The notes under the pieces: model-generated
Database searches by the model: none
Told to the model about the DNA's origin: nothing
Seen by the model: the letters and a program-made list of their open reading frames with translations, nothing else
Made by a program: the position numbers and the translations under genes
In this document: piece after piece, positions 1 to 64,000 of the stretch
How the letters are laid out: every line of letters begins with the position of its first letter
How positions within the stretch are numbered: position 1 is the first letter of the stretch
Source of the DNA: an uncultured Actinomycetes bacterium
Lineage (GTDB): Bacteria > Actinomycetota > Thermoleophilia > RBG-16-64-13
Assembly (NCBI GenBank): GCA_963784835.1
Contig: CAWASM010000002.1
Coordinates: 108,930 to 172,929, forward strand
DNA length: 64,000 nt
Direction of reading: 5' to 3'

Positions 1-1
1 C

Positions 2-511
2 GAAGGCTACATGAACACCGGCGTGCAGCGCTCGGGCACCACACCCCAGGGGGCCATCACCGCCACCACGCCTATAAAGGGCAAGCTGCAGCAGAAGAAG
101 GACGTGCCGGCCATCATGGCCGCGCACGGCATCGACTACGTGGCCACCGCCTCGGGAGCCTACCCGCTGGACCTCTACGACAAGATCAAGAAGGCCATCT
201 CCATGGAAGGCACCAAGTACATCCACATCCACACGCCCTGCCCGCCCGGCTGGGGCTTCGACCCGCGCTACAGCATCAAGCTGGGCCGGCTGGCGGTGGA
301 GACGGGCTACTACGACCTCTACGAAGTCGAGCGCGGCGAGTTCCGGCTTACCGGCGCTTCGGAGAAACTGCTGGAGAAGCGGCAATTGTCCCGGTCGGCG
401 ACTATCTGAAGGCCCAGACTCGCTTCAAGCTCCTCACCGACGAGAAGATCGCCGAAGATACAGGCCCAGGTGGACGCCAAGTGGGCCGCCTACTACCGGG
501 CGAACGAATAG
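2..511 (+). CDS. Pyruvate/2-oxoacid:ferredoxin oxidoreductase beta subunit, C-terminal part (5' end outside window); two compensating frameshifts between ~400 and ~460
   Basis: TPCPPGWG motif and ...PVGDYLKAQTRFKLLTDEKIAE...QAQVDAKWAAYYRANE tail typical of PorB/KorB; reading frame leaves at ~405 and returns at ~458. Confidence 0.6.
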
Positions 512-559
512 GCGAACTGGACCCGTGGCTCCAAGCCAACGAGCTGCCGATCCTGCCTT

Positions 560-933
560 TTGCCTCAGCCTCCCTGTGGGAAGAGTGGCTTGCCGGAGAA
601 TCACGCCCGAGCCCGACGGTATTTGGCTCAAGATCGCCAAGAAGGCGCCGGTGTACCCTCCGTCACCTACGAGGAAGCCCTTGAGGCGGCGTTCTGCTAC
701 GGCTGGATCGATGGCCAACGCAAGGCCTTCGACGGCACGTACTACCTGCAGAGACTCACTCCGCGGCGGCCAAGAAGTGTGTGGTCGCGAAGCAACACGA
801 GAGAGTCGCCCGGCTGACCGCCGCCGGCAGGATGCAGCCGGCCGGCTTGGCCCAAGTGGAAGCCGCCAAACAAGATGGCCGCTGGCAGGCCGCCTACGGT
901 GGCTTGCGAAGAAGCGAAGGCGCCGACAGTTAG
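560..933 (+). pseudogene. YdeI/OmpD-associated family protein, frameshifted and C-terminally truncated
   Basis: EEALEAAFCYGWIDGQRKAFDGTYYLQRLTPRRPRSVWS then shifted frame ...ARLTAAGRMQPAGLAQVEAAKQDGRWQAAY. Confidence 0.45.
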
Positions 934-1016
934 TCGTCGCCCGTTGTCGGGTATCTGCCCTCCAAGGGAGAGCAGATCTTCCCGATCCATTGATCGCGCC
1001 AGGAGGAGATGGACAG

Positions 1017-1414
1017 ATGGCTGGTTTGAGAGACATACCGGTGTCCGGCGTTCTTCGCGCTGATGATTTTCAACGCGCGAAGAAGTTCTACACAGAAGTG
1101 CTGGGCCTTGCGGAAGCCCAGGAGTCGGCGGACCAACCCACAGGGGATGTTCACGGCGGGGGCAGGGTCCATGGTCTCCGTCTACGAGCGTCCCGGGCTC
1201 CCGGCTCCCGAAAACACGACCTTGTGTTTCGGCGTGCCGGCCGACAAGTTCGATGAGTGGTCGCGGAATTGCGTGCCAAAGGGGTCGTGTTCGAAGAGTA
1301 CGATCTGCCGGAGATGGGTCTTAAGACGTCGCCGGGGTCGCGACGTACGAGGGCAACAAGGCCGCCTGGTTCAAAGACAGCGAGGGCAACATCGTCAGCC
1401 TGAGCACGAGGTAG
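1017..1414 (+). pseudogene. VOC/glyoxalase-family protein with several frameshifts
   Basis: VSGVLRADDFQRAKKFYTEVLGL ... VAELRAKGVVFEEYDLPEMGLKT ... TYEGNKAAWFKDSEGNIVSLSTR spread over three frames. Confidence 0.4.
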
Positions 1415-1726
1415 GCGGCCTGGACCAGAAAGAGATAGGGGAGCGTCCAAGTCGACGGTCAAGAGGCAGAAGGTGTATCGCCACCAGGGAGGTCTACGAG
1501 TAGGCTCAGTGGGTGGACGGCAGGGACGGAAGAGCCGGAGCCTATGTCGCCCATAAGGGCAGGAGTCCTACGATCTGACCGGTGGAGCCTCGATGGTGGG
1601 CAACTCGCGAGAGGGCGATCAGGAGGGCGAACATAAAGCCGGGGCGGATCTGGCGGCAGAGATGGAGCGACGCTCCGCACAGATATCCCGACGAGTCCTG
1701 CGATGCCTTCCCCGTCGTGGGCATCA

Positions 1727-3065
1727 CTAGCTGAGTGGCTGCGCTCTGAAGGCTAGCCGGTTCCTTCCCCATCGGCCCGCGCCTGTTGGGCGACGCGCTT
1801 GTTCGCAGCTTGGTGAGCCCGCCGGTAGAGCGGGGCTGCCGCGAAATAGATCGCCCCTCCGATCGTGTAGGCGGCGGCTTTCGACACGGCCTGAGCCGCG
1901 TAGCCCAAGCCCACCTGTCCCGCGACACCGCCGACATCCGAGAAGACCGAGTCGAACGACAGCACCGTAGCGCGTTGCGCGGACGGGATATGGTCGTTGA
2001 TGATAGGCCTGGCGCACCGGCCCCAGGATACCGGACAACATCCCGAATCCCACCAGCAACACGACCAGGACCGCGAAAGCGGCGACGTTGCCGGTGCCTG
2101 TTACCAGGCCGAGGATGCCAAGGCCGGTGGCGCAGACAGCCATCCCAGTCGAGGTCCATGCGAGTACGAGTCCGGGCCTCTTCCCCAGCCTGCCGCGGGA
2201 GATCCGCCCCACAAGACTATTGCCGGCGACGCCGGACAGCGCGAAGAGCGCGGTGATGACCCCTGCCACCCAGACGAGGTTCCCTCGCCCGAGCATGTCG
2301 AGAGCATACGGCTGCGAAGCATAGAACAGGTACCAGAGCAACAGTCCGTTCACGAGCGAAGTGAACAACAGCGGCCTCACCACCGGGTGACGCCATCCGT
2401 AGGTGATCCCGGTGCCAAAGATCTTCCGGCTCTCCTCTCCGAAGCGAGAGAACCTGAAGGAGCGCGGCTCGAAACCGAGCTCATGCATGAACGCGAAGGT
2501 GACCGCAAACGCGATGACCAGTAGCCCGGTGCGAACAAGATAAGGGATGGCCAAGCTGAGCTGCCCGAGCAGCCCACCTGCCAGAACCCCAGTGAGCATG
2601 GAGATGCCCGTGAAGATGCCGTTGCGCGCGAAAACGCGGTCTTTGCTGCCCGCGTAGCCCGTCGCGTCCAGGGCATCCACCAGCCAGGCATCCACCGCCC
2701 CGGTCTGACAGGTGAAGCCAAATCCGAGAACGACTGAGGCCAGAATGAAACCCGGGAGTCCCCAGTGGAATACGGCCGACCCCACGTACCCCAAGGTGGC
2801 TACGGCCAAAGATGCAATGCCGATGAGGAACGAAGCCCGCCGGCCGATAGTGTCGGCGATGACGCCGGTCGGCACCTCGAACAACGATCTGGCCTGCGCT
2901 GAAGGTGGCGTTGACCAGCATGACCCAGAAGATGTTCAAGCCCGCGTCGAGCAGGAAGAGCGTGTTGACACCCCAGATGATCGAGGCTGACAGAGTGAAC
3001 AGTGAGTTGAGAGAGTAGTAGGTGCGTTCGATCCGGGTGATGATGGCTTGGGCGTCAGGATCCAT
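1727..3065 (-). CDS. MFS transporter (frameshift near 2885)
   Basis: Two overlapping minus ORFs (2481..3065 N-term, 1727..2884 remainder) with hydrophobic 12-TM-like MFS sequence. Confidence 0.6.
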
Positions 3066-3068
3066 GTG

Positions 3069-4001
3069 TCACCTATAGCGGATGCGCGGGTTAAGCAGGG
3101 CATAAATAACGTCGGCTACCAGATTGGCGAGCGCGAAGATCGTGACGATTATCATCGTCGTAGCCTGGATGAGGGGCAGATCGCGCCGCTGGACGGCGAA
3201 GAGCACCAGTCGTCCCAGACCGGGATATCCGAACACCGACTCGGTCACGATCAGCCCTCCTATGAGCCAGCCCACGCCCGCCGCGATCACCGTGACAGTG
3301 GGCAGCAGAGAGTTGCGGAGCACATGCCTGAACAGCACGTTCCCAGCCGAGAGGCCCTTCAACCTAGCGGTGCGGACGTAGTCGGTCTCGAGGACCTCCA
3401 CGGTACCGGCCCGCGTCATCCGCACGACATAAGCCAGACTGGTGAGTGAGACCGTCAGCCCCGGCAAGATGAGGCTGGGGAGCGCGGCGAAGAACCCGGT
3501 GCCCGGAGCGATGGCCGACGAAGACGGGAACCAGTGCAGGACGCGGGAGAACAAGGCGATGAGCAGGACCGCGGTGACGAACTCCGGCAGCCCGACGAAC
3601 GCAAGAGAGCCCGCCGAGATGACCTGGTCCAGGTACGAGTTGCGCCTCCACGCCGCGACGACCCCCAGCAGGATGCCCAAGGGCACATACATGAGGAAAG
3701 CCACCAATGCCAGCATGGCGGAATTGCGCAGCCTCTCCAGAGTGACACCGCGCACCTCTTCGCCGAGGCTGAGCGAAGTACCCCAGTCGCCGCGCGCCAA
3801 GTCGCCCAGCCAGTTGCCGTACTGGACCACCAGGGGCCTGTCGAGACCCAGTTCCTTGCGAAGGGATTCCTTTGCCTGCTCGGAGGCCTCCCGACCGAGG
3901 ACCATCGTGGCCACGTCGCCGGGCAACACGTGCGTGGCTCCGAAGACCAGCATGCTCGACAAGAGCACCGTCAGGACGACGAATCCCAGGCGGCGCAGGA
4001 T
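3069..4001 (-). CDS. ABC transporter permease, DppB/OppB-like (1-nt insertion at N-terminus)
   Basis: ...VFGATHVLPGDVATMVLG..., C-terminal ...VADVIYALLNPRIRYR; expected MTRLILRRLGFVVLTV start is split by an extra c near 3985. Confidence 0.65.
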   Translation of the reverse strand: MLRRLGFVVLTVLLSSMLVFGATHVLPGDVATMVLGREASEQAKESLRKELGLDRPLVVQYGNWLGDLARGDWGTSLSLGEEVRGVTLERLRNSAMLALVAFLMYVPLGILLGVVAAWRRNSYLDQVISAGSLAFVGLPEFVTAVLLIALFSRVLHWFPSSSAIAPGTGFFAALPSLILPGLTVSLTSLAYVVRMTRAGTVEVLETDYVRTARLKGLSAGNVLFRHVLRNSLLPTVTVIAAGVGWLIGGLIVTESVFGYPGLGRLVLFAVQRRDLPLIQATTMIIVTIFALANLVADVIYALLNPRIRYR

Positions 4002-6164
4002 GAAGCCGGGTCATCCTCGCCGGCTCCCTGCAGCGCCGCGAGTTCCTGCAACGGGATGTGACAGCAGATGGCGTGTCGGGCGGCGGCGGCGACCGCGTCC
4101 GCCGTCGCGTCCCGCGCGATGACCCTCCCGTCGGACAAGCGCCAAGGTGGCGCCTGGTCGCGGCAGAGCTCGCCGAGATATCGGGGGCAGCGGGGGTGGA
4201 ACCGGCACCCCGACGGGATCTCCGCGCTGCTCGGTGCGTTGCCACGCAGCCTCACCCGGGTGTCGCGCGACGTCGGGTCGGCGACGGGCACCGCCGAGAG
4301 CAGGGCCTCCGTATATGGGTGATAGGGCGGAGCAAGGACCATCGCCGCCTCGCCCTGCTCCATCGGCGTGCCTAGGTACATCACGCCTATGAGGTGAGAA
4401 AGGTGCTGCACGGCCGCCAGGTCGTGGGAGATGAACAGGTACGAAGTCCCCGCTTCGTCTTGCAGGTCGGCGAGGAGGTTCATCAGCGCTCCCTGCACCG
4501 AGACGTCCAGAGACGAGACCGGCTCGTCGCAGATCACCAGACCGGGGCCGGCGGCGAAAGCCCGAGCAATCGCCACCCGCTGTTTCTCGCCACCGCTCAA
4601 CTCCCCCGGGTAGCGATCGAAGTACGCAGCCGGCAGCCGGACAGCCTCCAGCAACTCGCAGCGCTCTCTGCCCGGCCTCCTGTCTATCCAGACCTGCCAG
4701 GAGCATCAGGGGCCGCACGATAGCCTGGCCCACCGTCTGCCTGGGGTTCAGAGACGTTTCGGGGTTCTGGAACACCATCTGGAGCCTGCGGAGCACCGAA
4801 GGGTCCCGACTGCCCACGGCGGCCTCCAGCCGCGCCCCGTCCAAAGAGACGCGCCCGCGGCTGGGAGTGGTGAGTCCCGCCACGATGCGGGCAAGGGTGG
4901 TCTTGCCACTGCCGCTCTCCCCTACAAGGCCGAAGGTCCGCCTCGCGTCCAGGCGGATAGTCGCACCGTCCACGGCCTTGACTGTCGAGTGTCCGCGAGG
5001 CTCGGAAAAGTCCTTGGCAACGTCCTCGACAGCAAGGAGGGCAGTCGAAGAAGCCTCGGGAGCCGCCAGCGGGCCCCGGCGCGCCTGCCGGCCTGCGCCG
5101 CCGGAGCCCGGGTCAAGCTGAAGAGCCGCCCGCCGCCCCCCCTCCGACAGGAGGACCTGCCATCTTAGGCAGGCCGTCCTCCGGCCGCCGTCCGCTTCCA
5201 CCAGGGGCGGCCGGGCCGCCCTGCAGTCCTCCACCGCTAGGGGGCACCGGGGGGCAAAGACACATCCTGAAGGCAGATCGTCCAATTGGGGCAAGGAGCC
5301 CAGGATCGTCGCCAGCCTTCCCTCGAAGGGCGATGCACCCAGCCGGGGCACGCAGTGCAGTAGGTTGGCCGTGTAGGGATGGAGGGGTCGCGCAAAGAGG
5401 TCCGCGGCGGAAGCCTCCTCGAAGATCTCGCCGGCGTACATGACGGCGATCCGGTCGCAGATGCGAGCCACGACCCCCAGATTGTGAGTGATGTAGAGGA
5501 TGGCCATCTGGAACTCGGCCTTCAGATCGTCCAGCAGGTCGAGAATGGTGGCCTGGGTGGTCACGTCCAGACCGGTGGTCGGCTCGTCCATGATCAGAAG
5601 GTCCGGGTGGGTGAGCAACGCCATCGCGATGGCGCAACGCTGGAGCATCCCTCCGGAGAGCTGGTGCGGATACCTGGATACCACCTCCCCGGAGTCGGAC
5701 ATGGCGACGCGCTCGAGCATGCTCAGCGACGCCGCGCGGGCCGCCCGTCGGCCAAGGCCCAAGTGCCGTCGTCCCATCTCGTCCAACTGCTGGCCCACGG
5801 TGAGGGTCGGGTTCAGGGCGGCCTGAGGATTCTGACTGACCAATCCGATCTTTGAGCCCCATATGCGCCGCAACTCGCGTCGGGGACTGCCGGCAAGGTC
5901 AACGCCGGCAAGTCGCGATGTGCCGCTCTCGACTCGTCCGTTGGTGGGTAGATAGCCGATGGCCCCAAGCGCAAGAGTGGTCTTCCCCGAGCCCGATTCG
6001 CCCACCAGCCCGATCGTCTTCCCAGGGGGGACATCCAGGCTCACGTCCCGCACCGCGCGCACCGGGCCCTGCTCCGTCCGGTAGACCACCGACAGCATCT
6101 GGGTCGCAAGCGTCGACGCCGCCACCTGGCCGGGCGCCGTCACATGGCCGGGCGCCGCCCTCAT
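3971..6164 (-). CDS. Fused double ABC ATPase (DppD-DppF-like), frameshift near 4660
   Basis: Two Walker A motifs GESGSGKTT, LSGGEKQRVAIARA signature, C-terminal oligopeptide-ABC extension with CRFHPRCP. Confidence 0.7.
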
Positions 6165-6165
6165 C

Positions 6166-7058
6166 TCACCTGGCCTCCCGCGCCCCGGCAGGGCCGAATA
6201 CGCGCCGCAGACCGTCGGCCATCAGACTGGTCCCTATCACCAGCAGCGAGATCGCCCCGGCTGGGAAGAGCAGCATCCAGGGGGCCGCGTCGAAGAAGGT
6301 GCGGGCTTCGTTGACCTGGCGACCCCAGTCGGGATTGGGCGGAGGCACGCCCAACCCCAGGAAGCCCAGAGAGGCCACAAGGAATATGGAGTAGGCGAAC
6401 CGGATGGACGCCTCGACCAGCAGCGGAGGCAGCGCGTTGGGCAGCATCTCCCGAAAGAGGATATAGCGCCTCTTCTCGCCCCACAGCCGGGCGGCCTCGA
6501 CGAATTCTCGCGTGCGCAGATCGAGGACCATGCTCCGAGCGATGCGGGCGAACATCGGGATGTAGAGCACAGCTATCACGAGGATCAGGTTGAGATCGGA
6601 GGGGCCGGTGGTGGCCAGCAGGACCATGGCCAGCAGCAGCGCCGGGAAACGCGAGTAACACGTCCAATACGCGCATGATGGCTTCGTCCCAAAGGTGCCC
6701 TACGTACCCAGCCAGCAATCCCAAAGAGGTGCCGATGACGGCCGCCAGTAGAGTGCCCACCCCTCCCAGGTAGAACACGTCGCGCGCTCCCACCAGAACG
6801 CGGCTGAAGACGTCGCGCCCGAAGTTGTCGGTACCCATCCAATGCCCCACGCTGGGGCCCTGGAGGCGTCTGGGTCGCGTCTTGGGCGGTGTAGTCGTAG
6901 GGCGCGATGAGCGGCCCGAAAAGAGCCATCAACAGGAAGAGGACAAAGATCACCGTGCCGGCCAGCGCGACCGGCTGCCGGCGAAGCCGGCTCCAGAAGC
7001 GGGCGGCTCCCCGGAGACGGAGCAGCCGGCCGGAGTGTGCTGCGACCTCCCTGCTCAC
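6166..7058 (-). CDS. ABC transporter permease, DppC/OppC-like (frameshifts near 6640 and 6850)
   Basis: GTG start VSREVAAHSG..., WMGTDNFGRDVFSRVLVGARD motif, C-terminal ...LILVIAVLYIPMFARIA... Confidence 0.6.
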
Positions 7059-8663
7059 CTATAAAGTAGGCGGCGCGGAACAGAGTGCGGGACCAGTCAG
7101 GCGCCAGCTCGACGCCCTGCACTTTCGCACTCGCCCCGGCTGCGGCCGTCTCGAAGAACGGCACGATGACCGGACCGCGTTCGATCAGGATCTGCTGTGC
7201 CTGCTTGTAGAGATCGGCGCGCTTGGCTCGATCGAGCTCACTGTTGATCTGCGCGACGAGGGTGTCGAACTCGGGGTCGCTCCAGTGTGATTCGTTGTAG
7301 GCGGCGCCGGTGACGTACGCGGCGTTGAAGTAGGTGTTGGGAGTGGCTCGAGCCCCCCATTCGGTGATGCCGAAATCGACCTTGAGCCAGCTGGTGTCGC
7401 CCTCCCCGTAATACACGTCCGGAGGCAGCGTCTGGATGTCCACCGTCACCCCGATGGCCTTCATCTGCTCCTTCCACACCGTCGCGATTGCCGGCACCTC
7501 AAGGGCCTGCTGGGCATAGAGAGTTATGGTCAGACCACCCGCGAACCCGGCTTGGGCCAGCAGGGTCTTGGCTTGGGCTGGATCGTAGGCGGGAGCTTGA
7601 TCCAGATAGTAGTCCCCGTAGGCCGGGCCCACGGGCGTGCCGTTGCCCACCACCGCCAGCCCCGGCCGCACCTGATCGATGAGTCCCTGGTGGTCGGTGC
7701 CCAGCTGCAGTGCTTGGCGGACACGCGGGTCGGCCGCCGGGTGTCCGGCGTCGGAACGCATGTGGATCACATAGTGGAAGGCGCTGGAGGGCCCGGTGAT
7801 GATCTTCAAAGTGGAGTCGGCTCCGATGGAATCGACCAACTCGGAGGTCAGCCCGGCCACGAACTGCACCTGATCTCCCCGCAGGGCCTCCACCTGGCCG
7901 GCCAAGTCGGGCGAGAAGATGAACTGTATCTCATCAAGGTAGGGGAGCCGCGTGCCCTGAGCGTCCTGCATCCAGTATCCGGATTCTTCTTAAGAATGGC
8001 CCTATCTTCCGCCGAGTACGACTCTATGGTGAAGGGGCCCGTGCCCACCCATTCCGCCGCGGGATCGGCGATCGCCTTGGAGAGAATGGCCGCGTGGTAG
8101 TCGGCTACATCGCTCGGGAATTCCGGGTTGGGTTCTTTGAGATCAAACTCCACGTGACCCGGGTCAAGAGCCTTGATGCCGGTGACGTTGGCATAGAGGC
8201 CGACCAGCGGCGAGCCGACGTCGGGGTCGCGGAGCCGGTCGAAAGTATAGACCACATCGTCGGCGGTGAACGGCGAACCGTTGGAGAACTTGACCTCGGA
8301 GCGAAGGGTGAAAGTCCAGACCTTGCCGTCCGGAGACGCCCATTCGGTGGCAAGCCCAGGGAGCAACTGATTGTCCTGCCCCACCTCCACCAGCCAGTCG
8401 TAGACCTGCTGGTTGATCAGGATGTCGGAGCGCGCGCTCGCGAACGCCGGGTCCCGGTTGGCCGCCGGCTCGGCGGCTACCTGGAGGACCCCCCCGGTCT
8501 GGACCGCAGCCATGGTGGTAGACGCGCCGGCCGGAGACGACGTGGTGGTATCTTGGGTGCCCGAGCCGCAGCCTGCGAGAAGAAGAACAGCCGCCAGGAT
8601 CAGCAGCCAAGATGATCCTCGGGATAGCCTCCCACCCTCTGCCCTCGCTGAGTCAGACCACAT
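7059..8663 (-). CDS. ABC substrate-binding lipoprotein, family 5 (peptide/nickel), frameshift near 7970
   Basis: Signal peptide plus lipobox LLLAGCGSG; family-5 SBP sequence continues in the 6700..7971 ORF; expected TAG lies at 7059 after frame correction. Confidence 0.65.
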
Positions 8664-8876
8664 CGTATCCCCTCCTTGTCCGGATCACGGCAGACTGCAA
8701 GCTTCTTGCTGGTTCACGCCACAAGTTACCCGTGGGCATCTCGGCTCAAACGGCTGGGGGGCCGCGGCCGGCGCCTCGCAACAGCCGTCTTGGTTTGCGA
8801 CTCGAGCGTCCCAGGGGAAGAGATGCTAGACAACGGAGAAAGTGCCATCCCAAGGACACGAAGAGCGGAGGAGCCG

Positions 8877-10262
8877 ATGTCATCGACGCGCCAGTACGAT
8901 GCGATCATCATCGGGGCCGGTCAGGCGGGGGTCCCCTTGGCAAAGAGCTTGGCCAACGCCGGCTGGCGAACAGCCCTTGTGGAGCGGGAGCACGTAGGCG
9001 GAAGTTGCATCAATGAGGGGTGCACCCCCACCAAGACCATGGTCGCCTCGGCCCGTGTGGCCTATCTCGCCCGCAGGGCCGCGGACTACGGGGTGACGAC
9101 TGGCGCCGTGTCGGTCGACATGGGCGCGGTCAGACAAAGAAAGCGCGACCTGGTGGAGAGCTGGCGCGCAGGCAGCGAGCGCCGCCTGCGCGCCCTGGAC
9201 AACCTGGACCTGTTGATGGCGGAAGCCAGTTTCGTGGGGTCACACCAGATCGCGATCCGGCCATCTGAGGGAGAGACTCAGGTTGTTCAGGCGGAGCGCA
9301 TCTTCGTTAACACGGGTGCGCGCCCCTCGGTGCCCCCTTTGCCCGGACTCCAGCAGGTCCCCTTCTTGGACTCGACCACCATCATGGAACTCGACGAGAT
9401 CCCCGAGCACCTGCTGATCCTTGGCGGAGGGTACGTCGCGGTGGAGTTCGGCCAGATGTTCCGGCGCTTCGGAAGCAAGGTGACGGTCGTCCAGAGGAGA
9501 GATTCGCTCCTCGTCCGCGAGGACACCGACGTGGCTGACGCGTTGGCCACGATACTGCGGGAGGACGGCATCGAGTTGGTGCTGGGAGCCGAAGCCCGCG
9601 AGGTCGCCGCCGGGTCCCAGGGGGGAGTGTCGTTGAAGGTCGTGGTGGCATCCGGCGCCCGCACCTTGACCGGGTCCCACTTGCTCGTGGCGACCGGGAG
9701 GACCCCGAACACGGCGGCACTCGACCTGCCGGCCGCCGGCCTCCAGGTAGAACAAGCGGGCATATCCCGGTGAACGAGCGCTTGGAGACTAAGGTCAGCG
9801 GCATCTACGCTCTGGGCGACGTCAAGGGAGGACCGGCTTTCACGCACATCTCCTACGACGACTTCCGTATCATCCGCACGAACCTGCTGGAGGGTGGCGA
9901 TGCCACCATCAACGGCCGGCTCGTGCCCTATACCGTCTTCATGGACCCGCAACTCGGTCGTGTGGGCATCAGCGAGCGCGAAGCTCGCGACAAGGGGCTC
10001 GCAGTCAAGGTCTTCACCATGCCCATGGACTACGTCGCCCGCGCCCTGGAAGTGGACGAGTCACGAGGGTTCATGAAGGCCGTGGTCGATCAGACGACCG
10101 ATCGCATCTTGGGCTTCACGGCGTTGGGGATCGAGGGCGGCGAACTGATGGCCATGGTCGAGGTGGCCATGATGGGCGGGGTGACGGCTTCCGCCCTTCG
10201 CGAGAGCCGTATTTGCCCATCCGACACTGGCCGAATCACTGAACAACCTGTTCGCCGGTTAG
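8877..10262 (+). CDS. FAD-dependent pyridine nucleotide-disulfide oxidoreductase (class I; RclA/MerA/Lpd-like), frameshifts near 9770 and 10190
   Basis: [18 protein letters not shown]...[13 protein letters not shown] redox-active disulfide; C-terminal [13 protein letters not shown] dimerisation motif sits in a shifted frame. Confidence 0.6.
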
Positions 10263-10358
10263 AGACGGCACAAGTCACCGCCGCCTAGCTGGGAGTTTCG
10301 CTACGCGCCCGTTTGGGGGATATCGAAGCGAAAGAGCAGTCTGCGAAGGAGGAGTCCC

Positions 10359-10568
10359 GTGGGTAAGGTACCGGATACACCAGAAAACATGGCGCGCTGC
10401 ATGTGCGGCGGCTGCCCATCCTATCCCGGCGAGGGCGGCTTCTTCTGCGCCAAGGGCAAGAGCGCCAAGGAGATAACCAAGCGGGGTTGCCTCTGTGCTG
10501 GCTGTCCGATATTCAGGGCCAACGGTCTTACCGGCGGTTACTTCTGCGTCGCCGGCCAGGCGGAGTGA
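10359..10568 (+). CDS. DUF2769-type small cysteine-rich protein
   Basis: CMCGGCPSYPGEGGFFCAKG...GCLCAGCPIF...YFC motif arrangement. Confidence 0.5.
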   Translation: MGKVPDTPENMARCMCGGCPSYPGEGGFFCAKGKSAKEITKRGCLCAGCPIFRANGLTGGYFCVAGQAE

Positions 10569-11113
10569 CTGCCGCCCCGCGCCTGCTTGCCCTGGTGGCG
10601 CTCGCCACGCTCTTCGCCATGCCGGTCGTCTTGGCCTGCTCCTCGGCCGATGGTACCGACCCGACGACGACAAGTGCCGCCACGGGCTCGTCCGGCGCCA
10701 CCAGCGAGACGACGGGCACCAGCAGCTCTGCGGCCCAGGTCGGCGACCCCGGTCCTGACGGGGTGGGCATTGTAGTGGCCAGCTCCGACGGATCGGGCAC
10801 CTACGTCGACATCACTCCCGACGAGCTTGCCGCTATGCTCAAGCACAAGGACTTCCTCTTCATCAACGTCCACATCCCATACGCGGGGGAGATCGAGCAG
10901 ACAAACCTCTTTCTACCCTATGATCAGGCCGCCGAGCAATTGGACCAGCTCCCGGCCGACAAGAGCGCCAAGATCGTCGTCTATTGCCGTAGCGATCGCA
11001 TGAGCCGTATCTCGGTGAACGAGTGGGTCAAGGCCGGCTACACGAACCTCTACAATCTCGACGGCGGATTCGATGCCTGGGAAGCGGCCGGTTACAAGCT
11101 TCTGCAGAAGTAG
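10565..11113 (+). CDS. Rhodanese-domain lipoprotein (sulfurtransferase-like)
   Basis: GTG start overlapping the DUF2769 stop (GTGA); signal plus lipobox VVLACSS; Ser/Thr-rich linker; rhodanese fold with active-site Cys in VVYCRSDRMS. Confidence 0.6.
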   Translation: MTAAPRLLALVALATLFAMPVVLACSSADGTDPTTTSAATGSSGATSETTGTSSSAAQVGDPGPDGVGIVVASSDGSGTYVDITPDELAAMLKHKDFLFINVHIPYAGEIEQTNLFLPYDQAAEQLDQLPADKSAKIVVYCRSDRMSRISVNEWVKAGYTNLYNLDGGFDAWEAAGYKLLQK

Positions 11114-11203
11114 ACGACAGTCCCAGGGGATGCGATTCTGACTTCGTGTCAATAACGCGTGCGCACCTGGATTCTTGCCGAGATTGCGCTATCATGGTCG
11201 AGT

Positions 11204-11233
11204 ATATAACCGTGCAAGCGCGTATACGTGAGC
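11204..11233. repeat. 30-bp box ATATAACCGTGCAAGCGCGTATACGTGAGC (copy A), just upstream of the truncated acr3; candidate ArsR operator/promoter
   Basis: Near-identical copy B at 11761-11790 (3 mismatches). Confidence 0.5.
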
Positions 11234-11278
11234 AAGGCCTGGCCGACTGCTCTCGTTTCGGCAAAGGTGAGGGAGCGC

Positions 11279-11640
11279 ATGAAGCGCCTTGGGTTTCTCG
11301 ATCGGTTCTTGACCCTGTGGATCTTTCTGGCCATGGGCATCGGGGTGGCGGCGGGGTACTTCTGGCCCCAGATAGGCAAAGCCATAGAGCGCGCGTCTAT
11401 CGGCACCACCTCCATCCCCATCGCCATCGGGCTTATCGTCATGATGTACCCGCCTCTGGCCAAGGTGCACTACGAGGAACTGGGCGACGTCTTTCGCAAT
11501 TGGAAGATCCTGGGGCTGTCGCTTGTTCAGAACTGGATCATCGGCCCCATCCTCATGTTCTTCCTGGCGATCCTCTTGCTCTCGGACATGTCGGCTCTCA
11601 TGCAGGGCTTCATGATCGGGCTGGCCCGGCACGCATCATC
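11279..11640 (+). pseudogene. acr3: ACR3-family arsenite efflux permease, N-terminal ~120 aa only
   Basis: [30 protein letters not shown]... typical ACR3 start; sequence degenerates after ~120 aa (full length is ~350 aa). Confidence 0.6.
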
Positions 11641-11760
11641 GTCTAACGACGGCCGGGCTCCGCGTCGCCCAACTGGGTGCCGCGATGTCGGTGATCTAGC
11701 TGGTCACCACGGCGAGAGCATAGTCACGTCCCCTCGACATTGGGCTCGGTTTCCGCTTCC

Positions 11761-11790
11761 ATATAACCGTTAAAGCGCTTATACGTGAGC
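11761..11790. repeat. 30-bp box copy B (ATATAACCGTTAAAGCGCTTATACGTGAGC) upstream of arsM
   Basis: Direct repeat of 11204-11233. Confidence 0.5.
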
Positions 11791-11901
11791 GCTGATGACC
11801 AGCAGCTCTCCTTGGGCGAGTGTTGAGGGAGAGCAAGATTTGGGCTGCCCGGCCACGATCGGTCGTTCCATCAAGACACATACCAAGACGGGAGACGAAT
11901 A

Positions 11902-12734
11902 GTGTCTGAGAGCAAAGACAACGATACTGTCCGTGACGCCGTGCGCGACCGTTACGCAGACATCGTGAAGGTGGGCGGATCGTGCTGCGGCGGCTCGCTC
12001 TGTTGCGGATCTTCGCCAGCCGGAGAAGAAGACCACCAACCATACATCGCCCGCAAAGTGGGGCATGCCGAGTCGCTCAAGCTCGGCTACAGCGAGGAAG
12101 AGCTGGCGGCAGCGCCTGAAGGCGCCAATCTGGGCTTGGGATGCGGCAATCCGCAGGCTATCGCGGCTTTGAAGCCGGGTGAAGTCGTGGTGGATCTAGG
12201 TGCGGGCGCGGGCTTCGACTGCTTCCTAGCCGCACGGGCTGTCGGCCCGGACGGCTTGGTGATAGGGGTGGACATGACCCCAGAGATGGTCGGCAAGGCC
12301 CGCGACAATGCGCGCAAGGCGGGCTACGCCAACGTCGATTTCCGGTTAGGTGAGATCGAGCACCTTCCGGTGGCCGACAAGACCGCGGACGTGATCATCT
12401 CCAACTGCGTGATCAACCTGTCGCCCGACAAGCCGGCGGTGTTCCGGGAGGCGTTCCGGGTGCTGAAGCCGGGCGGTCGTCTTGCGGTAAGCGACGTGGT
12501 GGCTACGGCCGAGTTGCCCCAGGAGTGGCGGGACGACATGCGCCTGCTTTCGGCCTGCATCTCGGGAGCAATCACGTGGACGAAGTGGAGGCGATGCTCA
12601 CGGCTGCCGGTTTCGTCGACATCGACATCCACCCCAAGGAAGAGAGCCGGGAGTTCATCCGCAAATGGGAGCCGGGGACCCGGCTGGAGGACTACGTGCT
12701 GTCGGCCAGCATACAGGCGACAAAGCCACGGTAG
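11902..12734 (+). CDS. arsM: Arsenite S-adenosylmethionine methyltransferase ArsM (frameshift near 12560)
   Basis: N-terminal Cys pairs [13 protein letters not shown]; SAM-binding [11 protein letters not shown]; ...[11 protein letters not shown]...; C-terminal ...[18 protein letters not shown] in a shifted frame. Confidence 0.7.
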
Positions 12735-12770
12735 AGACCTGGCGCGGGCGTAGACGAGAGCGGCTGGGAG

Positions 12771-13507
12771 GTGGAGAAATGGTACGAGACTTTGGCCCTC
12801 TTCTCGGACGTGCACGGCAACCGCCTCGCTCTCTGAGGCAGTTCTGGATGACCTGAAGGCTCGAGAGATCACCAGGCTGTACTGCCTGGGTGATCTGGTC
12901 GGGTACGGTGCCGATCCCAATGGGGTGATCGACCTGATCCGCAGCGGGGGCGTTGAAAGCATCCTCGGCAACTACGACGAGGGGGTCGCCTGGGAAACAG
13001 GCGACTGCGGCTGTTTCTACGGGGACGAGGAGGCCAAGCGGATCGGTGAGGCATCTTACGCCTTCACCGTCGCCGCGGTGACGGCCGAGAGGAAGGCCTA
13101 TCTGCGCACCCTCCCCAGGGAACGACAAATAGAACTCGCCGACAAGAAGGTCCACCTGGTCCATGGCAGCCCGAGTCGCATCAACGAGTATCTGCTCCCG
13201 CGATCGCGACGAGCGGACCTACCAGCGACTGGCGGAGACCGAGTCGGCAGATGTTCTTGCCTTCGGGCACACTCACGACCCCTGGTTCCGCCGGTATGGG
13301 GAGACACTTTTCGTGAACGTAGGTTCAGTGGGGCGACCCAAGGATGGCGACCCTCGCGCGGCCTTCGTGGTTCTGAGATCGTCTGCAGAAGCGTCCGTGG
13401 AAGTGGAAATCGGGCGGGTCGCATACGACGTAGAGGCTGCAGAGGCTGCAGTCCTCGCCGCCGGTCTTCCGGCGGCGCTCGCCGAGGCGCTACGCCAAGG
13501 AAGGTGA
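12771..13507 (+). CDS. Metallophosphoesterase (YfcE/MJ0936-like), frameshifts near 12810 and 13200
   Basis: [10 protein letters not shown] ... [11 protein letters not shown] ... LVHGSP ... AFGHTHDPW motifs over three frames. Confidence 0.55.
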
Positions 13508-13542
13508 CCGGCGCTGACCGGCCCCAAGGAGGTTGAGAACTG

Positions 13543-13977
13543 ATGAGCGACACGCAACAAGAGACCGGCGCGCAAGCGGACGCCGGCACACAGCCGGTGC
13601 TGCCCGGCCTGATCATGTGCGTCTGCACCGGCAAGTGCCCGGGATTCGAGAAGATGGACATCTGGGACTTCATCAACCGGGTGCGCATCGAGCTGCCGGT
13701 GGAGTTCGGGATGATCCACCCACAACTCTGCGAAGAGGATGGAGACCGCTTCCTGGCCGATATCCTGCAGGCCAAGCGGCCGCTGGTCATCGCCGGCTGC
13801 GCCCCCAACATGCAGTACAAGATGTTCCGCGACGCCTTCGCCGCGCAGGGCATGGACGTGAAGAAGGACATGGTCCCGCTCGACATCCGCGACATGACCA
13901 CCGATGAGGCGTTCGAGAAGGTGGCGGCCGCGCTTCGCGAGATGGGCGTCGAGGAGGACGGCGGCGAGGATGGCTGA
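13543..13977 (+). CDS. Cysteine-rich protein (CxC-x3-C ... C ... AGC), possibly MvhD/FlpD-like Fe-S protein
   Basis: LIMCVCTGKCPGF...QLCEEDGD...LVIAGCAPN; assignment tentative. Confidence 0.35.
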   Translation: MSDTQQETGAQADAGTQPVLPGLIMCVCTGKCPGFEKMDIWDFINRVRIELPVEFGMIHPQLCEEDGDRFLADILQAKRPLVIAGCAPNMQYKMFRDAFAAQGMDVKKDMVPLDIRDMTTDEAFEKVAAALREMGVEEDGGEDG

Positions 13978-14262
13978 GAACACCTTCATGGGCGTGCCCC
14001 GGGAGCAAGATCCCCTGGGCGCCCACCATCGACTACGACAAGTGCGACTTCTGCATGGAGTGCGACGAGTTCTGTCCGCACCGGGTCTTCGAGCGGCGCG
14101 AGGGCGACAAGAAGCTGGTGGTGGCCAATCCCGAACAACTGCGTGGTCTTCTGCCGGGCCTGCTCCAAGACCTGCGGCCCCGACGCGCTCTCGTTCCCGG
14201 ACAAGCCGGAGACCGTGGCTCTCATCAAGAAGACTGCACGTTCCGAGGAGGGCGAGGCATGA
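13970..14262 (+). CDS. 2x[4Fe-4S] ferredoxin (frameshifted)
   Basis: CDFCMECDEFCP and CVVFCRACSKTCGP motifs; reading frame breaks twice. Confidence 0.5.
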
Positions 14263-14740
14263 GCTACGTGGTCCTTGCCTGCACGGGTCTCGACAAGGCC
14301 GAGGGTTCGGTGGCCCGCGAAGTGGCCCTTCTGCCTGGCCGAGGAGACCGGAGCGGAGATCGTCTGCCCGGTGGTGCTCAATCGCACGCCGGCCCGCTAC
14401 AAGAAGACGCTCGCCGAGAACCGAGCTGATCGTGGTGGACGGCTGCGCCACCCAGTGCGCGAGCAAGCTGGCCGCAGCCGCGGAGACCAAGCCGGCGCAG
14501 AAGGTGCTGGTCTCCGAGGCGGTGAAGAAGTCGGGCCGCACTCTGGAACCCGAGCTCCGCCTTGGTCCCGATGCTCTCGAGCTTGCCCGAATGATCGTCG
14601 ACGACATCAAGGCGGCCGAAGACTGCCTCGTCCGAGGAAACGCGAGGGGCCGCAGAGAGCAGCCGACGGAGGTGGAGTTCGAAAGCCCGTCGGATTTCAC
14701 CGTGGTCGTCCACGACAAGTACGAGTTCCGCATCCCTTGA
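14259..14740 (+). CDS. DGC-domain protein (paralog 1)
   Basis: VVLACTGLDKAEG ... VVDGCATQCASK. Confidence 0.5.
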
Positions 14741-15126
14741 CCGGCTACTTCTTCAACGCCAACGACGTCTGGGTGCAGGTGGCCGGCACCAGGGCCCGGG
14801 TCGGCATCTCCGACTACATGCAGCAGCGGCTCACCGATATCACCTATGTGGACCCGCCCGAGGTCGGCGACGACCATCGAGCAGTTCGACGAGGTGGGCA
14901 CGGTCGAGTCGACCAAGGCCACCTTCGAGATGGTCTCGCCGGTGAGTGGCACGGTGGTGCGCATCAACGAGGCGGTGGACGACGCGCCCGAATCGATCAA
15001 CGAAGACCCCTACGGCAGCTGGATCGTCGAGCTGGAACTGACCGCCTGGGAGGAGGACCGCGACGTTGCTGGTCGACGGACCGGCCTACGCCGCCGACGT
15101 CGAGCGCAAGGCCGCAGAAGACTGAT
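14737..15126 (+). CDS. Glycine-cleavage H-protein-like lipoyl carrier (frameshifted)
   Basis: VWVQVAGTRARVGISDYMQQRLTDITYVDPPEVGD...IEQFDEVGTVESTKATFEMVSPVSGTVVRINEAVDDAPESINEDPYGSWIV, lipoyl-Lys in ESTKA. Confidence 0.55.
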
Positions 15127-15570
15127 GGGCAAGAGACAGATCGGAGGACAGATGAACGAAGACTCCGACAAGGTGCTCGTGATTCCCTGCAGCGGCATCG
15201 GCAAAGTCCATGGGCTCATCAGCCGGGAGTCCGCCTATCTGGTCACCGACGAGCTTGCCCCGGCCGAGACCGAGGTGGTGTGCTTGGCGCTGCTGGTGAG
15301 GGAAGACGAGGAGACCCTGGCCAAGGTGCGGGCGCATCCCTGCATCACGATCGACGGTTGTGCGAAGGCCTGTGCGCAGAAGAACGTCGAGATCGCCGGT
15401 GGGCAGGTGGCAAAGGCGTTTCAGGTGGCTACGGCTCTCCGGAATCACCGGGGAGCCCAGCCGGGCACCGGGTCGGAGCTCACCGAGGAGGGCTGGGCCA
15501 TCAGTCGGGAGATCGCCGAAGCCGTGGCCGAGACGCCGCCCGAATCTGCGCCGGCGAAGAGGTGGCATGA
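15125..15570 (+). CDS. DGC-domain protein (paralog 2)
   Basis: VLVIPCSGIGK ... ITIDGCAKACAQKN. Confidence 0.45.
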
Positions 15571-15983
15571 TGGCTGCGGAGATGAACAAGACCACGAAGG
15601 TGGGGATCATCTCCTGCAGTGGCGAGGAGATCGCCGAGGGCACCATCTCGCGCAGCGCCGTCCGCAGGGTGCTGGAATCCTTGCGGCCCCACGAGACCGT
15701 GACGCTCTGTCTGCCCCTGTTCCTGGCGGGCAACGAGGGCGAGCGCAACTTCGCCCGGACCCATCCGTCATCACCGATCGACGGATGCGACAAGCAATGC
15801 GCGACGATGGGGCACCGAGAAGCACGGGGCGGCCGGTCGCGCGCGCGCTGGTGGTGTCGGAGATCCTCGGGGGGAGGGCCGCCGGCTGTCAGCGCTCTTC
15901 GCGATCCCAGAGGCCGGCGGACGAGAAGCCGTGCGGTCGTGGCGGCCGAAGAGATCAGCTCGGCGGTCGACGCGCTCCTCTGA
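15567..15983 (+). CDS. DGC-domain protein (paralog 3), frameshifted C-terminus
   Basis: VGIISCSGEEIAEG ... ITIDGCDKQCATM. Confidence 0.45.
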   Translation: MMAAEMNKTTKVGIISCSGEEIAEGTISRSAVRRVLESLRPHETVTLCLPLFLAGNEGERNFARTHPSSPIDGCDKQCATMGHREARGGRSRARWWCRRSSGGGPPAVSALRDPRGRRTRSRAVVAAEEISSAVDALL

Positions 15984-16029
15984 GAGCAGCGAGGTCGTGC
16001 AGAAGGCAGCCTCCGGTGAAGGGTGGAAC

Positions 16030-16419
16030 ATGGACACTCTGGCCGACACCTTCAAGGCGCTCTCTGACGAGACGCGGCTGCAGATCATGACGCTGCTCCT
16101 CGAACGCGAGGAACTCTGCGTCTGCGACTTCGTCGGGGCGCTCGGACTGACCCAGTCGAAGGCTGTCTCGCCACCTCCGCTACCTCTACCATGCCGGGCT
16201 GGTAGAAGGACCGCCGGGAGGGGCTCTGGATGCACTACCGCATCTCGCCCGACTTGCCCAAGGAGCAGGCGACCATCATCGAACGCGCTGTCCCTGGCGG
16301 TCGGGGCGGACCAGAAGCGCGATCTGCGGCAACGGCTGGACGATTGGCTCGCTCTCAAGGACGAAAGACGGACGCCCGACCGGCAGCGAGGGCCAGGCCG
16401 GAGCCTGCTGCTATCCTAG
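16030..16419 (+). CDS. arsR: ArsR/SmtB-family metalloregulator with As(III)-type CVC site (two compensating frameshifts)
   Basis: DETRLQIMTLLLEREELCVCDFVGALGLTQSK ... SRHLRYLYHAGLVE (shifted) ... LWMHYRISPDL. Confidence 0.65.
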   Translation: MDTLADTFKALSDETRLQIMTLLLEREELCVCDFVGALGLTQSKAVSPPPLPLPCRAGRRTAGRGSGCTTASRPTCPRSRRPSSNALSLAVGADQKRDLRQRLDDWLALKDERRTPDRQRGPGRSLLLS

Positions 16420-16427
16420 GAGAAGAA

Positions 16428-18690
16428 ATGCGACCCAAGGAGCGACCATTGAGCGCTAGTCTCCCGGGAAGCGGCGACAGGGTCATCCCCACCTTCTGTC
16501 ATGGCTGCGGGTCGTACAAACCCGTCTGCGGCCTCCTATGTCACGTGAAAGACGGCAAATTCGTCAGAGTGGAAGGCAATCCGGACGCGTTCAACAACGG
16601 CGTTCCCGGTTCCACCTCCCTCTGCGCCAAGGGTCTTACGGGCCCACAGTTCGTGTATGCGGCCGACCGCTTGAAGTACCCCCTCAAGAGGATCGGGCCC
16701 AAGGGCGAGGGCAAGTTCCAGCGCATCACCTGGGACGAGGCTCTGGACACCATCGCCGACAAGTTGAAGGAGACCAAGGCCAAGTACGGTCCGGAGGCCT
16801 ACGGGGTGCTCTCCCCCGAGTATTGGCCGGTGCTCGGCACGCTGGGACGCCGGTTCCTCAACGTGTACGGCAGCCCGAACTACATGCACAGCGCCATCTG
16901 CGCGACACCCCGCATGGCCGCCGCGAAGGTGACCGTCGGCTACATCAGCATGGAGCCGGACGACTGGAACAAGACCAAGCTCTATGTCAATTGGGGTGCG
17001 AACGTCGAGAACTCCGGCGTGAACAAGGGCACCCCCCGGGCCATCCTCGACGCACTTGCGAACGGCATGCAGTACATCGATATCCGCCCGATGCTGGACC
17101 CCTTGGGAGCGAAGGCCGACATGTGGCTGCCGGTGAGGCCGGGCACCGACTGCGCGCTGGCGCTGGCGATGTTGAACGTCCTCATCGGCGAGAGCTTGTA
17201 CGACGCGGACTTCGTGGCGGAGTGGTGCCACGGCTTCGACAAGCTGGCCGAGCTACGTGCGCCGGTTCCCACCAGAATGGGCGGCGCCCATCACCGGCCT
17301 GCCGACACAACAGATCCGCGAGGCCGCCCGCCTCATCGGGACTACCCGCCCGGCGTTCATCAAGATGGGCAACGGCATCGGCGACCAGACCAACGACGGC
17401 ACTTCGACCACCTCGGCTATCTCTCTCATAGCCGCGATAACGGGCAACCTCGACGTACCCGGCGGCCATTTCGCCCCATCCGGCGGCTTTGGGCCGCTCG
17501 CCCCCACCCTGGAAGAGCTAGCTCCTCCCGGCATGGTGGAGAGACTGGTCGCTCCTGAGAGCCCCATGTGGTACCAGAAGAAAGGGTGGTGGGAGAGCGG
17601 ACCGACCACCGCCTATTACAAAGGACTCATGAGCATCCTCACCGGCGAGCCCTACCCGCTCCGCGTGCTCAACGCGAGTTGCTCCAACCCGCTGTCGGCC
17701 ACCCGGAATCCAAAGAAGGTGGCTGAGGCCCTGAAGAAACTCGACTTTATGTTCGTTATGGACGTCTCCCACGCTCCCCACGTCGACTTCGCCGACATCG
17801 TGCTCCCCGCCTGCACGAGCTACGAGCAGGGCGACTTCTTCTGCACCAGGAACACGCGCGAAGGGGTCTGGGTGGGTGGCTACAACAAGGTGGTCGAGCC
17901 TCTGGGTGAGTCGCGCAGCGACTGGCGCTTCTATCTCGACCTGGCCGTGCGCATGGGCTACGGCGAGCACTTCTGGCAGGGCAGCATGGACGGTCTCACC
18001 AACGAGATGCTTGCCCGCTACGGTGTCACCGCGGAGCAGTTGCGGCAGAATCCCGGGGGGATACTGGTAGCCAGGTCCGATCCGCCGGGCGGCGCGCGCG
18101 AGTACCGCAAGTATTCCACCCTCTTCAAAGACCTGCCCCAGGGTAAGGTGCAGTGCTACAACGAGCTGATCGGCGGCCAGGAGAGCTGCGACGAGAGCGG
18201 GCACGCTGCCCTACTTCCCCGTCTACAAGGGCCCGCCCGAAGGACTCGCCGAAACGCCGGGACTGGCGAAGGAGTTCCCGCTGATCCTAAGCGACGTCCA
18301 TGCCCACCGCCTATCCCAGCACAGCTACTTCCACAATGTCGCCTACCTGCGCGAGCTGCAGCCCTATCCCTGGCTCAAGATCAATCCGGCGACTGCGGAG
18401 AAGCACGGCATCGCCGACGGCGACTGGGTGAGAGTCGAGTCCCCGTATGGCTGGTGCAGACTCAAGGCCGAGTACTTCGCTGCCATCAGCCCTGAGGTGC
18501 TGATGACCAAGCGAGGGTGGTGGCAGTCGTGCGAGGAACTGGATCTGCCGGGCTACGGCACCAGCGACGGGGGCAGCGAGGTCAACAACCTCTATAACTC
18601 CGACGAAGAGTTGTTCGACAAGTTCTTCTCGCAGATGGCGAAACAGACGCTGGTCAGGATCAGCAGATGGGAAGAGACTCGGAACTCGAT
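16428..18690 (+). CDS. Molybdopterin (bis-PGD, DMSO-reductase-family) oxidoreductase catalytic subunit; no Tat signal, so cytoplasmic; frameshifts near 17270 and 18210
   Basis: N-terminal Fe-S CHGCGSYKPVCGLLCHVKDGKFVRVEGNPD; conserved MGNGIGDQTND and GDWVRVESPYG domain-IV motifs; RBS AGGAGAAG. Confidence 0.65.
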
Positions 18691-18842
18691 TCAGAATGAA
18701 GATACGACGACAGCCTGCGATGGACGAGTGCGAGGCAAGGACGCAGGAAGCGCTCGTAGTGGTGCTACGTGCGCGACCGAGGACGACGCCTCGTGCCGTC
18801 CAGTGCAGACTCGGCGGCCGCAGCTTCATTTTGAATCGAGTT
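18683..18842. repeat. 19-bp inverted repeat (AACTCGATTCA[G/A]AATGAAG) flanking a 122-bp spacer between the Mo-enzyme subunit genes
   Basis: Arms at 18683-18701 and 18824-18842 with 1 mismatch. Confidence 0.45.
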
Positions 18843-18850
18843 GTCAGGCC

Positions 18851-19312
18851 ATGGTGGAAGGGTACGCATTCAGTCACGATCCCCAGAGATGCATCAAGTG
18901 CTACAGCTGTGAGACGGCCTGCAAACAGTGGAAAGGCGTCGCTGCCGGCACTGTGAAGTTGCGCAGGGTCTACGAGGTCACTACCGGCACTTTCCCGCGG
19001 GTCACGAGGACCTTCCATTCCGTTGCCTGCCAACACTGCCCAGAGCCCCCGTGCGTCGACGCGTGCCCCACAGGAGCCATCGGCAAGACGGCGCCTGACG
19101 GGATCGTCATGGTCGATGCCGGGAAGTGCGACGGTTGCCGGGCATGTCTGGATGCGTGCCCGTTCGGCGTGCCGCAATTCGACCACGACGGCATCCTACA
19201 GCTGTGCGATCAGTGCCTGGACCGGCTGACCGAAGGCAAACGACCTATCTGCAGCGACGCCTGCCCGACCGGTGCGCTTCTACATACCGGGGATGCGGGG
19301 CACCTTACCTAG
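18851..19312 (+). CDS. 4Fe-4S ferredoxin-type electron-transfer subunit of the molybdoenzyme (DmsB/PsrB-like)
   Basis: CIKCYSCETAC, CQHCPEPPCVDACP, CDGCRACLDACP, CDQC...CSDACP cluster motifs. Confidence 0.65.
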   Translation: MVEGYAFSHDPQRCIKCYSCETACKQWKGVAAGTVKLRRVYEVTTGTFPRVTRTFHSVACQHCPEPPCVDACPTGAIGKTAPDGIVMVDAGKCDGCRACLDACPFGVPQFDHDGILQLCDQCLDRLTEGKRPICSDACPTGALLHTGDAGHLT

Positions 19313-20449
19313 CTTGCGCAGCTTGTAGTACCGTCCCCAACTCTTCTTCAGCCAGTGCCCGACAAAGGGCAGCGGGACGAACAGCGCGCGCTTCTCGTCC
19401 CGGTAGACAAATCCGGCGCCGTTTCCCATGTCCATGACGCAGATGATGCACAGCTCGTCGATGTAGCTCCCGCTCCGTCCGCGGCCGGTCTCTTTCCGGA
19501 CGATATCCTCCGCGGCAGTCCGGGCCATCACTTCCGCCATGTGACCCTGCTTGGCCTTCCACTCAGGTCCCTCCAAGGCGGCCATATCGCCGATAGCGTA
19601 AAGCCAGGGATACCCCTTCACCTCGCATGCCTGGTCTATCAGGACAAAGCCGGCTTCGTTTCGCGGGAGGTCTGAGGACTCCATGACGCCGTGGCCGGCT
19701 CCCGCGGGGATGAACATCACTAGATCCGCCTCGATCCTGGTCCCATCCTCCAGGACGACTGCGCCTTCCACGAACTCGCTTATCTTCTTGCCAGTGTAGG
19801 AACGGATGTCAAGAGACGGGAGCATGCGGTCCATGGCGCGCACCGCTTTCTCCCCCATCCGAATACCGGGTTGAGGCATGGGCGCGAAGAAGACAAGGTC
19901 GAAATCCTTACGGATCCCCAGCTTCTTCAACCGATGGTGCACGTTGAACAGAAATTCGAACCCGGGACCGCCCCGCACGGCGCTGCTGTCCTTCGGATTG
20001 CCCCCGAAACCGACCGCGATCGTCCCGCTGCCCGCGGCGATGAGTGCGTCCAGTCGCTCGCGCACGCGAGTGCTTTCCTCAGGAGCACCGCAGATGGAGA
20101 GCGTGTGCTCCTTGCCTTTGTGCGGCATCTTGGCGGCGCCAAGAGCCAGTACCAGATAGTCGAAGTCCTGGCGTTCTCCGCCGTCCTTGAGCGTAAAGCT
20201 GCGTCCGGCGGCGCTGACCGCTGTGACCTGGTCAACGGTGATCTGGAACCCATGCGCCCGGGCGATATCGGCAAGTCCGATGCTCACCCGCTCGACCGAC
20301 CGTTCTCCCGTGGGGATCCAGATGGCAAGCGGATAGACGAAGAGGTAGTCCCTGTCGGAGACCAGTTCGACTGCGAAGCCCTTCTTCTTCAGCTCGATGG
20401 CGGCCTCTACCCCGCCGATGCCCCCACCCAAAACGACTGCGCGCTTCAT
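19280..20449 (-). CDS. FAD-dependent NAD(P)H-disulfide-oxidoreductase-fold flavoprotein, SQR/NDH-2-like
   Basis: MKRAVVLGGGIGGVEAA Rossmann motif; ...WLYAIGDMAA...; intact 389 aa. Confidence 0.55.
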   Translation of the reverse strand: MKRAVVLGGGIGGVEAAIELKKKGFAVELVSDRDYLFVYPLAIWIPTGERSVERVSIGLADIARAHGFQITVDQVTAVSAAGRSFTLKDGGERQDFDYLVLALGAAKMPHKGKEHTLSICGAPEESTRVRERLDALIAAGSGTIAVGFGGNPKDSSAVRGGPGFEFLFNVHHRLKKLGIRKDFDLVFFAPMPQPGIRMGEKAVRAMDRMLPSLDIRSYTGKKISEFVEGAVVLEDGTRIEADLVMFIPAGAGHGVMESSDLPRNEAGFVLIDQACEVKGYPWLYAIGDMAALEGPEWKAKQGHMAEVMARTAAEDIVRKETGRGRSGSYIDELCIICVMDMGNGAGFVYRDEKRALFVPLPFVGHWLKKSWGRYYKLRKLGKVPRIPGM

Positions 20450-20542
20450 TTCTGACTCACCTTCGCTTTCAGCCTCTGGCCACTTCAGACCAGACTAAGT
20501 ATAATGCACCAATGTGCAAAACTACCAGGTGGGAGAAGAGCC

Positions 20543-21262
20543 TTGGCGCGACCAGCGAAATGGCGCTGTCTGGAGTGTCTTCCGGGGGCGAAAGCCTTCG
20601 GCCCTGCCGGAGTGCCCGTGGGAAGACTCGAGAAAGTGCGTCTGGCTTTTGACGAACTCGAGGCGCTCCGACTGCTCCACCTGGAGGGAGCCACGCAAGC
20701 GGAGGCGGCGCGGAGACTGGGCGTGTCGCGCTCCACGGTCAGCCGGATGGCCGAACGAGCGCACCACACTGTCACCGAAGCCTTGGTCTTCGGCAAAGCA
20801 GTGTGCGTCGAGGGCGGACCTGTGACGGTAGTGCGGATCGGGGAGGCTCCGGAGGGCGCCCCCCGCGACGGCATGGAGACGAACACAAACAGCACCGACG
20901 AAGGAGGAGACAGAATGTTCATTGCAGTGCCTTATCTAGAGGGGAACGTGAACGCGCACTTCGGTAGCACCCAGGCCTTCCTGTTGGCGGAGGTGGTCGA
21001 CGGCAAGGTGACGGGGACGTCGATCTTTGAAGTCCAGGGCATGCAGCACAACCACTCAGGCATAGCAGGGTTCTTGAAGGAGCAAGGGGTGGAGGTCATC
21101 CTGGCCGGAGGCATGGGCGCGCCGATGCAACAGGCACTCAAGGCCCAGGGGTTCAGCCTCTACTGCGGTGTCGCCGGACCGGCTCTTGAGGCAGTGGATG
21201 CCTATCTGCGCGGAGCGATAGAGCAAAGCGAAAGCACCTGCGGACATCATCACGGGGAGTAG
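20543..21262 (+). CDS. DUF134 (UPF0251) DNA-binding domain fused to a NifX/NifB-type FeMo-cofactor-binding domain
   Basis: RPAKWRCLECLPGAKAFGPAGVP...LEALRLLHLEGATQAEAARRLGVSRSTVSR then MFIAVPYLEGNVNAHFGSTQAFLLAEV...VILAGGMGAPM; TTG start after a GGGAGAAG RBS; TATAAT at 20497-20502. Confidence 0.5.
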   Translation: MARPAKWRCLECLPGAKAFGPAGVPVGRLEKVRLAFDELEALRLLHLEGATQAEAARRLGVSRSTVSRMAERAHHTVTEALVFGKAVCVEGGPVTVVRIGEAPEGAPRDGMETNTNSTDEGGDRMFIAVPYLEGNVNAHFGSTQAFLLAEVVDGKVTGTSIFEVQGMQHNHSGIAGFLKEQGVEVILAGGMGAPMQQALKAQGFSLYCGVAGPALEAVDAYLRGAIEQSESTCGHHHGE

Positions 21263-21290
21263 CAGAGCAACTTCCAGAAAGGAACGAGTC

Positions 21291-21686
21291 ATGGACATGG
21301 AGATCTATTTCCCGGGCGGCAAGCGCGTGTACGCCGACTACGGCGGGTTCACCATCGAGACGGACCAGCCTGCTCGCAGCGGCGGTGGCGACTCCGCTCC
21401 GGCGCCGTTCGATCTGTTCCTCGCCTCCATCGGCACCTGCGCCGGCATCTACGCCCTAGGTTTCATGCAGCAGCGAGGCGTCGACCCTGAAGGGTCCAAG
21501 CTCACCATGCGTACCCACTACAACCCGGACGTCGGCCTCATCGACAATATCGAACTGGAGCTGAAGACCCCGCCCGGCTTCCCGGACAAGTACCGCGATG
21601 CCATCGTAAACGCCATGAACCTTTGCGCGGTCAAAAAGCACCTCCAGCAGCCGCCCGCGTTCACCGTCACGACGGTGAAGGGCTGA
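21291..21686 (+). CDS. OsmC/Ohr-family peroxiredoxin-like protein
   Basis: 131 aa with the paired Cys (IGTCAG ... NLCAV) typical of OsmC. Confidence 0.65.
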   Translation: MDMEIYFPGGKRVYADYGGFTIETDQPARSGGGDSAPAPFDLFLASIGTCAGIYALGFMQQRGVDPEGSKLTMRTHYNPDVGLIDNIELELKTPPGFPDKYRDAIVNAMNLCAVKKHLQQPPAFTVTTVKG

Positions 21687-21812
21687 CGCGCGCGGCCGGT
21701 TCATCTTCGCGGACCGACCATAAGAGGATTCTAATCGGCCTCTCATGTGAGCCTCATAGAGCTTGACTAGCCTGAAGGCCGGTTGGCACACGCTAGAGCT
21801 TCCCCAAGGAGG

Positions 21813-22940
21813 ATGAATCGAGTGAAGGGCAAGCGTCCACGACGGCTGCAGCTCTTCCGGTATGCCGTACAGGTGATCGTCGCCGCATACGTGCTGCTGC
21901 TGGTCATCGCCAACACCGCCGGCGAGCGCTGGGCGGCGAACCTGCACACCATCTGCCCCTTCGGCGGAGTGGTGAACCTGTACACCTACTTTACGGGCGG
22001 CGCATATGTGGCCAAGCTGCATTCGGCCGTGTTCATCATGCTCATCGCCCTCCTAATAGGCCTGGTCCTCACCGGGAAGTCCTTCTGCGGCTGGATCTGC
22101 CCGCTCGGCTCGGTGCAGCAAGGGCTGGGCTGGGTGGGCCAGCGGCTCTGGCCCCGCGCCTACAACAAGGTGCCACGGTGGCTCGAGCGCATCTTCCACT
22201 ATATGAAGTGGGCCGTGCTCGCATGGGTACTGGTACAGACGGCCCGGAGCAGCCTGCTCATCTTCCAGAACTGGGATCCCTACTACAACCTCTACCGCAT
22301 CTGGACCGATCAGATCGCTTTGACCGGATACATCGTGACCGGCCTCACTTTGCTCCTGTCGTTCTTCATACCGAGGCCGTTCTGCCGGTACGGCTGTCCT
22401 CTGGGCGCCTTCAATGGCATCTTCAACTCGTTTTCCTTGGTGGGCATCAAACGCGATGCGAAGACCTGCACCGACTGCGGGCGTTGCACGAAGGCCTGCC
22501 CTGTGAACATCGACCTCTGCGCCAGCACCACAATCCGGAGCGTGGAATGCATGCGCTGCCTCAAGTGCGTTGACGCCTGCCCTCAGAACTCGAGGACAAG
22601 TGACACACTCAAGCTGCACACCTGGCTCAGCGGACTGTCCCGGTCTGGCTCTGGGAAAGCCGCGGCGGCCGTCTCGGCAGCCGCGGACGCTCCCGCGGCG
22701 CGACCAGTCGCGCCAAGCGGCGCTCGATCTCCACGTGGGTGTTTGCCGGGATTGCTATCGCGGCCTTCGCACTCCCCATCCTCATCACCAATCTCACAGG
22801 CGATTTCCAGATCACCGGCGGTGGTGGCGGTGGTGGTGGCGGCGGCGGAGGCGGTGGCGGCCAAGAGTCCACGCAGCCCGGTGCCCTTGAGGGGACAGAG
22901 GAGCTCGCGGGCTCGGGTCAGACCGACACCAGCCAGGTGA
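21813..22940 (+). CDS. NapH/MauN-type membrane polyferredoxin; sequence after ~22620 is low-complexity and probably frameshifted or spurious
   Basis: FCGWICPLG and FCRYGCPLG motifs plus CTDCGRCTKACP and CMRCLKCVDACP clusters; AAGGAGG RBS before the ATG at 21813. Confidence 0.55.
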   Translation: MNRVKGKRPRRLQLFRYAVQVIVAAYVLLLVIANTAGERWAANLHTICPFGGVVNLYTYFTGGAYVAKLHSAVFIMLIALLIGLVLTGKSFCGWICPLGSVQQGLGWVGQRLWPRAYNKVPRWLERIFHYMKWAVLAWVLVQTARSSLLIFQNWDPYYNLYRIWTDQIALTGYIVTGLTLLLSFFIPRPFCRYGCPLGAFNGIFNSFSLVGIKRDAKTCTDCGRCTKACPVNIDLCASTTIRSVECMRCLKCVDACPQNSRTSDTLKLHTWLSGLSRSGSGKAAAAVSAAADAPAARPVAPSGARSPRGCLPGLLSRPSHSPSSSPISQAISRSPAVVAVVVAAAEAVAAKSPRSPVPLRGQRSSRARVRPTPAR

Positions 22941-23119
22941 TCCGGGGCAGCAGCACTTTGGCCGATATCCAGGCCATGGGAGTCGACATCGCGGAGTTGG
23001 CGCGCGAGTTAGCCATCCCGGAGGATACTCCCCTCGACACGCAGCTTCGGGATCTGACCGACCAGTACGGCTTCACCGTGAGTGAGGTGCGTGCGTATGT
23101 GGACAGTGTTGTCCCTTAG
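22739..23119 (+). CDS. Hypothetical TM helix, 15-Gly linker and ~60-aa C-terminal domain; may be the true C-terminus of the NapH-like protein after a frameshift
   Basis: FAGIAIAAFALPILI then G15 then ...ADIQAMGVDIAELARELAIPEDTP... Confidence 0.3.
   Translation: MFAGIAIAAFALPILITNLTGDFQITGGGGGGGGGGGGGGGQESTQPGALEGTEELAGSGQTDTSQVIRGSSTLADIQAMGVDIAELARELAIPEDTPLDTQLRDLTDQYGFTVSEVRAYVDSVVP
22817..22861 (+). repeat. (GGN)15 trinucleotide tract encoding poly-Gly
   Basis: ggcggtggtggcggtggtggtggcggcggcggaggcggtggcggc. Confidence 0.85.
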
Positions 23120-23218
23120 GCGAGATGAAGACCGGGTCGAAAGCGCGGTCGCCGGTCCACCCCAGGCTTCCTTTCGAATGCCTCTGCTAACATTGTCCCC
23201 AGGTGAGCCCGAGGAAGG

Positions 23219-23623
23219 TTGGTGAGACCGTTGACCTCTCTGCTTCGCCGCTTGGCCGTCCCTCTGGTCGCAGCAGGCCTTGTTGTGATCGTCATCATCG
23301 TCGCCCTCGTGGTGTTCGGCCTCGGCCGCTCCGGCGACGACTCGGCCTCCGCGCTGCCGGCGATCCAGATCGGGAGCGCATCCGCAGGCCAGAGCGACGA
23401 AGAAACCACCTCTACGTCATCGACGACTACCACGACGTCAGGCTCTGAAGCGCCGGTGACGAGCATCGGTCAGATCCAAGGAACCGGTACGACTCTGGGT
23501 CAGAGCGGCTCGACGGAATCCACCATCCATGCCGGCGGCACAACGGTCATCTCGGGTCAGATCCGAGTTCAACAGGGGCATGCTGGTCAAGGAGGCCCTT
23601 CCTCCACCGGCTCGGGCAGGTGA
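23219..23623 (+). CDS. Hypothetical membrane-anchored Ser/Thr-rich protein
   Basis: N-terminal TM segment then low-complexity S/T/G-rich region. Confidence 0.3.
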   Translation: MVRPLTSLLRRLAVPLVAAGLVVIVIIVALVVFGLGRSGDDSASALPAIQIGSASAGQSDEETTSTSSTTTTTSGSEAPVTSIGQIQGTGTTLGQSGSTESTIHAGGTTVISGQIRVQQGHAGQGGPSSTGSGR

Positions 23624-24320
23624 TGCGACCTTGCGGCTGCTGCTTAGTCGAGGACGAGACCAGAGTGGCTTCCTTCATCGCCAAGGGCCTCGAGGGGCCG
23701 GGTACGTCACCGATGTCGTCGCCGAGGGGCTGAAGCGCTCGACCGCTTGCGACGGGATCGAGCAGACTGGGATCTCATCCTGCTCGACGTGGGCCTTCCC
23801 GATATGGACGGGTTCCAGGTGCTGGCAGAGGTCCGCAAGACCGACCAAGTCACTCCCATCATCATGCTCACCGCCCGCGGTGATGTGCCCTCGCGGGTCA
23901 AGGGCCTGGATCTGGGGGCCGACGACTACCTTCCCAAGCCCTTCGACTTCGACGAGCTGGTGGCGCGCATCCGGGCGCAACTCCGACACGACCGCCAGCA
24001 GCACGGGTCGGTGCTTCAGGGCGCGGGACCTGACCGCTCGATCTCGAAGGCGCGCAGGGCCTCCCGGGGCGACCGCGTGTTCGATCTGACCTCCCGGGAG
24101 TTCGCACTGCTCGAGTTCTTTCTCCGCCACCAAGGGCAGGTCCTCACACGGTCGCAGCTCCTGAACGGAGTCTGGGGATACGATTTCGACCCGCAAAGCA
24201 ATGTGGTCGACGTCTACGTCGGCTATCTGCGTGGCAAGCTGGACGAACCGCCGGTGAGTCTGTGATCGAGACCGTGCGCGGCGGAGGCTACCGGTTCCGC
24301 GCCTCCAAGAGTGCCAGCGG
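23623..24320 (+). CDS. OmpR-family response regulator (frameshifted)
   Basis: LVEDETRVASFIAKGLE..DLILLDVGLPDMDG...IIMLTARGD...LDLGADDYLPKPF; winged helix ...VVDVYVGYLRGKL. Confidence 0.6.
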
Positions 24321-24321
24321 A

Positions 24322-25692
24322 TTGAGACTGCGTCTGACCCTGTGGTTCGTCTTCGGCGTGGTCCTGGTCACGGTCGCCGGAGCCGTCGGGACCTACGCGA
24401 TCCTTGGCCAGCAGCTTCGCAGTGAAGTTGACTCGAAGCTCATCCAGCAACTCAACCACTACCAGCAGGTGGTGGCTCGGCGACAGACGAGCAGTCTCTG
24501 GCCACTGCCACCGAGAACTACCTTGCCGGGACCGCAGTCCAGCTCCCTGCGTCAGGGCGCGTACATCTTCTCGCTGCAGACATCGGACGGCACGGTGGTC
24601 TCCAATTCCAGCGAAGTTCGACTGGAAGATCTGCCGGCCACGCGCGCTCTTCTAGAGTCAGGCGAGCCCTACCTGCTCGATGTTTCAGCGGGCGGCCAAT
24701 CCTACCGCGTAGCCGGAACACCAGTGCTGTTGGCCGAAAGCAGGTGGGCGCGGTCGAGATCGCCGGTTCGCTCGCGAGTATCAGCGACACGCTCGGGCGC
24801 TTGCTCATGCTGCTGGCGTCGGGGGCGCCCTCGGCTGCCTGGTGGTGGGACTGGGCTCGTGGCTCTTGGTGGGAAGAGCCCTGGACCCCGTCCGACGGAT
24901 CACGAGGACCGCCGCCGCCATCTCCCATGAGGATCTGTCCCGAAGAATCGAGATACTCGGGACCCGCCGACGAGATCGGTGAGTTGGCCCTCACCATGGA
25001 CGCGATGCTCGACCGGCTCCAGTCGGCCTTCGCCACCCAAGAGCAGTTCATTTCGGACGCGTCCCACGAGCTGCGGACCCCACTCACGATCATCAAGGGC
25101 CATCTGCAGGTGCTCGACCGGCAGGAATCACCAGATCCCGCCTTCGTCAAGCAGGAGCACGCACTGGTGCTCGACGAGCTGGACCGGATGAACCGCTTGG
25201 TGGCCGACTTGCTCACGTTGGCGCGGGCGACCCGAGTCGACTTCCTGCGCAAGGAGAGCATCGGCCTGGACGCCTTCCTCCAGTCGTTGATCGCGCAGGG
25301 ACCTCATCTCGGCGAACGCGCGTGGCTCCTTGAATCCCTCCCGGGCGGCTCGGTGCAGGCCGATCAGGACCGCCTCACCCAAGTCTTCCTCAACCTCGAT
25401 GCAGAACGCTGTTCGGCATACTCAGCCAGGACAGGTCATCGCTCTCGGGCGGCAAACGCACTCCGGGTGCGAGTGACTCTGTGGGTGAGAGACGAGGGCG
25501 AAGGGATGAGTGAGGACATGGTCCAGGCACGTCTTCGAGCGCTTCTACCGAGGGGCCGGAGAAGAAGGACGGCGAAGCACTCGGTCTTGGTCTCGCTATC
25601 GCTCAAGCCATCGTGGAGGCTCACGCGGGCTCCCTCCGCTGAAAAGCCGGCCTGGGGCGGGCGCCCGTTTCTCCGTCTCTCTCCCCGCGTGA
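24322..25692 (+). CDS. Sensor histidine kinase (frameshifted several times)
   Basis: TM N-terminus; HisKA H-box SHELRTPL; HATPase ...VRDEGEGMSED...ERFYRG...GLGLAIAQAIVEAHAGSL over shifted frames. Confidence 0.6.
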
Positions 25693-25844
25693 GCCTGTCG
25701 TCTCTCCTAAGAATCTTCTCATCCGACTCTTAGCCTCACTTAACAAGGGCTCTCTAGACTGAAAGCTGACGGGTAGAAGACCCGTCATATGGCGGATCGT
25801 CTTTCAGCCGTCCGCTAACAAGCAAGATACTAGGAGGTCGATCA

Positions 25845-26513
25845 ATGCGGAAGAAGAAGGTCCTTATCGGAGTGGCCTTGGCTGCAGCCCTTTCTCTGGC
25901 TGTGGCCGGGGTGGCATTCGCCGCCACCGGGAGTGGCGACGGGTATCGCGGTGGAAAAGCAGCCGCGGGCACAGCGACTCAGACCCAAGACAGAGCTGCA
26001 GATGGCACGTGCACGAGTTGTACGGACCAGACTCAGGACCAGACCCAGGCCCGGGACCGGCTCCAGGACGGATCCGGAACGGACTGCGACGGCACCTGTG
26101 ATGCTGCGGGCCCTCAGGGGACTGTTTTTCAGAACAGTGCCGCTCAGAGTGCCGGAGCTGCTCAGACCGCTGGAGGCAATGGCGCGATGAACGGCACCAC
26201 GACCCAGGCGCAAGACCGCACCACCGAGTGTGACGGCACCTGCGACCAGGCGCAGACTCAGACCCAGGCGCAGACTCAGACCCAGGCGCAGACCCAGGCG
26301 CAGGCTCAGGCGCAGGCTCAGGCGCAGTCTCAGACCCAGGCGCAGGCGCAGACCCAAGACCGTCTGCAGGACGGCACGTGCACGGGTGACGGTCCCAACG
26401 GCCCTGGCTCCAACGCCGCCGGTTCTGGCGACGCGCCCCGTGACGGCAGCGGCAACGGTGCCGTCGCTGGCGCCGGCAATGGCGCCTGCGACGGTTCCGG
26501 CCCGCAGAAGTAA
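25845..26513 (+). CDS. Secreted low-complexity repeat protein with four QDRxxDG(T/S)C...C Cys motifs and a (QTQA)n tract
   Basis: Signal peptide MRKKKVLIGVALAAALSLAVAGVAFA; 8 Cys in repeated DGTCTSC, DCDGTCD, ECDGTCD, DGTCTGD contexts; RBS AGGAGG. Confidence 0.55.
   Translation: MRKKKVLIGVALAAALSLAVAGVAFAATGSGDGYRGGKAAAGTATQTQDRAADGTCTSCTDQTQDQTQARDRLQDGSGTDCDGTCDAAGPQGTVFQNSAAQSAGAAQTAGGNGAMNGTTTQAQDRTTECDGTCDQAQTQTQAQTQTQAQTQAQAQAQAQAQSQTQAQAQTQDRLQDGTCTGDGPNGPGSNAAGSGDAPRDGSGNGAVAGAGNGACDGSGPQK
26246..26356 (+). repeat. Imperfect tandem CAGRCNCAGGCG-type repeats encoding (QTQA)n
   Basis: cagactcagacccaggcgcagactcagacccaggcgcagacccaggcgcaggctcaggcg... Confidence 0.7.
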
Positions 26514-26563
26514 CTTCCAAAAGACACAGCCCGAAGCGGACAACGCCAAGGGCACGCGCGACG

Positions 26564-26608
26564 CAAACGGGGCGCAGACCTCTCTTCGGGGGGCCTGCGC
26601 CCCGTTTG
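26564..26608 (+). terminator. Strong 14-bp stem hairpin after the repeat-protein gene (no U-tract)
   Basis: caaacggggcgcag ... ctgcgccccgtttg. Confidence 0.45.
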
Positions 26609-26693
26609 CCAGCGTGCGCGACACCCCGTCAAGCTTAGCGGAGGGGGCCTCCGGGAATACGTCTGTAGAAGGACCGAGCCGAAGGAGCAAGTC

Positions 26694-26978
26694 ATGATGT
26701 GGGGTCGGGGAGACAGTTGGGGCAGCGGGGGAACGACGTTGATGGTGATAGTCATGCTGGCCGTGCTGGCTCTGATCGTCGCCGGCGTCATCCTTCTGGT
26801 GCGAGGCTTGGCCAGGCGCGACCAGGTGGAGCCAGGCCCGCCTCAAGAGCCCTCCGGTACCAGCAATAGGAGCGCGCTACAGGTGCTTGAGGACCGCTAC
26901 GCCCGGGGAGAGATCCAGCGGGAGGAGTTTCTGCAACGCAAACAGGACCTCCTTGGGGGCCAGGAGGCCGGGCAATGA
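26694..26978 (+). CDS. SHOCT-domain membrane protein
   Basis: TM helix then ALQVLEDRYARGEIQREEFLQRKQDLL. Confidence 0.55.
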   Translation: MMWGRGDSWGSGGTTLMVIVMLAVLALIVAGVILLVRGLARRDQVEPGPPQEPSGTSNRSALQVLEDRYARGEIQREEFLQRKQDLLGGQEAGQ

Positions 26979-27496
26979 GCACAACCGGCAGATGGAGCGC
27001 CCAGGCTACAGCGGGGTTGATCCTGTTGGTAGTGGGAGTAGCGGCGGCCGCCGTTCTGCTCGGATTGTCGATCCCAGCTGGTGCTCCATTGCATCCAGGC
27101 GGGTCGTCCGTCTCCGCCAGTCTGGCGCCGGGCGCCGGCCTGGGTGAGCAGATATTCCAGACGGGCACAGATGGAAGCGGGCGCATGATCCCCCGCACAG
27201 GGGTCACCGGGATGATGGGGGCGGCAGTGGCGTGCGCGGACTGCCACGGCTCAGATGCCCGCGGCCGGACCATCCGGATGAGGATGAGCCAGGTGGAGGC
27301 GCCGGATATCCGCTGGAGCACGCTGACGGCGCCCCCGACCGAACCAGGGGACGTGGCTTTCGACCTAGACAACTTCTTCCTAGCGGTGACCCAGGGCCTG
27401 GACCCCAACGGTAGCGCGCTGGAGGTGTTCATGCCCCGCTGGGAGCTGACTCGTGCAGAGAGCGATGCTCTCGTCGAGTATTTGAAGACCCGCTAG
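26975..27496 (+). CDS. Membrane-anchored mono-haem c-type cytochrome
   Basis: N-terminal TM; single CADCHG haem-binding motif; downstream Met in ALEVFMPRW; start overlaps the SHOCT stop. Confidence 0.5.
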   Translation: MSTTGRWSAQATAGLILLVVGVAAAAVLLGLSIPAGAPLHPGGSSVSASLAPGAGLGEQIFQTGTDGSGRMIPRTGVTGMMGAAVACADCHGSDARGRTIRMRMSQVEAPDIRWSTLTAPPTEPGDVAFDLDNFFLAVTQGLDPNGSALEVFMPRWELTRAESDALVEYLKTR

Positions 27497-28474
27497 GCCA
27501 ACGCCTGCAGCAAGTGCTCGTGGTCCAGGTTGCCCCCCGACATGATGAGCGCCACCTTCTTGCCGGCCAGCCGATCTTTGATCTTGAGCGCCGCCGCGAG
27601 CGACGCCGCTCCGGCCCCTTCGGCCAGGTTGTGCGTCACCTGCAGCGCCAGCCGGATGCCCTCCAGGATCTCTTCCTCGCTCAGCGAACACCACGTCGGT
27701 GATGCTGTCCTTCATGATGGCGAACGGCAGCTGGAAGACGCTGCGCGTGGCCAGGCCATCGGCCACGGTGTCGGCCGCCTCCAGGGTCACCCGCTCGCCC
27801 TTCTTCCAGGATTCGTAGAAGGCCGCGGCCTTCTCGGCCTGTACCCCGATGATCTCCACCTCCGGGTTGACGGCCTGTGCCACCTTGATCACGGAGGCGC
27901 ACCCGGCGCCGCCGCCGATGGGGCAGATGATCACATCCACGTCGGGTAGGTCCTCGAATATCTCCAGACCCATCGTGCCAAGGCCGTTCAGGATCTCGGG
28001 CTCGTTGCCTTGCTCCACGTAGTAGTAGCCGGCGGTGTCGACCAGCTCGTCACAGTAGGATTGGGCGTCGTAGAAGTCGTGCCCATGCACGATGAGGTCG
28101 GCGCCGAAGCTCTCCACGATGCGGTTGATCTCGGGATTGTTGTGCTCGGGCACCACCACGGTGCAGGGCACGTTGAAGCAGCGGCCCGCCCAGGCCATGG
28201 CCAGACCGTGGTTGCCGCGGGTGGCCACCAGCACGCCGCTCTCCAGCTCTTCCCCGGACATGTGATGGAAGAAATTGAGAGCGCCCCTGATCTTGAACGA
28301 GCCGGTGGGGTTGTGGTTCTCGTGCTTGACGTAGACCTCACAGCCCACAAGGCGGGAGAGCTCCGAGTAGTAGGTGAGATTGGTGCGGTTGAGATAGCGG
28401 CCGATGACCCCGCTGGCCTTGATGACGCCCAGCAGATTGACGTCGCCGCTGAGTGCCTCATAGTTCCTCAACAT
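27494..28474 (-). CDS. PLP-dependent threonine/serine dehydratase (fold-type II), frameshift near 27700
   Basis: HENHNPTGSFKIRGA PLP-lysine motif; GGGAG glycine loop; C-terminal ...LIMSGGNLD in a shifted frame. Confidence 0.6.
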
Positions 28475-28584
28475 CGACCCTCCATGCCCTCAATGGTGTC
28501 TCGAGCGGCCCACCCGTAATATGGTGGACCGCTCGCGGCAAAACAGCAAGACCGCCCGGCAGGGCGCGTGCGCCCACCATCAGA

Positions 28585-28753
28585 GGAGTGCCACAGCGAG
28601 AGCGCGTAGGCCTCCCCATGAAAGGAGTGCCACCGCGAGGGCGCGTGGGCCTACCGGGCGCATTGCGGTACTCCGTTGAGCGCCCGGGAGGTCCACGTGT
28701 CCTCGCGGTCACTCACTGTTGTGAGGGAGGCCTACGCGCCCTCGCCGTCACTC
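28585..28753. repeat. REP-like ~30-bp repeat, three copies (two direct, one inverted) forming a long potential hairpin
   Basis: GGAGTGCCAC(A/C)GCGAG(A/G)GCGCGT(A/G)GGCCT at 28585-28617 and 28624-28655; reverse complement at 28725-28753. Confidence 0.45.
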
Positions 28754-29465
28754 AGAACCCGAAGCCCTCCGGCAGCGATTCCGCCTTCGTGCCCGCTGGC
28801 ACCCAGGAGAGATCAAGGATGGTGTACGTGGGATTGTGATACTTGAACACCGGCACCACCCGCTGCCCGATCTGGGGCTCGCCCAGCAGTAGGTAGCTGA
28901 ACAGGATGGTGCAGACCTTATCGAATTCGATGTTGATGAAGCGGATGGGCTTGTCGAGGACGTTGAACGCGCCCGATCTCTCGCACACCATGAAGGTATG
29001 CACTGTAGCCGACTTCTTCGCCAGATCGGTCATGTCTATGACCGCCATCTTCGAAAGGCAGTCGGGGCAGTGGATCCGGAACGGCTGGAATATGGAGCCG
29101 TTGGCCTCGCAGGCCGGGTTCTCGCACTTCGTAGCTAGGAGTTTGCCCTGGGAAAGCGACTCGAAGAAGGCCGCCTCGCCCCCGTAGGAGTGGACGTAGG
29201 TCATGTCTCGAGGCTTCGTGACGCCCACCAGCTTCCAACCCTGATCGGCATCCCTGATAGGCATGTGCTGCTCGAGACGATGGAAGTCGCCCCTGAACTT
29301 GTACCGGTCGTCCTTTGACTTGGACCTGTCCATATTGAGCTCATCGTAGGCCTCTCTCACGCGTCTTTCTTCAGCAGATGATCCGGGTCCATGAAGGATG
29401 GTGGCCGTCACGTGCGAGCCCACGCCCGCATGACTGATGGATAAGGCCCTCTTGGCGCCTTTCAC
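28752..29465 (-). CDS. DUF35-type Zn-ribbon/OB-fold protein (thiolase partner); the frame stays open into the upstream thiolase gene
   Basis: KCENPACEANGSIFQPFRIHCPDCLSKM zinc ribbon followed by an OB-fold segment. Confidence 0.5.
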   Translation of the reverse strand: MKGAKRALSISHAGVGSHVTATILHGPGSSAEERRVREAYDELNMDRSKSKDDRYKFRGDFHRLEQHMPIRDADQGWKLVGVTKPRDMTYVHSYGGEAAFFESLSQGKLLATKCENPACEANGSIFQPFRIHCPDCLSKMAVIDMTDLAKKSATVHTFMVCERSGAFNVLDKPIRFINIEFDKVCTILFSYLLLGEPQIGQRVVPVFKYHNPTYTILDLSWVPAGTKAESLPEGFGF

Positions 29466-30825
29466 CTGCAGGTCGGTCCAGTCCGCCGGCTTCTCCCTGC
29501 CGAATTCTTTCCAGCGCTTCTCGTCGCCGTGGATTTCCGCCCACCGCCCCAGAGCTGGGTGGCGATCTCGAACACCTGCATGATGCCGCTGGCTCCCACA
29601 GCGTGCATGCAGCCGATCAGTCCGCCGGAAAGGTTGGAGGGCAGCTTGCCCGGTTTGCCGGTGTGCGGGTTGGTGTGGTAGCAGTCGCCCGACTCCACGT
29701 AGTCACGTCCGTAGCCGTAGGGCCGGATGCCGATGTCCTCGTAGGTCTGCACGTCGCTGATGGTGAAGGCGTCGTGCAGTTCGATGACGTCGAAATCCTC
29801 CGTGGGATTGACGACACCCGTCATGTGGTAGGCATAGTAGGCGGCCATCCTCGCCGCGAGGAAGCCGGTGAAGCCCGGATAGCGTTCGCTCCCAGGAAAT
29901 TCCTTGTGTAGGTTCTTGTACTGATCGGCCGTCTCGTTGGGCAGCAGGGGGATCTCCATGCTCCGCCTGTCCGCGGGGCGCAGGGTGTGCGAGCCGGCGG
30001 TCACCCAGATGCGGAGGGGTTTGTTCTTGCTGTTCTTGGTCAACTCCATGGCCGTGTCCTCGTCGCAGAGGATGGCGCAGGCCGCCCCCACGCTCATGAG
30101 GCATGCATCGAGGGCGCGCAGCGGGTCGGCCACCATGGGCGAGACCATGACATCGTCCACGGTGATCTTCATGGCGCCGTGAGCAAACGGGTTGAAGCGG
30201 GCGTAGCCGTGGTGTTTCACCGATATCTCGGCAAGGGTCCGCCGGAACGAAGCCTCGGCCTTGCCGAACACCTGCCAGTACTTCTGGGCCATGACCGCGT
30301 AGTAGCCGGTGTAGATCTGGCCCATCGGTGACTCCCAGTCCCTGTCGGCGGCGCAGCGATGAGGAAGTTGCCCTCGTCGGTGGGGACTTCGTCCATGCGC
30401 TCCCAGCCCATGGCGAGGACGCAGTCCGAATACCCCGAAGCCACCGCCTTCGCGGCCTCCCAGAGAGTGGATCCGCCGGTGGCGCCGCCGGACTTGATGC
30501 CCACGTTGCCCAGAGGATCAAGGCCCAGCCGGTCGTGAATGACGGCCTCACCCAGGAGTTGGTCCCCGAAGTGATCGGCAAAATGTCCGTAGTAGCAGGT
30601 GTGGATGTACTTCTTCAGTTCGGCCGGAGAAAGGCCCAGAAGTTCCGCCGCCATGGTGAAGGCGTCGATGCACAACTCCTCTGTTCTCTTCTCCGGGATC
30701 GCCCTGCCGTACTTGGACTGGCCGGCGGTCACCAGATATACCGGCCGCATTTGCCTGGGCGTCTTGAGCTGCCGCTCGCTGAACTTGATCATCTGAATCC
30801 TCTCGTGCCGGGTAGCGACAATCAT
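29462..30825 (-). CDS. SCP-x-type thiolase (nonspecific acyl-CoA C-acyltransferase family), frameshifts near 29500 and 30330
   Basis: ...AMGWERMDEV...; QKYWQVFGKAEASF...ARFNPFAHGAMKITVDDVMVSPMVADPLRALDAC...; C-terminal ...LSISHAGVGSHVTATIL. Confidence 0.6.
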
Positions 30826-30976
30826 ATGATAGTGGCAGAACCGGCAGTTGTGTTAGCGCGGGACGAGGCGAGGGGTCGCGCGTGACCGCTTTGGGTATGT
30901 CTTACCCTGGCTTTATGCACCTCGGAGTAACCTCGCGTCGTAGAATACCCACTCTAGAAGTACTTCGAGGTGTGTC

Positions 30977-32098
30977 ATGAAGAAGAACCACTTCAGGATC
31001 GTAGCGACCCTCCTAGCCTGCGCCGTCGTCGTAGTCGTCGCCAGCCTTCTACTGAGCGGGTGCGGTACGGCCATCGCTGCCACCACCAGCAGCAGCCTAG
31101 TCAGCGCCCCCACCATATCGACGTCCACCGAGGGGTTGGGAGCCAGTCCCGCCGAGCAGGTAGCCGCGACGGCGGGCCCTAGCGTGGTTAACGTCCGCGT
31201 CACCGGGACCGCCGCCAGCCCCTTCTTCGGCAACCAGCCGTATGAGGGCGTCGGATCGGGAGTCGTCTACTCTGCCGACGGCTACATCATCACCAACGCA
31301 CACGTTGTCAGCGAGAACGGGACCCCTGCCAGCACCGTCGAGGTGACGTTCAGCACCGGCGAGGCCGTGCCGGCGACCATCGTCGCCACCGATTCGTTCA
31401 CCGACATCGCGGTGATCAAGGTCGCCAAGACCGGCCTCACCCCGGCGACCTTCGCAGATGACGACGGGGTGAAGATCGGCGCATACGCGATCGCCATCGG
31501 TAGCCCGCTCGACTACAGCAACTCCGTCACCCTGGGCATCGTCAGTGGCCTCGGACGCAGCATCGAGAACGCGGGCAGCACCGCACTCGTGGATCTCATC
31601 CAGACCGACGCCGCCATCAGCCCCGGAAACTCCGGTGGCGCTCTCCTGAATGCTCAGGGTCAGGTGATAGGGATCAACGTCGCCTACATGCCGCCAGGCA
31701 CCAGCGGCGCAGAGAACATAGGCTTTGCCATCCCCTCGGGAACAGCCGTGGCCGTGGCTCAGGAGCTGATAGTGAACGGCCACGCCAGTCACGCCTACCT
31801 GGGCATCAGCTACGCCGGTGTGAACGCGGCTATACAGCGGCAGTACAGCCTCGCAATCGACACCGGGGTGCTCGTGACCAGGGTGGACCCGAAGGGCCCG
31901 GCCACCAAGGCGGGGCTGCAGGCGGGTGACATCATCACCAAGCTCGACAGCAAGACCGTGGCCTCAGAGAGCGACATGATCATCACGCTAAGAGAGCTCA
32001 AGGCGGGCGACCAGGTGGCGGTGACCGTCAATCGCGACGGCAAGAGCGTCGACCTCAATATCACCGTAGGTGAGGCGTCTGCCTCGCCCACGTCGTAG
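30977..32098 (+). CDS. S1C (HtrA/DegP-like) serine protease lipoprotein with C-terminal PDZ domain
   Basis: Lipobox LLLSGCG; catalytic GDSGGAL-type motif (SPGNSGGALL); PDZ-like C-terminus; intact 373 aa. Confidence 0.75.
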   Translation: MKKNHFRIVATLLACAVVVVVASLLLSGCGTAIAATTSSSLVSAPTISTSTEGLGASPAEQVAATAGPSVVNVRVTGTAASPFFGNQPYEGVGSGVVYSADGYIITNAHVVSENGTPASTVEVTFSTGEAVPATIVATDSFTDIAVIKVAKTGLTPATFADDDGVKIGAYAIAIGSPLDYSNSVTLGIVSGLGRSIENAGSTALVDLIQTDAAISPGNSGGALLNAQGQVIGINVAYMPPGTSGAENIGFAIPSGTAVAVAQELIVNGHASHAYLGISYAGVNAAIQRQYSLAIDTGVLVTRVDPKGPATKAGLQAGDIITKLDSKTVASESDMIITLRELKAGDQVAVTVNRDGKSVDLNITVGEASASPTS

Positions 32099-32122
32099 CG
32101 CAAGCGACTTCTCGGCGCACCA

Positions 32123-32154
32123 GAGAAAAGGCCCGGTCTTCCGGGCCTTTTCTC
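32123..32154. terminator. Bidirectional rho-independent terminator between convergent htrA and nrpR-like genes
   Basis: GAGAAAAGGCCCGG tctt CCGGGCCTTTTCTC, perfect palindrome with T/A tracts on both sides. Confidence 0.65.
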
Positions 32155-32186
32155 TGATAGTGGCGTAGCTGGATGCGCGAGCGCGC

Positions 32187-33197
32187 TCAGTCTAGTAGAC
32201 GGGCGCGATCACCAAGCTCCTCGTAGCGGAACAGCCGCCCGTAGTCCAGCAGGCCGGCCAGCGCCCCAGTGCGGAACACCGGGATGCCCTTCTCCTCTAG
32301 GATGGCCACCGGATTGAGTCCGCCCACCACAACAACGCCGAGGCGGCCTTCACTCACCGGGATCTCGAGCAGCGGGCGCCCTGGCCAGCCGACCAAGTGG
32401 ATGGCGCCCAGACCGACCTGCTCCATCTGGCGACCGAGATCCAGCACGTGGTCACGACTGTCGGCAGGCACCTCCCTGAAACTGGCGCCGATGAGGCCGT
32501 TGCCCGTCCGCGTGGCCCCCACGTAGTCGGTCATGACGCTGCGGATGAAGATTTCCAACGGGTCCAAGGTCGTCCCGTCGTAGTTGATCCACTCGGCGAA
32601 GCGGGTGGCTCTGTGCTCGCGCATCTCCAGCAGTCCCCCAAAACGAGAGTTGGTGGGGATGCCGTGGGCCACCAGCACGCCGTTCACCGTGATCGAGCAG
32701 ACGGTGGCTATGCCCACGCTGCCCTCAGGCACGGCCATCTGCCCTACGCTCTCTCCCGGCTGCAGCAGCGCGACCAGCTTGCCCATTGCGTAGCCGGCGG
32801 TGAACACCTGGCTCATGAGGGGGATGGACCGCTCGAGCTGGTCTCTGGGGATGACGCTCACATTCACCACGACCGTGCCCGTCTTCTTGAGAAGATCGAA
32901 GTTCATCTTGTAGGTCATTTGATCGATCTTGGCCGACAGGATGCCGACCTTCTCGAAGCCCCTGGACGTGTCAAGCTCGCTCAGGCCCCGCGGTGTGATA
33001 GCCCGCCCATTGCGGCCCAGGTTCTGCGTAAGACCCACCTTGTCCATGTCGAGCAGATGAAAGCGAACAGTCCTCTCGCTGACATCGTGGCCCATCGCTG
33101 AGAGCCGCTCCGTGATCTTGGAGCTGCCCAGCGGCCCTGCGGCCTCGCGGAGAATCCGCAGGATAGCGAGACGCTTCTCTTCGGTCCTCTCTCTCAT
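32187..33197 (-). CDS. NrpR-like nitrogen regulator (winged HTH plus two DUF128 domains)
   Basis: MRERTEEKRLAILRILREAAGPLGSSKITERLSAMGHDVSERTVRFHLLDMDKVGL then two DUF128-like halves; start at the internal Met of ORF 32187..33368. Confidence 0.55.
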   Translation of the reverse strand: MRERTEEKRLAILRILREAAGPLGSSKITERLSAMGHDVSERTVRFHLLDMDKVGLTQNLGRNGRAITPRGLSELDTSRGFEKVGILSAKIDQMTYKMNFDLLKKTGTVVVNVSVIPRDQLERSIPLMSQVFTAGYAMGKLVALLQPGESVGQMAVPEGSVGIATVCSITVNGVLVAHGIPTNSRFGGLLEMREHRATRFAEWINYDGTTLDPLEIFIRSVMTDYVGATRTGNGLIGASFREVPADSRDHVLDLGRQMEQVGLGAIHLVGWPGRPLLEIPVSEGRLGVVVVGGLNPVAILEEKGIPVFRTGALAGLLDYGRLFRYEELGDRARLLD

Positions 33198-33243
33198 AGG
33201 TGCGAATCTTACCAGGAAATCTGCCAATACCCGCGCCGGTAGC

Positions 33244-33255
33244 GGCAAGTTTGCC
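33244..33255. promoter_or_regulatory. Palindromic GGCAAGTTTGCC site 1 in the nrpR/hnd divergent region (candidate NrpR operator)
   Basis: Second identical site at 33378-33389; resembles the archaeal NrpR operator GGAA-N6-TTCC. Confidence 0.35.
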
Positions 33256-33377
33256 GCTCGCCCGTCAAGGCGCCGCCGAACCAGAAGCGGTGCAACATCG
33301 TGCGCAGCACCCAGTAGGGCGGCTTGCGCCGCCGGAGTGCGGCCGCCTATGAGAACGGCAATTGCCATACTGCTACC

Positions 33378-33389
33378 GGCAAGTTTGCC
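33378..33389. promoter_or_regulatory. Palindromic GGCAAGTTTGCC site 2
   Basis: Both copies share the extended context CGGCAAGTTTGCCGCT. Confidence 0.35.
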
Positions 33390-33672
33390 GCTATTGCCCC
33401 ACTAAGTAGCAACAACACTGGCTGCTTATGTTGCTGTTTGCGCGGACCTGCTGCTACAGTGGCGCGGCAAATCAATGCCGCAACTATGGATGCACGACGC
33501 GCCGGTCTTCAGAACGGGGCTGTGGGACGGAGTTCAAAGGCTCACTCCCTTCTCTCGGCTGGTGGCCGGAGGGTTTGGCAAGTCTCGGCCGGTACGCCTC
33601 GAGGGAGGCGGCGCGCCCATACCGCCCAGCAGGCAGCAAAGCGCATGAAGGTGAGGAGGGCCCGCAGAAAGT

Positions 33673-34188
33673 ATGAAAACGAGCAGCCTCGAAGCGATCC
33701 TAAAGAACCGTGGCACCGAGCCGTTCGCCATCATGGAGGTCCTACACGACGTGCAGGGACAGTACGGGTACCTCCCCGAGGAGGCGCTCCGTCGGGTCTC
33801 CGCCTCGTTCGATATCCCTCTCATCGAAGTATTTCGCCTGGCCAACTTCTACAGGGCGTTCAGCCTCAAACCCCGTGGGCGTCATCTACTGACGGTCTGC
33901 GCGGGCACGGCGTGCCACGTGCGGGGAGCGCCCAGGTTGCTGGACGAGGTGACCGCCCAGCTCAAGGTCCAGCCCGGCGATACCACCGAGGACAGAGCAT
34001 TCACCCTCGAGACCGTCAACTGCCTGGGAGCCTGTGCGCTGGGCCCAGTTGTCGTCGTCGACGGCACCTATCACGACCACATGACTCCGGCCAAGTTGAA
34101 GTCGCTGCTTGGGGATATCCGCGCAGGCGACTCTGCGACGGCCACAGAAGGCCTGGCCGGCAGCATGGAGGTGATCGCCAATGGCTAG
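33673..34188 (+). CDS. NuoE/HndA-like [2Fe-2S] NADH dehydrogenase 24-kDa-type subunit
   Basis: ...VCAGTACHVRGA...VNCLGACALGPVVVVDG. Confidence 0.7.
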   Translation: MKTSSLEAILKNRGTEPFAIMEVLHDVQGQYGYLPEEALRRVSASFDIPLIEVFRLANFYRAFSLKPRGRHLLTVCAGTACHVRGAPRLLDEVTAQLKVQPGDTTEDRAFTLETVNCLGACALGPVVVVDGTYHDHMTPAKLKSLLGDIRAGDSATATEGLAGSMEVIANG

Positions 34189-36025
34189 GCTGCAGAACCC
34201 TGAAGCCCTGACGTCATTCAGGGACGTGCTGGCAAGGGAGCGACAGGCTTGGCCCATGCGCATCACGCTATCGAGCGGCACGTGCGGGGAAGCCTCGGGC
34301 TCACTCGCAGTCCTTCAAGCCGTGCGTGCGCAGCTCGAGAAGAACGGCCTCGCCGACGAGGTCCATGTGCGCGTGACCGGCTGCCAGGGTTTCTGCCAGC
34401 AGGAGCCGCTGCTCACGGTCGAGCCATTGGACGTCCTGTACTGCAAGGTCACTCCCGAGGACGTCGCTGAGATCGTTTCTGAATCGGTGATGAACAGCCG
34501 GGTGGTCGAGAGGCTCTGCTACACCGACGAGACCACCGGTCGGACCACGCGCGCGCCCGCCGACCTGCCCTTCTTCGCGAAGCAAGACCGGGAACTGATC
34601 GGCCGAAACCGGCTAGTCGATCCCTGTGATATCGGGGACTACATCGCTTCCGGAGGTTACTCGGCATTGACCCGCGTCCTGACCATGGACCCCGAGGCCG
34701 TGATCGCCGAGATCAAGCTGTCAGGCCTGCGCGGCCGCGGGGGCGGCGGATACTCGACTGCCCGGAAGTGGGAGCAGTGCCGGCGCGCCCCCGGCAACGA
34801 GCGCTACGTGGTCTGCAACGCCGACGAGGGTGACCCCGGAGCCTATATGGACCGCGGGCTGCTCGAAGGCAATCCGCATTCCGTGCTCGAGGGGATGATG
34901 ATCGGCGCCTATGCCGTCGGCTCGAACCAGGGCTACGTGTACGTGCGGAACGAGTATCCCCTGGCCGTGATCAACACCCGCGAGGCAATCGAGCGAGCGC
35001 GGAGCCTCGGCCTCCTGGGCGACGACATCCTGGGCACCGGTTTCAGCTTCGACATCAAGGTGGCTCGCGGCGGTGGAGCCTTCATCTGCGGCGAGTCCAC
35101 CGCGCTCATGGCTTCGCTCGAAGGCGAGGTCGGCGAGCCCAGGCCCAAGGACGTCCACACGGTCGAACGCGGCTATCTCGATCTGCCGACCGCTCTCAAC
35201 AACGTGGAGACCTGGGCGAACGTGCCCCACATCATCCTGAAGGGGGCAACTTGGTTCGCGGGCAAGGGCACAGCGCAGAGCAAGGGCACCAAGGTCTTCG
35301 CCCTTACCGGCCACGTGAAGAACACAGGGCTAGTGGAGGTCGAGATGGGCACGACGCTCAGGCAGATCATCTTCGACATCGGCGGCGGTGCCCAGAACGG
35401 CAGAGCCATCAAAGCGGTGCAGACGGGTGGACCGTCGGGTGGCTGCCTGCCGGTCTCTCAGTTCGACCTCCCCGTTGACTACGAGGCCCTCGCCGCGGCT
35501 GGCTCCATGATGGGCTCGGGCGGCATGGTGGTCATGGACGAATCGGCCTGCATGGTCGATGTGGCCAAGTACTTCCTCCACTTCCTCAAGGAGGAGTCGT
35601 GCGGCAAGTGCGTGCCCTGCCGGCTCGGCACCGACCGGATGCTCGAGATCCTCACCGACATCACCGAGGGTCGTGGCAACACCGGGCAACTTGACACCCT
35701 CAAGGACTTGGCCTGGACGATGTCTGTCGGCTCGCTCTGCGCCCTGGGCAAGACCGCTCCCAACCCGGTTCTCTCGACCTTGCGCTACTTCGAGGACGAG
35801 TACCAGGCCCACATCAAAGACCACCGCTGCCCCGCCGGGGTCTGCAAGTCACTCGTGAAGTACGAGATCGACCCTGATCTGTGCGCAATGTGTGGAACGT
35901 GTGCTGATGCCTGTTCCCAAGGCGCCATCTTCGAGGACGACGCCTACCGCATAGACCCGGCCCTTTGTGAGGGATGCGGAGTGTGCGTTGAGTCGTGCCC
36001 CTCCGAAGCCATAAGCAGAGTCTGA
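34181..36025 (+). CDS. NuoF/HndC-like NAD(H)-binding FMN Fe-S subunit with N-terminal thioredoxin-like domain and C-terminal 2x[4Fe-4S]
   Basis: GRGGGGY(S)[49 protein letters not shown]; intact 614 aa. Confidence 0.75.
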   Translation: MARLQNPEALTSFRDVLARERQAWPMRITLSSGTCGEASGSLAVLQAVRAQLEKNGLADEVHVRVTGCQGFCQQEPLLTVEPLDVLYCKVTPEDVAEIVSESVMNSRVVERLCYTDETTGRTTRAPADLPFFAKQDRELIGRNRLVDPCDIGDYIASGGYSALTRVLTMDPEAVIAEIKLSGLRGRGGGGYSTARKWEQCRRAPGNERYVVCNADEGDPGAYMDRGLLEGNPHSVLEGMMIGAYAVGSNQGYVYVRNEYPLAVINTREAIERARSLGLLGDDILGTGFSFDIKVARGGGAFICGESTALMASLEGEVGEPRPKDVHTVERGYLDLPTALNNVETWANVPHIILKGATWFAGKGTAQSKGTKVFALTGHVKNTGLVEVEMGTTLRQIIFDIGGGAQNGRAIKAVQTGGPSGGCLPVSQFDLPVDYEALAAAGSMMGSGGMVVMDESACMVDVAKYFLHFLKEESCGKCVPCRLGTDRMLEILTDITEGRGNTGQLDTLKDLAWTMSVGSLCALGKTAPNPVLSTLRYFEDEYQAHIKDHRCPAGVCKSLVKYEIDPDLCAMCGTCADACSQGAIFEDDAYRIDPALCEGCGVCVESCPSEAISRV

Positions 36026-36035
36026 GAGGTCATAC

Positions 36036-36740
36036 ATGGCAAATATGGTGACCATAACTGTCGACGGGGCCCAGATCCAGACACCTGAGGGCTCCAGCGT
36101 GCTGGAGGCGGCCCTCGAGGCAGGCATCTGCATCCCCAATCTGTGTCACATGCCCGGCGTCAGCCCTATCGGGGCCTGCCGGGTGTGCATCGTCGAAGTG
36201 GTGGAGAACGGCGGGCGCAAGATGACAGCGTCGTGCACGTTGGAGGCCAGAGAGGGCCTGGTGGTGGAGGCGCACTCCGAAGCAGTCGTGCGCGCCCGGC
36301 ACAACATCGTCGAGCTCCTCCTGGCCGAGGCTCCAAACTCACGCGCCATCCAGGACCTGGCCGCGCGGGTGGGAGTGACCCGGTCGCGCTACCCCATGCG
36401 CAACAACGACTGCGTCCTCTGCGGCAAATGTGTGCGCATCTGTGGCGAGGTATGGCAGTCTCACTCCCTTGGCTTCGTGGGCCGAGGTGGCGACCGGCGC
36501 GTGGCCCTGCCCTTCGACAAGCGACCCGACCTCTGCAAGCGCTGCAACAACTGCGTGGAGGTCTGTCCCATGACCATCACCCCCTGCCCAGGCCCCCAGG
36601 CAGAACCGGGCATCTGCGGGTTTTGCGAATCCCAGACGACCATGGTCGAGAACATCCCCGACACGTGCGTCATGTGCGAACTGGGCCGAGGCTTCCAGTG
36701 CGTGCGGTGGCAGCTGCGCGGGGTCTTGGCCGAGAACTAG
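36036..36740 (+). CDS. NuoG-N-terminal/HndD-N-like [2Fe-2S]+[4Fe-4S] ferredoxin subunit
   Basis: ITVDGAQIQTPEGSSVLEAALEAGICIPNLCH...GACRVC; CVLCGKCVRIC; CKRCNNCVEVCP. Confidence 0.65.
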   Translation: MANMVTITVDGAQIQTPEGSSVLEAALEAGICIPNLCHMPGVSPIGACRVCIVEVVENGGRKMTASCTLEAREGLVVEAHSEAVVRARHNIVELLLAEAPNSRAIQDLAARVGVTRSRYPMRNNDCVLCGKCVRICGEVWQSHSLGFVGRGGDRRVALPFDKRPDLCKRCNNCVEVCPMTITPCPGPQAEPGICGFCESQTTMVENIPDTCVMCELGRGFQCVRWQLRGVLAEN

Positions 36741-36795
36741 TGACAACCGGTAAAGAGTCGAGTGATCCGTCGCTGACGATAAGAAGGAGCTCCTC

Positions 36796-38389
36796 GTGAA
36801 TCTACAGCAACCCAATGCGAACGACGTCTCCCAGACGTCCAACCGCTCTCGTAGCGTGGTACCCGGCTCTGGACTCTGCACCCGCTGCATCGACGGTTGC
36901 CGCGGCAACTGCGAGGTGTTCCAGGCCACCTTCCGCGGACGGGAGGTCATCTACCCAGGCCCGTTCGGCTCCATCACAGCCGGCGGCGACAAAGACTACC
37001 CGGTGGACTACTCGCACCTGAACATCCAGGGCTATGCCCTTGGCGGGGAAGGCCTGCCCGAGGGCGTTGTGGCCAATCCTGACACCTGCACCTTCCCCGA
37101 CGTCAACGTAGGGACCGAATACGGGTGGGACCTCAAGGTGAAGATGCTGGCGCCCATGTTCACCGGGGCCCTGGGCTCCACCGAGATTGCCCGCAGGAAC
37201 TGGGAGCACTTCGCGACGGGGGCGGCCATCAGCGGCGTGACCTGTGTGTGCGGCGAGAACGTCTGCGGAATCGACCCGGCGCTCGAACTCGATGCCAACG
37301 GCAAGATCAAGCGGTCGCCCGACATGGATCGCCGCATCGAGATCTACAAGCGCTATCACCGCGGCTACGGCGAGCTCTTGGTGCAGATGAACGTCGAAGA
37401 CACGCGGTTGGGCGTAGCCGAGTACGTGATCGACAAGCACGGCCTCGACACCATCGAACTGAAGTGGGGCCAGGGCGCCAAGTGCATCGGCGGAGAGATC
37501 AAGGTCAACTCGCTCGACCGGGCCCTCGAGCTGCAGAAGCGGGGCTATATTGTCACTCCCGACCCGTCCGACCCCATCACCCAGGCGGCCTTCAAGGACG
37601 GCGCGCTCAAGCAGTTCGAGCGTCACAGCCGCCTCGGCTTCATCGACGAGGAGGGCTTCCTGGCCGAGTGCCAGCGGCTGCGCAACCTGGGCTACAAGCG
37701 CATCACCCTCAAGACGGGCGCCTATGGTCTGCGCGAACTGGCGATGGCGCTCAAATGGGGCAGCGACGCCAAGATCGACCTGCTCACCATCGACGGCGCT
37801 CCCGGCGGCACCGGCATGAGCCCGTGGCGCATGATGGAGGAGTGGGGCATGCCCAGCCTCTACCTGCACTCCGCCGCGGCCGAGTTCGCCGCCAAGCTGA
37901 CAGCCCTGGGCAAGCGGGTGCCCGATCTGGCCTTCGGCGGCGGCTTCAGCGCCGAAGACCATATCTTCAAGGCCCTAGCTCTGGGTTCGCCCTTCGTCAA
38001 AGCGGTCTGCATGGGCCGAGCTCTCATGATCCCAGGCATGGTGGGCAAGAACGCCGGCGCTGTGGATGAACAACGGTGGACTGCCCAAGACTGTCGGTCA
38101 GTACGGCAACACCGCCGAAGAGATCTTCGTCTGCTGGGAGGAAGTCTCCGACATCGTCGGCAAGGACGAGATGAAGAGCTTCCCGCTCGGCGCCGTGGGT
38201 TTCTACTCCTATGCCCAGAAGCTCAGGGTGGGGCTCCAGCAGTTGATGGCCGGCGCGCGGGCGTTCAACGTCCAGTCCATCAAACGCGACGACCTCATGA
38301 GTCTCACCCAAGAGTGCGCTCAGGTCACGGGCATCCCCTACCTCATGGAGGCGTACCGCGCCGAGGCCGAGGCGATCCTGAACAGCTAG
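36796..38389 (+). CDS. Glutamate-synthase (GltB) FMN-domain family oxidoreductase with N-terminal Cys cluster; frameshift near 38060
   Basis: CTRCIDGCRGNCEV; GltS FMN-domain core ...DLLTIDGAPGGTGMSPW...; C-terminus recovered in the 38066..38389 frame. Confidence 0.6.
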
Positions 38390-38503
38390 GAGATCACAGC
38401 GAGCCGGTCGGGAGAGCGGCGACAATACCGTAGAGACAGAAATGCCGGCTCAAAGGCCGGCGTTTCGTAATCCAGCCTGCGAAACCGGCCGTGAGCCGCT
38501 CAC

Positions 38504-39527
38504 TCAGTGCGTCGGACCGTAGGACCAAGTGTCCGTGTACAGCCACTCGTCGTTGTCGCCTCCGAAGAGGATCCACTTGTGGGCGCCGATGGCGTAGACC
38601 ATGCAGTGACCGGCGCGGCCGGACGGCAGCTCACCCGCGGGGCTCAACTCCGTCCAGTTGCCGGTGGCGGGGTTGAACGACCACGTGTCTTGCTTGATCT
38701 CTCCCACATGTTCATTCCCACCAAAGAGGATCGCCCTCGTACCGGCGGAGTTGTAGGCCAGGGCCGTGTATGCACGTTCGGACGGCTTGGCGCCGGCGGG
38801 GCTGAGTGGTATCCAGACGTTGCCGTCGGGGTCGTACACGCAAGTGTCGCCAAAACCCTCGCTACCCTCCCCTCCAAACAGGGTCGCCCTGCCGCTGCCC
38901 GGGTTGAAGGCAATGGCCGCGTTCTGGCGTGCGGAAGGTACGCTGCCGCCGGGAGTAAGCTGGGTCCACGTGTTGGCCGCGGGGTCATAGGCCCAGAGAT
39001 CGTTGAGCACCGTGCTACCGTGCGATCCTCCAAAGACGTACATCTTTGCCGTGCCGGGGTCAAAGAAGGCGCAATGGCGGTCGCGACGATGGGGGGCCGC
39101 CCGTAGGACTGAGTTGAGTCCAGGTGTCGGTGGGGGGGCTGTACGCCCAGAGATCGTTGAGATCACTCACCCAGTTCGACCCGCCGAACATGACCACTCG
39201 GCCGGTCTTCGGGTTGCAGGCCATGGCCGCAAGATCGCGGCCGGGCGGTGTGGGGCCACCGGGATCGAGGTTGGTCCATATGCTGGGTCCCGGCGGCGTG
39301 GTGGTGCCACTGGTCGCGGGCGACGCGGTTGTCTCGGGGGATGCGGTCGTCGTCACCTCGGGCGCCGTGGTAGTGCCAGACACCTCACTTGAGGATGTGA
39401 CAGTGACGCCCGTGGTGCCAGTGACCTGCTCTGTCGTCGTGGTAGTCGCCAAGTCCCCGCATCCGCCGACCCCCGACGCGATTGCGCCGCACAGCACGAG
39501 AATGACAGCAAGCCTCCATCGATTCAT
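38504..39527 (-). CDS. Kelch-repeat beta-propeller lipoprotein (frameshift near 39120)
   Basis: Lipobox GVGGCG; Thr-rich linker; repeated ...LNDLWAY..P..TWT.L.P.G..P..R... Kelch units. Confidence 0.55.
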
Positions 39528-39670
39528 GACGAGCTCCCCAATCTCCCAGTGGACCGACCCACGTGGCTGCTACGCCCCTCCATCATAGCGCCGGAGGCGG
39601 TAGGCACAAGCAGCCGGGCGTGAGTGTCGGGTCCGCGGCCGCGGGGCGTCGCCGAACTCGCCAGACAGAA

Positions 39671-39702
39671 CAAAAAAAGACGCCGGCCCGAAGGCCGGCG
39701 TC
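39671..39702 (-). terminator. Rho-independent terminator downstream of the RRM-protein gene
   Basis: Minus strand GACGCCGGCC ttcg GGCCGGCGTC followed by TTTTTTTG. Confidence 0.7.
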
Positions 39703-39752
39703 TCGTCGTCCAGCGTCTGGAACCGGCCAAATGGCCGGTCGCAGTGTGACTA

Positions 39753-40130
39753 CTACCAGCGGTTACCGCCGCCGCCACCGAAGCCACCGCGGCTTCCGCC
39801 GCCGCCACCACCGTAGCCACCGCCGCCGCCACCGCCGTAGCCACCACCGGAACGAGGGGCGCGAGCCACCTGCTCCTTGGCAACGTCGACTTTGAGGGCG
39901 CGGCCGTCCATCTGGGTGCCGTCAAGAGCGGCTTTGGCCTTCTGCGCTTCGTCGGGTGATCCCATCTCCACGAAACCGAAGCCCTTGGGGCGGCCGGTGT
40001 CACGGTCGGTGATCAGGGCTACCGAGGTCACTTCGCCGTGAGCTTCGAACGCGGTCCTGATAGCGGCTTCGGACGTCTCATAGCTGAGATTGCCCACGTA
40101 CAATTTTGCTGAATTCACTACAGCCTCCAT
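39753..40130 (-). CDS. Glycine-rich RNA-binding protein (RRM domain)
   Basis: KLYVGNLSY (RNP2) and KGFGFVEM (RNP1); GGYGGGGGGGY tail. Confidence 0.7.
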   Translation of the reverse strand: MEAVVNSAKLYVGNLSYETSEAAIRTAFEAHGEVTSVALITDRDTGRPKGFGFVEMGSPDEAQKAKAALDGTQMDGRALKVDVAKEQVARAPRSGGGYGGGGGGGYGGGGGGSRGGFGGGGGNRW

Positions 40131-40309
40131 GAACGGAGTTACATTGCGACAAACGAGAGGGAAAGACTGGAGACTGAGCGAGGAGGTTGAGAGACTCGGC
40201 GCTGTGCCTGAAGCAGATTCCTGACGAATGCTTGGCCGGAGTATAGCACGCGACCGCTCCGCGCGTGGTAGAGTCCCTTCAGGCTATGCTCACGAAGGGA
40301 GGCAGCTAG

Positions 40310-40581
40310 TGAGCAGCTATAAGGAAGTGCGCTACGTGGTGTCTCGTCTGTTGGATCCTGAAGATCTCGAGAGTGCCCGCGATCCCATTGGTTGGCACCC
40401 TTACCTGGATCTTGCCAAGAAGCACGCCGACCGTATGGGAGCAGGCACCTGCGTTGACGCCGAGGGGGGCACCTACCACCTGGACGGCCCCTACAGACGG
40501 CGCGGTCAATGGCAGACCGAATGGACCAACCGCAATCTCTACCAGGGCGGCATCAAGCGAAGTCGCTTGCCCGAAGTCTAG
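40310..40581 (+). CDS. Hypothetical protein
   Basis: GTG start after a GGAGG RBS; no recognisable domain. Confidence 0.3.
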
Positions 40582-40703
40582 GCCATGCGGCGCCCCCGTG
40601 CGCCGGGGTGGTACACTCCAATGTATCTACTTGTCTATTAGGCTAGCTCCTGGCCACCCGCCTGAGGCTCCGGCACCGCTGACATACGAGAGGAAACCCT
40701 GTA

Positions 40704-40898
40704 ATGAGGATCGAGATCCGCGAGGCAGAATCATCGACGTCCGAGCGGCCGCTGTGGCTCTGGAGAGTATGGTGCAACGGCCGCATGTCCCAGGGATTCA
40801 GTCCCACCGAAAGCGAGGCCACCGCCCAGGTGAAACTCGAGCAGTCGCGCTTGGGCCATTGCTGGGCACCCGCCCCCGGTCCCGGGAGATACAACTAG
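40704..40898 (+). CDS. Hypothetical small protein
   Basis: ORF with GAGGAAA RBS; no domain recognised. Confidence 0.2.
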   Translation: MRIEIREAESSTSERPLWLWRVWCNGRMSQGFSPTESEATAQVKLEQSRLGHCWAPAPGPGRYN

Positions 40899-40929
40899 GG
40901 GCGTATACGACGGGAGAGGAGCCACTCGG

Positions 40930-41208
40930 ATGCCAGTCAACCTCTCGATCAAGAACGTGCCCGACGACGTAGCCCGGGGCCTCCGCAACAAGGCGCTCGC
41001 CAACCAGCGGTCGCTGCAGGAAGAGCTGTTGGTCATACTTCGGCAGGCGGTCAAAGACCAAGGCGAGGTCACTATCGACGTCCTACTGGAGCAAGCCCAG
41101 CGGAAGAAGCCGGCGCTCGACGAAGCGGCCTCCAAAATACTTGCGGCCAAGGATGCCGAGCAGGAGAAGGCGGCGCAGCGCTTCCAGGATCTTCTGGGCA
41201 AGCCCTAG
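40930..41208 (+). CDS. Ribbon-helix-helix antitoxin-like protein (FitA/VapB/Arc-type), no cognate toxin adjacent
   Basis: MPVNLSIKNVPDDVARGLRNKALANQRSLQEELLVILRQAV N-terminal RHH pattern. Confidence 0.45.
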   Translation: MPVNLSIKNVPDDVARGLRNKALANQRSLQEELLVILRQAVKDQGEVTIDVLLEQAQRKKPALDEAASKILAAKDAEQEKAAQRFQDLLGKP

Positions 41209-41236
41209 AGGCTGCCGAAGGACAAAACTCCAGCTG

Positions 41237-42019
41237 CTACAGCAGTCCGGTCTGCCGGGCGATTTCTTCCACCTTCGCCGCCAACTCCGGGGCCACATCG
41301 TAGGCCGTCGCGGCGTGCATGTCGGCGTCAACGACACGACCGTCCAAGGGCAGCCAGCCGGCCAGCGGCAGAGCAGTAAGGTTTTCGCGGATGAAGGTCA
41401 GGTCCTCATCGCTGCGGACCTTGTTCGCCACCGCCCAAATGGCGGGTATCCCTATCTCATGGGCCAACTGCGCGATATCGGCGGCTACGCCCAGACTGCG
41501 CTGCCCGGGTTCGACCACGACGTACATGGCGTCGACCGCCCCGGCAGTGCCCCGCCCCAGATGCTCCAGACCGGCCACCATGTCGAGGAGAACGGTCTCC
41601 TGCTCGCGCAGCAGGAGATGGGTGACCAGCGCGCGGACCATGGTGTTCTCGGGGCAGACACAGCCGGCGCCCGCCCCCCGCACGGTGCCCATCGTGAGCA
41701 GACGTATGCCCCTGTGCGACACCGAGAACCTGCCGGGGATGTCATCTACGCGCGGATTGAGACGGAAGTAGCCTCCCGACTCACCGGGACGCGCGCCGGT
41801 GCGTTCTTCCACAAGGTCCTTCATCTCGACGATGGGCACAAGTTCGGCCAATAGAGCTGCGGGAAAACCGAGGGCTTCTCCCAGCGTGGGGTCGGGGTCC
41901 GCGTCGATGGCATAGACCGTTCTTCCCGCCGCCGCCAGCACGTACGCAAGCAACGCGCTGAACGTAGTCTTGCCGACTCCGCCTTTGCCGGCTACTGCGA
42001 CCTTTTGGCCTGGTTCCAT
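41237..42019 (-). CDS. cooC: CooC-type Ni-insertion ATPase (MinD/ParA family) for CODH
   Basis: Walker A AVAGKGGVGKTT; CxC motif AGCVCPEN. Confidence 0.7.
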   Translation of the reverse strand: MEPGQKVAVAGKGGVGKTTFSALLAYVLAAAGRTVYAIDADPDPTLGEALGFPAALLAELVPIVEMKDLVEERTGARPGESGGYFRLNPRVDDIPGRFSVSHRGIRLLTMGTVRGAGAGCVCPENTMVRALVTHLLLREQETVLLDMVAGLEHLGRGTAGAVDAMYVVVEPGQRSLGVAADIAQLAHEIGIPAIWAVANKVRSDEDLTFIRENLTALPLAGWLPLDGRVVDADMHAATAYDVAPELAAKVEEIARQTGLL

Positions 42020-42225
42020 CGTTCCTCGCCTAAACACTCGCGGGCCATGGCACACCACTGCGCGCAGGAAGGGATCTCCGCTTGATCGACATACTTCCCG
42101 CACTTGTGGCATTTCACTCGCTGCTCATCGGAGAATAACTCCACCTCAGCCCCGCAATTCGGGCAGAAGCAAGTGCTCACTTTCAGGTCTCTACCATCTT
42201 GGCCTGGACAGCGCACGTCGGGCAT
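41992..42225 (-). CDS. Small cysteine-rich (Zn-ribbon-like) protein overlapping the cooC start
   Basis: CFCPNCG...CHKCGK...CAQWCAMAREC. Confidence 0.35.
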   Translation of the reverse strand: MPDVRCPGQDGRDLKVSTCFCPNCGAEVELFSDEQRVKCHKCGKYVDQAEIPSCAQWCAMARECLGEERWNQAKRSQ

Positions 42226-42402
42226 AGGCTAGCCTCCTGTTATCCCGTGTGACGAGATAGTCCATGGGGGACTGGGAATCACGGTGCCCAGCTCGGGCGA
42301 CAGTCAAACCGGTCGGCAGGACGCCCACACAATATCACCAGTTGAAAAGTCCCCGATACAGTTATATGATGATAAGGTCACTAACCATAGGGGGATGCGT
42401 CC

Positions 42403-42834
42403 ATGTTCTGCCTTTCGAGCCGAGGGCGATTCGCGACGAGGATCCTCGTGCTGCTCGCGGCCGGCCCTGAGACGAAATGCTTCACCAAGCAGGAGATCGC
42501 AGATTGCGAAGGTTTGACGCCTGCGTACGTTCAGCAGCTTATGGGTAGTCTTCAGTCAGCCGGTCTTGTAATGGGCTTTCGCGGAAGGCAAGGAGGTTTC
42601 AGGCTTGCTCGGCCTCCGGAAAGCATCACGGTTGGGGAGACGCTACGGGTGATGGAAGGTTGCATCCGCTTAGCGCCTTGCCAGGAGGGCCAGAACTGCG
42701 AACGCATCGCGGATTGCCCCACCCGTCATGTCTGGCTGGGGGCCGCCGACCTTCTGCGTGACTACTTCCAGCAGACGACCATAGCCGAGTTGGCCGAGCG
42801 GGCCGGCCGGGGGAAGAAAGGTGTGAGCGTATGA
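42403..42834 (+). CDS. Rrf2-family transcriptional regulator
   Basis: MFCLSSRGRFATRILVLLAA N-terminal wHTH pattern; Cys-containing C-terminal region. Confidence 0.6.
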   Translation: MFCLSSRGRFATRILVLLAAGPETKCFTKQEIADCEGLTPAYVQQLMGSLQSAGLVMGFRGRQGGFRLARPPESITVGETLRVMEGCIRLAPCQEGQNCERIADCPTRHVWLGAADLLRDYFQQTTIAELAERAGRGKKGVSV

Positions 42835-43163
42835 ACGCACTCGTCGTCGAAGTGCCGGCTATGTACGGCGACCATCATGTGCTTCGCGTGCGCCAGGCAC
42901 TGCTCGGCGTAGAAGGCGTCGACCAGGTGACGGCGAGCGCGGCGCGGCGCAGAGTGGCGGTGAGGTTCGACGAAAAGGTCACCTCTGCCGAGTCCATCCG
43001 TACAGCGCTGGAAAAGGCCGGTTACATTCCGGACGAAATCATCCCCGCTCCCCTGTTCCCTAAAAGGCACAAGGACGGTTCAGCCTGGTTCACGGTGCTC
43101 GATCGGGTCACTACCACTGAACTCAAAGACCGCGAGATGGCCGGGGACTTCCGGCGCTACTAG
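42831..43163 (+). CDS. HMA-like (ferredoxin-fold) small protein with MYGDHH in place of the MxCxxC metal site
   Basis: VVEVPAMYGDHHVLRVRQALLGVEGVDQVTAS...RVAVRFDEKVTSAESIRTALEKAGY follows the HMA beta-alpha-beta-beta-alpha-beta spacing. Confidence 0.35.
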   Translation: MNALVVEVPAMYGDHHVLRVRQALLGVEGVDQVTASAARRRVAVRFDEKVTSAESIRTALEKAGYIPDEIIPAPLFPKRHKDGSAWFTVLDRVTTTELKDREMAGDFRRY

Positions 43164-43205
43164 GCGCGGCGTCCCCGTTCCAGCGCATTCGAAGAGGAGA
43201 GGAAG

Positions 43206-45194
43206 ATGCCTGAACGCAAAAGTGCAGACGCGGCGGCGTGTGAGGTGCTCGGTTCGTGTGAAGGACTCGTCGAGACCGCCTTCGACCGCGCCGCGAACAT
43301 CCTACCGTGCCCCATCGGGGCCGAGGGCATCTGCTGCAAGAACTGCGCAATGGGCCCTTGCCGCCTCATGGGCGACACCCCGCGCGGGGTGTGCGGAGCC
43401 ACCCAGTCCACAGTCGCGGCCCGCAACTTCGCCCGGGCGGTAGCCGCCGGCGTCTCGGCGCACTCAGATCACGGTCGAGGGATGGCGCTCGCCCTGCTGG
43501 CGGTAGCCAAGGGCGAAACGCATGGCTTCGGCATCCGCGATGAGGAGAAGCTCAGGGCCGTGGCCGGTCACATGGGCATCAAGACAGGCGACCGTCCTGT
43601 GTTGGACATCGCCCTCGATGTCGCCGAGGCCGCCCTGGCCGAGTTCGGCAGGCAGACCGGCGAACTGATGTATCTCTCGCGGGCGAGCGCGGCGCAGCAG
43701 GAACGTTGGCACAAAGAGAAGGTCGCTCCCCGCGGCATCGACCGCGAGGTGGTGGAGATGATGCACCGCACCCACATGGGCGTCGACCAAGACGCAGAGC
43801 ACCTTCTGGACCAGGTGCTCTGCACGTCCCTCGCGGACGGCTGGGGCGGGTCCATGCTGGCCACCGACATCAGCGACATCCTGTTCGGCACCCCGACTCC
43901 GCTGCAGAGCAGGGTGAACCTGGGAGTCCTGAAGGACGACGAGGTCAACATCGTGATCCACGGCCACGAGCCGATCGTAGCGGAGATGATCGTAGCGGCG
44001 TCCACCGACCCCGAACTGATCGAGTACGCGAAGAGCAAGGGCGCAGAGGGCATCAACCTGGCCGGCATCTGCTGCACCGCCAACGAGGTCCTCATGCGCC
44101 ATGGCATCCCTCCCGCGGGCAACTTCCTTTCGCAGGAGTTGGCCATCGCGACCGGCGCCATCGAGGCCATGATCGTCGACGTGCAGTGCGTCATGCAGGC
44201 GCTCGCCGAAGTGGCGACCCACTACCACACCAAACTCATAACCACCTCCCCGAAGGCGAAGATAGAGGGTGCGGTGCACATGGAGTTCGACGAGCACGAT
44301 GCCTACCAGAGCGCGAAGGACATCGTGCGTGCCGCAATAGACAACTACCCCAATCGCAAGAAGACGGTGATCCCGCAGACCGACGAGGCCCTCATAGCCG
44401 GCTTCTCGCATGAGTATGTGCGCTACATGCAGGGCGGGCACTATCGCGGCTCGTTCCGTCCTTTGAACGACGCCATAGCCGCCGGTCGCATCCGGGGTCT
44501 GGCCGCGGTGGTGGGCTGCAACAACCCGCGCGTGACGCAGGACGCCCCCACCACCGAGATCATCGCGGAACTGATCAAGAACGACGTCCTGGTCGCCGTC
44601 ACCGGCTGCGCAGCCACTGGAGCGGCGAAGTACGGCTATCTGAAGCCGGAGTTCATGGACCAGGCTGGTGCCGGGCTGCGCGAGGTGTGCGAGGCCATCG
44701 GCATCCCGCCGGTTCTGCACGTCGGTTCGTGCGTGGACAACTCCCGCATCCTCACGATCCTCACCGAATGCGCCACTGAGGGCGGCCTAGGCGAGGACAT
44801 CTCCGACTTGCCCGCTGTGGGCATCTGCCCTGAGTACATGTCCGAGAAGGCGCTCGCCATCGGTTCTTACTGCGCGGCTTCCGGCGCCTACGTACTGTTC
44901 GGGCTGCCCTCCCCGGTGGGAGGAAGCCAGGAGGTCAAGGACCTCATGCTGGAAGGCTGGACGGCGCGGTTCGGAGGCGGCATCGAGTTCGAGCCCAACA
45001 CCCAGGCGCTGATCAAGAAGGCCATCGCCCACATAGACGCTAAGCGGGCGGAGCTCGGCCTGGCCGAGTACGACCCGGCGCGGTTTGGCGAGAGTGGCGA
45101 CACTCTGATGAACGAGCTGGAGTCCGAAGTACCGGCGGACGAGCCGGTGAGCATCTATTCGGCACACAAGCAGCCGGTCGCATCGGAGGTGTAG
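43206..45194 (+). CDS. cooS: Anaerobic Ni,Fe carbon monoxide dehydrogenase catalytic subunit (CooS/AcsA)
   Basis: ILPCPIGAEGICCKNCAMGPCRL B/D-cluster motifs; GHEPI...; C-cluster Cys pattern; intact 662 aa. Confidence 0.85.
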   Translation: MPERKSADAAACEVLGSCEGLVETAFDRAANILPCPIGAEGICCKNCAMGPCRLMGDTPRGVCGATQSTVAARNFARAVAAGVSAHSDHGRGMALALLAVAKGETHGFGIRDEEKLRAVAGHMGIKTGDRPVLDIALDVAEAALAEFGRQTGELMYLSRASAAQQERWHKEKVAPRGIDREVVEMMHRTHMGVDQDAEHLLDQVLCTSLADGWGGSMLATDISDILFGTPTPLQSRVNLGVLKDDEVNIVIHGHEPIVAEMIVAASTDPELIEYAKSKGAEGINLAGICCTANEVLMRHGIPPAGNFLSQELAIATGAIEAMIVDVQCVMQALAEVATHYHTKLITTSPKAKIEGAVHMEFDEHDAYQSAKDIVRAAIDNYPNRKKTVIPQTDEALIAGFSHEYVRYMQGGHYRGSFRPLNDAIAAGRIRGLAAVVGCNNPRVTQDAPTTEIIAELIKNDVLVAVTGCAATGAAKYGYLKPEFMDQAGAGLREVCEAIGIPPVLHVGSCVDNSRILTILTECATEGGLGEDISDLPAVGICPEYMSEKALAIGSYCAASGAYVLFGLPSPVGGSQEVKDLMLEGWTARFGGGIEFEPNTQALIKKAIAHIDAKRAELGLAEYDPARFGESGDTLMNELESEVPADEPVSIYSAHKQPVASEV

Positions 45195-45198
45195 GCGG

Positions 45199-47475
45199 AT
45201 GTCGAGGCACATAGCAAGAGCCGCCATGCGCGGCGCCAACAGCATCGTGAACGAGGCCGAGCAGATGCTGCAGGCGGCCATCACCGAATTCGGCCCTGAT
45301 AAGCCGGTCGCCTTCACGAACACCGCCTATCACCTGCCCGTGATCCTCGGTTTCACGGGGATGGAGGTAGACAACCTGGGGCAGTTGCAACAGGCGCTCG
45401 CCCAAGCCCGGCGGCTGCTGGCCGAGGCCCCGGGAGATAGCCTGTGGCTCCCCTATCTAGGCGAGACTCTGGACAGCGGTGCCGCCACTCTCCTTGCCGC
45501 GGAGGCGATCGAAGCCATCCGTTTCGTGCGCGGCGAACAGCCCGAGCCCATCCCGGGGCTGAGCCTCACCGGCACGAGCTACCACCCCGAAGGCAACGGC
45601 GGCGGCCCCGGAGGCTACGCCAACGGACCTATCGACGACATCCAGTTGCGTGCCTGGGGCATCCAGTTGGTCGACGGCCGCATGCCCGGATTCGCCGCCA
45701 TCGTCGGCGCGGCCCGCAGCAACGAGGCTGCGGTGTCCATCGTGCGTGAACTGCAGAAGCGCAACATCCTGGTGTTCCTCTCGGGCAACGTGAACGGCCG
45801 CAGCATCATCCATCAGCTGATGGAAGAGGGCGTCGAGATGGGCTACGACACCTATATCGTTCCCTTCGGCACCGACACCATCTCGGCTATCTACGCGCTG
45901 GGCTTCGCCACCCGGTCGGCCCTGACCTTCGGCGGCATGTCCGGGGGCCAGATCCGCAATATCCTCCTCTACAACAAGTTCCGGGTGTTCGCCTTCGTCC
46001 TTGCCTTGGGCGAGGTGGACGACCTCAAGTACGCGGCAGCCGCGGGGGCGATCAACTACGGCTTCCCCGTCATCGCCGACACCGTCATCCCCCAGATCCT
46101 GCCCACCGGCGTGACCGCCTACGAGCACGTGGTGAGCATGCCCTTTGACGACATCGAAGCCGACAACGACACCGAGAAGGCGCGCAAGTTGGTGCAGCGG
46201 GCTATCGAGGTGCGAGGCGTCAAGATCAAGATCACCGACGTACCTATCCCGGTGCCCTACGGCAGCGCCTTCGAGGGCGAACGGGTGCGCAAGGCCGACA
46301 TGCGCCTGGAATTCGGCGGCTCAAAGGCCAAGGCGTTCGAGTACCTGCGCATGGCCGGGCTGGACGAGATCGAGGACGGCCGCATCGAAGTGGTGGGGCC
46401 GGGCATCGATGAGGTGCCCGAGGGCGGCGCCACTAACCTGGGAATCCTGGTCGAGGTGGCCGGACGCAAAATGCAGGAGGACTTCGAGCCGGTGCTAGAG
46501 CGCCAGATGCATTACTTCGTCAACGGCGCGTCGGGCATACAGCACATAGGCCAGCGTGACATCACCTGGATCCGTTTCAGCAAGGCGGCCATCGACAAGG
46601 GCTTCGCGCTCAAGAACCTCGGCGACATCCTCTACGCACGCTTCCATGCCGAGTTCGGCGCCATCGTGGACAAAGTGCAGGTGACGTTGTTCACCGACCC
46701 CGAGAAGTTCGAGGAATGGTTGGCCAAGGCGCGCCTGGCTTACCAGAACCGAAACCTGCGCCTAGCCGACATGGTGGATGCATCGGTGGACGAGTTCTAC
46801 AGTTGCACGCTGTGCCAGAGCTTCGCGCCCAACCACGTATGCGTCATCTCGCCCGAGCGTCTGGGACTGTGCGGCGCCTACAACTGGCTCGACTGCAAGG
46901 CTTCCAACCAGATCAACCCCACCGGGCCCAACCAGCCCATCCCCAAGGGCATCTGCATCGATTCCACGCTGGGGGTATACCAAGGAGCGAACGAGTTCGC
47001 CTACCAGAACACTCACCAGTCGGTAGAACGCTTGGCTCTGTACTCCATCATGCAGGACCCCATGACCGCCTGCGGCTGCTTTGAATGCATCGTGATGGTC
47101 GTCCCCGAAGCCAACGGGGTCATGGTGGTCTCGCGCGAAGACCCGAGCATGACGCCGGCCGGCATGACCTTCTCTACGCTCGCCGGCGTCGCCGGCGGCG
47201 GACTGCAGACGCCGGGCATGATGGGCGTGGGCAAGTACTACCTGCTGAGCCGCAAGTTCATCTCGGCCGAGGGCGGCTTCAAACGCGTGGTCTGGATGTC
47301 GAGCAACCTGAAGGTCATGATGGCGGACGATCTCAAGGCCGTCTGCGAGCGGGAAGGCGACCCTGGCCTGCTGGACAAGATCGCCGACGAGCGGTCGGTG
47401 ACCACGGTGGAGGAGCTCGTGCCCTTCCTGGAAGAGCATGAGCATCCCGCGCTCACCATGGACCCGATCTTCTGA
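45199..47475 (+). CDS. acsB: Acetyl-CoA synthase subunit (AcsB; A-cluster)
   Basis: 758 aa; A-cluster ...SCTLCQSFAPNHVCVISPERLGLCGAYNWLDC... and Cys-Gly-Cys bridge ...TACGCFECI. Confidence 0.85.
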   Translation: MSRHIARAAMRGANSIVNEAEQMLQAAITEFGPDKPVAFTNTAYHLPVILGFTGMEVDNLGQLQQALAQARRLLAEAPGDSLWLPYLGETLDSGAATLLAAEAIEAIRFVRGEQPEPIPGLSLTGTSYHPEGNGGGPGGYANGPIDDIQLRAWGIQLVDGRMPGFAAIVGAARSNEAAVSIVRELQKRNILVFLSGNVNGRSIIHQLMEEGVEMGYDTYIVPFGTDTISAIYALGFATRSALTFGGMSGGQIRNILLYNKFRVFAFVLALGEVDDLKYAAAAGAINYGFPVIADTVIPQILPTGVTAYEHVVSMPFDDIEADNDTEKARKLVQRAIEVRGVKIKITDVPIPVPYGSAFEGERVRKADMRLEFGGSKAKAFEYLRMAGLDEIEDGRIEVVGPGIDEVPEGGATNLGILVEVAGRKMQEDFEPVLERQMHYFVNGASGIQHIGQRDITWIRFSKAAIDKGFALKNLGDILYARFHAEFGAIVDKVQVTLFTDPEKFEEWLAKARLAYQNRNLRLADMVDASVDEFYSCTLCQSFAPNHVCVISPERLGLCGAYNWLDCKASNQINPTGPNQPIPKGICIDSTLGVYQGANEFAYQNTHQSVERLALYSIMQDPMTACGCFECIVMVVPEANGVMVVSREDPSMTPAGMTFSTLAGVAGGGLQTPGMMGVGKYYLLSRKFISAEGGFKRVVWMSSNLKVMMADDLKAVCEREGDPGLLDKIADERSVTTVEELVPFLEEHEHPALTMDPIF

Positions 47476-47509
47476 CGTAAGCCGGATCACACGGGAAAGG
47501 AGATTCCGG

Positions 47510-48478
47510 ATGTCTGTAGCAGTGCCTGAAGTCAAGGAGAGTTGGAGCGGCAAGATCACCGAAGTGACCCTTGGGGCCGTTCCGGCGAACGGCGGCACTA
47601 GGGGCAGCACAGTCACCGTGGGCGGCGAGACGGGTCTACCGTTTCTGCACTTCGAGGGGTCCACGCCTCACCGGCCGGCCATCGCAGTCGAGGTGAGCGA
47701 TCGTAGCCCTGGCGAGTGGTCACGCCTGCTGCTGGACGCCTGGGGAGACGCTGTGAAAGACCCGGCGGTCTGGGCGGCGGCGGCCGAAAAGGCAGGGGCC
47801 GACCTCATCGCCTTGTCGCTTGACAGCGCCCATCCGGAACGGGGCGACACGGGGGCCAAGGAGGCAAAACAGACGGTCCGACGCGTGCTCGAGGCCACCA
47901 CCCTGCCTCTCATCGTCTACGGTCCCGGTCAGCGAGACAAGGACAACGAGGTGCTGGTCGCGGCGGCGGAAGAGGCTGCCGGAGAACGGATCGCCCTGGG
48001 CAACTGCGAAGACAAGAACTATCGCACCATCGTCGCAGCCGCCATGGCCAACGAGCATGTGATCATCGCCAAGAGCCCCATCGATGTGAACCTCGCCAAG
48101 CAGCTGAACGTACTTATTGGCGACATGGGCTTGGCCCGGGATCGCATCCTCATCGACCCCACCACCGGTGCTCTCGGCTACGGCCTGGAATACAGCTACT
48201 CGGTGATGGAGCGCATCCGTCTGGCCGCTTTCGCCGGCGACGCTACTCTGCAGCAGCCGCTGGTGCTCACGGTGGGCTACGAGGCCTGGCGCGCCAAGGA
48301 GGCGCGCACCAACGAGGAGGTGCCGGCCGAGTGGGGCGACTGGAAGCAGCGGGCGCTCCTGTGGGAGTCGACCACCGGCGTGACACTTCTGGGAACGGGC
48401 GCCGACATCCTTGTGTTGCGCCATCCCGACACCATCCCTCTTGTAAGACGGGTCATCGACAAGCTCATGGCTGCGTGA
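47510..48478 (+). CDS. acsD: Corrinoid iron-sulfur protein small subunit (AcsD)
   Basis: TIM-barrel CFeSP small-subunit pattern; RBS AAAGGAG; internal ATG at 47510 of ORF 47438..48478. Confidence 0.7.
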   Translation: MSVAVPEVKESWSGKITEVTLGAVPANGGTRGSTVTVGGETGLPFLHFEGSTPHRPAIAVEVSDRSPGEWSRLLLDAWGDAVKDPAVWAAAAEKAGADLIALSLDSAHPERGDTGAKEAKQTVRRVLEATTLPLIVYGPGQRDKDNEVLVAAAEEAAGERIALGNCEDKNYRTIVAAAMANEHVIIAKSPIDVNLAKQLNVLIGDMGLARDRILIDPTTGALGYGLEYSYSVMERIRLAAFAGDATLQQPLVLTVGYEAWRAKEARTNEEVPAEWGDWKQRALLWESTTGVTLLGTGADILVLRHPDTIPLVRRVIDKLMAA

Positions 48479-48491
48479 AAAGGAGAGCCAC

Positions 48492-49841
48492 ATGGCGCTG
48501 AGCGGAATAGCTATCTACAAGATGCTCCCCCAGACCAACTGCAAGGAGTGCGGTCACCCCACCTGCCTTGCCTTCGCCATGAAGCTTGCCGCCCGGCAGG
48601 CAGAACTGGCGGCCTGCCCCTACGTATCCGATGAGGCCAAAGCCCAGCTGGACAACGCCTCCGCGCCGCCCATCAGGCTGATCTCGGTGGGAAGCGGCGA
48701 GCGCAAGCTTGAGGTGGGCAACGAGACCGTCGTCTTCCGTCATGAGAAGACATTTGTCCACCAGCCCGGGCTCTTCCTGCGCCTGCCGGCCGGCTTGGCC
48801 GACTCCGACTTCGAGGCCAAGCTGCAACAGGTGGCCGAATACAAGGTCGAGCGGGTAGGTCAGACGCTTCGACCCGATGGAGTCGCGATCGAAGCGGGAG
48901 CTTCGGCCGAGGCCTTTGCGGCCCGGGTCAAGAAGGCTGCCGACAAGGGATTGGCCCTCGTTCTTGTGGCCTCCGATCCCGCCGCTATGGAAGCCGGCCT
49001 CGCCGCCGCCGAGCCTGCGCGTCCGCTGGCCTACGGCGCGGACGCGGGCAACTGGCAGGAGATGGCGGCTCTCGCTAAGACGCACTCGGTGCCCCTTGCC
49101 GTGCGCGTGCCCGACGGCGACCTTGGCACCCTGGCCGAATTGACCGACCAGATCACCAAGCTGGGCGTCGATGACCTGGTTCTCGATCCCGGCGCCCGGA
49201 CCTGGGCCGACTCGCTCAGCGCGCTCACGCGCCTGCGGAGGGCGGCCATCAAGAAGAACTTCAAGGCGCTCGGCTACCCCGTGATCGCCTTCGCCGGCGA
49301 AGGCGTGGAAAGCCCGGAAGAAGAGGCTCTGCTCGCCTCGCAGTTCATCGGCAGGTACGCGGGCTTCATCGTGCTCGACAACTTCGAGCCTGCCGCCATC
49401 TACTCGCTGCTGGCGCTGCGTCAGAACATCTACACCGACCCGCAGAAGCCGATCCAGGTCACACCCGGGCTGTATCCGATGGGCGAACCAGGGATGGAGT
49501 CCCCGCTGCTGGTGACCACGAACTTCTCGCTCACCTATTTCTCCGTCGCCGGAGAGGTGGAGGGCAGCGGCCGGCCGGCTTGGCTGCTCGTGGCCGACTC
49601 CGAAGGCATGTCGGTGCTCACTGCCTGGGCCGCCGGCAAATTCGATGCCGCCGCCATAGCCAAGGCGGTCAAGACGACGGGGGTCGAAGGCAAGATCGCG
49701 CATCACCGCATCATCATCCCGGGCATGGTAGCCGGCCTCTCCGGCGAGCTCGAAGAAGAGTTGCCCGGCTGGCAGGTGCTGGTAGGTCCCCGAGAGTCCA
49801 TCGGCATCGCCTCGTTCCTCAAGCAGGTGGCCGACGACTGA
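48492..49841 (+). CDS. acsC: Corrinoid iron-sulfur protein large subunit (AcsC)
   Basis: N-terminal [4Fe-4S] CKECGHPTC; B12-binding C-terminal domain. Confidence 0.8.
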   Translation: MALSGIAIYKMLPQTNCKECGHPTCLAFAMKLAARQAELAACPYVSDEAKAQLDNASAPPIRLISVGSGERKLEVGNETVVFRHEKTFVHQPGLFLRLPAGLADSDFEAKLQQVAEYKVERVGQTLRPDGVAIEAGASAEAFAARVKKAADKGLALVLVASDPAAMEAGLAAAEPARPLAYGADAGNWQEMAALAKTHSVPLAVRVPDGDLGTLAELTDQITKLGVDDLVLDPGARTWADSLSALTRLRRAAIKKNFKALGYPVIAFAGEGVESPEEEALLASQFIGRYAGFIVLDNFEPAAIYSLLALRQNIYTDPQKPIQVTPGLYPMGEPGMESPLLVTTNFSLTYFSVAGEVEGSGRPAWLLVADSEGMSVLTAWAAGKFDAAAIAKAVKTTGVEGKIAHHRIIIPGMVAGLSGELEEELPGWQVLVGPRESIGIASFLKQVADD

Positions 49842-51823
49842 TGCCCAAGCGCGCCGACACGCACGCGAAAGCAGTCGACGGCCTTGTGGCCGTGCGGCTG
49901 GAGCCTGCTGGGCAGACCGTCAGGGTACCGGCCGGCACCCTCCTCGAAGACGCCATCTCCGAGGCCGGGCTGCGAGTGTCGCTGCCATGCGGCGGTCAGG
50001 GACGCTGCGGCCGGTGCGCCGTGGAAGTGCGCGAGGGATCGGTGAGACGGAGGTCTGCGCTGCGGCTTAGCGAGGAAGACCTCACCCGCGGCTACGCGCT
50101 TGCCTGCCAGACCATCGTCAACAGCGACGTCACCATCTGGATCCCGCCCGAGCGTGAACGGGTGGACCTATTGCAGGGCGAACGCAAGGCCGACAAGACA
50201 GCCGTTGCGACCTTCCTGTGTGACCACCATTCTCGCCCCTGGGTGTCGCGCTACCGGGTGGTCATGCCGTCACCCACCACCGTCGACAACATCCCCGATC
50301 TCGAACGGCTGCAGCGCGAACTCACCCGCCAGTTCGATCTCCCCCGCGTGACGGGCACGCTCACAGCCCTGAGCAATCTGCCGCACGTGATCCGTGAGGA
50401 GGAGTGGGCCGTCACCGCCGAGGTGGAGCGCTTTCCGTCGCCCTGCGTCACCGATGCCTACCGGCTGCTGGATGTGCTGCCTGGGCGAGCCAGGAGGAGC
50501 GCGCTCGGCTTGGCCGTGGATATCGGCACCACCACCGTGGAGACCTACCTGGGCAACCTTTCCACCGGGCAACTGATCGACCAAGCGTCTGAGTACAACC
50601 GCCAGATGGCCCGGGGAGAAGACGTCATCTCGCGCATCCTCTATGCGCGCGACCCCAAGCGCCGCATCGAACTGCAGGCCCTCGTTGTCGCTACCGTGAA
50701 CTCGCTTATCGACGAGATGCTGCTGCGGCAGGGTCTGACCCCCGAGGACCTCACCTTCGTCACGGTGGCAGGCAATACCACCATGACCCACCTCTTCCTG
50801 GGCCTCAGGCCCGACTACATCAGACTTCAGCCCTACGTACCCGCCGCCGGCATGTATGTACCGGTGCTGGCCAACCGGCTGGGCCTGCACGCGCACCCGG
50901 AGGCCCACGTCGACTGCCTGCCTGGAGTGGGCGCCTACGTGGGCGGCGACATAGCTGCCGGGGTCCTGCGTACGGGGATGCACGAGGATGAGCGTGTCAC
51001 GCTGTTCATAGACATAGGCACCAATGGCGAGATGGTGCTAGGCAATTCCGAGTGGCTCATCAGTTGTGCCTGTTCGGCCGGTCCGGCCTTCGAAGGGGCA
51101 GGCGCCGCCTCCGGCGTGCGGGCCGTAGAGGGCGCTATCGACGAAGTCTGGATCGACCCGCGCACTCTCCAGCCCACGTTCAGCGCCCTGGGTGACACCC
51201 CGCCGGTCGGCATCTGCGGCTCGGGCATGATCTCGCTGCTGGGCGAGATGAGGATGACTGGGGTCATCGACAAGAGCGGGCGTATCGCCACTGAAGGCTC
51301 GAGCGATCGGGTGCGGCGGGGCGACAGCGGCTTGGAATACGTGGTGGCCTGGGCGGCGGAGTCCGCCGAAGACGTCGGCGACATAGTGCTCACCGAAACC
51401 GACATCCAGAACCTCCTGCGGGCAAAGGCGTCCATCTACGCAGGCGCCACCGTACTGTGCGACAGCGTGGACATACCCATCGGCGACGTGGAGCGGGTGC
51501 TCATCGGCGGTGGCTTCGGGCGTCACATCGATGTCGAGAAGGCCATCGAGATAGGCCTGCTCCCCGACCTCCCCTGGGAGCGCTTCACCTACCTGGGCAA
51601 CACCTCCATCCAGGGAGCCTATGAAGCCCTCACGTGCCGCGAACACCGCGTCCAAGTAGACGAACTGGCCGGCAAGATGACCTACCTGGAGTTGAGCGTC
51701 GACAACCGCTTCATGGAAGCGTTCACCTCCGCTCTGTTCATCCCGCACACCGACGTGAGCCTCTTCCCGTCGGTAGGGTTGGCGTTGGCGGAGGTCACGC
51801 CGGACAAGGTGAGCGCGCTGTGA
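49841..51823 (+). CDS. Reductive activator of CoFeSP (RACo): [2Fe-2S] ferredoxin plus ASKHA ATPase
   Basis: Plant-type Fdx motif CGGQGRCGRCAV; ASKHA phosphate loops LAVDIGTTTVE ... GNTTMTHLFLG; start overlaps the acsC stop. Confidence 0.75.
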   Translation: MPKRADTHAKAVDGLVAVRLEPAGQTVRVPAGTLLEDAISEAGLRVSLPCGGQGRCGRCAVEVREGSVRRRSALRLSEEDLTRGYALACQTIVNSDVTIWIPPERERVDLLQGERKADKTAVATFLCDHHSRPWVSRYRVVMPSPTTVDNIPDLERLQRELTRQFDLPRVTGTLTALSNLPHVIREEEWAVTAEVERFPSPCVTDAYRLLDVLPGRARRSALGLAVDIGTTTVETYLGNLSTGQLIDQASEYNRQMARGEDVISRILYARDPKRRIELQALVVATVNSLIDEMLLRQGLTPEDLTFVTVAGNTTMTHLFLGLRPDYIRLQPYVPAAGMYVPVLANRLGLHAHPEAHVDCLPGVGAYVGGDIAAGVLRTGMHEDERVTLFIDIGTNGEMVLGNSEWLISCACSAGPAFEGAGAASGVRAVEGAIDEVWIDPRTLQPTFSALGDTPPVGICGSGMISLLGEMRMTGVIDKSGRIATEGSSDRVRRGDSGLEYVVAWAAESAEDVGDIVLTETDIQNLLRAKASIYAGATVLCDSVDIPIGDVERVLIGGGFGRHIDVEKAIEIGLLPDLPWERFTYLGNTSIQGAYEALTCREHRVQVDELAGKMTYLELSVDNRFMEAFTSALFIPHTDVSLFPSVGLALAEVTPDKVSAL

Positions 51824-51831
51824 GCCTCACC

Positions 51832-52620
51832 ATGGCAGTGGCCGGCAAGGGCGGCACCGGCAAGACCACCTTCTCCGCCCTCGCGGTGAAGTACCTGCGC
51901 GAGACCGGGATGACCCCCATCCTCGCTATCGATGCGGACCCCAGCTCCAATCTCAACATGGCTCTGGGCATGGAACTGCACGAGACAGTCGGACAGATCC
52001 GCGAGGACACCCGCGACCAAGTCATGGGCGGCACGTTCCAAACGGGCATGTCCAAACCGGATTGGTTCCAGTACCAGGTGGAGCAATGCCTGGTGGAGGG
52101 CGATGAGGTCGACCTCCTGGCCATGGGCCGTCCCGAAGGGCCCGGCTGCTACTGCGCGGCCAACCACATGTTGCGCCAGGCTATCGACCGGTTGGGCGAT
52201 TCGTACCGAGCCGTCGTCATCGACAACGAAGCCGGCTTGGAGCACATCAGCCGCCAGACCACCAGGAATGTCGACTGGCTCTTCATAGTCAGCGATCCCA
52301 GCCAACGGGGGCTGGCCGCCGCCGAGCAAGTCGTGCGTCTTATCGACTCGCTGGGGACGCGCATAGGGCGGGTGGGCCTCATCGTCAATCGGGTGGACGG
52401 GGAGTTACCCGATGCGTTTCGGGAGCGCATCGCCGGGCTCGGCGTCCCCCTGCTGGGCGTGCTGCCTCAGGATCAAGCCCTGAGTCACCTGGACGCGGAG
52501 GGTCTGCCCCTCGTCACCCTGGACGACTCGTCGAAAGTCTATCCCGCGGTGAAGATCATCCTGGAGGCTGCTCTCACCTCAGCCTCGGCACCGGCGCAGC
52601 TCAAGGAGGAAGCATGCTGA
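51832..52620 (+). CDS. Second CooC-family ATPase (AcsF-like, for ACS Ni site)
   Basis: AVAGKGGTGKTT; GPGCYCAAN. Confidence 0.7.
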   Translation: MAVAGKGGTGKTTFSALAVKYLRETGMTPILAIDADPSSNLNMALGMELHETVGQIREDTRDQVMGGTFQTGMSKPDWFQYQVEQCLVEGDEVDLLAMGRPEGPGCYCAANHMLRQAIDRLGDSYRAVVIDNEAGLEHISRQTTRNVDWLFIVSDPSQRGLAAAEQVVRLIDSLGTRIGRVGLIVNRVDGELPDAFRERIAGLGVPLLGVLPQDQALSHLDAEGLPLVTLDDSSKVYPAVKIILEAALTSASAPAQLKEEAC

Positions 52621-53534
52621 TAATCGGCGAGAACATCCACATCATCTCTCCGGACGTAAAGGAAGCAATTGCCACCCGTGACACGAAGGCCATCCAGGCG
52701 CTGGCCAAGGAACAGGTGGACGCGGGTGCAGGCATGCTCGATCTCAACATCGGGCCGCAGAAGAAGGACGGGGTCGACATCATGCGCTGGCTGGTCCCGG
52801 CCGTCCAGGAGGTAGTCGACGTGCCCTTGTCTCTTGACACCACCAACCTGGAGGCCATCGGGGCCGGGCTGGCGTTGGTCAAACGGAAGGGGCTGGTGAA
52901 CTCAGCCTCGGCCGAGCCCGAGCGGCTGAAGAAGGTGCCGCCGGTGGCCGCTGAGCACGGTGCCGGCCTCATCGCCCTGTTGATGGGCAAGAGCGGCATA
53001 CCGCTCACCGCCGAGGAACGCGTGTCCATGGCCATCGACGTGCTCATCCCCAGGGCGATAGAGGTGGGTATCCCCATGGAGGATCTCTACCTCGACCCGC
53101 TTCTGCTCACCGTGTCCGGCTGCCAGGAGTACTGCCCTCCGGCGATCGAAGCCGTGCGCTACATCAAGCAGGGCATGGATCCAGCGCCGATGACCACCTG
53201 CGGGCTCAGCAACGTGTCCAACCGGGTGCCCGAGAAGATGCGCAGCCTGCTCAACCGGGTCTATTTGGTGATGCTCATGGCCGTGGGACTTGATACGGCC
53301 ATCGCCGACCCGCTGGACAAGGAGTTGGTGGACACCATCCGCATAATCGACCAGCGCGACGACTCGACGGGCGCCGGCGCCCTGCTGCTGACTCTGCACG
53401 ACCGCGTCGCGGCCATGGAGGAACTGGAGGCGGCGGACGCCGACCTCTCCGATCCTGCTCAAGCGGCCATCTGGAAGACGGTCCAGGTGTTGCTGAACAA
53501 GACCATCTACACCGACGCCTACCTGCGCGGATGA
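52614..53534 (+). CDS. acsE: Methyltetrahydrofolate:corrinoid/Fe-S protein methyltransferase (AcsE)
   Basis: Pterin-binding TIM-barrel MeTr pattern MLIIGENIHIISPDVKEAI...LDLNIGP... Confidence 0.75.
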   Translation: MLIIGENIHIISPDVKEAIATRDTKAIQALAKEQVDAGAGMLDLNIGPQKKDGVDIMRWLVPAVQEVVDVPLSLDTTNLEAIGAGLALVKRKGLVNSASAEPERLKKVPPVAAEHGAGLIALLMGKSGIPLTAEERVSMAIDVLIPRAIEVGIPMEDLYLDPLLLTVSGCQEYCPPAIEAVRYIKQGMDPAPMTTCGLSNVSNRVPEKMRSLLNRVYLVMLMAVGLDTAIADPLDKELVDTIRIIDQRDDSTGAGALLLTLHDRVAAMEELEAADADLSDPAQAAIWKTVQVLLNKTIYTDAYLRG

Positions 53535-53770
53535 TGAAGGGCGGAGAAATGGGGCACATGATGAAGGATCTCACTGCGCTCCTGCAGTACCTGGTGAAGC
53601 ACAACGAAGAGCACGCGGACGAGATCGTGGAACTGGCCGGGCGCGCCCGTGAGCTCGGAAGAGAGGACGCCTACGGCCACTTGGTCCGCGGCGTCGAGCT
53701 CCTAAGGGACTCGAACACGAGCCTGCGCGCCGCTCTCGTCACATTGGAGGGGCAGGATGTGTCTCGCTAA
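53531..53770 (+). CDS. Small helical His-containing hypothetical protein
   Basis: GHMMKDL...HNEEHADE...YGH; no domain recognised. Confidence 0.3.
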   Translation: MMKGGEMGHMMKDLTALLQYLVKHNEEHADEIVELAGRARELGREDAYGHLVRGVELLRDSNTSLRAALVTLEGQDVSR

Positions 53771-53957
53771 AGCGTACGTCCGAGCTTCGGCGACCGACGC
53801 CGAGGGCAAGCTGCTTATGGAGAACGTCATTCGCGTAGAAGTAGACGGCGACCGGGTTCATCTCTCGTCGCTGCTGGGCGACTCGGAGGAGCTGCAGGCC
53901 CGCATCAGCTTCGTCAGCTTCGTCGACTCAAGACTCGTTCTGGAGACGTCAAGATGA
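53757..53957 (+). CDS. CooT-like small Ni-binding CODH accessory protein
   Basis: 66 aa starting MCLAKAY (Cys2), size and pattern of the CooT family. Confidence 0.5.
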   Translation: MCLAKAYVRASATDAEGKLLMENVIRVEVDGDRVHLSSLLGDSEELQARISFVSFVDSRLVLETSR

Positions 53958-54448
53958 CGGCCACCCCAGGATCGGCCGGCTCGGCGCCGCGAAGCGCCCA
54001 GCCGCCTCAAAGTACCGAGGCCACGATAGAAAGGCACAGCGCCGACGCGTCCAACCTCATCCAGATACTGCTGGAGATGCAGCAACGCCGGCACTGGCTC
54101 TCTGAGGACGATCTCGCGCTGGTGAGCCGCCGGCTGGAGGTGCCTCTGAGCCGCGTCTACCACATAGCCACTTTCTACAAGGCCTTCAGCCTTGTCCCCA
54201 AGGGGAAGCACATGGTGTCGGTGTGTCTGGGCACGGCCTGCCAGGTGCGCGGCGCCACTCGCCTGCTCGACAAAGTGGTGGAGGCGTTCAAGATCCGTCC
54301 GGGCGAGACGTCGCCCGACATGCGCTTCAGTCTGAGCACGGTCAACTGCCTGGGCTGTTGCGCCCTCGGTCCGGTGATGATGGTCGATGGGGAGTACTAC
54401 AGCAAGCCTTCCAAGGAAGAACTCGAGCTGCTGGCGGCTGCGGACTAG
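53954..54448 (+). CDS. Second NuoE/HndA-like [2Fe-2S] subunit
   Basis: VCLGTACQVRGA ... VNCLGCCALGPVMMVDG. Confidence 0.65.
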   Translation: MTATPGSAGSAPRSAQPPQSTEATIERHSADASNLIQILLEMQQRRHWLSEDDLALVSRRLEVPLSRVYHIATFYKAFSLVPKGKHMVSVCLGTACQVRGATRLLDKVVEAFKIRPGETSPDMRFSLSTVNCLGCCALGPVMMVDGEYYSKPSKEELELLAAAD

Positions 54449-54474
54449 CGTGCGGACCGCGGGGAGGAAGCAAA

Positions 54475-56412
54475 GTGCCTAGATTCGAATCAGCGGCCGA
54501 TCTGCAGAGCCACCGGAGCCGGTTGCTGGCCGCCCATGACGCGAGCAGACCGTGCGTGACCATCTGCTCCGGCACCGGTTGCCACGCCGCCCGGAGTGAC
54601 CAGGTGCACCACGCCTTCCAGGAGGAGCTGCTCCGGGCCGGACTCAGAGACAAGGTGGACATCCTCCGCACCGGCTGCCAGGGCTTCTGCGAAAGAGGCA
54701 CCATCGTCAGCCTCCAGCCGAACGAGGTCACCTACCTGCAAGTCAAGCCGGAGGATGCGGCCGAGATCGTCGCCGAGACGCTGGTGAAGGGCAAGGTGGT
54801 CGACCGGCTGCTCTATGAGACCGCGAGCGGGCAGAGGGTCGCGCTCAAGGAAGATATCCCCTTCTATACTCACCAGATGCCGGTCGTCTTCGGCCTCAAC
54901 CACCTGATCAGCCCAACAGACGTCGACAGCTACATCCTGCTGAATGGCTACGGCGCGCTCGCCAAGGCGCTCTTTGAGATGTCGCCCCAAGCAAGTGGTG
55001 GACGAGATCAAAGCGTCCGACCTGCGGGGAAGGGGCGGTGGCGGCTTCCGCACCGGGCTCAAGTGGCAGACGACGCAAGGATGCCCCCGGGCATGTCAAG
55101 TACGTGGCTGTGAACGCCGACGAGGGCGACCCGGGAGCGTACATGGATAGGAGCTTGCTGGAGGGCAATCCCCATCAGGTGCTCGAGGGGTTGCATCATC
55201 GGCGCCTACGCCATCGGCGCCCACGAGGGCTTCGTCTACGTGCGACAGGAGTATCCGCTGGCCGTGGAGAACCTGGCGGCTGCGCTCGATCAGGCGCGCG
55301 AGTACGGCCTGTTGGGCGACAACATCCTGGGCTCGGGCTTCGCCTTTGACGTGAAGGTGCATCGCGGGGCGGGAGCCTTCGTCAGCGGTGAATCGAGCGC
55401 GCTTATGTCGGCCATCGAAGGGACACGTGGGCGAGCCGCAGGCCCAAGTACGTGCGCACCGCCGTCAGCGGCATCTATGGGGCCGGCCGACCAACCTCAA
55501 CAACGTCGAGACCTGGGCCACCGTGCCGCTCATCATCGCCAAGGGCGCCGACTGGTTCAAGAGCATCGGCACCGAGAACAGCAAGGGCACAAAGATCTTC
55601 TCCCTGGTGGGCAAGGTGAACAACACCGGCCTGGTGGAAGTGCCTATGGGCATGACACTGCGCGAGGTGGTGTTCGACATAGGCGGGGGCGTCCCCGAGG
55701 GAGGCAAGTTCAAAGCGGTGCAGACCGGCGGGCCTTCGGGAGGAGTCATCCCCGAGGAGTACCTTGACCTGCCGGTCGACTTCGACGAACTGGACAAGGC
55801 CGGCTCGATGATGGGCTCGGGTGGAATGATCGTCATGGACGAGGACACCTGCATGGTCGACACAGCCCGGTACTACATGAACTTCTTAGCCGAGGAATCG
55901 TGCGGCAAGTGCGTCCCCTGCCGCGAGGGCATCCACCAGATGCTCGCCGTGCTCGACCGCATCTGCGAAGGCGAAGGCCGCGAGGGCGACGTCGAGTTGC
56001 TCGAGGAGATCGCCGGGGTGGTAAAGGACTTCTCGCTGTGCGCGCTCGGGGGAACAGCTCCCAATCCCGGTGCTCAGCACCATCCGTCACTTCGCCGACG
56101 AGTACCAGGCCCACATCCTAGAGAAGCGCTGCCCCAGCGGCGTGTGCAAGGCGCTGATCTCCTACTACATCGACCCCCAGAAGTGCCGAGGTTGCATGCC
56201 TGCCTGAAGAACTGCCCGGTCGGAGGCCATCAGCGGCACCAGAAACACCGTGCACATCATCGACCAGGCGACGTGCACCAAGTGCGGCGCTTGCATCGAG
56301 GTCTGCCCGGCGCGCTACGACGCGGTCGGTCAAGCTATCCGGTGTTCCAGTTCCCGAACCTGTCGCGGCCGGGACGCCCGTCGAGGGGAAGCGAGGCAAA
56401 GGCGATGAGTGA
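54475..56412 (+). pseudogene. Second NuoF/HndC-like subunit with at least 6 frameshifts
   Basis: GTG start after a GGGGAGGAAG RBS; ~65% identical to the intact paralog at 34181; motifs [50 protein letters not shown] scattered over three frames. Confidence 0.6.
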
Positions 56413-57013
56413 CGTCAGCTTGACCATCAACGGCCAGACCGTCACGGCCGCCGAGGGCACCACCATCCTTGAGGCGGCGCGGAGCGCGGGCATCGAGATC
56501 CCCACTCTCTGCCACCTCGCCGAGTTGACGCCGGCCGGGGCCTGCCGCCTCTGCACCGTCGAGATCTCAAAAGGCGGACGCTCCCGGTTGGCGGTCTCCT
56601 GCGTCTACCCGGTGGAGGAAGGGCTGGAAGTGCAAACCGAGTCGGAGCGCGTGGGAAAAGGACGCAGACTGATCCTGGAGATGTTGCTCGCCCGCGCCCC
56701 GGGGGTCGAGAAGGTGCGCGAGTACGGGGTCAAGTACGGCGTCGACGTGGACAAGTTCCCTGTAGAGGCCAGCTTCTGCATCCTCTGCGGCCTGTGCGTC
56801 CGCTACTGCGCCGAGGTGAAGAGGAAGGACGCCATCGGCTTCGTCGGCCGCGGAGTGGAGCGGCAGGTCATGTTCCAGCCCGAGATAGCCGCCAAGGAGT
56901 GCGCGCAGTGCGGTGAGTGCTTCAAGATCTGCCCGACGGGCGTGTTGCCGTCAAACTACGGCGTCACACGCGTCCCGCACTTCACTTGGCCGCGCAACCC
57001 GTTTTCCGGCTGA
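56405..57013 (+). CDS. Second NuoG-N/HndD-N-like Fe-S ferredoxin subunit
   Basis: [32 protein letters not shown]...GACRLC; [11 protein letters not shown]; [12 protein letters not shown]. Confidence 0.6.
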
Positions 57014-57061
57014 GCGCGGGGCCGTAGCGTCCGGCCGGGCGGCGGGATATCCCTGGACCGG

Positions 57062-57427
57062 CTACTCCGGCGAGCTTGTCGCCGACTCTGCCTTCGCCTG
57101 CAACGTCTGCGCCAGATCGGCGACGGTCGTGCGGTCGAACAGATCGTCGACCACTGCCGTGACCCGGGTCCAGAGCGGATTGGCCGGACAAGTGTCGATG
57201 CGCGTGCAAATCTCCGGATGGGACACACAGGCTGCGAGTTCGAATGGTCCTTCCGTCGCATCCAGAACCTGTTTCACCGTGATCTCCCCGCCTGGTCGAG
57301 CAAGCGAGAATCCCCCCTCTTTGCCCCGATGGCTCCGAACTAGTCCGGCGCCGGTCAGCCTGCCCATCAACTGCTGGATGTAGCCCGAACTTACGGCGTG
57401 GTGCCCTTTTGTGGACATGCGCATCAT
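57062..57427 (-). CDS. Rrf2-family regulator, Fe-S type (CX7CX5C), N-terminal wHTH apparently shortened
   Basis: ...GLVRSHRGKEGGFSLARPGGEITVKQVLDATEG...AACVSHPEICTRIDTCPANPLW. Confidence 0.5.
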   Translation of the reverse strand: MMRMSTKGHHAVSSGYIQQLMGRLTGAGLVRSHRGKEGGFSLARPGGEITVKQVLDATEGPFELAACVSHPEICTRIDTCPANPLWTRVTAVVDDLFDRTTVADLAQTLQAKAESATSSPE

Positions 57428-60400
57428 AGAATGGACACCTCCACGTAGTGGTCGCGCCGGTCGTCCACCAGAGGGATGGCACCGTGAAGAGACCCGGTCT
57501 GGTCGAGGTCCACGCCATCCATCTTGACGCTTCTCACCAGCTCCGCTCCCAGGGACAGGACTTCCTTCCCGGAAGCGCCCGTTCCGTCATCTTTCCGCTC
57601 TATGGTGATGTGATAGAAGGTCTCGCGGTACCGGTAGTGCACCTTGAAAGAGCCCCAGTCCTTCGGCATCAGCGGTGCCAGGCGCAGTCGGTCCACTTCC
57701 AAATGCAGGCCCAGGAGCGTCTCCACGGCCAGCCGGTACATCCAACCCGCCGCGCCCGTATACCAGGTCCACCCTCCCCGGCCGGTGTGCGGCGGGGCGG
57801 CGTAGATGTCGGCGCTCATGACGTAGGGCTCCACTTTGTACAGTCCGCTCTTGCCCGGCTGATCCCCATGATGGATGGGGCTCAGCATCGAGAACAGCTC
57901 CCAGGCGTGCTCCACGTCACCTATCTGGGCGAACGCCATCACGGCCCAGATGGCGGCATGGGTGTACTGGCCCCCGTTCTCGCGCACACCGGGCACGTAG
58001 CCCTTGATGTACCCGGGTTCCAGGGACGACGTGTCGAAGGGCGGATCGAGCAGCTTGATGAGGCCCGCCTCGGGCTTGACCAGGAGCCTGTCGACCGCTG
58101 CCATGGCCTGGCGGGCGCGCGCCGGGTCGCCGGCCCCCGATATCACCGCCCAGCTCTGGCTGATGGAGTCGATGCGGCATTCGTCGTTGGCCGAAGAGCC
58201 CAAGGGCGTGCCGTCGTCAAAGTATGCCCGGCGGTACCAGCCACCATCCCAGGCATGCGCCTCGATGTTGGCCCCGAGCTCCTCTGCCTGTCCGGAGCAC
58301 AGCCGGGCCATCTCCTCGTCCTCCCGGCTCTGAGCAAGCTCTCCGAACAAGCGCAGGTTCTCGCAAAGGAACCAGGCAAGCCACACGCTCTCTCCCTTGC
58401 CCCCGTGACCGACTAGGTTCATGCCGTCGTTCCAGTCGCCGGCGCCCATGAGCGGCAATCCGTGGCGACCGAAACGCAGGGCCTGCTTGACCGCGCGGAC
58501 GCAGTGCTCGTACAGACTCGCGACGTCGGTGGAACGCTGCGGAAGGTCGTAGTAGGCTTCCTCGTCCGGGCCCAACACCCGACCTTCGAGGAAGGCCACG
58601 GGTTCGTCAAGAACCCCCGTATCGCCCGTAGCCAGCACATACCGGCAGGTCGCATAGGGCAACCACAGGTAGTCGTCCGACGAATGCGTACGCACTCCTT
58701 GCCCCTCGGGTGGATGCCACCAGTGCTGCACGTCACCTTCGCGGAACTGGCGCTCGGCGCAGCGCAGCAGATGCTCACGCGCGATCCAGGGCATCGTGTG
58801 GACAAGAGCCATAGTGTCCTGCAGCTGGTCGCGGAAGCCGTAGGCGCCGCCCGACTGGTAGTAGCCGCTACGTCCCCAGATCCGGCACGATAGGGTCTGG
58901 TAGATCAGCCATCCGTTGGCGAGGACGTTGAGCGCAGTATCGGGAGTCTCCAGATACACAGCCCCCAGGGCACGATTCCAGTGGGCCCACACCGCCTCCA
59001 ACGCTCGGCGAGCGCCGGCGGGACCCACAAAGCGCTGCATCAGCTGCTGGGCCTCGACCTTGTTTTCGGCCGCTCCAATCACGAAGACGATCTCGCGCTC
59101 CTGCCCGTCGGCCAGTTCGAAGGGAGTCTGAATGGCCGCGCACGGATCGAGCCCGGCGCCCGTCCTGCCCGACAACCGCCCGCGCCGCATTGCCGCCGGG
59201 TCGGCCAGGGAGCCGTTGCGACCGATGAACTCGGTGCGATTCCCAGTGACAGTCCGCCGCGCCTCGCTGACTTGAGCGAAGAACAACCGGCTCGGACCGC
59301 ACGCGCGAGTAGGCATTGCGGGCGAACAGGGCGCCGCTGCCGGGGTCCTTCTCGGTGACGATATGCATGAGATTGGCATGCCGCCACTCGCCCAGCACCA
59401 GCTCCCAGTATCCAGTGAGCGACAGCCGGCGGGTACGGCCCGAGTGATTGCGCAACTTCACCACCACGAACTTCACCGGCGCGTCCATGGCGACGTAGGT
59501 GGTCAGCTCCGAGAAGATGCCCGATTCGTCGTGCTCGAAGACGCTGTAGCCGAATCCGTGCCGGCATTCGTACCCCGTGCGGCCGCGTGCGGGAAGCGGC
59601 GTGGGCGACCAGAAGGCGCCCGTCTCCTCGTCCCGGAGGTAGAACGCCTCCCCACTGCTGTCGCTCACCGGATCGTTGTGGAAGGTGGTCAAGACGGAAC
59701 TCGTGCGCGTTCTCCACCCACGTGTAGGCGCTCCCGCTCTCGCTGACGACCGTCCCCATGTGGGGACTCGCGATCACGTTCGCCCACGGTGCAGGCGTGC
59801 GTCCGTCCGGGCTCCAGGCTGATGACGTACTCGCGGCCATCAGGCGTGAAGCCGCCCAGGCCGTTGTGGAAGACGCTGTCGCGCGCGTGGCAGAGGCTCA
59901 GCCACTTCCGCCGCCGCTTGGCGCGAGGGCTCGAGAGCTGCCGGTAAGCGCTCGGCCGGCGTGCGCCGCTGTACCTGCTCGGCGAGAGTCTCGCACGTGT
60001 CGGTGAGCACCACGCGGGCGACCGTCTGGAACAGCACTCGGTCCTCTTCGGACAGCTCTTCCGCTCGCCGGACGAACACCCCGCCGGGCTTGTCGATCAC
60101 CAGCCGCTTCGGGCCCGGCGTTGATCAGGCCCATGATCTCGTCTTGGAGAACGGCCCGGTAGCCCGAGAAGTCCTCGTTCAAGATCACCAGGTCGGCCGC
60201 CAGGCCTTTGATCCTCCAGTAGGCGTGGGCCTGCAGGGCCTGCTTCACCAGATCGATGCGGCTCACGTCACCGATGCGCACCAGCACGATGGGCAGGTCG
60301 CCCGAGATGCCGAAGCGCCAGAGGCCGCGCTGGCCGAGTCTGGTTGCGCTCGATGATGCCGGGAGCGGCCCGCCTGAGAGCGTTCGCGTGGATGACCGAA

Positions 60401-63400
60401 GTGGCCAGCCGTGCCGTAGATCTGGGCGTCCGCCTCGGAGATGTTGAGCAGGCGCAAGTATCTCCTGGCTCTGGAACCAGGCCATCTCGAAGGCGCGCTC
60501 GACGAAATGCCGGTCGCGATACTTCTCGATGAGAGCCAGGGCCGCTTCGCGGGTCTCGGCGACGCCGGATGATCACGTGCACGGCGGCCGACTCGTCCGG
60601 CGGCCAGCGTCACCGCGCCGCGGATGGCCACGATGGGATCGAGGACCGGCCCCTCGGTGTTCGAAGGGCGCCGTCGCCTCGCCAACGCCGGCGAACGCCA
60701 CCGGGTTCGCCGCCGTCCTTCCCCGGCCGATGAACCGGGCGCGATCGGTCTCGTACGAGGTGTCGGCGTCGACGCCACCGGGCACGGCCAGCAGGTGGAA
60801 CATCCACGGCGTCTGCTTCTTCCGGATCTCGAGGCCGCCGCTTGCAGAGAATGGCCCCCTGCCCGCGAAGGATCTCGGTCTGCACGAACAGGTTGCTGAA
60901 CGCGCGGTGGGCCAGGTCGGCGTTAAGGGGCGCCATGACCACCTCCGCGTAGCTCGTCAGCTCGATCGTGCGGGTGACGATCGGAGAGGTTGGTGAGGGT
61001 GACGCGGCGGATCTCGACGTCGTCTTCGGGCGACACACTGATCTCGGTATGCGCTTCGATGCCGTGATCGACTCTGCGGTACTCGGCCCGTCCCTGCACG
61101 AAGACCGCCTCGTAGCGTTCGGCCTTGGTTCGCGTCGGGCTGATGGGCGGTCGACCAGTAGCTCGCCCGTCTCGCGATCGCGTAGGTAGATGAACGTGCC
61201 GTATCCGTCACAGGTCGCGTCCTCGCGCCAGCGGGTCACCGCCAGATCGCGCCAGCGGCTGTAGCCCCCACCCGCGTGGGTGGCCATGACGTGGTAGCGG
61301 CCGTTCGACAGCAGGTGGACCTCGGGCAGGGGCGTGTTCGGGTCGGCGAACACGCGATGGACGGCGCCCGCTTCCGTGGCAGCGGCGCGTCCGACCTCGG
61401 CCCCCTCGTCCGCGCGCGGGTGCACGATGACCGTGTGCTTCGGCACGCGTTCTTGCAGCAGCAACTCGGTGGTGCGGACCAGCGGGTCGGAGAGGAAGCG
61501 ACGCTGCATGGGCCCATCGAGCAGCGCATGTCGCGAGCGCCAACAGACTCATCCCCTGGTGGTGGGCCATGAAGCAGCGCACGACGGCGTGGTCAGTCCC
61601 CGGGAGCAGCGCGCGACGGGGTGTAGTCGATGGCTTCGTACAATGCCGTAGTCGCCCAGAAAGCCGGCGGCGACGAGGGCCTGCAGGTTTCGGCACGCGT
61701 CGCGAGGGACCACCGTCAGCGCGAGCGCAGTCGCGTAAGGAGCGATCGACCAGGTCCTCCGCCAGTCCCCGTTTGAAGCCCAGCCCGGGAACGCCGAACG
61801 CCCGGTACTGGTAGATCTGGTTCATGTCGACGGCGTTGTAGCACGACTCCGAGATGCCCCAAGGGACGTGACGCTGCCGCCCGTAGTCGATCTGGCGCGA
61901 CACGGCGCCCTGGCAGGCCTGATCCAGCAGCGTGTTCTCGTAGCTGGGCAGGAACAGCCGCGGCATGAGGTACTCGAACATCGAGCCGCTCCACGAGATC
62001 AGGCTGACGTCGCCGCCATGACTCGGTGAGCAGGCGGCCGAGGGCGAACCAGTGCTTCTGGGGCACCTGGCCCTCGGCGATGAGCAGGAAACTTGTCAGG
62101 CGGGCTTCGGAGGCCAGCAGGTCGTACCAGGACGGGATCGCGCCGCCGCTCGCCCGACGTCGTAGCCGATGCTCAGCAGGTCCCGCGCCGGATCGTAGAG
62201 GAAAGTCGAAATCCATCGCCGACAGCTCGTGACAGCGAGTCGATCAGCCTGTCGATGACCTCTCAGGCCGCTTCACCGCCGCGGATCCTGGCCGCCGTGG
62301 CACGGCCCGCTGCCCCGAGGTCGTCGCGGACCGCGCTGCGCACCGCGTCCACCGCGGCCAGCTCTTCCAAGGTGGGGAGCTTGGCGAAGCGCCAGGGTTC
62401 GGGCACCAGACGCGTGAGGTCGTCGCGGAATCTGCGGCACTGGCGATTGAGCGCGCGGGCCCAGTAGCGGAACTCGCTCGCGCTCTCCGCGGATGGCGCG
62501 CGACCAACTCCTTGGTGGCGATGTGGAGCCCCTCCAGCAGCGCCTGCGGGAAAGCCTGGCGTATCCCAATGACCGTCAAGAGACTGAAGCGTGCCTCGCA
62601 ACGACTTGATCTGCTTCTCCACCTCGGGCACCGCCGGCGAGGGCATGTGGGCCGCAAGCGCCAGCAAGAGTATCCTCGAGGCCGTCGAAGACGCGGTGGT
62701 CCAGCACCGGCTGGCTCTTCAGCTCGCCTGAGGCCCGCCCGCAAGGCGAGCAGGCTGCCGGCCAGATTGCCGCTGTCCACCGAGGAGATGTACTGCGGGT
62801 GGAGCGGCTGCAGCGTGCTGCGTGTCGTACCAGTTGTAGAAGTGGCCGCGGAAGCGCTCGAGCTTCTCCATGGTCTTCAGGGCCCGCTCGGTCCTGCCGC
62901 AGGAACTCGCCGGTGGAGATGTATCCGAGGTCGTGCGCGGCCAGATTCGCCAGAAGCGCCATCCCCATGTTCGTGGGAGACGTGCGCGCGGCCACCGTCG
63001 GAGCCGGATACTCCTGGTAGTTGTCAGGCGGCAGCCAGTTGTGCTCGGGACCGACGAAATCGGCGAAGTAGCGCCACGTCCGTCGCGCCAGCGCACGCAG
63101 GAACACCTGCTGCTGGACGCCCAAGCTCGCCGCGGCCGGGTGCAGAGGCATGCTGATCCACCAGCCGACGAGGGGCGACACCAGCCAGAGCACCAGCACC
63201 GGGACGACGAACGGCCAGTCGGCCGCGCGGGTGCTCGGCACGAAGAGCAGCAGCACCGCCAGGGCGACGGCCAGGACAGGGCCGATGCACATCTCGCGGA
63301 GAAAGCCCTACGGAGTGCGGACGGGCGTTGCGGCGGCTGTAAGAGGGCAAGTGCCACATCAGCAGGCCGCGCCGGGTGAAGAGCATCCCCACGCCCGAGC

Positions 63401-64000
63401 GGACGATGGCGTCCAGGTAGACCAGCGCATCGTACGGCAGGAAGATCACGGCCAGCAGAGAGCGCACGAGCGGACGGATCGCGGACTTGCCGGTCAGCGC
63501 CAAGTGCACCGCCCATCCCCACTCTTCCGGCTTGCGAACCAGCTCGACGGCCGAGGTCAGCAGGGCGGGTAGCAGGAACACGCCCCGACCACCAGCAGTT
63601 CCCACAGCCACGATGGCCCAGGGCCCCAGAGCCATCCGCCCAGCAGCAACGCCACCAGAGCAGCCGGCACGAGGCTGCGGCGCAGGTTGTCGAACAGCTT
63701 CCAGATCGACAGCGGCGAGAGCGGATTCGGTCGCCGCTTGCCATCGCGGCCCCGGTACGCGAGGAAGCAGCCAGCCGGCAAGCTGCCAGTCGCCCCTTGT
63801 CCACCGATGCCTCCGACTGGCCTCCATGGCATAGCTGACGGGATGCTCCTCGATGAGATCGACGTCGGTCACCAGAGCCGAGCGTGCGTAGCCACCCTCC
63901 AGGAGGTCGTGGCTGAGGATCAGGTTTTCCGGGAAACGGCCGTGAACGGCTCGCGAGAAGGCCTCGACGTCGTAGATGCCCTTGCCGATGAACGAGCCTT
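57424..64000 (-). pseudogene. 3' two-thirds of a giant cyclic beta-1,2-glucan synthase (NdvB/ChvB/Cgs)-like gene with GH94 C-terminal domain; many frameshifts; 5' end beyond the window
   Basis: Minus-strand ORFs 57424..59379 (GH94 catalytic domain), 58868..59692, 59898..60485, 60610..61509, 61208..61981, 62576..63804 together cover NdvB-like regions in alternating frames. Confidence 0.55.

Follow-up and report, generated by a model that had tools for sequence, protein, structure and literature searches.

A conserved five-gene cassette of Fe–S, DGC and lipoyl-carrier proteins found with ArsR regulators in uncultured bacteria

In the sHdr-LbpA system, a GcvH-like lipoate-binding protein with its own ligase occurs together with Hdr-like Fe–S proteins and the ArsR-type repressors sHdrR and SoxR, and ArsR-family regulators have been found to sense sulfane sulfur as well. 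A relay from a lipoyl group to AhpD has also been described (PMC12028322). Besides, the operon ArsR5-ArsP-ArsE-DGC of P. mercurii ND132 is upregulated by both As(III) and As(V) (bioRxiv 10.1101/2022.10.17.512643), and the sole literature comment that we found on DGC domains suggests Zn.

The locus described here lies in a stretch of 64,000 nt (the window) of contig CAWASM010000002.1 from an uncultured Actinomycetes bacterium (Thermoleophilia; RBG-16-64-13; GCA_963784835.1). All coordinates are window positions, and the region under study spans 13543-19312. An initial annotation had described nine co-directional, tightly packed genes. Every gene does lie on the + strand in a tight array, but the total is eight, since the first DGC domain and GcvH are encoded by one gene that is fused in every homologue.

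Make-up and spread of the five-gene cassette

Positions 13543-15983 hold one copy of a widespread and strongly conserved five-gene cassette, which encodes, in this order, an HdrA-N-terminal/MvhD-like Cys protein (P1), a 2x[4Fe-4S] ferredoxin, a DGC-GcvH fusion, DGC2 and DGC3. Gene order and spacing were kept in all 83 related non-redundant loci, and the same order was seen in Pfam-annotated genome contexts. Because the order recurs in every one of these independent loci, the combination of genes is far beyond chance. The intergenic spacings across loci are -8, -4, +13 to +16 and about -1 nt, so that neighbouring genes overlap or almost abut, an arrangement suggestive of one complex. Matches to the cassette amount to 302 in GTDB species genomes, distributed over Actinomycetota, Acidobacteriota, Armatimonadota and others. 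In hundreds of soil-dwelling uncultured bacteria it adjoins arsenic-sensor and arsenic-resistance genes. The two Fe–S proteins are its most conserved members (mean pairwise identity of 78% for P1 and 72% for the ferredoxin, compared to 49-57% for the DGC proteins), and redox chemistry is thus favoured. We found no description of the cassette in the searchable literature, in line with the first impression that this is not a described ars module, and the five-gene set thus seems to be undescribed.

P1 (13543..13977, + strand, 144 aa) is the only cassette gene that is intact in the window. It has no match in Pfam or NCBIfam, and its assignment comes from fold and profile matches. A Foldseek search with the P1 model returned HdrA chains as the top seven hits (E 9e-5 to 1e-3), followed by MvhD chains (E about 0.02), so the MvhD-like label given initially holds at the level of fold, but HdrA scores better. 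The P1 profile likewise aligns to residues 5-93 of HdrA (E = 0.003), with four of the five Cys that are invariant in the homologue alignment (C26, C28, C32, C63 and C86) opposite Cys in HdrA. There are 1350 homologues, those among the matches listed being 72-94% identical and coming from several phyla, and a search of 1.84 billion representative proteins gave only 114 matches. The P1 gene shares an 8-nt overlap (13970-13977), real and conserved, with that of the ferredoxin (13970..14262, + strand, ~96 aa; Fer4 25.3 bits), which directly follows P1 in 83 of 83 loci. This small 2x[4Fe-4S] protein is weakly HgcB-like, its HgcB/HgcAB-like NCBIfam matches being below cutoff. The window copy is broken by 1-nt insertions near 14001 and 14133, and the ferredoxin of an intact relative, L001, matches it in three frames by tblastn.

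Four DGC cysteines and the lipoyl-lysine (ESTKA) are invariant in the DGC-linker-GcvH fusion (14259..15125, + strand, ~286 aa), whose window copy is broken up into six frame segments. DGC2 (15152..15570, + strand, ~139 aa; 2.1e-14 in Pfam, 83% identity to the L001 protein) has one 1-nt deletion near 15531, and DGC3 (15567..15983, + strand, ~138 aa; 8.4e-12 in Pfam, placed by tblastn and pairwise alignment to L001 DGC3), which overlaps the DGC2 stop, has several indels between 15803 and 15936. Additional Cys-rich tails are present in some DGC3 proteins. Across the array, Pfam recovered DGC (PF08859) three times (59.8, 53.9 and 45.5 bits; cutoff 27), GCV_H (103.6 bits), HTH_5 of ArsR, three Mo-bisPGD domains and Fer4_11, which bears out the three DGC paralogs and the GcvH-like protein with its lipoyl-lysine that had been read from the sequence. 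Of the gene junctions reported at the same time, those at 14259 (ATGA) and 15567 are real and conserved, while the TTGA junction at 14737 is false and was created by a 1-nt deletion at 14739 inside the fusion gene. At 15125 a TGATG is present and offers an alternative upstream ATG, but homologues of DGC2 start at ATG 15152, after a GGAGG. No PDB entry is related in sequence to the DGC profile, its matches by fold being generic flavodoxin-like ones.

ArsR, arsenic genes and the molybdoenzyme pair

The ArsR/SmtB repressor gene (16033..16419, + strand; HTH_5 52 bits, NF033788 91.5 bits with a cutoff of 55) encodes the As(III)-sensing ELCVCDF motif in helix 3, as originally noted, and a C-terminal Cys-Cys. 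It contains four 1-nt insertions in the window, and where the inserted molybdoenzyme segment joins it, the native stop can no longer be made out clearly. Cd and Pb are also sensed by some regulators of this family. An ArsR was found near the cassette in 74 of the 83 loci (50 of the 51 with full flanks), and in 55 of 75 loci the adjoining ArsR has a CxC[DE] site. The cassette nearly always lies under or next to a regulator of the ArsR family with an As(III)-type CVC site, which supports the earlier view of the DGC and GcvH genes as an arsenic-linked module with arsR. All 51 well-flanked loci have ArsR or a canonical ars gene. ACR3, ArsM, ArsC or ArsP occurs in 51 of the 83 loci (31 of 51 with full flanks), and the other 20 well-flanked ones lack any canonical ars structural gene within 10 kb.

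The usual neighbours are an ArsE-type thioredoxin-like protein (Trx3, in 63 of 83 loci; TIGR00412 'MTH895/ArsE family', 109 bits, cutoff 62), a dedicated lipoate-protein ligase (LplA, 46), CcdA/DsbD (38), ArsM (36), ACR3 (30) and thioredoxin-coupled ArsC (17). Near 45% of cassettes, the window copy among them, there is no ligase gene, and no ArsE gene was found in the window. CMD/AhpD-like genes are present in some loci, and NCBIfam contains an ArsM-AhpD fusion family. Upstream of the window cassette, tblastn with L001 proteins located ACR3, ArsM and a YfcE-type metallophosphoesterase (11228..13507, + strand), the last ending 35 nt before P1. The L001 orthologue of the window methyltransferase is an arsenite methyltransferase (NF008823, 315 bits, cutoff 263). 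The order ACR3-ArsM-Metallophos-cassette-ArsR is common to the window, L001, L007, L008, L010, L017 and L069. Arsenic genes thus do lie alongside, but the "classical arsenic island" of the initial annotation is damaged: ACR3 has lost on the order of 450-700 internal bp, ArsM is frameshifted and the metallophosphoesterase has two frameshifts.

Downstream of arsR lie the Mo/W-bisPGD catalytic subunit A (16428..18676, + strand, ~750 aa), of the PsrA/PhsA/acetylene-hydratase group, and a DmsB-type four-cluster Fe–S subunit B (18851..19312, + strand, 153 aa; Fer4_11 82 bits, 78% identity to B of locus L087), whose 3' end overlaps a convergent SQR-like gene (19280-20449, minus strand). Subunit A, with two frameshifts (about 17250 and 18200), has ~20 residues ahead of the first Fe–S cysteine and no twin-arginine motif. 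TAT_signal is absent from close orthologues and present in relatives of ~60% identity, so the Tat-less character first assigned to it stands. All NCBIfam equivalogs score far below cutoff (PhsA 286 vs 694, ArrA 146 vs 1600), and in the PDB the closest matches are to acetylene hydratase (1.8e-71), PsrA (6e-61) and ArrA (2e-45). Identification as ArrA or arsenite oxidase was rejected, the scores being far below both cutoffs. Between the last codons of A and the ATG of B, comparison with L087, where A ends in ...RWEEA* 3 nt before the B start, revealed a palindromic MITE-like element of 171 nt (18677..18847; terminal inverted repeat at 18683 and 18824), with a predicted RNA fold of -91 kcal/mol (z = -6.0). 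It replaces the stop codon of A, and A and B are therefore read through in one frame. Related copies occur in many soil metagenome contigs. Orthologues of the enzyme (65-84% identity) were always an A+B pair in the loci examined.

Alternative readings of the locus

Single-base indels are found in every gene from 13970 to about 18700, and 13543-16420 differs from intact L001 (81% nucleotide identity) by about 18 indels that break the frame, most of them insertions of 1 nt that lie outside homopolymers, with more insertions than deletions. Such a load in 2.9 kb, when the rest of the window has several intact ORFs of 600-760 aa, together with an ACR3 deletion of several hundred bp that is no simple base-calling error, could mean that the array is a dead remnant, its indels, ACR3 deletion and element-disrupted molybdoenzyme operon all being real in a decaying island. 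However, the corrected genes have no internal stops, which would be expected alongside so many real indels, their proteins are 78-88% identical to those of L001, and 231 synonymous differences stand against 167 non-synonymous ones. The insertion excess also runs opposite to the usual bacterial deletion bias, 1-nt indels relative to L007 occur elsewhere in the window too, and the nearest relatives are long-read MAGs. We thus regard decay as improbable; the indels look like sequencing or assembly errors. The initial annotation had also speculated that the thiols bind or relay As(III) or Sb(III) to an arsenic-inducible molybdoenzyme. In its full form, this model has the cassette pass As(III), Sb(III) or electrons on to the ArsR-controlled molybdoenzyme next to it, which would be a novel arsenic-transforming enzyme. 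In the window, arsR does end a few bases before the start codon of the co-directional subunit A, and no + strand terminator was detected. In one MAG the enzyme pair lies about 25 kb from a cassette, but in a second MAG that carries both, the distance is about 2.4 Mb. On the other hand, DGC-GcvH genes recur with arsR, but a molybdoenzyme orthologue adjoins the cassette in none of the 83 loci, and no ars genes were found in any of the four independent orthologue contexts examined. In L007, the closest syntenic relative, the arsR stop leads directly to the SQR-like gene, without window 16414-19276 (2.86 kb). The enzyme is closer to acetylene hydratase and PsrA than to ArrA, and frameshifts and the insertion disrupt the window pair itself. 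Comparative genomics largely refutes this model, which we consider to have next to no chance of being correct. The pair (16428-19312) is not part of the conserved cassette. It is an unrelated cytoplasmic enzyme of PsrA/acetylene-hydratase-like type whose insertion between arsR and the gene that follows is confined to this lineage.

Without the molybdoenzyme, the initial idea becomes that of an arsenical chelator or chaperone, in which As(III), MAs(III) or Sb(III) is bound directly by the dihydrolipoyl arm and the DGC Cys clusters, so that essential lipoyl enzymes are protected and the metalloid is passed to ArsM, ACR3 or ArsP, in a hand-over like that of ArsD, the Fe–S proteins merely keeping thiols reduced. 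Trivalent arsenicals are classically bound with high affinity by vicinal dithiols, dihydrolipoate among them. The three paralogous four-Cys domains with one lipoyl arm, the DGC3 tails, the tight linkage to ArsR, ACR3, ArsM and ArsP, and the DGC gene of the arsenic-induced ArsP-ArsE operon agree with such a role. It is nevertheless rather unlikely: with binding as the central role, one would not expect the Fe–S proteins to be the most conserved members, stoichiometric sequestration needs no translationally coupled set of five proteins, and 20 of the 51 well-flanked loci offer no efflux or methylation recipient within 10 kb. Quite improbable, in turn, is a sulfur, sulfane-sulfur or thioarsenic system like sHdr-LbpA, with a lipoyl arm that carries sulfane sulfur or processes thioarsenates, a sulfane-responsive ArsR-type regulator, and arsenic genes nearby owing to shared sulfidic habitats. 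That system has the same combination of GcvH-like protein, ligase, Hdr-like Fe–S proteins and ArsR-type repressor, P1 resembles HdrA, and a rhodanese and the SQR-like flavoprotein are encoded close by in the window. These last two genes are not conserved beside the cassette, though, HdrB/HdrC (CCG), DsrE and TusA genes were not found in any Pfam-annotated context, the regulators mostly have the CVC metalloid site, and the recurrent partners are ArsM, ACR3, ArsC and ArsE.

A possible dithiol relay in arsenic handling

We tentatively propose, as a reading that may well prove wrong and in which we infer every step, that the cassette encodes a lipoyl dithiol relay, fed by ferredoxin and controlled by ArsR, which supplies proteins that handle arsenic or chelates on their behalf. 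Some observations speak against it: neither a promoter nor a terminator nor an operator-like palindrome was detected in the window, the ligase and ArsE genes are missing there, and 20 of the 51 well-flanked loci have no canonical ars structural gene nearby. The relay would parallel both the Hdr-like plus lipoate-binding-protein logic of sHdr-LbpA and the mycobacterial chain from NADH via Lpd, lipoyl-DlaT and AhpD to AhpC. As(III) would free ArsR and a self-contained dithiol-regenerating machine would be made. Low-potential electrons would enter via the ferredoxin and the HdrA-like P1; in some loci a class-I flavoprotein disulfide reductase adjoins the cassette, and NAD(P)H rather than ferredoxin could therefore be the donor there. 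Next, the DGC domains would pass the electrons across their four-Cys sites to the H-protein of the fusion, whose lipoyl disulfide would be reduced. Once in its dihydrolipoyl form, the swinging arm, which may also bind trivalent arsenicals transiently, would be the working dithiol of the ars island, re-reducing CxxC partners (ArsE, AhpD-like CMD proteins and, via CcdA, periplasmic thioredoxins) and, through them, the Cys-dependent ArsM and ArsC.

Gene content and reading-frame damage of the locus

The window has a GC content of 62-68%, and long ORFs are therefore present in all six frames; in a three-frame translation of positions 13400-19500 the coding frame of the + strand jumps repeatedly. 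Gene models were built by joining frames by eye and then comparing them with intact homologues, which resulted in eight co-directional genes on the + strand. The first, encoding the Cys-rich protein P1 (13543-13977, 144 aa), is the only intact one of the eight, and it is followed by a small ferredoxin (13970-14262), a single gene for a DGC-GcvH fusion (14259-15125), a second and a third DGC protein (15152-15570 and 15567-15983), an ArsR (16033 to about 16419), a Mo-bisPGD catalytic subunit (16428-18676) and a DmsB-type Fe-S subunit (18851-19312). The Pfam and NCBIfam matches comprised DGC three times, GCV_H, HTH_5/ArsR, three molybdopterin domains and Fer4_11. The initial annotation had described this content largely correctly, and its DGC (PF08859, three times) and GcvH (PF01597) assignments scored above cutoffs, but its structure was wrong at two points. 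It counted nine genes where there are eight, splitting the first DGC domain from GcvH at a supposed TTGA junction at 14737 that is a 1-nt deletion within the fusion gene, and it included the molybdoenzyme in the array.

Seven long antisense ORFs between 13.1 and 19.2 kb have no Pfam family and were rejected as shadow ORFs of a sequence with 64% GC. Rfam gave no matches in the whole window, which therefore holds no Moco or other riboswitch. No promoter-like sites were detected in the window, terminator-like sites were no more frequent than in shuffled sequence, with none of them on the + strand, and the three intergenic regions checked contain no operator-like palindrome.

The damage to the reading frames could be assessed against an intact relative, the JGI metagenome contig L001, which carries the same genes with 81% DNA identity over 13543-16420. 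Relative to this contig the window has approximately 18 indels with lengths not divisible by three, mostly 1-nt insertions located outside homopolymers. Once these are removed, full-length proteins with no internal stops and 78-88% identity to L001 are recovered, with 231 synonymous versus 167 non-synonymous codon differences. The intact corrected proteins and this ratio indicate past purifying selection, and thus indels that are very recent or artefactual. Assembly error as their source fits with the nearest genome relatives being long-read soil MAGs. Real decay of the island is the less likely alternative. The internal loss of approximately 450-700 bp in ACR3 (11228-11900) is not a base-calling error. 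Only residues 1-118 and 353-379 of the L001 protein align there, with about 234 residues between them versus 187 nt in the window, and five related loci (L007, L008, L010, L017 and L069) have several hundred bp more within ACR3 than the window (about 450-700 bp).

Frame-breaking indels were also observed beyond the array, at 8676-13507 and 23477-25991. They split an Lpd/MerA-like flavoprotein (8676-9773 plus 9770-10288) and ArsM (about 12097-12731), a metallophosphoesterase (12771-13507) is spread over three frames, and the alignment of the two-component genes at 23.7-25.7 kb with L007, the closest syntenic MAG, contains many 1-nt gaps. Elsewhere in the window, ORFs of 600-760 aa are intact. 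Comparing indel density between regions with L007 as the reference is uninformative, as errors may be present in L007 itself.

A conserved five-gene cassette and its proteins

The first five genes (13543-15983) form a conserved cassette. P1 has 1350 homologues in several phyla (72-94% identity among the matches listed), and the order P1, Fer4, DGC+GCV_H fusion (280-303 aa), DGC, DGC was found in all Pfam-annotated contexts, i.e., those of six P1 homologues and one fusion homologue. When the P1 alignment was used to search one genome for each GTDB species, 302 loci were found, the best 80 of which belong to the Actinomycetota (Thermoleophilia, Gaiellales), the Acidobacteriota (Terriglobia, Bryobacterales, Solibacteraceae, Ca. 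Sulfotelmatobacter), the Armatimonadota, the Planctomycetota, a Desulfovibrio and Ca. Geothermincola. Annotation of 83 non-redundant loci, for which a set of query proteins was run in tblastn, recovered the five-gene order in all 83 as far as the contig extends. The intergenic spacings of -8, -4, +13 to +16 and about -1 nt suggest translational coupling of the genes. Both domains of the fusion were present in 120/120 homologues listed (the best 120 of 569), which public annotation simply names 'glycine cleavage system H protein'. Mean pairwise identity is 78% for P1 and 72% for the ferredoxin versus 49-57% for the DGC proteins. Among the PLSDB plasmids neither P1 nor the full-length fusion was detected, and only ordinary gcvH genes matched.

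P1 has five invariant Cys. Its profile aligns to residues 5-93 of HdrA (E = 0.003) with four of these Cys opposite HdrA Cys, and structure comparison assigned it the small alpha/beta fold shared by the HdrA N-terminal domain and MvhD (PDB 5odc, 5odh, 7bkb), from which P1 differs in being free-standing, 125-144 aa long and provided with the fifth invariant Cys. From the aligned Cys we infer that P1 binds an Fe-S cluster, and the protein features point to a single cluster and a role as electron connector. No family in Pfam or NCBIfam matched P1 at E <= 0.01, including FlpD (PF02662), to which the initial annotation had looked, and the P1 family is isolated, with 114 matches at E <= 1e-3 among 1.84 billion representatives. 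A fourth DGC paralogue was also considered for P1 and rejected by sequence (hhalign not significant, probability 0.7%). The adjacent ferredoxin contains two 4Fe-4S-type Cys motifs and is weakly HgcB-like.

The three DGC domains of the window score 59.8, 53.9 and 45.5 bits against the PF08859 cutoff of 27. Invariant positions are C13, C44, C70 and C74 together with D68-G69 in all three paralogue types (D-G-C-x3-C motif) and C8, C36, C62 and C66 in the fusions, and the DGC profile had no meaningful match among PDB sequences. An AF2 model of the fusion (pLDDT 86) predicts a four-stranded alpha/beta DGC domain in which the four invariant Cys, placed after strands 1, 2 and 3, would share one sheet edge. 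In one MAG (GCA_039683595.1, locus L002, 11925-12605) the third DGC protein is 226 aa long and bears a C-terminal extension with Cys runs (ENCCCS..., GECACS), and these extra thiols may matter for metalloid binding.

The GcvH domain scores above the curated threshold of GCV_H (PF01597). Its lipoyl-lysine (ESTKA), noted as retained in the initial annotation, is present in the window, and K218 is invariant in 25 diverse fusions. Lipoylation of this lysine is predicted, with the lipoate-protein ligase encoded near the cassette in 46/83 loci as indirect evidence. An assignment as bona fide glycine-cleavage GcvH was rejected, with scores just below the gcvH cutoffs (NF002270, 116 vs 117; TIGR00527, 102 vs 115.85). 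The carrier further differs from GcvH in its fusion to an N-terminal DGC domain and in being encoded under ArsR with Fe-S proteins, and no gcvT/gcvP (GCV_T, GDC-P) was present in the Pfam-annotated contexts.

Arsenic genes and the molybdoenzyme pair beside the cassette

Within 10 kb of the cassette, ArsR was found in 74 of the 83 loci, an ArsE-type thioredoxin-like protein in 63, the ligase in the 46 already mentioned, CcdA/DsbD in 38, ArsM in 36, ACR3 in 30 and an LMW-PTP-type ArsC in 17. Six loci have neither ArsR nor a canonical ars gene, and all six are cut by contig ends. All 51 well-flanked loci (at least 8 kb upstream and at least 6 kb downstream) have an ArsR or a canonical ars structural gene, the former being encoded in 50 of them and the latter in 31. 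As an estimate and not a computed value, a random 20-kb locus would be expected to contain an ars gene only a few percent of the time. The suspicion of an unrecognised ars-linked module is borne out by these loci, and no description of it was found in the open-access literature.

The ArsE-type proteins of related loci belong to the 'MTH895/ArsE family' (TIGR00412, 109 bits vs cutoff 62), and no such copy was detectable in the window. The methyltransferase is an arsenite methyltransferase by NCBIfam (315 bits vs cutoff 263), while the lipoate-protein ligase reaches 94 bits with TIGR00545, below its cutoff. In the Acidobacteriota and Armatimonadota the architecture is usually ArsR-ArsE-cassette-LplA, and in the Actinomycetota, including the window, it is ACR3-ArsM-metallophosphoesterase-cassette-ArsR. 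As(III) sites of the R773 type consist of Cys32 and Cys34 in helix alpha-3 (Cys-Val-Cys) plus Cys37. The ArsR of the window (HTH_5, 52 bits; NF033788, 91.5 vs cutoff 55) contains the CVC pair in ELCVCDFVG but lacks the third Cys at +3, carrying a C-terminal Cys-Cys instead, and it has no N-terminal Cys of the CadC type. A CxC[DE] motif occurs in the cassette-adjoining ArsR of 55/75 loci.

Several other neighbours were tried as conserved partners by tblastn and rejected: the Lpd/MerA-like flavoprotein (8676-10288), DUF2769, rhodanese, OsmC and NapH-like genes each recurred in at most 1-2 loci. The flavoprotein, a class-I pyridine-nucleotide disulfide oxidoreductase resembling dihydrolipoyl dehydrogenase and MerA, was also observed in L011, L058 and L091-L093 (about 6950-8377), and one widespread variant (P0033, 516 member sequences) has it directly upstream of ArsR-ArsE-cassette; it is a possible entry of NAD(P)H to the lipoyl arm, though without conservation across most loci. 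Just upstream of ACR3 (10359-11113) lies a lipoprotein-like rhodanese whose start is overlapped by a DUF2769 Cys-rich mini-protein of 69 aa. L026 also has DUF2769 and L007 the rhodanese, in neither case adjoining the cassette. Some Actinomycetota (L005, L072, L094, L080) combine the cassette with ACR3, an MtrA-like corrinoid protein (PF04208) and an ArsM-like methyltransferase, upstream of the cassette in L005, L072 and L094 and with an additional URO-D/MtaA-like gene in L005 and L072, which hints at corrinoid-dependent methyl transfer linked to arsenic. The L001 island also encodes, at 3304-5504 and 8568-10004, a tungsten-type aldehyde:ferredoxin oxidoreductase accompanied by a ThiS-like protein, as well as ArsP, DUF169, an AhpD-like CMD protein and, immediately upstream of P1, another small ferredoxin; DUF169 and CMD were met again in L091 and, by tblastn, in six loci.

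Judged by gene neighbourhoods, the molybdoenzyme (16428-19312 with its Fe-S subunit) is a bystander that lies outside the cassette module. The initial annotation had speculatively placed the endpoint of an arsenic relay at this enzyme, but an orthologue adjoins the cassette in 0/83 loci; four cassette loci have only distant DMSOR relatives (25-32% identity), and in the two MAGs with both units these are about 2.4 Mb and about 25 kb apart. No ars genes were present in the orthologue contexts examined, and the enzyme was found associated with ars genes in this window only; the neighbours in the orthologue contexts include pyruvate:ferredoxin oxidoreductase, acyl-CoA dehydrogenase, MaoC, radical-SAM, HapK and MMPL genes. 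L007, with a P1 90% identical to that of the window, aligns with 13523-16413 and resumes at 19277 with 4 nt in between, and its arsR stop is directly followed by a convergent SQR-like gene. The missing stretch (16414-19276, the Mo pair) is one of two extra segments of the window relative to L007. The other (20453-23176), for which L007 has only about 860 bp, encodes OsmC, a NapH-like polyferredoxin and a DUF134+NifX-like regulator. The region thus compared resembles a patchwork of small insertions.

The Mo enzyme has 5040 homologues. Its orthologues with 65-84% identity are Tat-less and about 705-790 aa long, except for a few in which A and B are one protein (P0163, P0165, P0171 and P0208; about 910-920 aa). 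The A gene is followed about 3 nt on by that of a Fe-S subunit of approximately 150 aa in all contexts examined. The prediction of a Tat-less molybdoenzyme held, as the enzyme has no RR motif, its first Fe-S Cys lies approximately 24 residues from the start, and close orthologues lack PF10518. Among solved structures, the closest to it are acetylene hydratase (1.8e-71) and PsrA of Thermus (6e-61), with ArrA weaker (2e-45). It shares with acetylene hydratase, PsrA/PhsA and ArrA the Mo/W-bisPGD subunit with an N-terminal [4Fe-4S] motif, with acetylene hydratase the predicted cytoplasmic location, and with Psr and Arr the DmsB-type partner. However, it misses every equivalog cutoff by far, and assignments as ArrA (NF041714, 145.8 vs 1600), AioA (TIGR02693, 45 vs 359) and PhsA (NF012032, 285.7 vs 694) were rejected, leaving a general clade resemblance to PsrA/acetylene hydratase. 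Unlike PsrA/PhsA/ArrA it has neither Tat signal nor membrane anchor, no PsrC/PhsC-type anchor gene being present beside A+B in the window and four orthologue contexts.

The A-B junction is split by a near-perfect palindrome of 171 nt (18677-18847; fold z = -6.0) with the terminal inverted repeat AACTCGATTCARAATGAAG. This element replaces the stop codon of A and leaves A and B in one frame. Because related copies are present on many soil metagenome contigs (e.g., L110, 121 nt, 85%; L137, 80 nt, 90%), it is considered a member of a dispersed MITE-like family. The C-terminal tails of MoB homologues, compared for a possible truncation caused by the insertion, are variable.

A proposed lipoyl relay and its relation to known systems

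The presence of two Fe-S carriers, three four-Cys domains, a tethered lipoyl arm and a ligase points to redox chemistry on a dithiol and not to passive binding. Considering this composition, we favour a mechanism, which we infer, in which the ArsR-derepressed cassette would act as a ferredoxin-fed lipoyl dithiol relay serving ArsE, AhpD-like proteins and CcdA, and through them arsenic enzymes. Both ArsM and the LMW-type ArsC need a thioredoxin-type reductant for the recycling of their cysteines. ArsE and ArsF reportedly act on nitro-aromatic arsenicals. The main rival explanation is direct chelation or chaperoning of trivalent arsenicals by the cassette proteins, which the indicated redox chemistry disfavours as a passive process but which is compatible with a relay. 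More tentatively, and with considerable doubt, the cassette could be an arsenical-handling system with the protein-bound lipoyl dithiol as catalytic arm, where a ferredoxin-driven Fe-S/DGC complex would load, reduce or transform arsenicals; the arm might then function as a new arsenical reductase, in thioarsenic processing or as reductant for anaerobic arsenic methylation.

A relay of the kind we favour has a precedent in mycobacteria, where electrons pass from NADH via Lpd, lipoyl-DlaT and AhpD to AhpC and the lipoyl arm reduces a CxxC protein (PMC12028322). The reduction of a small CxxC protein by a protein-bound dihydrolipoyl arm is proposed likewise for the cassette; AhpD-like (CMD) genes occur in some cassettes, and NCBIfam includes an ArsM-AhpD fusion family. 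The donor of the cassette is probably Fe-S/ferredoxin and not the flavoprotein Lpd, as a class-I flavoprotein adjoins the cassette in few loci only, while the carrier is a dedicated H-protein fusion instead of an E2 subunit and the putative targets are presumed arsenic enzymes instead of AhpD/AhpC.

The closest design is that of the sHdr-LbpA system, in which a GcvH-like lipoate-binding protein operates with its own sLpl(AB) ligases and Hdr-like Fe-S proteins (PMC11094781, PMC10332631, PMC12423496). In both cases a GcvH-like lipoyl carrier is used outside the glycine cleavage system, a ligase is encoded alongside, and Hdr-related Fe-S partners and an ArsR-family repressor accompany a cytoplasmic system. 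This likeness could suggest a sulfur or thioarsenic role of the cassette, but we consider such a role less likely because HdrB/C, DsrE and TusA genes are absent from the Pfam-annotated contexts and the regulators carry the CVC site. Nor was the sHdrA flavoprotein found in these contexts; the cassette has only an HdrA-N-terminal-like protein in place of the full HdrA flavoprotein and HdrB/HdrC (CCG), three DGC proteins with the lipoyl carrier fused to one of them, and ars genes instead of sox or sulfur genes as neighbours.

The single relevant source on DGC/PF08859 and ars in the open-access literature is a preprint on P. mercurii ND132, in which a PF08859 protein of unknown function belongs to an ArsR5-ArsP-ArsE-DGC operon whose transcription is reported to increase with As(III) and As(V) (bioRxiv 10.1101/2022.10.17.512643). 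By analogy with this operon, the ArsR of the window may be derepressed by As(III). This operon shares with the cassette loci a PF08859 DGC and a PF13192/TIGR00412 ArsE-type protein under ArsR, but its DGC is single and stand-alone, without lipoyl carrier, P1, ferredoxin or ligase. The open-access text searched yielded no paper that links ars operons to glycine cleavage, GcvH or lipoate ligase.

Overall, we file the cassette as a design of Fe-S proteins and a dedicated lipoate-binding protein under an ArsR-family regulator, here linked to arsenic and combined with the DGC and P1 families, so that the 'Hdr-like Fe-S + lipoate-binding protein' design reaches beyond sulfur oxidation. In the classical explanation of its toxicity, arsenite binds dihydrolipoyl groups of the 2-oxoacid dehydrogenases; a dedicated lipoylated H-protein with ligase and Fe-S feed under ArsR would make the target of arsenite also a tool. 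The cassette provides a testable context for ArsE and for the orphan families DGC/PF08859 and P1, which would gain a first function if the lipoyl arsenic-handling reading is true. It occurs commonly in peat, soil and sediment members of the Acidobacteriota, Actinomycetota (Thermoleophilia, Gaiellales) and Armatimonadota, that is, in habitats of concern for arsenic methylation and mobilisation, and it often adjoins ArsM. Should ArsM or ArsC receive their reductant from the cassette, models of anaerobic arsenic cycling would be lacking a variable.

Follow-up and report, generated by a model that had tools for sequence, protein, structure and literature searches.

The interval 16428-19312 of the window, the 64,000-nucleotide stretch of DNA analysed here, contained two genes, one for a catalytic subunit (alpha) and one for a ferredoxin subunit (beta). 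The original prediction had treated the interval as a single gene; however, alpha stops at about 18676, and 18851-19312 encodes a separate 153-aa subunit with 4x[4Fe-4S]. Taken together, our analyses make it probable that the pair forms a soluble cytoplasmic two-subunit Mo/W-bisPGD oxidoreductase, an offshoot of the Psr-type enzymes placed in a variable slot after arsR, and that the frameshifts in its raw sequence are mostly assembly errors. Judged from sequence, alpha-beta belongs to a large uncharacterised clade of uncultured anaerobic Actinomycetota and Dehalococcoidia.

Gene layout and raw reading frames

The alpha gene (16428..18676, + strand) encodes 749 amino acids after frame correction, and the product is 84% identical to its best homologue. 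The peptide MRPKERPLSASLPGSGDRVIPTFCHGCG begins at ATG 16428. This start could be read directly in the sequence as originally described, 8 nt past the arsR stop codon of the raw frame (TAG 16417-16419) and behind the ribosome-binding site AGGAGAAG. The latter is a Shine-Dalgarno-like sequence (16418..16425, + strand) lying 2 nt before the ATG, and its core AGGAG (16418-16422) lies 5 nt before it. TTG 16449 is a second plausible start, with an alternative Shine-Dalgarno sequence, AAGGAG (16437-16442, + strand), 6 nt before it.

Raw alpha is not an open frame, because two single-base insertions divide it into three frames (16428-17252, 17254-18201, and 18203-18676, + strand). The two changes of frame were shown by a GC3 frame plot, and the extra bases were placed by alignment with the homologous locus L002. 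The first +1 frameshift (17253..17254, + strand) is caused by an extra base in GAG-C-TAC, where there is no homopolymer, and the second (18199..18202, + strand) by GG being read as GGG, with the extra G within 18199-18201.

The beta gene (18851..19312, + strand; Pfam Fer4_11) encodes a 16-kDa electron-transfer subunit of 153 amino acids without a leader, whose four Cys groups (16 Cys) correspond to 4x[4Fe-4S]. Its best NCBIfam match was DmsB, under the cut-off of that model. At the junction of the two genes, comparison with four homologues revealed an imperfect palindrome of 171 nt, or 57 codons (18677..18847, + strand), which stands in place of the last codon and the stop codon of alpha (GCGTAG in the homologues) and keeps alpha and beta in one stop-free frame. 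Its arms are located at 18683-18706 and 18819-18842, and its RNA fold was calculated as -90.7 kcal/mol (z -6.3). A search of the window and of the other loci retrieved (L001-L087) found no further copy of the palindrome.

Family, cofactor ligands and cellular location

[quoted passage not shown] The four Cys of the FS0 [4Fe-4S] motif, C24-x2-C27-x6-C34...C66 (16497..16625, + strand), are invariant in 115 sequences. The original prediction had proposed to identify the Mo-ligand residue after frame correction; alignment of the same 115 sequences points to Cys158 (HSAIC158ATPR; codon 16899..16901, + strand) as the predicted Mo/W ligand, which is invariant and stands opposite Cys141 of acetylene hydratase (AH), Cys173 of PsrA, and Cys193 of ArrA.

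These three enzymes were the closest solved structures, at 21-25% identity. In the profile search against the PDB, AH, PsrA, and ArrA scored 308, 276, and 203 bits, and the AlphaFold model of P0001, a protein 84% identical to alpha (pLDDT 81.7), matched them with TM values of 0.77, 0.73, and 0.74, respectively, in keeping with the four-domain fold of the superfamily. The signature residues of each, however, appear to be absent from alpha. His145 and Arg332, which we take to be the proposed catalytic residues of Thermus thermophilus PsrA, align with Val126 and Gly316 of alpha, in pairwise alignments of 24-30% identity that are uncertain near Arg332. The RGRY of ArrA aligns with S-P-E131-Y132, so that Glu replaces Arg165, and Pro130 is invariant across the family; we take (R/K)GRY, Arg165-Tyr166 of Shewanella ArrA, to be the arsenate-binding motif. 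Asp13 of AH, which directly follows the second FS0 cysteine and is presumably the residue that activates the bound water, corresponds to Gly28 (Gly in 113 of the 115 sequences), a match made by position in the motif, the N-terminus of AH having been missed in the PDB alignments.

When alpha was scanned with the NCBIfam models, the top match was PhsA, with 291 bits against a cut-off of 694 that was not reached. The ArrA equivalog model gave 145 bits for alpha (cut-off, 1600), and the ArrB model gave 82 bits for beta (cut-off, 450). Formate dehydrogenase of the FdhH/FdhA type, in which Sec or Cys is followed by His, was also considered and rejected: Ala follows Cys158 in 108 of the 115 sequences, and the PDB matches were weaker than those to AH and PsrA.

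Alpha had been described as lacking a twin-arginine leader, and neither start indeed gives it an RR motif. A Tat motif brought to light by a corrected upstream start, which had been named as grounds for abandoning the prediction, was also looked for. The coding sequence of arsR, 80-90% identical to intact 126-aa orthologues, reaches about 16412, and the conserved VIPTFCHGCG begins at 16479; the 23 codons between them leave too little room, making a Tat leader impossible. Export by hitch-hiking on a Tat partner is excluded as well, because alpha and beta are both leaderless. The RR motif was absent from 113 of the 120 best homologues, those with an identity of at least 65% (106 retaining the N-terminus, 7 truncated there), and the remaining 7, all at 60-66% identity, carried RRxFLK.

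The Tat-less set was monophyletic in a neighbour-joining tree. No NrfD or TorD-like genes were found in the loci of the Tat-less clade; they occurred solely in loci at 54-63% identity. The genes of the Tat-bearing sister group, about 60% identical, are arranged in the classical PsrABC manner, and one of its loci (L084) carries NrfD, a TorD-like gene, and a two-component system. With alpha and beta leaderless and the clade devoid of an NrfD anchor and a TorD-like chaperone, the enzyme is, by these sequence features, cytoplasmic, as predicted. As to the accompanying claim that periplasmic reductases of the ArrA/ArxA/AioA/PsrA type are thereby excluded, the enzyme is not a respiratory ArrA or PsrA; AioA itself has no Tat leader, the leader being carried by its Rieske partner.

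In the databases, the clade comprises 113 or more clusters (65-84% identity) from metagenome-assembled genomes of Actinomycetota and Dehalococcoidia in digesters, peat, fens, and sediments. Beta follows alpha with a gap of 3-10 nt in every locus long enough to tell, and the two are fused in four homologues. The other neighbours of the homologues are heterogeneous (SDR, histone-deacetylase-like, acyl-CoA dehydrogenase, POR, DUF169, and DUF134 genes) and point to no single pathway.

The ars module and the arsR-alpha junction

The last gene of the ars module, arsR (16030..16419, + strand; Pfam HTH_5), encodes an ArsR/SmtB winged-helix repressor that scored 98 bits with NCBIfam NF033788 (cut-off, 55) and 96.4 with PRK10141 (cut-off, 97). 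Its designation as As(III)-type was upheld by the metalloid site EELCVCDF in helix 3 and by orthologues that end in ...ACC and lie within acr3-arsM modules. After frame correction, the protein shares 80-90% of its residues with ArsRs of 126 aa. DNA alignment with the orthologues in L088 and L089 located four single-base insertions in the raw gene, at about 16165, 16208/9, 16282/3, and 16380/1; without the fourth, arsR would run on to TAG 16456-16458 and thereby overlap with the start of alpha.

In both the window and L089, arsM and acr3 lie upstream of arsR. The arsenite methyltransferase gene arsM (11906..12600, + strand) scored 319 bits with NCBIfam NF008823 (cut-off, 263). The acr3 gene of the window is a fragment (11288..11630, + strand) covering positions 1-115 of the 327 of NCBIfam TIGR00832, and about 530 nt of the L089 sequence are missing from it. 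A conserved module nearer to arsR (13970..16010, + strand; tblastn, Pfam), consisting of a ferredoxin-like gene, a DGC+GCV_H fusion, and two DGC-domain genes, is split by at least 10 frame changes, and the intact Illumina orthologues of L091 matched it by tblastn in changing frames with 79-93% amino acid identity per piece. Because of the many single-base insertions, raw ORF calls in this region are unreliable. No ArsC-type gene was seen in the ars module or its relatives.

On the other side, beta converges with a pyridine-nucleotide-disulfide oxidoreductase gene of SQR-like or NDH-2-like type (19280..20449, - strand; Pfam Pyr_redox_2), which had weak NCBIfam matches only and is part of a block missing from L089, where its first 7 codons are retained. 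It is followed by a DUF134 + Nitro_FeMo-Co gene for a putative DNA-binding, cofactor-binding protein (20504..21262, + strand; Pfam), which again adjoins alpha-beta in two Dehalococcoidia loci (L085/L015 and L013). The single sigma-70-like promoter match in 10.9-21 kb was at 20477-20505. The genes of the host include CODH/ACS and NuoEF-like genes; having CODH/ACS, the host would therefore be a ferredoxin-based anaerobe.

Were all the damage real, namely the frameshifts, the missing stop of alpha, and the short acr3, alpha-beta would have become a pseudogene recently, within an ars region undergoing erosion. We regard this as unlikely, although alpha has two frameshifts and arsR four, the alpha stop codon is lost to the 171-nt insertion, acr3 is short by about 530 nt, and the whole block is gone from the relative L089; the damage is also uneven, several genes of 1.8-2.3 kb elsewhere in the window being intact. 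Corrected alpha, however, contains no nonsense codon and no substitution at invariant positions; like intact homologues, it agrees with all 114 invariant columns and with 267 of the 268 columns whose conservation is at least 95%. The upstream pieces show at most one stop per aligned piece and no other damage, which is typical of indel-prone assemblies; moreover, sibling long-read contigs are equally fragmented, and several of the extra bases lengthen homopolymers. The two breaks in alpha look like assembly errors because the corrected protein retains high identity to its best homologue together with all family-invariant residues, and indel errors of a long-read assembly are the likeliest cause of the frameshifts. 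The acr3 deletion is real, so that some genuine decay of the island may have occurred. Assembly could also have gone wrong on a larger scale, by mis-joining arsR and alpha at a strain-variable site so that their adjacency exists in no cell. The junction does coincide exactly with the arsR stop, where related genomes carry different genes, and the indels thin out sharply there, with at least 10 in the 2.5 kb before it and 2 in the 4 kb after it. Nevertheless, such a chimera seems quite improbable: the arsR stop of L089 is fused to codon 8 of the minus-strand oxidoreductase gene that bounds the block, and the two genes were thus linked in an ancestor. In addition, the right flank is collinear with L089 over 6 kb, and there is no compositional break.

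The enzyme had been proposed to stand under ArsR, which did not hold as a trait of the enzyme. In none of the 36 distinct homologous loci whose sequence extends 600 nt or more upstream of alpha was there an ArsR-like gene (tblastn, E<=1), an ArsM, or an Acr3. Conversely, alpha-beta followed the orthologous ArsR in none of 12 loci, in which the next gene was an FGE-sulfatase (10 loci), a DUF134/Nitro_FeMo-Co gene (1), or an unassigned gene (1). The arsenic coupling is an adjacency in one genome and not a trait of the enzyme family, and the arsR-alpha adjacency is lineage-specific. Between arsR and alpha, which are separated by 8 nt or overlap, no promoter-like or terminator-like match was found. 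Alpha-beta occupies a variable slot straight after arsR at the end of the ars module; it would be transcribed by read-through, and its arsenite inducibility is predicted by position.

Possible function and comparison with known systems

In our preferred reading, the clade would descend from a periplasmic respiratory reductase of the Psr type and have become cytoplasmic. The Mo/W centre may reduce (or, less likely, oxidise) a small substrate, and electrons would probably be exchanged with a soluble carrier such as ferredoxin by way of FS0 and the four clusters of beta. The role of the enzyme would then be that of an electron sink or a detoxifying reductase rather than that of a respiratory complex generating a proton-motive force. 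Judging by its sequence neighbours, we would guess first at a sulfur or oxo compound as the substrate (polysulfide/persulfide, thiosulfate, or an oxide of S, N, or As). A specifically Psr-like substrate is not supported by the active site because of the residues that align with His145 and Arg332 of PsrA. The catalytic direction and the metal (Mo or W) proposed for the clade enzymes are likewise guesses.

Two kinds of chemistry had been named as candidates for the substrate. Acetylene-hydratase- or transhydroxylase-like chemistry, which would make alpha a non-redox enzyme, now appears highly improbable. AH was the top PDB match by both sequence (250-308 bits) and fold (TM 0.77-0.81), and acetylene hydratase and pyrogallol transhydroxylase are both cytoplasmic enzymes; however, alpha is only 25% identical to AH, nearly all sequences have Gly in the position of Asp13, and the transhydroxylase match was weak (81-114 bits). 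In addition, a four-cluster electron-transfer subunit, which AH lacks, is always co-encoded and sometimes fused. The other candidate, an intracellular arsenic redox step, has the arsR adjacency of this genome on its side, whereas arsenate itself is not favoured by the change from RGRY to SPEY. As an arsenic enzyme, alpha-beta would have been recruited as an arsenite-induced cytoplasmic As(V) reductase that feeds ArsM and Acr3 in a module without ArsC, with arsenate or the methylated As(V) oxides MAs(V), DMAs(V), and trimethylarsine oxide as substrates. The enzymes of the DMSO-reductase family do reduce element oxides, which is established chemistry. The pair directly follows an As(III)-type arsR, from which no promoter- or terminator-like match separates it; the same strand carries arsM and acr3 further upstream, and no ArsC-type gene was seen. 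The slot after arsR also has tightly spaced cargo elsewhere, which suggests co-regulated accessory functions, and a precedent exists in the DEH-C11 molybdoenzyme, which lies beside arsR, methyltransferase, and arsenite pump genes, though it bears a Tat leader (PMC4959651). Even so, such recruitment is rather doubtful in view of the 36 homologous and 12 ArsR loci that lack the combination, the Glu in place of Arg165, and the ArrA score far below its cut-off.

Narrower still is the proposal that the pair is an arsenite-induced, ferredoxin-driven cytoplasmic molybdo-/tungsto-enzyme for the reduction of pentavalent arsenic oxides, with trimethylarsine oxide, DMAs(V), MAs(V), or arsenate as candidate substrates, which we consider distinctly improbable. 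If it were true, the reductive part of arsenic methylation and volatilisation would fall to this pair, in an anaerobe whose ars module has ArsM and Acr3 and no ArsC; we know of no dedicated bacterial enzyme for the reduction of methylated As(V). Since the relatives show no link with arsenic, the arsenic role is a guess. The window nonetheless offers a lead in its operon-like junction with an arsenic repressor, from which arsenite induction and arsenic-oxide reduction follow as a testable, if weakly linked, hypothesis.

Among the known systems, PsrA/PhsA (T. thermophilus PsrABC, 2VPZ/2VPW; Salmonella PhsA) shares with alpha-beta the superfamily and the order of alpha then beta, and it provided the top NCBIfam model and the second-best PDB match by sequence and fold. 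FS0 and the Cys ligand are present in both, the ligand in similar motifs (SLCTAPR in PsrA and AICATPR in alpha), and both have an acidic residue followed by YW (GDYW and PEYW, respectively). In contrast, alpha-beta has no Tat leader, NrfD/PsrC anchor, or chaperone, and its beta is only about 150 amino acids long; His145 and Arg332 appear to be unconserved, and Gly316 of alpha lies inside an invariant GNGIGDQ motif. Clade members are nevertheless routinely auto-annotated as 'thiosulfate/polysulfide reductase chain A'. Because they lack everything by which Psr is respiratory, namely export, anchor, and chaperone, it is probably wrong for metabolic reconstructions to count clade genes as sulfur respiration.

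Acetylene hydratase (Pelobacter acetylenicus, 2E7Z) resembles alpha in being cytoplasmic, in having no Tat leader, and in possessing FS0 and a Cys ligand. It is, however, a non-redox monomer without an electron-transfer subunit, whereas alpha has the beta partner, and its FS0 spacing is C-x2-C-x3-C instead of C-x2-C-x6-C. ArrAB (Shewanella ANA-3, 6CZ7) has the alpha-beta architecture in common with our pair, gave the third-best fold match (TM 0.74), and has H-S-x-x-C at the metal ligand (HSSVC in ArrA, HSAIC in alpha); ArrA is Tat-exported and carries RGRY, whereas alpha is Tat-less and carries SPEY.

Three further systems were compared by description. The SoeABC sulfite dehydrogenase has a Psr-related alpha that lacks a Tat leader and faces the cytoplasm; SoeAB is held at the membrane by the NrfD-type SoeC, whereas no such gene lies beside alpha-beta of the clade. 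A Soe-like cluster of Thioalkalivibrio was induced by arsenite and was proposed, on transcript evidence, to encode an arsenite-linked enzyme (PMC6620896). DEH-C11.399, a molybdoenzyme of the Psr/Arr branch from a marine Dehalococcoidia single cell, lies, as in the window, beside an ArsR-family gene, a SAM methyltransferase gene, and an arsenite efflux gene, and was read by Wasmund et al. (2016) as a respiratory arsenate reductase; unlike alpha-beta, it bears a Tat leader and is accompanied by beta and gamma subunits of FDH-like type (PMC4959651). Finally, Duval et al. (2008) described an 'Unk' clade between Arr and Psr with a Tat-less, anchor-less subgroup (PMC2500031). This subgroup resembles our clade as a cytoplasmic, anchor-less derivative within the Arr/Psr/Ttr group; its B gene precedes A and its iron-sulfur subunit, of 60 kDa, is unusually large, whereas here A precedes B and beta is of 16 kDa.

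Catalytic and electron-transfer subunits

The interval 16428-19312 consists of a catalytic subunit (alpha, 16428-18676, forward strand) and an electron-transfer subunit (beta, 18851-19312, forward strand), and the pair is a real feature, a cytoplasmic variant of the Psr-type molybdoenzymes. The original prediction had treated the interval as one gene; instead, the ORF list gave three overlapping pieces in three frames and a separate beta. In a translation of three frames and a plot of GC3 by frame, the coding frame shifted by +1 near 17253 and then near 18200. Alignment to the DNA of the closest homologue (L002) located two extra bases in alpha, one in GAG-C-TAC at 17253/17254 and the other a G that lengthens GG at 18199-18201. 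After removal of both bases, alpha encoded 749 amino acids with the Pfam domains Molybdop_Fe4S4, Molybdopterin, and Molydop_binding. Beta, starting at 18851, encoded 153 amino acids, including 16 cysteines arranged as four groups of the ferredoxin type; it was assigned to Pfam Fer4_11, with DmsB as the top NCBIfam match.

The junction of the two genes was unusual. In the homologues, alpha ends in RWEEA and a stop codon, followed by the ATG of beta 3-10 nt on. In the window, 171 nt (18677-18847) stand in place of GCGTAG, with loss of the alpha stop codon. This insert is a long imperfect palindrome (arms at 18683-18706 and 18819-18842) with a predicted RNA hairpin of -90.7 kcal/mol (z = -6.3 against shuffles). 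Since its length is divisible by three and it is stop-free in the alpha frame, alpha and beta are fused as read via 57 codons. Such a fusion need not be lethal, because four homologues (P0043, P0046, P0051, and P0089) are natural alpha-beta fusions. Neither the window nor the other fetched loci (L001-L087) contained a further copy of the palindrome, and a search of 18677-18847 matched no Rfam family and no tRNA. The palindrome may be a MITE-like element, an RNA processing or stability hairpin, or an artefact.

Synteny and frame breaks

Locus L089, which carries an orthologous ArsR, is syntenic with the window at 77-84% DNA identity but lacks window positions 16414 to about 20435, a block with alpha, beta, the palindrome between them, and the convergent gene of a pyridine-nucleotide-disulfide oxidoreductase (19280-20449). 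At L089 5925-5966, the arsR stop directly adjoins codons 1-7 (MKRAVVL) of this oxidoreductase, which lie on the opposite strand; the arrangement resembles a scar left by a 4-kb deletion of the alpha-beta block. The scar supports the window arrangement as real rather than a mis-join, and the absence of the block from L089 indicates that it is dispensable. Base composition was flat across the junctions and gave no sign of foreign origin. The whole stretch 3378-10685 is also absent from L089. Three genes lie at 8650-11110, ahead of the ars genes. One, for a class-I pyridine-nucleotide-disulfide oxidoreductase with the motif GGSCINEGC, is frameshifted near 9760; the other two encode a Cys-rich DUF2769 protein (10263-10565) and a rhodanese whose leader is of the lipoprotein type. 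The rhodanese gene (10.4-11.1 kb) was considered as an arsenate reductase and rejected on account of this leader and a loop read by eye as C-x6-R, not C-x5-R.

Frame breaks were not confined to alpha. The arsR gene directly upstream (16030-16419, forward strand) contains insertions of one base at four places when compared with two orthologues, and the 2.5 kb before it, encoding a ferredoxin-like protein, a DGC+GCV_H fusion, and two DGC proteins, has at least 10 frame changes. If these breaks were real, alpha-beta would be a pseudogene, a reading that we regard as unlikely. It would be in keeping with the patchiness of the damage, as genes of 1.8-2.3 kb are intact elsewhere in the window, and with the loss of about 530 nt from acr3. 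Of the 327 positions in the acr3 model, the fragment at 11288-11630 spans just 1-115, whereas L089, compared over 3132-3869, has the missing part. Rather than a frameshift, the gap reflects either a true deletion or a collapse in the assembly. On the other side, the pieces in the 2.5 kb before arsR each retain 79-93% identity to intact proteins from Illumina contigs, with at most one stop per aligned piece. Corrected alpha agrees at all 114 columns invariant among 114 homologues and at 267 of the 268 columns conserved at 95% or more, and intact homologues score alike. Genes in related long-read contigs are fragmented in a similar fashion. On the retained identity, the intact conserved columns, and the likeness of these contigs, an indel-prone assembly fits the pattern of breaks better than decay.

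An attempt to count frameshifts across the window with a GC3/codon HMM could not separate them from gene boundaries by itself, and comparison with orthologues worked better. Over the whole window (for example at 53500-56300 and 59300-61500), the codon-usage HMM gave successive short segments on one strand whose frame keeps changing, and this HMM output suggests more indel clusters outside the studied region. The sequence quality of the studied region needs checking ahead of further inference.

Arsenic genes and other neighbours

The assignment of the upstream regulator as an As(III)-type ArsR was borne out: it contains EELCVCDF and scored above the cut-off of NF033788, and its orthologues have a C-terminal Cys pair. 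The acr3 fragment, arsM (319 bits; cut-off, 263), a metallophosphoesterase gene, and the DGC/GCV_H genes precede it in the same orientation. Since the arsR-alpha gap had no promoter-like or terminator-like match, read-through transcription would be the simplest expectation. Control of alpha by ArsR did not hold as a general trait. For 36 distinct homologous loci (28 from the Tat-less clade), 600 nt or more of sequence was available ahead of alpha; an ArsR-like sequence was absent from every one even at E<=1, as were arsM and acr3.

The ars-linked genes recur without alpha as neighbour. The ferredoxin-like gene, the DGC+GCV_H fusion, two DGC-domain genes, and ArsR (window 13970-16419) form the same module in L088 (6538-9414) and in ten Illumina contigs (L090-L099). 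The gene after the module is an FGE-sulfatase in these ten contigs and DUF134 in L089, and L088 has unrelated genes there. To our knowledge, DGC and GCV_H proteins have no described function among ars genes. The arsenic association is adjacency in one genome. An arsenic-specific reaction of alpha-beta seems improbable to us: the arsenate-binding motif is missing and the relatives are without any ars association, against which stand the tight arsR-alpha junction, a module without ArsC, and a published Tat-bearing enzyme of the Psr/Arr branch from Dehalococcoidia that has the same gene company as in the window (PMC4959651).

When the window neighbours were searched by tblastn against about 80 loci, beta was the sole universal neighbour of alpha and DUF134 was found twice; ArsR, ArsM, Acr3, DGC, GCV_H, rhodanese, and other window neighbours were not found beside homologues. 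The variable neighbours included POR, PPDK-like, MaoC, acyl-CoA dehydrogenase, radical SAM, DUF169, SDR, and histone-deacetylase-like proteins. When every ORF up to 6 kb from alpha was clustered across all loci, the recurrent clusters were antisense shadow ORFs or close-relative synteny (SDR, histone-deacetylase-like, and GNAT); only DUF169 and acyl-CoA dehydrogenase recurred across phyla (4 loci each), and no common pathway emerged from these clusters. In L028 (832-6570), from a Thermoleophilia MAG, two alpha-beta pairs of the same clade lie in tandem.

A gene combining DUF134 (HTH) with Nitro_FeMo-Co (NifX-like) adjoins alpha-beta in two Dehalococcoidia loci (L085 5915-6634 and L013 12940-13188) and lies 1.2 kb downstream in the window (20504-21262). 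Its product may be the native regulator or a cofactor-handling partner. The spacer 5' of this gene (20477-20530) is conserved with L089, contains a small palindrome, TGCACC-AATGTGCA, and has the sole sigma-70-like promoter match in 10 kb.

Cytoplasmic clade and relation to known molybdoenzymes

The predicted lack of a Tat leader was confirmed. The arsR coding sequence, 80-90% identical to 126-aa orthologues ending in ACC, extends to about 16412, and the conserved VIPTFCHGCG of alpha begins at 16479; the 23 codons between them rule out a Tat leader for any corrected start. Beta also has no leader, which rules out hitch-hiking export. Among the best 120 homologues, the RR motif was absent from 113 (65-84% identity), and 106 of these 113 have their N-terminus present, with 8-61 residues ahead of the first cysteine; the other 7 (60-66% identity) have an RRxFLK leader. 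The Tat-less sequences formed one group in an NJ tree. The Tat-bearing relative L084 has a classical respiratory layout of two-component system, Tat-alpha, beta, NrfD anchor, and TorD-like chaperone, and NrfD and TorD-like genes occurred only in loci at 54-63% identity. The clade-wide lack of Tat, NrfD, and TorD, together with the layout of L084, suggests that the clade descends from a Psr-type enzyme as a cytoplasmic form without an anchor. The genome matches (n = 24) were all MAGs: Thermoleophilia, Gaiellales, and other Actinomycetota at 72-80% identity, Dehalococcoidia at 65-69%, and a few more distant. Metagenome matches came from bioreactors, wetlands, and sediments.

Elsewhere in the window, 33655-38063 and 43164-47472 encode NuoE/NuoF-like and 2Fe-2S proteins, followed by CO dehydrogenase (Prismane family) and acetyl-CoA synthase beta; an NrpR-type regulator is at 32190-33401 on the reverse strand. 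Judging from the CODH/ACS and NuoEF-like proteins, the host is a ferredoxin-based anaerobe with Wood-Ljungdahl machinery. The cofactor ligands, architecture, and localisation are established here, whereas the direction of catalysis, redox partner, and substrate are inferred. In our reading, the pair would be a soluble reductase that turns over its substrate at a Cys-ligated Mo/W centre and exchanges electrons with a soluble carrier through the N-terminal [4Fe-4S] cluster of alpha (FS0) and the four clusters of beta.

Against PDB entries, the family profile scored 308 bits for acetylene hydratase (AH), 276 for PsrA, 231 for FdhF, 203 for ArrA, and 114 for transhydroxylase. A fold search with the AlphaFold model of P0001, a homologue 84% identical to corrected alpha (mean pLDDT 81.7), gave TM scores of 0.77 for AH (25% identity), 0.73 for PsrA (24%), and 0.74 for ArrA (21%). 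No NCBIfam equivalog was reached by alpha (PhsA, 291 against a cut-off of 694; ArrA, 145 against 1600). Our literature search gave nothing specific on characterised cytoplasmic Psr-like enzymes from Dehalococcoidia or Actinomycetota or on molybdoenzymes reducing methylarsenicals. The clade is widespread and mis-annotated, and is of moderate interest as a cytoplasmic variant of the Psr-type molybdoenzymes.

Identification of the Mo-ligand residue after frame correction, a check proposed with the original prediction, pointed by alignment to Cys158 (HSAICATPR), which is invariant and aligned with the metal ligands of AH, PsrA, and ArrA. The signature residues of these enzymes were missing. Asp13 of AH corresponds to Gly28 in alpha (matched by place within the motif), RGRY of ArrA to SPEY, and the His that follows the ligand in formate dehydrogenases to Ala. 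His145 and Arg332 of PsrA align with Val126 and Gly316 (in the invariant GNGIGDQ) in a low-identity pairwise alignment that is uncertain around Arg332. Taken together with the unreached equivalog cut-offs, these differences suggest that the alpha family is an uncharacterised branch of its own near Psr and AH. Another Tat-less, anchor-less subgroup in the same part of the tree, noted in 2008, has the two genes in reverse order and an iron-sulfur subunit of 60 kDa (PMC2500031).

Follow-up and report, generated by a model that had tools for sequence, protein, structure and literature searches.

Two sets of systems are among those closest to the locus analyzed here. The first comprises the Type-2 BfuABC enzymes, such as WorABCSL and the predicted Por-Bfu of Dehalococcoides (PMC9304861, PMC12318220). 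In WorABC, described in the paper with accession 9MQX, WorA is a short protein of the BfuA type, and its C-terminal zinc finger and helix bring in the catalytic module. The second is archaeal NrpR, whose repression of nif and glnA depends on 2-oxoglutarate (PMC9765008). A 64,000-nucleotide stretch of DNA from an uncultured Actinomycetes bacterium, hereafter the window, combines elements of both: an NrpR-like gene diverges from an operon in which genes for a BfuCBA core are followed by one for a GltB-FMN-like protein, GltBL. A literature search found no paper on the GltBL family or on the four-gene operon.

Results

Organization of the locus

Open reading frames and Pfam domains place five genes between 32187 and 38389, an NrpR-like gene on the minus strand followed by NuoE-like, NuoF-like, short NuoG-like and GltB-FMN-like genes on the plus strand. 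This confirms the divergent layout described in an earlier reading of the letters alone (the sequence-only reading).

32187..33197, minus strand: nrpR-like gene, 336 aa; PF08461 and PF01995, 3NEK match
33243..33256, no strand: palindrome O1, CGGCAAGTTTGCCG; candidate autoregulatory operator
33377..33390, no strand: palindrome O2, CGGCAAGTTTGCCG; lies before the promoter-like site of the operon
33431..33460, plus strand: promoter-like element TTGCTG-18 nt-TACAGT; conserved block in the alignment with L001-L003
33465..33480, no strand: palindrome O3, CGGCAAATCAATGCCG (GGCA-N6-TGCC); candidate operator over the transcription start
33673..34188, plus strand: BfuC, NuoE-like, 171 aa; PF01257
34181..36025, plus strand: BfuB, NuoF-like NADH-FMN subunit, 614 aa; PF01512, SLBB, PF10589 and two Fer4 motifs
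36036..36740, plus strand: short BfuA (NuoG N-terminal/HoxU-like), 234 aa; Fer2_4 and Fer4
36796..38389, plus strand: GltB-FMN-like gene, GltBL, 530 aa in homologs, frame-shifted here; PF01645
38053..38062, plus strand: site of a 1-nt insertion (GCCGGCGCTG) that shifts the GltBL frame; tblastn with P0001 and DNA of relatives

The start of the NrpR-like gene is set at 33197 and not at 33368 because its homologs are 336 aa long.

The NuoE-, NuoF- and NuoG-like proteins

The first three genes of the operon had been read as a complete NADH dehydrogenase module of the complex I type. Instead, they encode a full BfuCBA core of the HydBC type, from the family of electron-bifurcating flavin/iron-sulfur enzymes, with a short Type-2 BfuA. 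BfuC, a thioredoxin-like [2Fe-2S] subunit (PF01257, E 1.4e-46), has four cysteines at positions 76, 81, 117 and 121, and its best NCBIfam match is HoxE, below the cut-off of that model. BfuB aligns over its full length with the bifurcating HydB 8a6t_B (E 2e-216), its best solved match, and also matches 7t2r_B, 9mqx_B and NfnB 9n5u_B. Pfam and NCBIfam outline an N-terminal [2Fe-2S] domain, an FMN/NADH domain and a C-terminal 2x[4Fe-4S] domain. The protein carries the B1 cysteines, two C-terminal CxxCxxCxxxC motifs and a His-x5-Cys-x4-Cys B2/Zn site (H544-x5-C550-x4-C555), features that agree with those given for the Bfu family in PMC9304861.

BfuA has motifs for a [2Fe-2S] and two [4Fe-4S] clusters, a C-terminal CxxC...CxxC element and an ELGRGFQC(V/A)RWQ tail; residues 80-126 contain no His-Cys cluster motif. 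Among solved structures it matches best the 247-aa NuoG-like chain 9mqx_A (E 3e-34), and the CxxC...CxxC element with the conserved tail is analogous to the C-terminal element of WorA. The tail is common to the GltBL-linked BfuAs that were aligned and absent from the single Dehalococcoidia Por-Bfu-type BfuA aligned. Full-length BfuB and short Type-2 BfuA thus lend support to the earlier suggestion of a ferredoxin-linked or bifurcating enzyme.

GltBL and its family

Judged by its profile matches, GltBL, a very strongly conserved protein, is remotely related to the ‘synthase’ domain of glutamate synthase (GltS). PF01645 scores 51 bits against a cut-off of 20.4 bits and is covered only from position 195 to 309 of its 369 positions. 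Comparison with bona fide split-GOGAT FMN subunits by hhalign gives 98.6% (E 1.2e-15, 24% identity), and the GltBL family profile reaches solved GltS with an E of 0.018 only; NCBIfam has no model for GltBL. Homologs are 79-94% identical and all about 530 aa long, and the family is conserved at 74-92% identity across phyla. The AF2 model (pLDDT 81.7) is an FMN-type TIM barrel, and several other FMN TIM barrels score just as well against it in Foldseek (TM about 0.42).

The equivalents of GltS Q934/K937 (QGAK) and R957 are kept as Q226, K229 and R249, together with the DGxxGGTG and GG FMN motifs. We take the retained Lys and Arg to be the residues that bind the two 2-oxoglutarate carboxylates in GltS. 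Gln943 of GltS (Gln978 in Synechocystis) is replaced by Glu, and the C-x5-C-x4-C 3Fe-4S motif of GltS is absent from GltBL in the profile alignment. An N-terminal C-x2-C-x3-C-x3-C motif has invariant C28, C31 and C39, and C35 in at least 90% of the sequences. The label of stand-alone glutamate-synthase FMN/Fe-S domain, given in the sequence-only reading, was therefore overstated.

In the window, GltBL loses its frame at codon 421/422 of 530 through an extra base in GCCGGCGCTG (about 38059). Read on in frame, the ORF acquires an Arg-rich tail and ends at 38433; the true C-terminus is encoded in the next frame, up to 38389. The frame switch falls after residue 421 in tblastn with P0001, relatives have a codon of 3 nt in place of the 4 nt of the window, and the frameshifted 545-aa product is recorded in the public assembly itself. 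Other split genes of the window are a Kelch gene (38504-39527) and a molybdopterin oxidoreductase gene (16230-18495); a second NuoF paralog is spread over three frames.

The regulator and its candidate operators

The NrpR-like protein matches the PF08461 winged helix (E 1.9e-16), the PF01995 NRD (E 2.4e-77) and the solved NRD of M. jannaschii MJ0159 (3NEK; E 1.4e-22). Its placement in the NrpR family and its winged helix hold, but the two DUF128 domains first attributed to it do not, since the 336 aa contain one PF01995 stretch. By domain content the regulator is NrpRI-type, with a winged helix and a single NRD/DUF128.

Three conserved GGCA(A)-N-(T)TGCC palindromes lie in the intergenic region and nowhere else in the window. 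The exact 14-mer CGGCAAGTTTGCCG is found twice in the window, both copies in the nrpR-operon intergenic region; these are O1, about 50 bp upstream of the nrpR start, and O2, and they form parts of a 34-nt direct repeat. For GGCAANNTTGCC there are 2 matches against 0.06 expected, a count reached in 0 of 100 shuffles. O3, matched once in the window (0.13 expected), lies 5 nt past the -10-like hexamer of the TTGCTG-18 nt-TACAGT element, which a consensus sigma-70 scan did not pick up and which is therefore only a putative promoter. All three palindromes are conserved in the alignment of the window with L001-L003, and in other phyla such palindromes are about 10-fold enriched ahead of GltBL and nrpR genes. 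The NrpR operator of M. maripaludis is reportedly GGAA-N6-TTCC (Lie and Leigh), and O3 has the same 4-N6-4 geometry.

Conservation of the operon and its neighborhood

The four-gene NuoE-NuoF-NuoG(N)-GltBL operon is present in five of six sampled BfuB relatives (62-81% identity), L084-L088, and in loci L001-L003 and L009; the gene arrangement is thus not due to chance. The nrpR gene lies between NuoG(N) and GltBL in L036, and in L007 the genes upstream of GltBL are only partly matched. An NrpR gene is found within 500 bp of GltBL in 21 of 77 loci and within 3 kb in 34 of them, in several phyla, and the neighbors of GltBL include glnA, amtB, glnB, GDH and split GOGAT genes. This linkage, the nitrogen-gene neighbors and the conserved intergenic palindromes support the proposed connection to nitrogen regulation.

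Discussion

Based on the observed domain content, family memberships, operon conservation, NrpR linkage and palindromes, we suggest, with a probability of about 0.45, that the locus is a nitrogen-controlled operon encoding a new Type-2 BfuABC member that would link NADH and ferredoxin to a glutamate-synthase-like reductive amination. When nitrogen is sufficient, the NrpR-like repressor would bind the three palindromes, candidate operators located before nrpR (O1), upstream of the operon promoter (O2) and across that promoter (O3); rising 2-oxoglutarate would release it. BfuC and BfuB would constitute the NADH-FMN and ferredoxin-reactive core, and the short BfuA would serve both as an iron-sulfur wire and as a docking adaptor. 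On the BfuBC side, electrons would move between NADH and ferredoxin; from there, the clusters of BfuA would carry them to GltBL, with its N-terminal Cys4 iron-sulfur site and its FMN. GltBL would make glutamate by reducing the imine of 2-oxoglutarate and free ammonia. We infer the physical complex, its substrate, the direction of ferredoxin electron flow and the sensing of 2-oxoglutarate, as well as glutamate formation and ammonia dependence of the putative GltBL enzyme.

What would such an enzyme offer the cell? If the proposal is true, ammonium would be assimilated without ATP, and the operon may be an ATP-free ammonium-assimilation route in anaerobes. By our own calculation, the E' of the 2-oxoglutarate plus NH4+/glutamate couple is about -133 mV under standard conditions and about -325 to -400 mV at micromolar NH4+ and 30-100 mM glutamate; the latter range is near the mean of the potentials of NADH (-280 mV) and ferredoxin (-500 mV) (PMC9304861). 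Several points speak against the proposal. GltBL is only remotely GltS-like, with the 3Fe-4S motif missing and Gln943 changed to Glu; most GltBL loci lack Bfu genes within 10 kb, one locus has NrpR-BfuCBA without an adjacent GltBL, and the GltBL gene is frameshifted in the window sequence. GltBL genomes often have GDH, GS and split GOGAT in the cluster, so that it is not obvious why a further enzyme that forms glutamate would be needed.

The genes might be co-regulated without encoding one enzyme: BfuCBA would be an NADH:ferredoxin oxidoreductase under nitrogen control that provides reduced ferredoxin, and GltBL a free-standing, ferredoxin-dependent enzyme that is merely co-transcribed, an explanation we consider rather unlikely. 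GltBL stands alone in most genomes; no Bfu gene lies within 10 kb of it in 66 of 77 loci, which makes the NADH module an optional partner. It occurs alone on one 8.7-Mb contig, whose genome is taken as planctomycete because the named close relatives of GltBL are Planctomycetota. In L083 the order is NrpR, BfuCBA and then amtB-glnK twice, with no adjacent GltBL, and in Dehalococcoidia a Fer4 protein often adjoins GltBL. Ferredoxin-reducing bifurcating systems induced by nitrogen limitation, for example FixAB, have been reported (PMC10746287). However, every described BfuABC enzyme requires a third substrate module besides its core (PMC9304861), the four genes directly follow one another, separated by small gaps, in the window and in L084-L088, and the BfuA tail is kept in L083, which suggests that a dedicated partner is encoded elsewhere in that genome.

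GltBL could also be an alternative synthase subunit of a glutamine-dependent split GOGAT of the archaeal/clostridial type, with separate GATase and GXGXG proteins and with Bfu replacing GltD; this, too, seems improbable. In Dehalococcoidia (L028, L051, L062) GltBL is strung together with GATase_2, Fer4-Glu_synthase subunit, GXGXG, Pyr_redox_2 and Fer4 genes, an arrangement probably shared by L066, where the GltBL ORF is unclustered. A GltD-like gene (L084) or a class-I GATase-containing gene (L088) can lie directly downstream of GltBL. The window, on the other hand, has no GATase, GXGXG or GltD genes, and the absence of GATase and GltD from its operon had been recognized correctly; nor do any of the three stand beside GltBL in the Bfu-linked operons of L085-L087. 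The co-occurring split GOGAT genes have their own FMN subunit (cluster 7), which makes GltBL an extra copy, and GltBL has a family-specific insertion in the GltS loop region that contacts the amidotransferase.

Quite unlikely, in our estimate, is that GltBL acts on another nitrogen-related substrate, be it in the conversion of another 2-oxo acid or imine, in a transfer like that of N-methylglutamate synthase or in an oxidative deamination feeding NAD+ and ferredoxin. GltBL resembles GltS only remotely, its fold also occurs in 2-hydroxy-acid oxidases and IDI-2 (Foldseek), N-methylglutamate synthase is a GltB-domain homolog with different chemistry, and Glu for Gln943 is accompanied by a conserved FERHSR insertion particular to the family. 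Yet the Lys and Arg that bind the two 2-oxoglutarate carboxylates in GltS are kept, and the neighbors of GltBL are genes of glutamate and glutamine metabolism. In addition, the NrpR family senses 2-oxoglutarate in archaea (PMC9765008).

That GltBL is here a recent pseudogene in an operon non-functional in this organism is very unlikely: the insertion is present in the public assembly and the C-terminal part of GltBL matches P0001 at 83% against 97% for the N-terminal part, but the shifted frame remains open and conserved up to the normal stop, the C-terminus is the more variable part across the family anyway, and at least three other window genes are split likewise and the related MAG loci L001-L002 equally fragmented, as is typical of assembly indel errors.

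How does the proposed nitrogen-controlled BfuABC member compare with known systems? Its regulator resembles NrpR of Methanococcus maripaludis and NrpRI of Methanosarcina mazei in its winged helix, NRD and 3NEK homology, in its position beside nitrogen genes and in palindromic sites with 4-nt half-sites, one with an N6 spacer. It shares the single NRD with M. mazei NrpRI, whereas M. maripaludis NrpR has two. It differs from the archaeal proteins in being bacterial, in half-sites that read GGCA and not GGAA, and in facing an operon for a redox enzyme instead of nif or glnA. With the FMN domain of the glutamate synthase alpha subunit and the FMN subunit of split GOGAT, GltBL shares a homologous TIM barrel, the QGAK, DGxxGGTG and GG motifs, the Lys/Arg pair and a nitrogen-assimilation gene context; it departs from them in its 24% identity at profile level, its N-terminal C-x2-C-x3-C-x3-C, the lack of the C-x5-C-x4-C motif and of a Fer4 domain, and an operon without a GATase, GXGXG or GltD partner. 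The three-subunit layout is also that of the HoxEFU diaphorase of bidirectional [NiFe] hydrogenases, and the best NCBIfam names are HoxE (NuoE-like) and HoxU (NuoG-like), but these scores are all far under the cut-offs, the F subunit of the window has Bfu-specific N- and C-terminal cluster domains, and no hydrogenase genes adjoin the operon. In NfnABC/Stn transhydrogenase a Bfu core is likewise joined to a module of glutamate-synthase origin (PMC7483475), and 9n5u_B is among the best BfuB matches; there, however, a homolog of GltD (the beta subunit) lies within BfuA and the substrate is NADP(H), whereas the partner in the window is a separate homolog of the alpha-subunit FMN domain. The last comparison is with the Type-2 BfuABC enzymes. 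The partner in the window, unlike theirs, is a GltS-FMN-like TIM barrel, a kind absent from the main text and one supplement of PMC9304861, and the operon is under an NrpR-type nitrogen regulator. Like them, the locus has BfuC and BfuB with all conserved cofactor motifs, a short BfuA with a C-terminal Cys4 element and without A3 and A5 cluster motifs, and a separate catalytic subunit encoded adjacent.

The Bfu-type core

The operon facing the nrpR-like gene begins with relatives of NuoE, NuoF and a short NuoG, named here BfuC, BfuB and BfuA after the HydABC-type electron-bifurcating (Bfu) family, and ends with a GltB-FMN-like protein (GltBL), homologues of which have about 530 aa.

32187-33197, minus strand: nrpR-like gene, 336 aa (ORF listing with Pfam and NCBIfam scans)
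33673-34188, plus strand: NuoE-like gene (BfuC)
34181-36025, plus strand: NuoF-like gene (BfuB), overlapping the NuoE-like gene by 8 nt
36036-36740, plus strand: NuoG-N/HoxU-like gene (BfuA), 234 aa
from 36796, plus strand: GltB-FMN-like gene (GltBL)

By published criteria, applied to its sequences, the NuoE/F/G-like trio is a Type-2 BfuABC core. BfuC carries the [2Fe-2S] domain (PF01257, E 1.4e-46; Cys 76/81/117/121). BfuB has the InterPro architecture used in PMC9304861, that is PF01512, PF10531, PF10589 and two copies of PF00037 (Nuo51 FMN, SLBB, NADH_4Fe-4S and C-terminal 2x[4Fe-4S]), with Cys 474/477/480/520 and 568-606 and two CxxCxxCxxxC motifs in its C-terminal part. It also possesses the N-terminal [2Fe-2S] domain B5 (NF041612, residues 39-112; Cys 35/68/72/113) and a B2/Zn site (C457 and H544-x5-C550-x4-C555), whose H544/C550/C555 spacing equals the H525/C531/C536 spacing that Schut et al. 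regard as specific to bifurcating BfuB (PMC9304861). The best solved match of BfuB is the bifurcating HydB of T. kivui (8a6t_B, full length, E 2e-216), further top full-length relatives being NiFe-HydB 7t2r_B, 9mqx_B and NfnB 9n5u_B; complex I subunits reach E 1e-101 at best and cover the core only. BfuA displays the 2Fe-2S cysteines and two CxxCxxC...C 4Fe-4S motifs, lacks a His/Cys (His-ligated cluster) motif between residues 80 and 126, and ends in CxxC...CxxC and a short conserved tail. The Type-2 pattern is therefore complete, with A1, A2 and A4 present, A3 and A5 missing and the GltBL gene directly after.

BfuA is best matched among solved structures by 9mqx_A, a 247-aa NuoG-like chain. 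The paper with accession 9MQX describes WorABC, whose short BfuA-type subunit WorA uses a zinc finger and helix at its C-terminus to recruit the catalytic module (PMC12318220). When aligned, the GltBL-linked BfuAs and the BfuA of L083, one of the related loci used for comparison, share the tail ELGRGFQC(A/V)RWQ, which is missing from one Dehalococcoidia BfuA beside 2-oxoacid:ferredoxin oxidoreductase genes (termed 'Por-Bfu' in PMC9304861). The WorA precedent makes the tail a candidate docking element.

The sequence-only reading had presented the trio as an NADH dehydrogenase module, with a ferredoxin-linked or bifurcating enzyme as a possibility. Given the Type-2 features, the latter is probably the better description. 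A complex I module (NuoEFG) was rejected, as the equivalog scores fall below cut-off (NuoF TIGR01959, 438 bits vs 558; NuoG, 94 bits vs 470; NCBIfam), extra Bfu-type cluster domains are present and NuoG is truncated; no other nuo genes, membrane genes included, adjoin the operon. Membership of the HoxEFU diaphorases was discarded on the same grounds, and there are no adjacent hydrogenase genes.

GltBL and the glutamate synthases

PF01645 (Glu_synthase) recognizes GltBL at 51 bits against a cut-off of 20.4 bits, but the match spans only 115 of the 369 positions of the profile. The protein has no NCBIfam model, its single sequence retrieves no match from the PDB, and the family profile finds solved GltS at E 0.018 at best. 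Comparison with split-GOGAT FMN subunits by hhalign gives 98.6% probability, E 1.2e-15 and 24% identity over 293 columns, and these subunits match A. brasilense GltS at E 1.9e-74. The C-x5-C-x4-C motif of the 3Fe-4S cluster (C1102/C1108/C1113 in A. brasilense), found in genuine split-GOGAT FMN subunits from related loci (cluster 7) and in 2vdc, is absent after the GltBL barrel, and the segment aligned to it (GRALMIPGMVGKNAGLWMNNGG) contains no Cys. The N-terminus bears instead a C-x2-C-x3-C-x3-C motif, in which C28, C31 and C39 are invariant and C35 occurs in at least 90% of sequences. That the operon is devoid of glutamine amidotransferase and GltD parts had been noticed earlier, and this extends to the 64-kb window: neither a glutamine amidotransferase/GXGXG domain nor a GltD-like gene is found there, and the BfuCBA module takes the place of a GltD-type donor.

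The family is compact, with only 1074 matches among 1.84 billion representatives at E <= 0.001. Identity is 74-92% across phyla, and at least 598 species-level genomes carry it, labelled Actinomycetota, Planctomycetota, Dehalococcoidia, Nitrospirota, Thermodesulfobacteriota, Bacillota and Bacteroidota. By this measure of sequence identity GltBL is among the most conserved uncharacterised enzymes encountered in the present analysis.

The neighbours of GltBL are rich in nitrogen genes. Of 77 loci, 34 from several phyla carry an NrpR gene no more than 3 kb away (21 of them within 500 bp), in varying orientations; glnA, amtB, glnB and GDH recur (from Pfam or read from the sequences), as do HisF/HisH-like genes, GAF-ANTAR regulators and KaiC-like regulators. 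The 64-kb window itself has no other nitrogen genes. A split GOGAT set (GATase_2, Fer4+Glu_synthase, GXGXG, Pyr_redox_2, Fer4) is also met near GltBL. A first rival explanation, which casts GltBL as an alternative synthase subunit in a split GOGAT that depends on glutamine, draws on this co-location in Dehalococcoidia, on a GltD-like gene in L084 and on a GATase-containing gene in L088. The former locus, from a Thermoleophilia MAG, encodes directly downstream of GltBL in the four-gene operon (10430-12577) a 715-aa GltD/NfnB-like protein composed of NADH_4Fe-4S, Fer4_20 and Pyr_redox_2.

Other neighbours are confined to particular lineages. In Dehalococcoidia a HisF-like gene (PF00977) sits between nrpR and GltBL (L006, L021, L022, L024, L027, L044, L056 and L074, at ~8200-10000; L051, L062, L028 and L066) and, among the same loci, separates the GATase_2 subunit of split GOGAT from the FMN subunit; some loci also have a HisH-like class-I GATase close by. 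These may be ordinary histidine genes or a nitrogen-specific paralogue. HisF/HisH as a possible ammonia-channelling partner of GltBL was considered and set aside, because neither gene turned up in the window or as a neighbour of GltBL in the examined Bfu-linked operons (L084-L088). An 884-aa PPDK_N ATP-grasp protein adjoins GltBL in Dehalococcoidia and a 433-aa HTH-cupin protein does so in Nitrospirota-labelled loci. Such genes lie immediately upstream of GltBL in a first group (L029, L037, L047, L051, L052, L058, L062, L073, L079) and a second (L054, L055, L059, L067, L072, L075, L078), and adjacent on the opposite strand in L071. By eye, their N-termini look similar to one another and KaiC/RecA-like, with no Pfam match there, and the proteins may represent a second regulatory layer. 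Finally, 2-oxoacid:ferredoxin oxidoreductase genes directly precede BfuCBA in L006 (872-5957), L021 and L050, as in the 'Por-Bfu' of PMC9304861. They are 2-4 kb from nrpR-hisF-GltBL in L006 and L021 and ~8 kb downstream of GltBL in L050, a layout that hints at a combined neighbourhood for 2-oxoacid synthesis and amination.

Bfu and GltBL together and apart

Viewed from BfuB, the operon is well conserved: among six sampled homologues with 62-81% identity to the window BfuB, five (L084-L088) lie in a NuoE-NuoF-NuoG(N)-GltBL operon. At the sixth, L083 (Phycisphaerae MAG, 4000-12791), a divergent nrpR stands before BfuC-BfuB-BfuA, and amtB-glnK-amtB-glnK comes next; no GltB-like gene is adjacent, and BfuA retains the ELGRGFQC(A/V)RWQ-type tail. 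From the GltBL side Bfu genes are rare neighbours: of the 77 loci, 5 have them no farther than 500 bp away and 11 no farther than 10 kb, and GltBL stands alone in one 8.7-Mb contig, taken as planctomycete because its named close GltBL relatives are Planctomycetota. Judging from this rare linkage and the lone copy, GltBL is thus a self-contained enzyme that gained a dedicated Bfu partner in one BfuB clade. These distributions also frame the second rival, in which the Bfu trio and GltBL share their regulation but work as separate proteins, with ferredoxin as a shuttle between them.

Conserved residues and predicted fold

GltBL keeps Q226-G-A-K229 (Q934/K937 in GltS; Q969/K972 in Synechocystis), R249 (R957 in GltS; R992 in Synechocystis) and the DGxxGGTG and GG flavin motifs. 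Gln943 of GltS is replaced by Glu, and a conserved ...FERHSR... insertion is present. In GltS structures the Lys and Arg equivalent to K229 and R249 bind the carboxylates of 2-oxoglutarate. The AF2 model is a confident TIM barrel (pLDDT 81.7), whose sole low-confidence part holds the N-terminal Cys motif. Foldseek returns generic FMN TIM barrels (lactate monooxygenase, glycolate oxidase, IDI-2) at TM ~0.42; GltS ranks 16th, with the highest identity among the matches and likewise TM ~0.42. A third rival has GltBL acting on another substrate. The modelled fold does not settle the function, as the Foldseek matches do not discriminate, and the conservation of Q226, K229 and R249 is the sole evidence that bears on glutamate formation from 2-oxoglutarate.

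The weakest rival is that the gene is a pseudogene in the window organism. From its start at 36796 the in-frame ORF runs to 38433 with an Arg-rich tail, and the conserved C-terminus continues in the next frame to a stop at 38389. With P0001, a 530-aa homologue that is 94% identical, tblastn places the frame switch after residue 421, where the window reads GGC-GCTG-TGG and related DNA has a 3-nt codon. Databases list the shifted 545-aa product for the 621,741-bp source contig, so the extra base belongs to the public assembly. Other genes are split likewise: the Kelch-repeat gene at 38504-39527 (minus strand) and the molybdopterin oxidoreductase at 16230-18495 (plus strand) each consist of two overlapping ORFs in different frames. 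Counting GltBL, these two and a second NuoF-like gene, the 64 kb hold at least five apparent frameshifts, a number that points to a (long-read) assembly prone to indels. The closest MAG loci, L001 and L002, are fragmented in the same manner. On this evidence we lean towards an assembly indel rather than a pseudogene.

The NrpR-like regulator and its candidate operators

The regulator starts at 33197 and not at 33368, to which a longer ORF extends, since all close homologues have 336 aa. A winged-helix DNA-binding domain at its N-terminus (PF08461, E 1.9e-16, full profile length), a single NRD domain (PF01995, E 2.4e-77, positions 1-236 of 238; both Pfam) and a match to 3NEK (M. jannaschii MJ0159, the only solved NRD; E 1.4e-22) together make it, by homology, an NrpRI-type protein with one NRD. 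Two DUF128 copies had been read from the sequence; the profile scan of the 336 aa gives one PF01995 copy. The prototype, from M. maripaludis, carries two NRDs. In archaea, NrpR is a 2-oxoglutarate-dependent repressor of nif and glnA, and 2-oxoglutarate relieves its DNA binding (PMC9765008). Experimental NrpR work in the searched literature is restricted to methanogens, and our search for bacterial NrpR yielded no account of the present operon.

The nrpR/operon intergenic region spans 475 bp and contains the following palindromes and leader element:

33243-56: palindrome CGGCAAGTTTGCCG, copy 1
33377-90: palindrome CGGCAAGTTTGCCG, copy 2
33465-80: palindrome CGGCAAATCAATGCCG, single copy, 4-N6-4 geometry
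33576-33592: conserved element TGGCAAGTCTCGGCCGG, in the operon 5' leader

All three palindromes are conserved islands when the window is aligned with L001-L003, and their patterns occur nowhere else within 64 kb; GGCAANNTTGCC has 2 matches vs 0.06 expected, a count reached in 0 of 100 shuffles. The same alignment conserves a TTGCTG-18 nt-TACAGT element that ends 5 nt before the third palindrome. On these sequence grounds we consider the three palindromes candidate NrpR operators. The M. maripaludis NrpR operator is GGAA-N6-TTCC, which the third palindrome resembles in its 4-N6-4 geometry. Regions upstream of GltBL and nrpR genes in other phyla contain GGCAA-N2/N4-TTGCC at an about ten-fold enrichment (e.g. 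L011, L032, L036, L050, L061), and GGCAA-N4-TTGCC was the sole result of a de novo search for palindromes with 5-nt half-sites. Because the motif varies by lineage, no universal operator is definable. A scan for consensus sigma-70 promoters and terminators gave nothing above background, and the ~200-nt 5' region has no Rfam match at E <= 1 to a riboswitch or structured leader (fold z-score -0.37). The leader element TGGCAAGTCTCGGCCGG, also present in L001-L003, is not palindromic and has no Rfam match.

Genomic setting

The window has a G+C content of 64%, and its closest loci belong to MAGs labelled Actinomycetota, 'Actinobacteria bacterium RBG_16_64_13' or Thermoleophilia. A Wood-Ljungdahl carbonyl-branch cluster occupies 41237-53534, directly followed by a second, divergent BfuCBA-like set (53954-57000; 37-59% identical to the GltBL-linked one) with no obvious catalytic partner.

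41237-42112, minus strand: CooC-like ATPase
43206-45194: CODH
45199-47475: ACS
47438-49841: two CdhD/CFeSP (corrinoid protein) subunits
49580-51823: RACo activator
51634-52620: second CooC-like gene
52614-53534: pterin-binding methyltransferase
53954-54448: second set, NuoE-like gene
~54475-56315: second set, NuoF-like gene, spread over three reading frames
~56414-56950: second set, NuoG-N-like gene

Together, these features fit an anaerobic Wood-Ljungdahl actinomycete-like lineage. As the window holds a second set, we regard the GltBL-linked Bfu set as a dedicated paralogue. A 2-oxoacid:ferredoxin oxidoreductase beta-subunit fragment at 2-370, 50% identical to a Dehalococcoidia OFOR beta representative, is cut off by the left edge of the window.

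A proposed model for NrpR-controlled glutamate formation

Family memberships are established, and operon, regulator linkage and palindromes are conserved; on this basis we propose a model for the operon. NrpR would repress both the operon and its own gene until released by 2-oxoglutarate. BfuCBA and GltBL would assemble into one Type-2 Bfu enzyme, in which electrons would pass from the distal cluster of BfuA into GltBL, at its N-terminal Cys4 site and FMN, and GltBL would perform the synthase half-reaction of GOGAT with free ammonia. Why would glutamate formation call for a Bfu electron donor? By our own calculation the 2-oxoglutarate + NH4+ / glutamate couple is at about -133 mV under standard conditions and at about -325 to -400 mV with 1-10 uM NH4+, 0.1-1 mM 2-oxoglutarate and 30-100 mM glutamate. 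Physiological NADH is at -280 mV and ferredoxin at -500 mV (PMC9304861); at micromolar NH4+ the couple thus falls below NADH and near the NADH/ferredoxin mean. On this thermodynamic argument a Bfu donor is plausible; ferredoxin could instead be reduced by the reaction if the nitrogen came from glutamine or if ammonium were high.

In its full form the model would add to GDH and GS-GOGAT a third way of assimilating ammonium, in which a Bfu-type enzyme would pool electrons of NADH and reduced ferredoxin for an ATP-free, reductive amination of 2-oxoglutarate at micromolar ammonium, switched on within a bacterial NrpR regulon across several anaerobic phyla, with the BfuA tail and the GltBL N-terminal cluster as docking and electron-transfer interface. 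We hold this tentatively, at a probability of a little over one in four. If it is true, nitrogen assimilation joins the functions of the Bfu family, bifurcation or confurcation is tied directly to ammonium assimilation in energy-limited anaerobes, and the regulator, three candidate operators and target operon constitute a testable bacterial NrpR regulon. GltBL is routinely annotated 'glutamate synthase', so metabolic reconstructions may misstate how glutamate is made in the groups that bear it.

How does the operon compare with known systems? Partners of the Bfu core in PMC9304861 are hydrogenase, formate dehydrogenase, Nfn, F420, Wor, Bam, Por, Mbh and CODH, and 18 of 57 Bfu clades are uncharacterised there; 'glutamate' is absent from its main text and one supplement. 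Literature on Bfu or bifurcation with glutamate synthase, or under the annotation names of GltBL, held no description of the operon. The operon is not categorically new, because each part belongs to a known family; what we rate as new, from sequence comparison, is a partner of the Type-2 Bfu core, a subfamily of the GltS FMN-domain superfamily and a putative target of bacterial NrpR.
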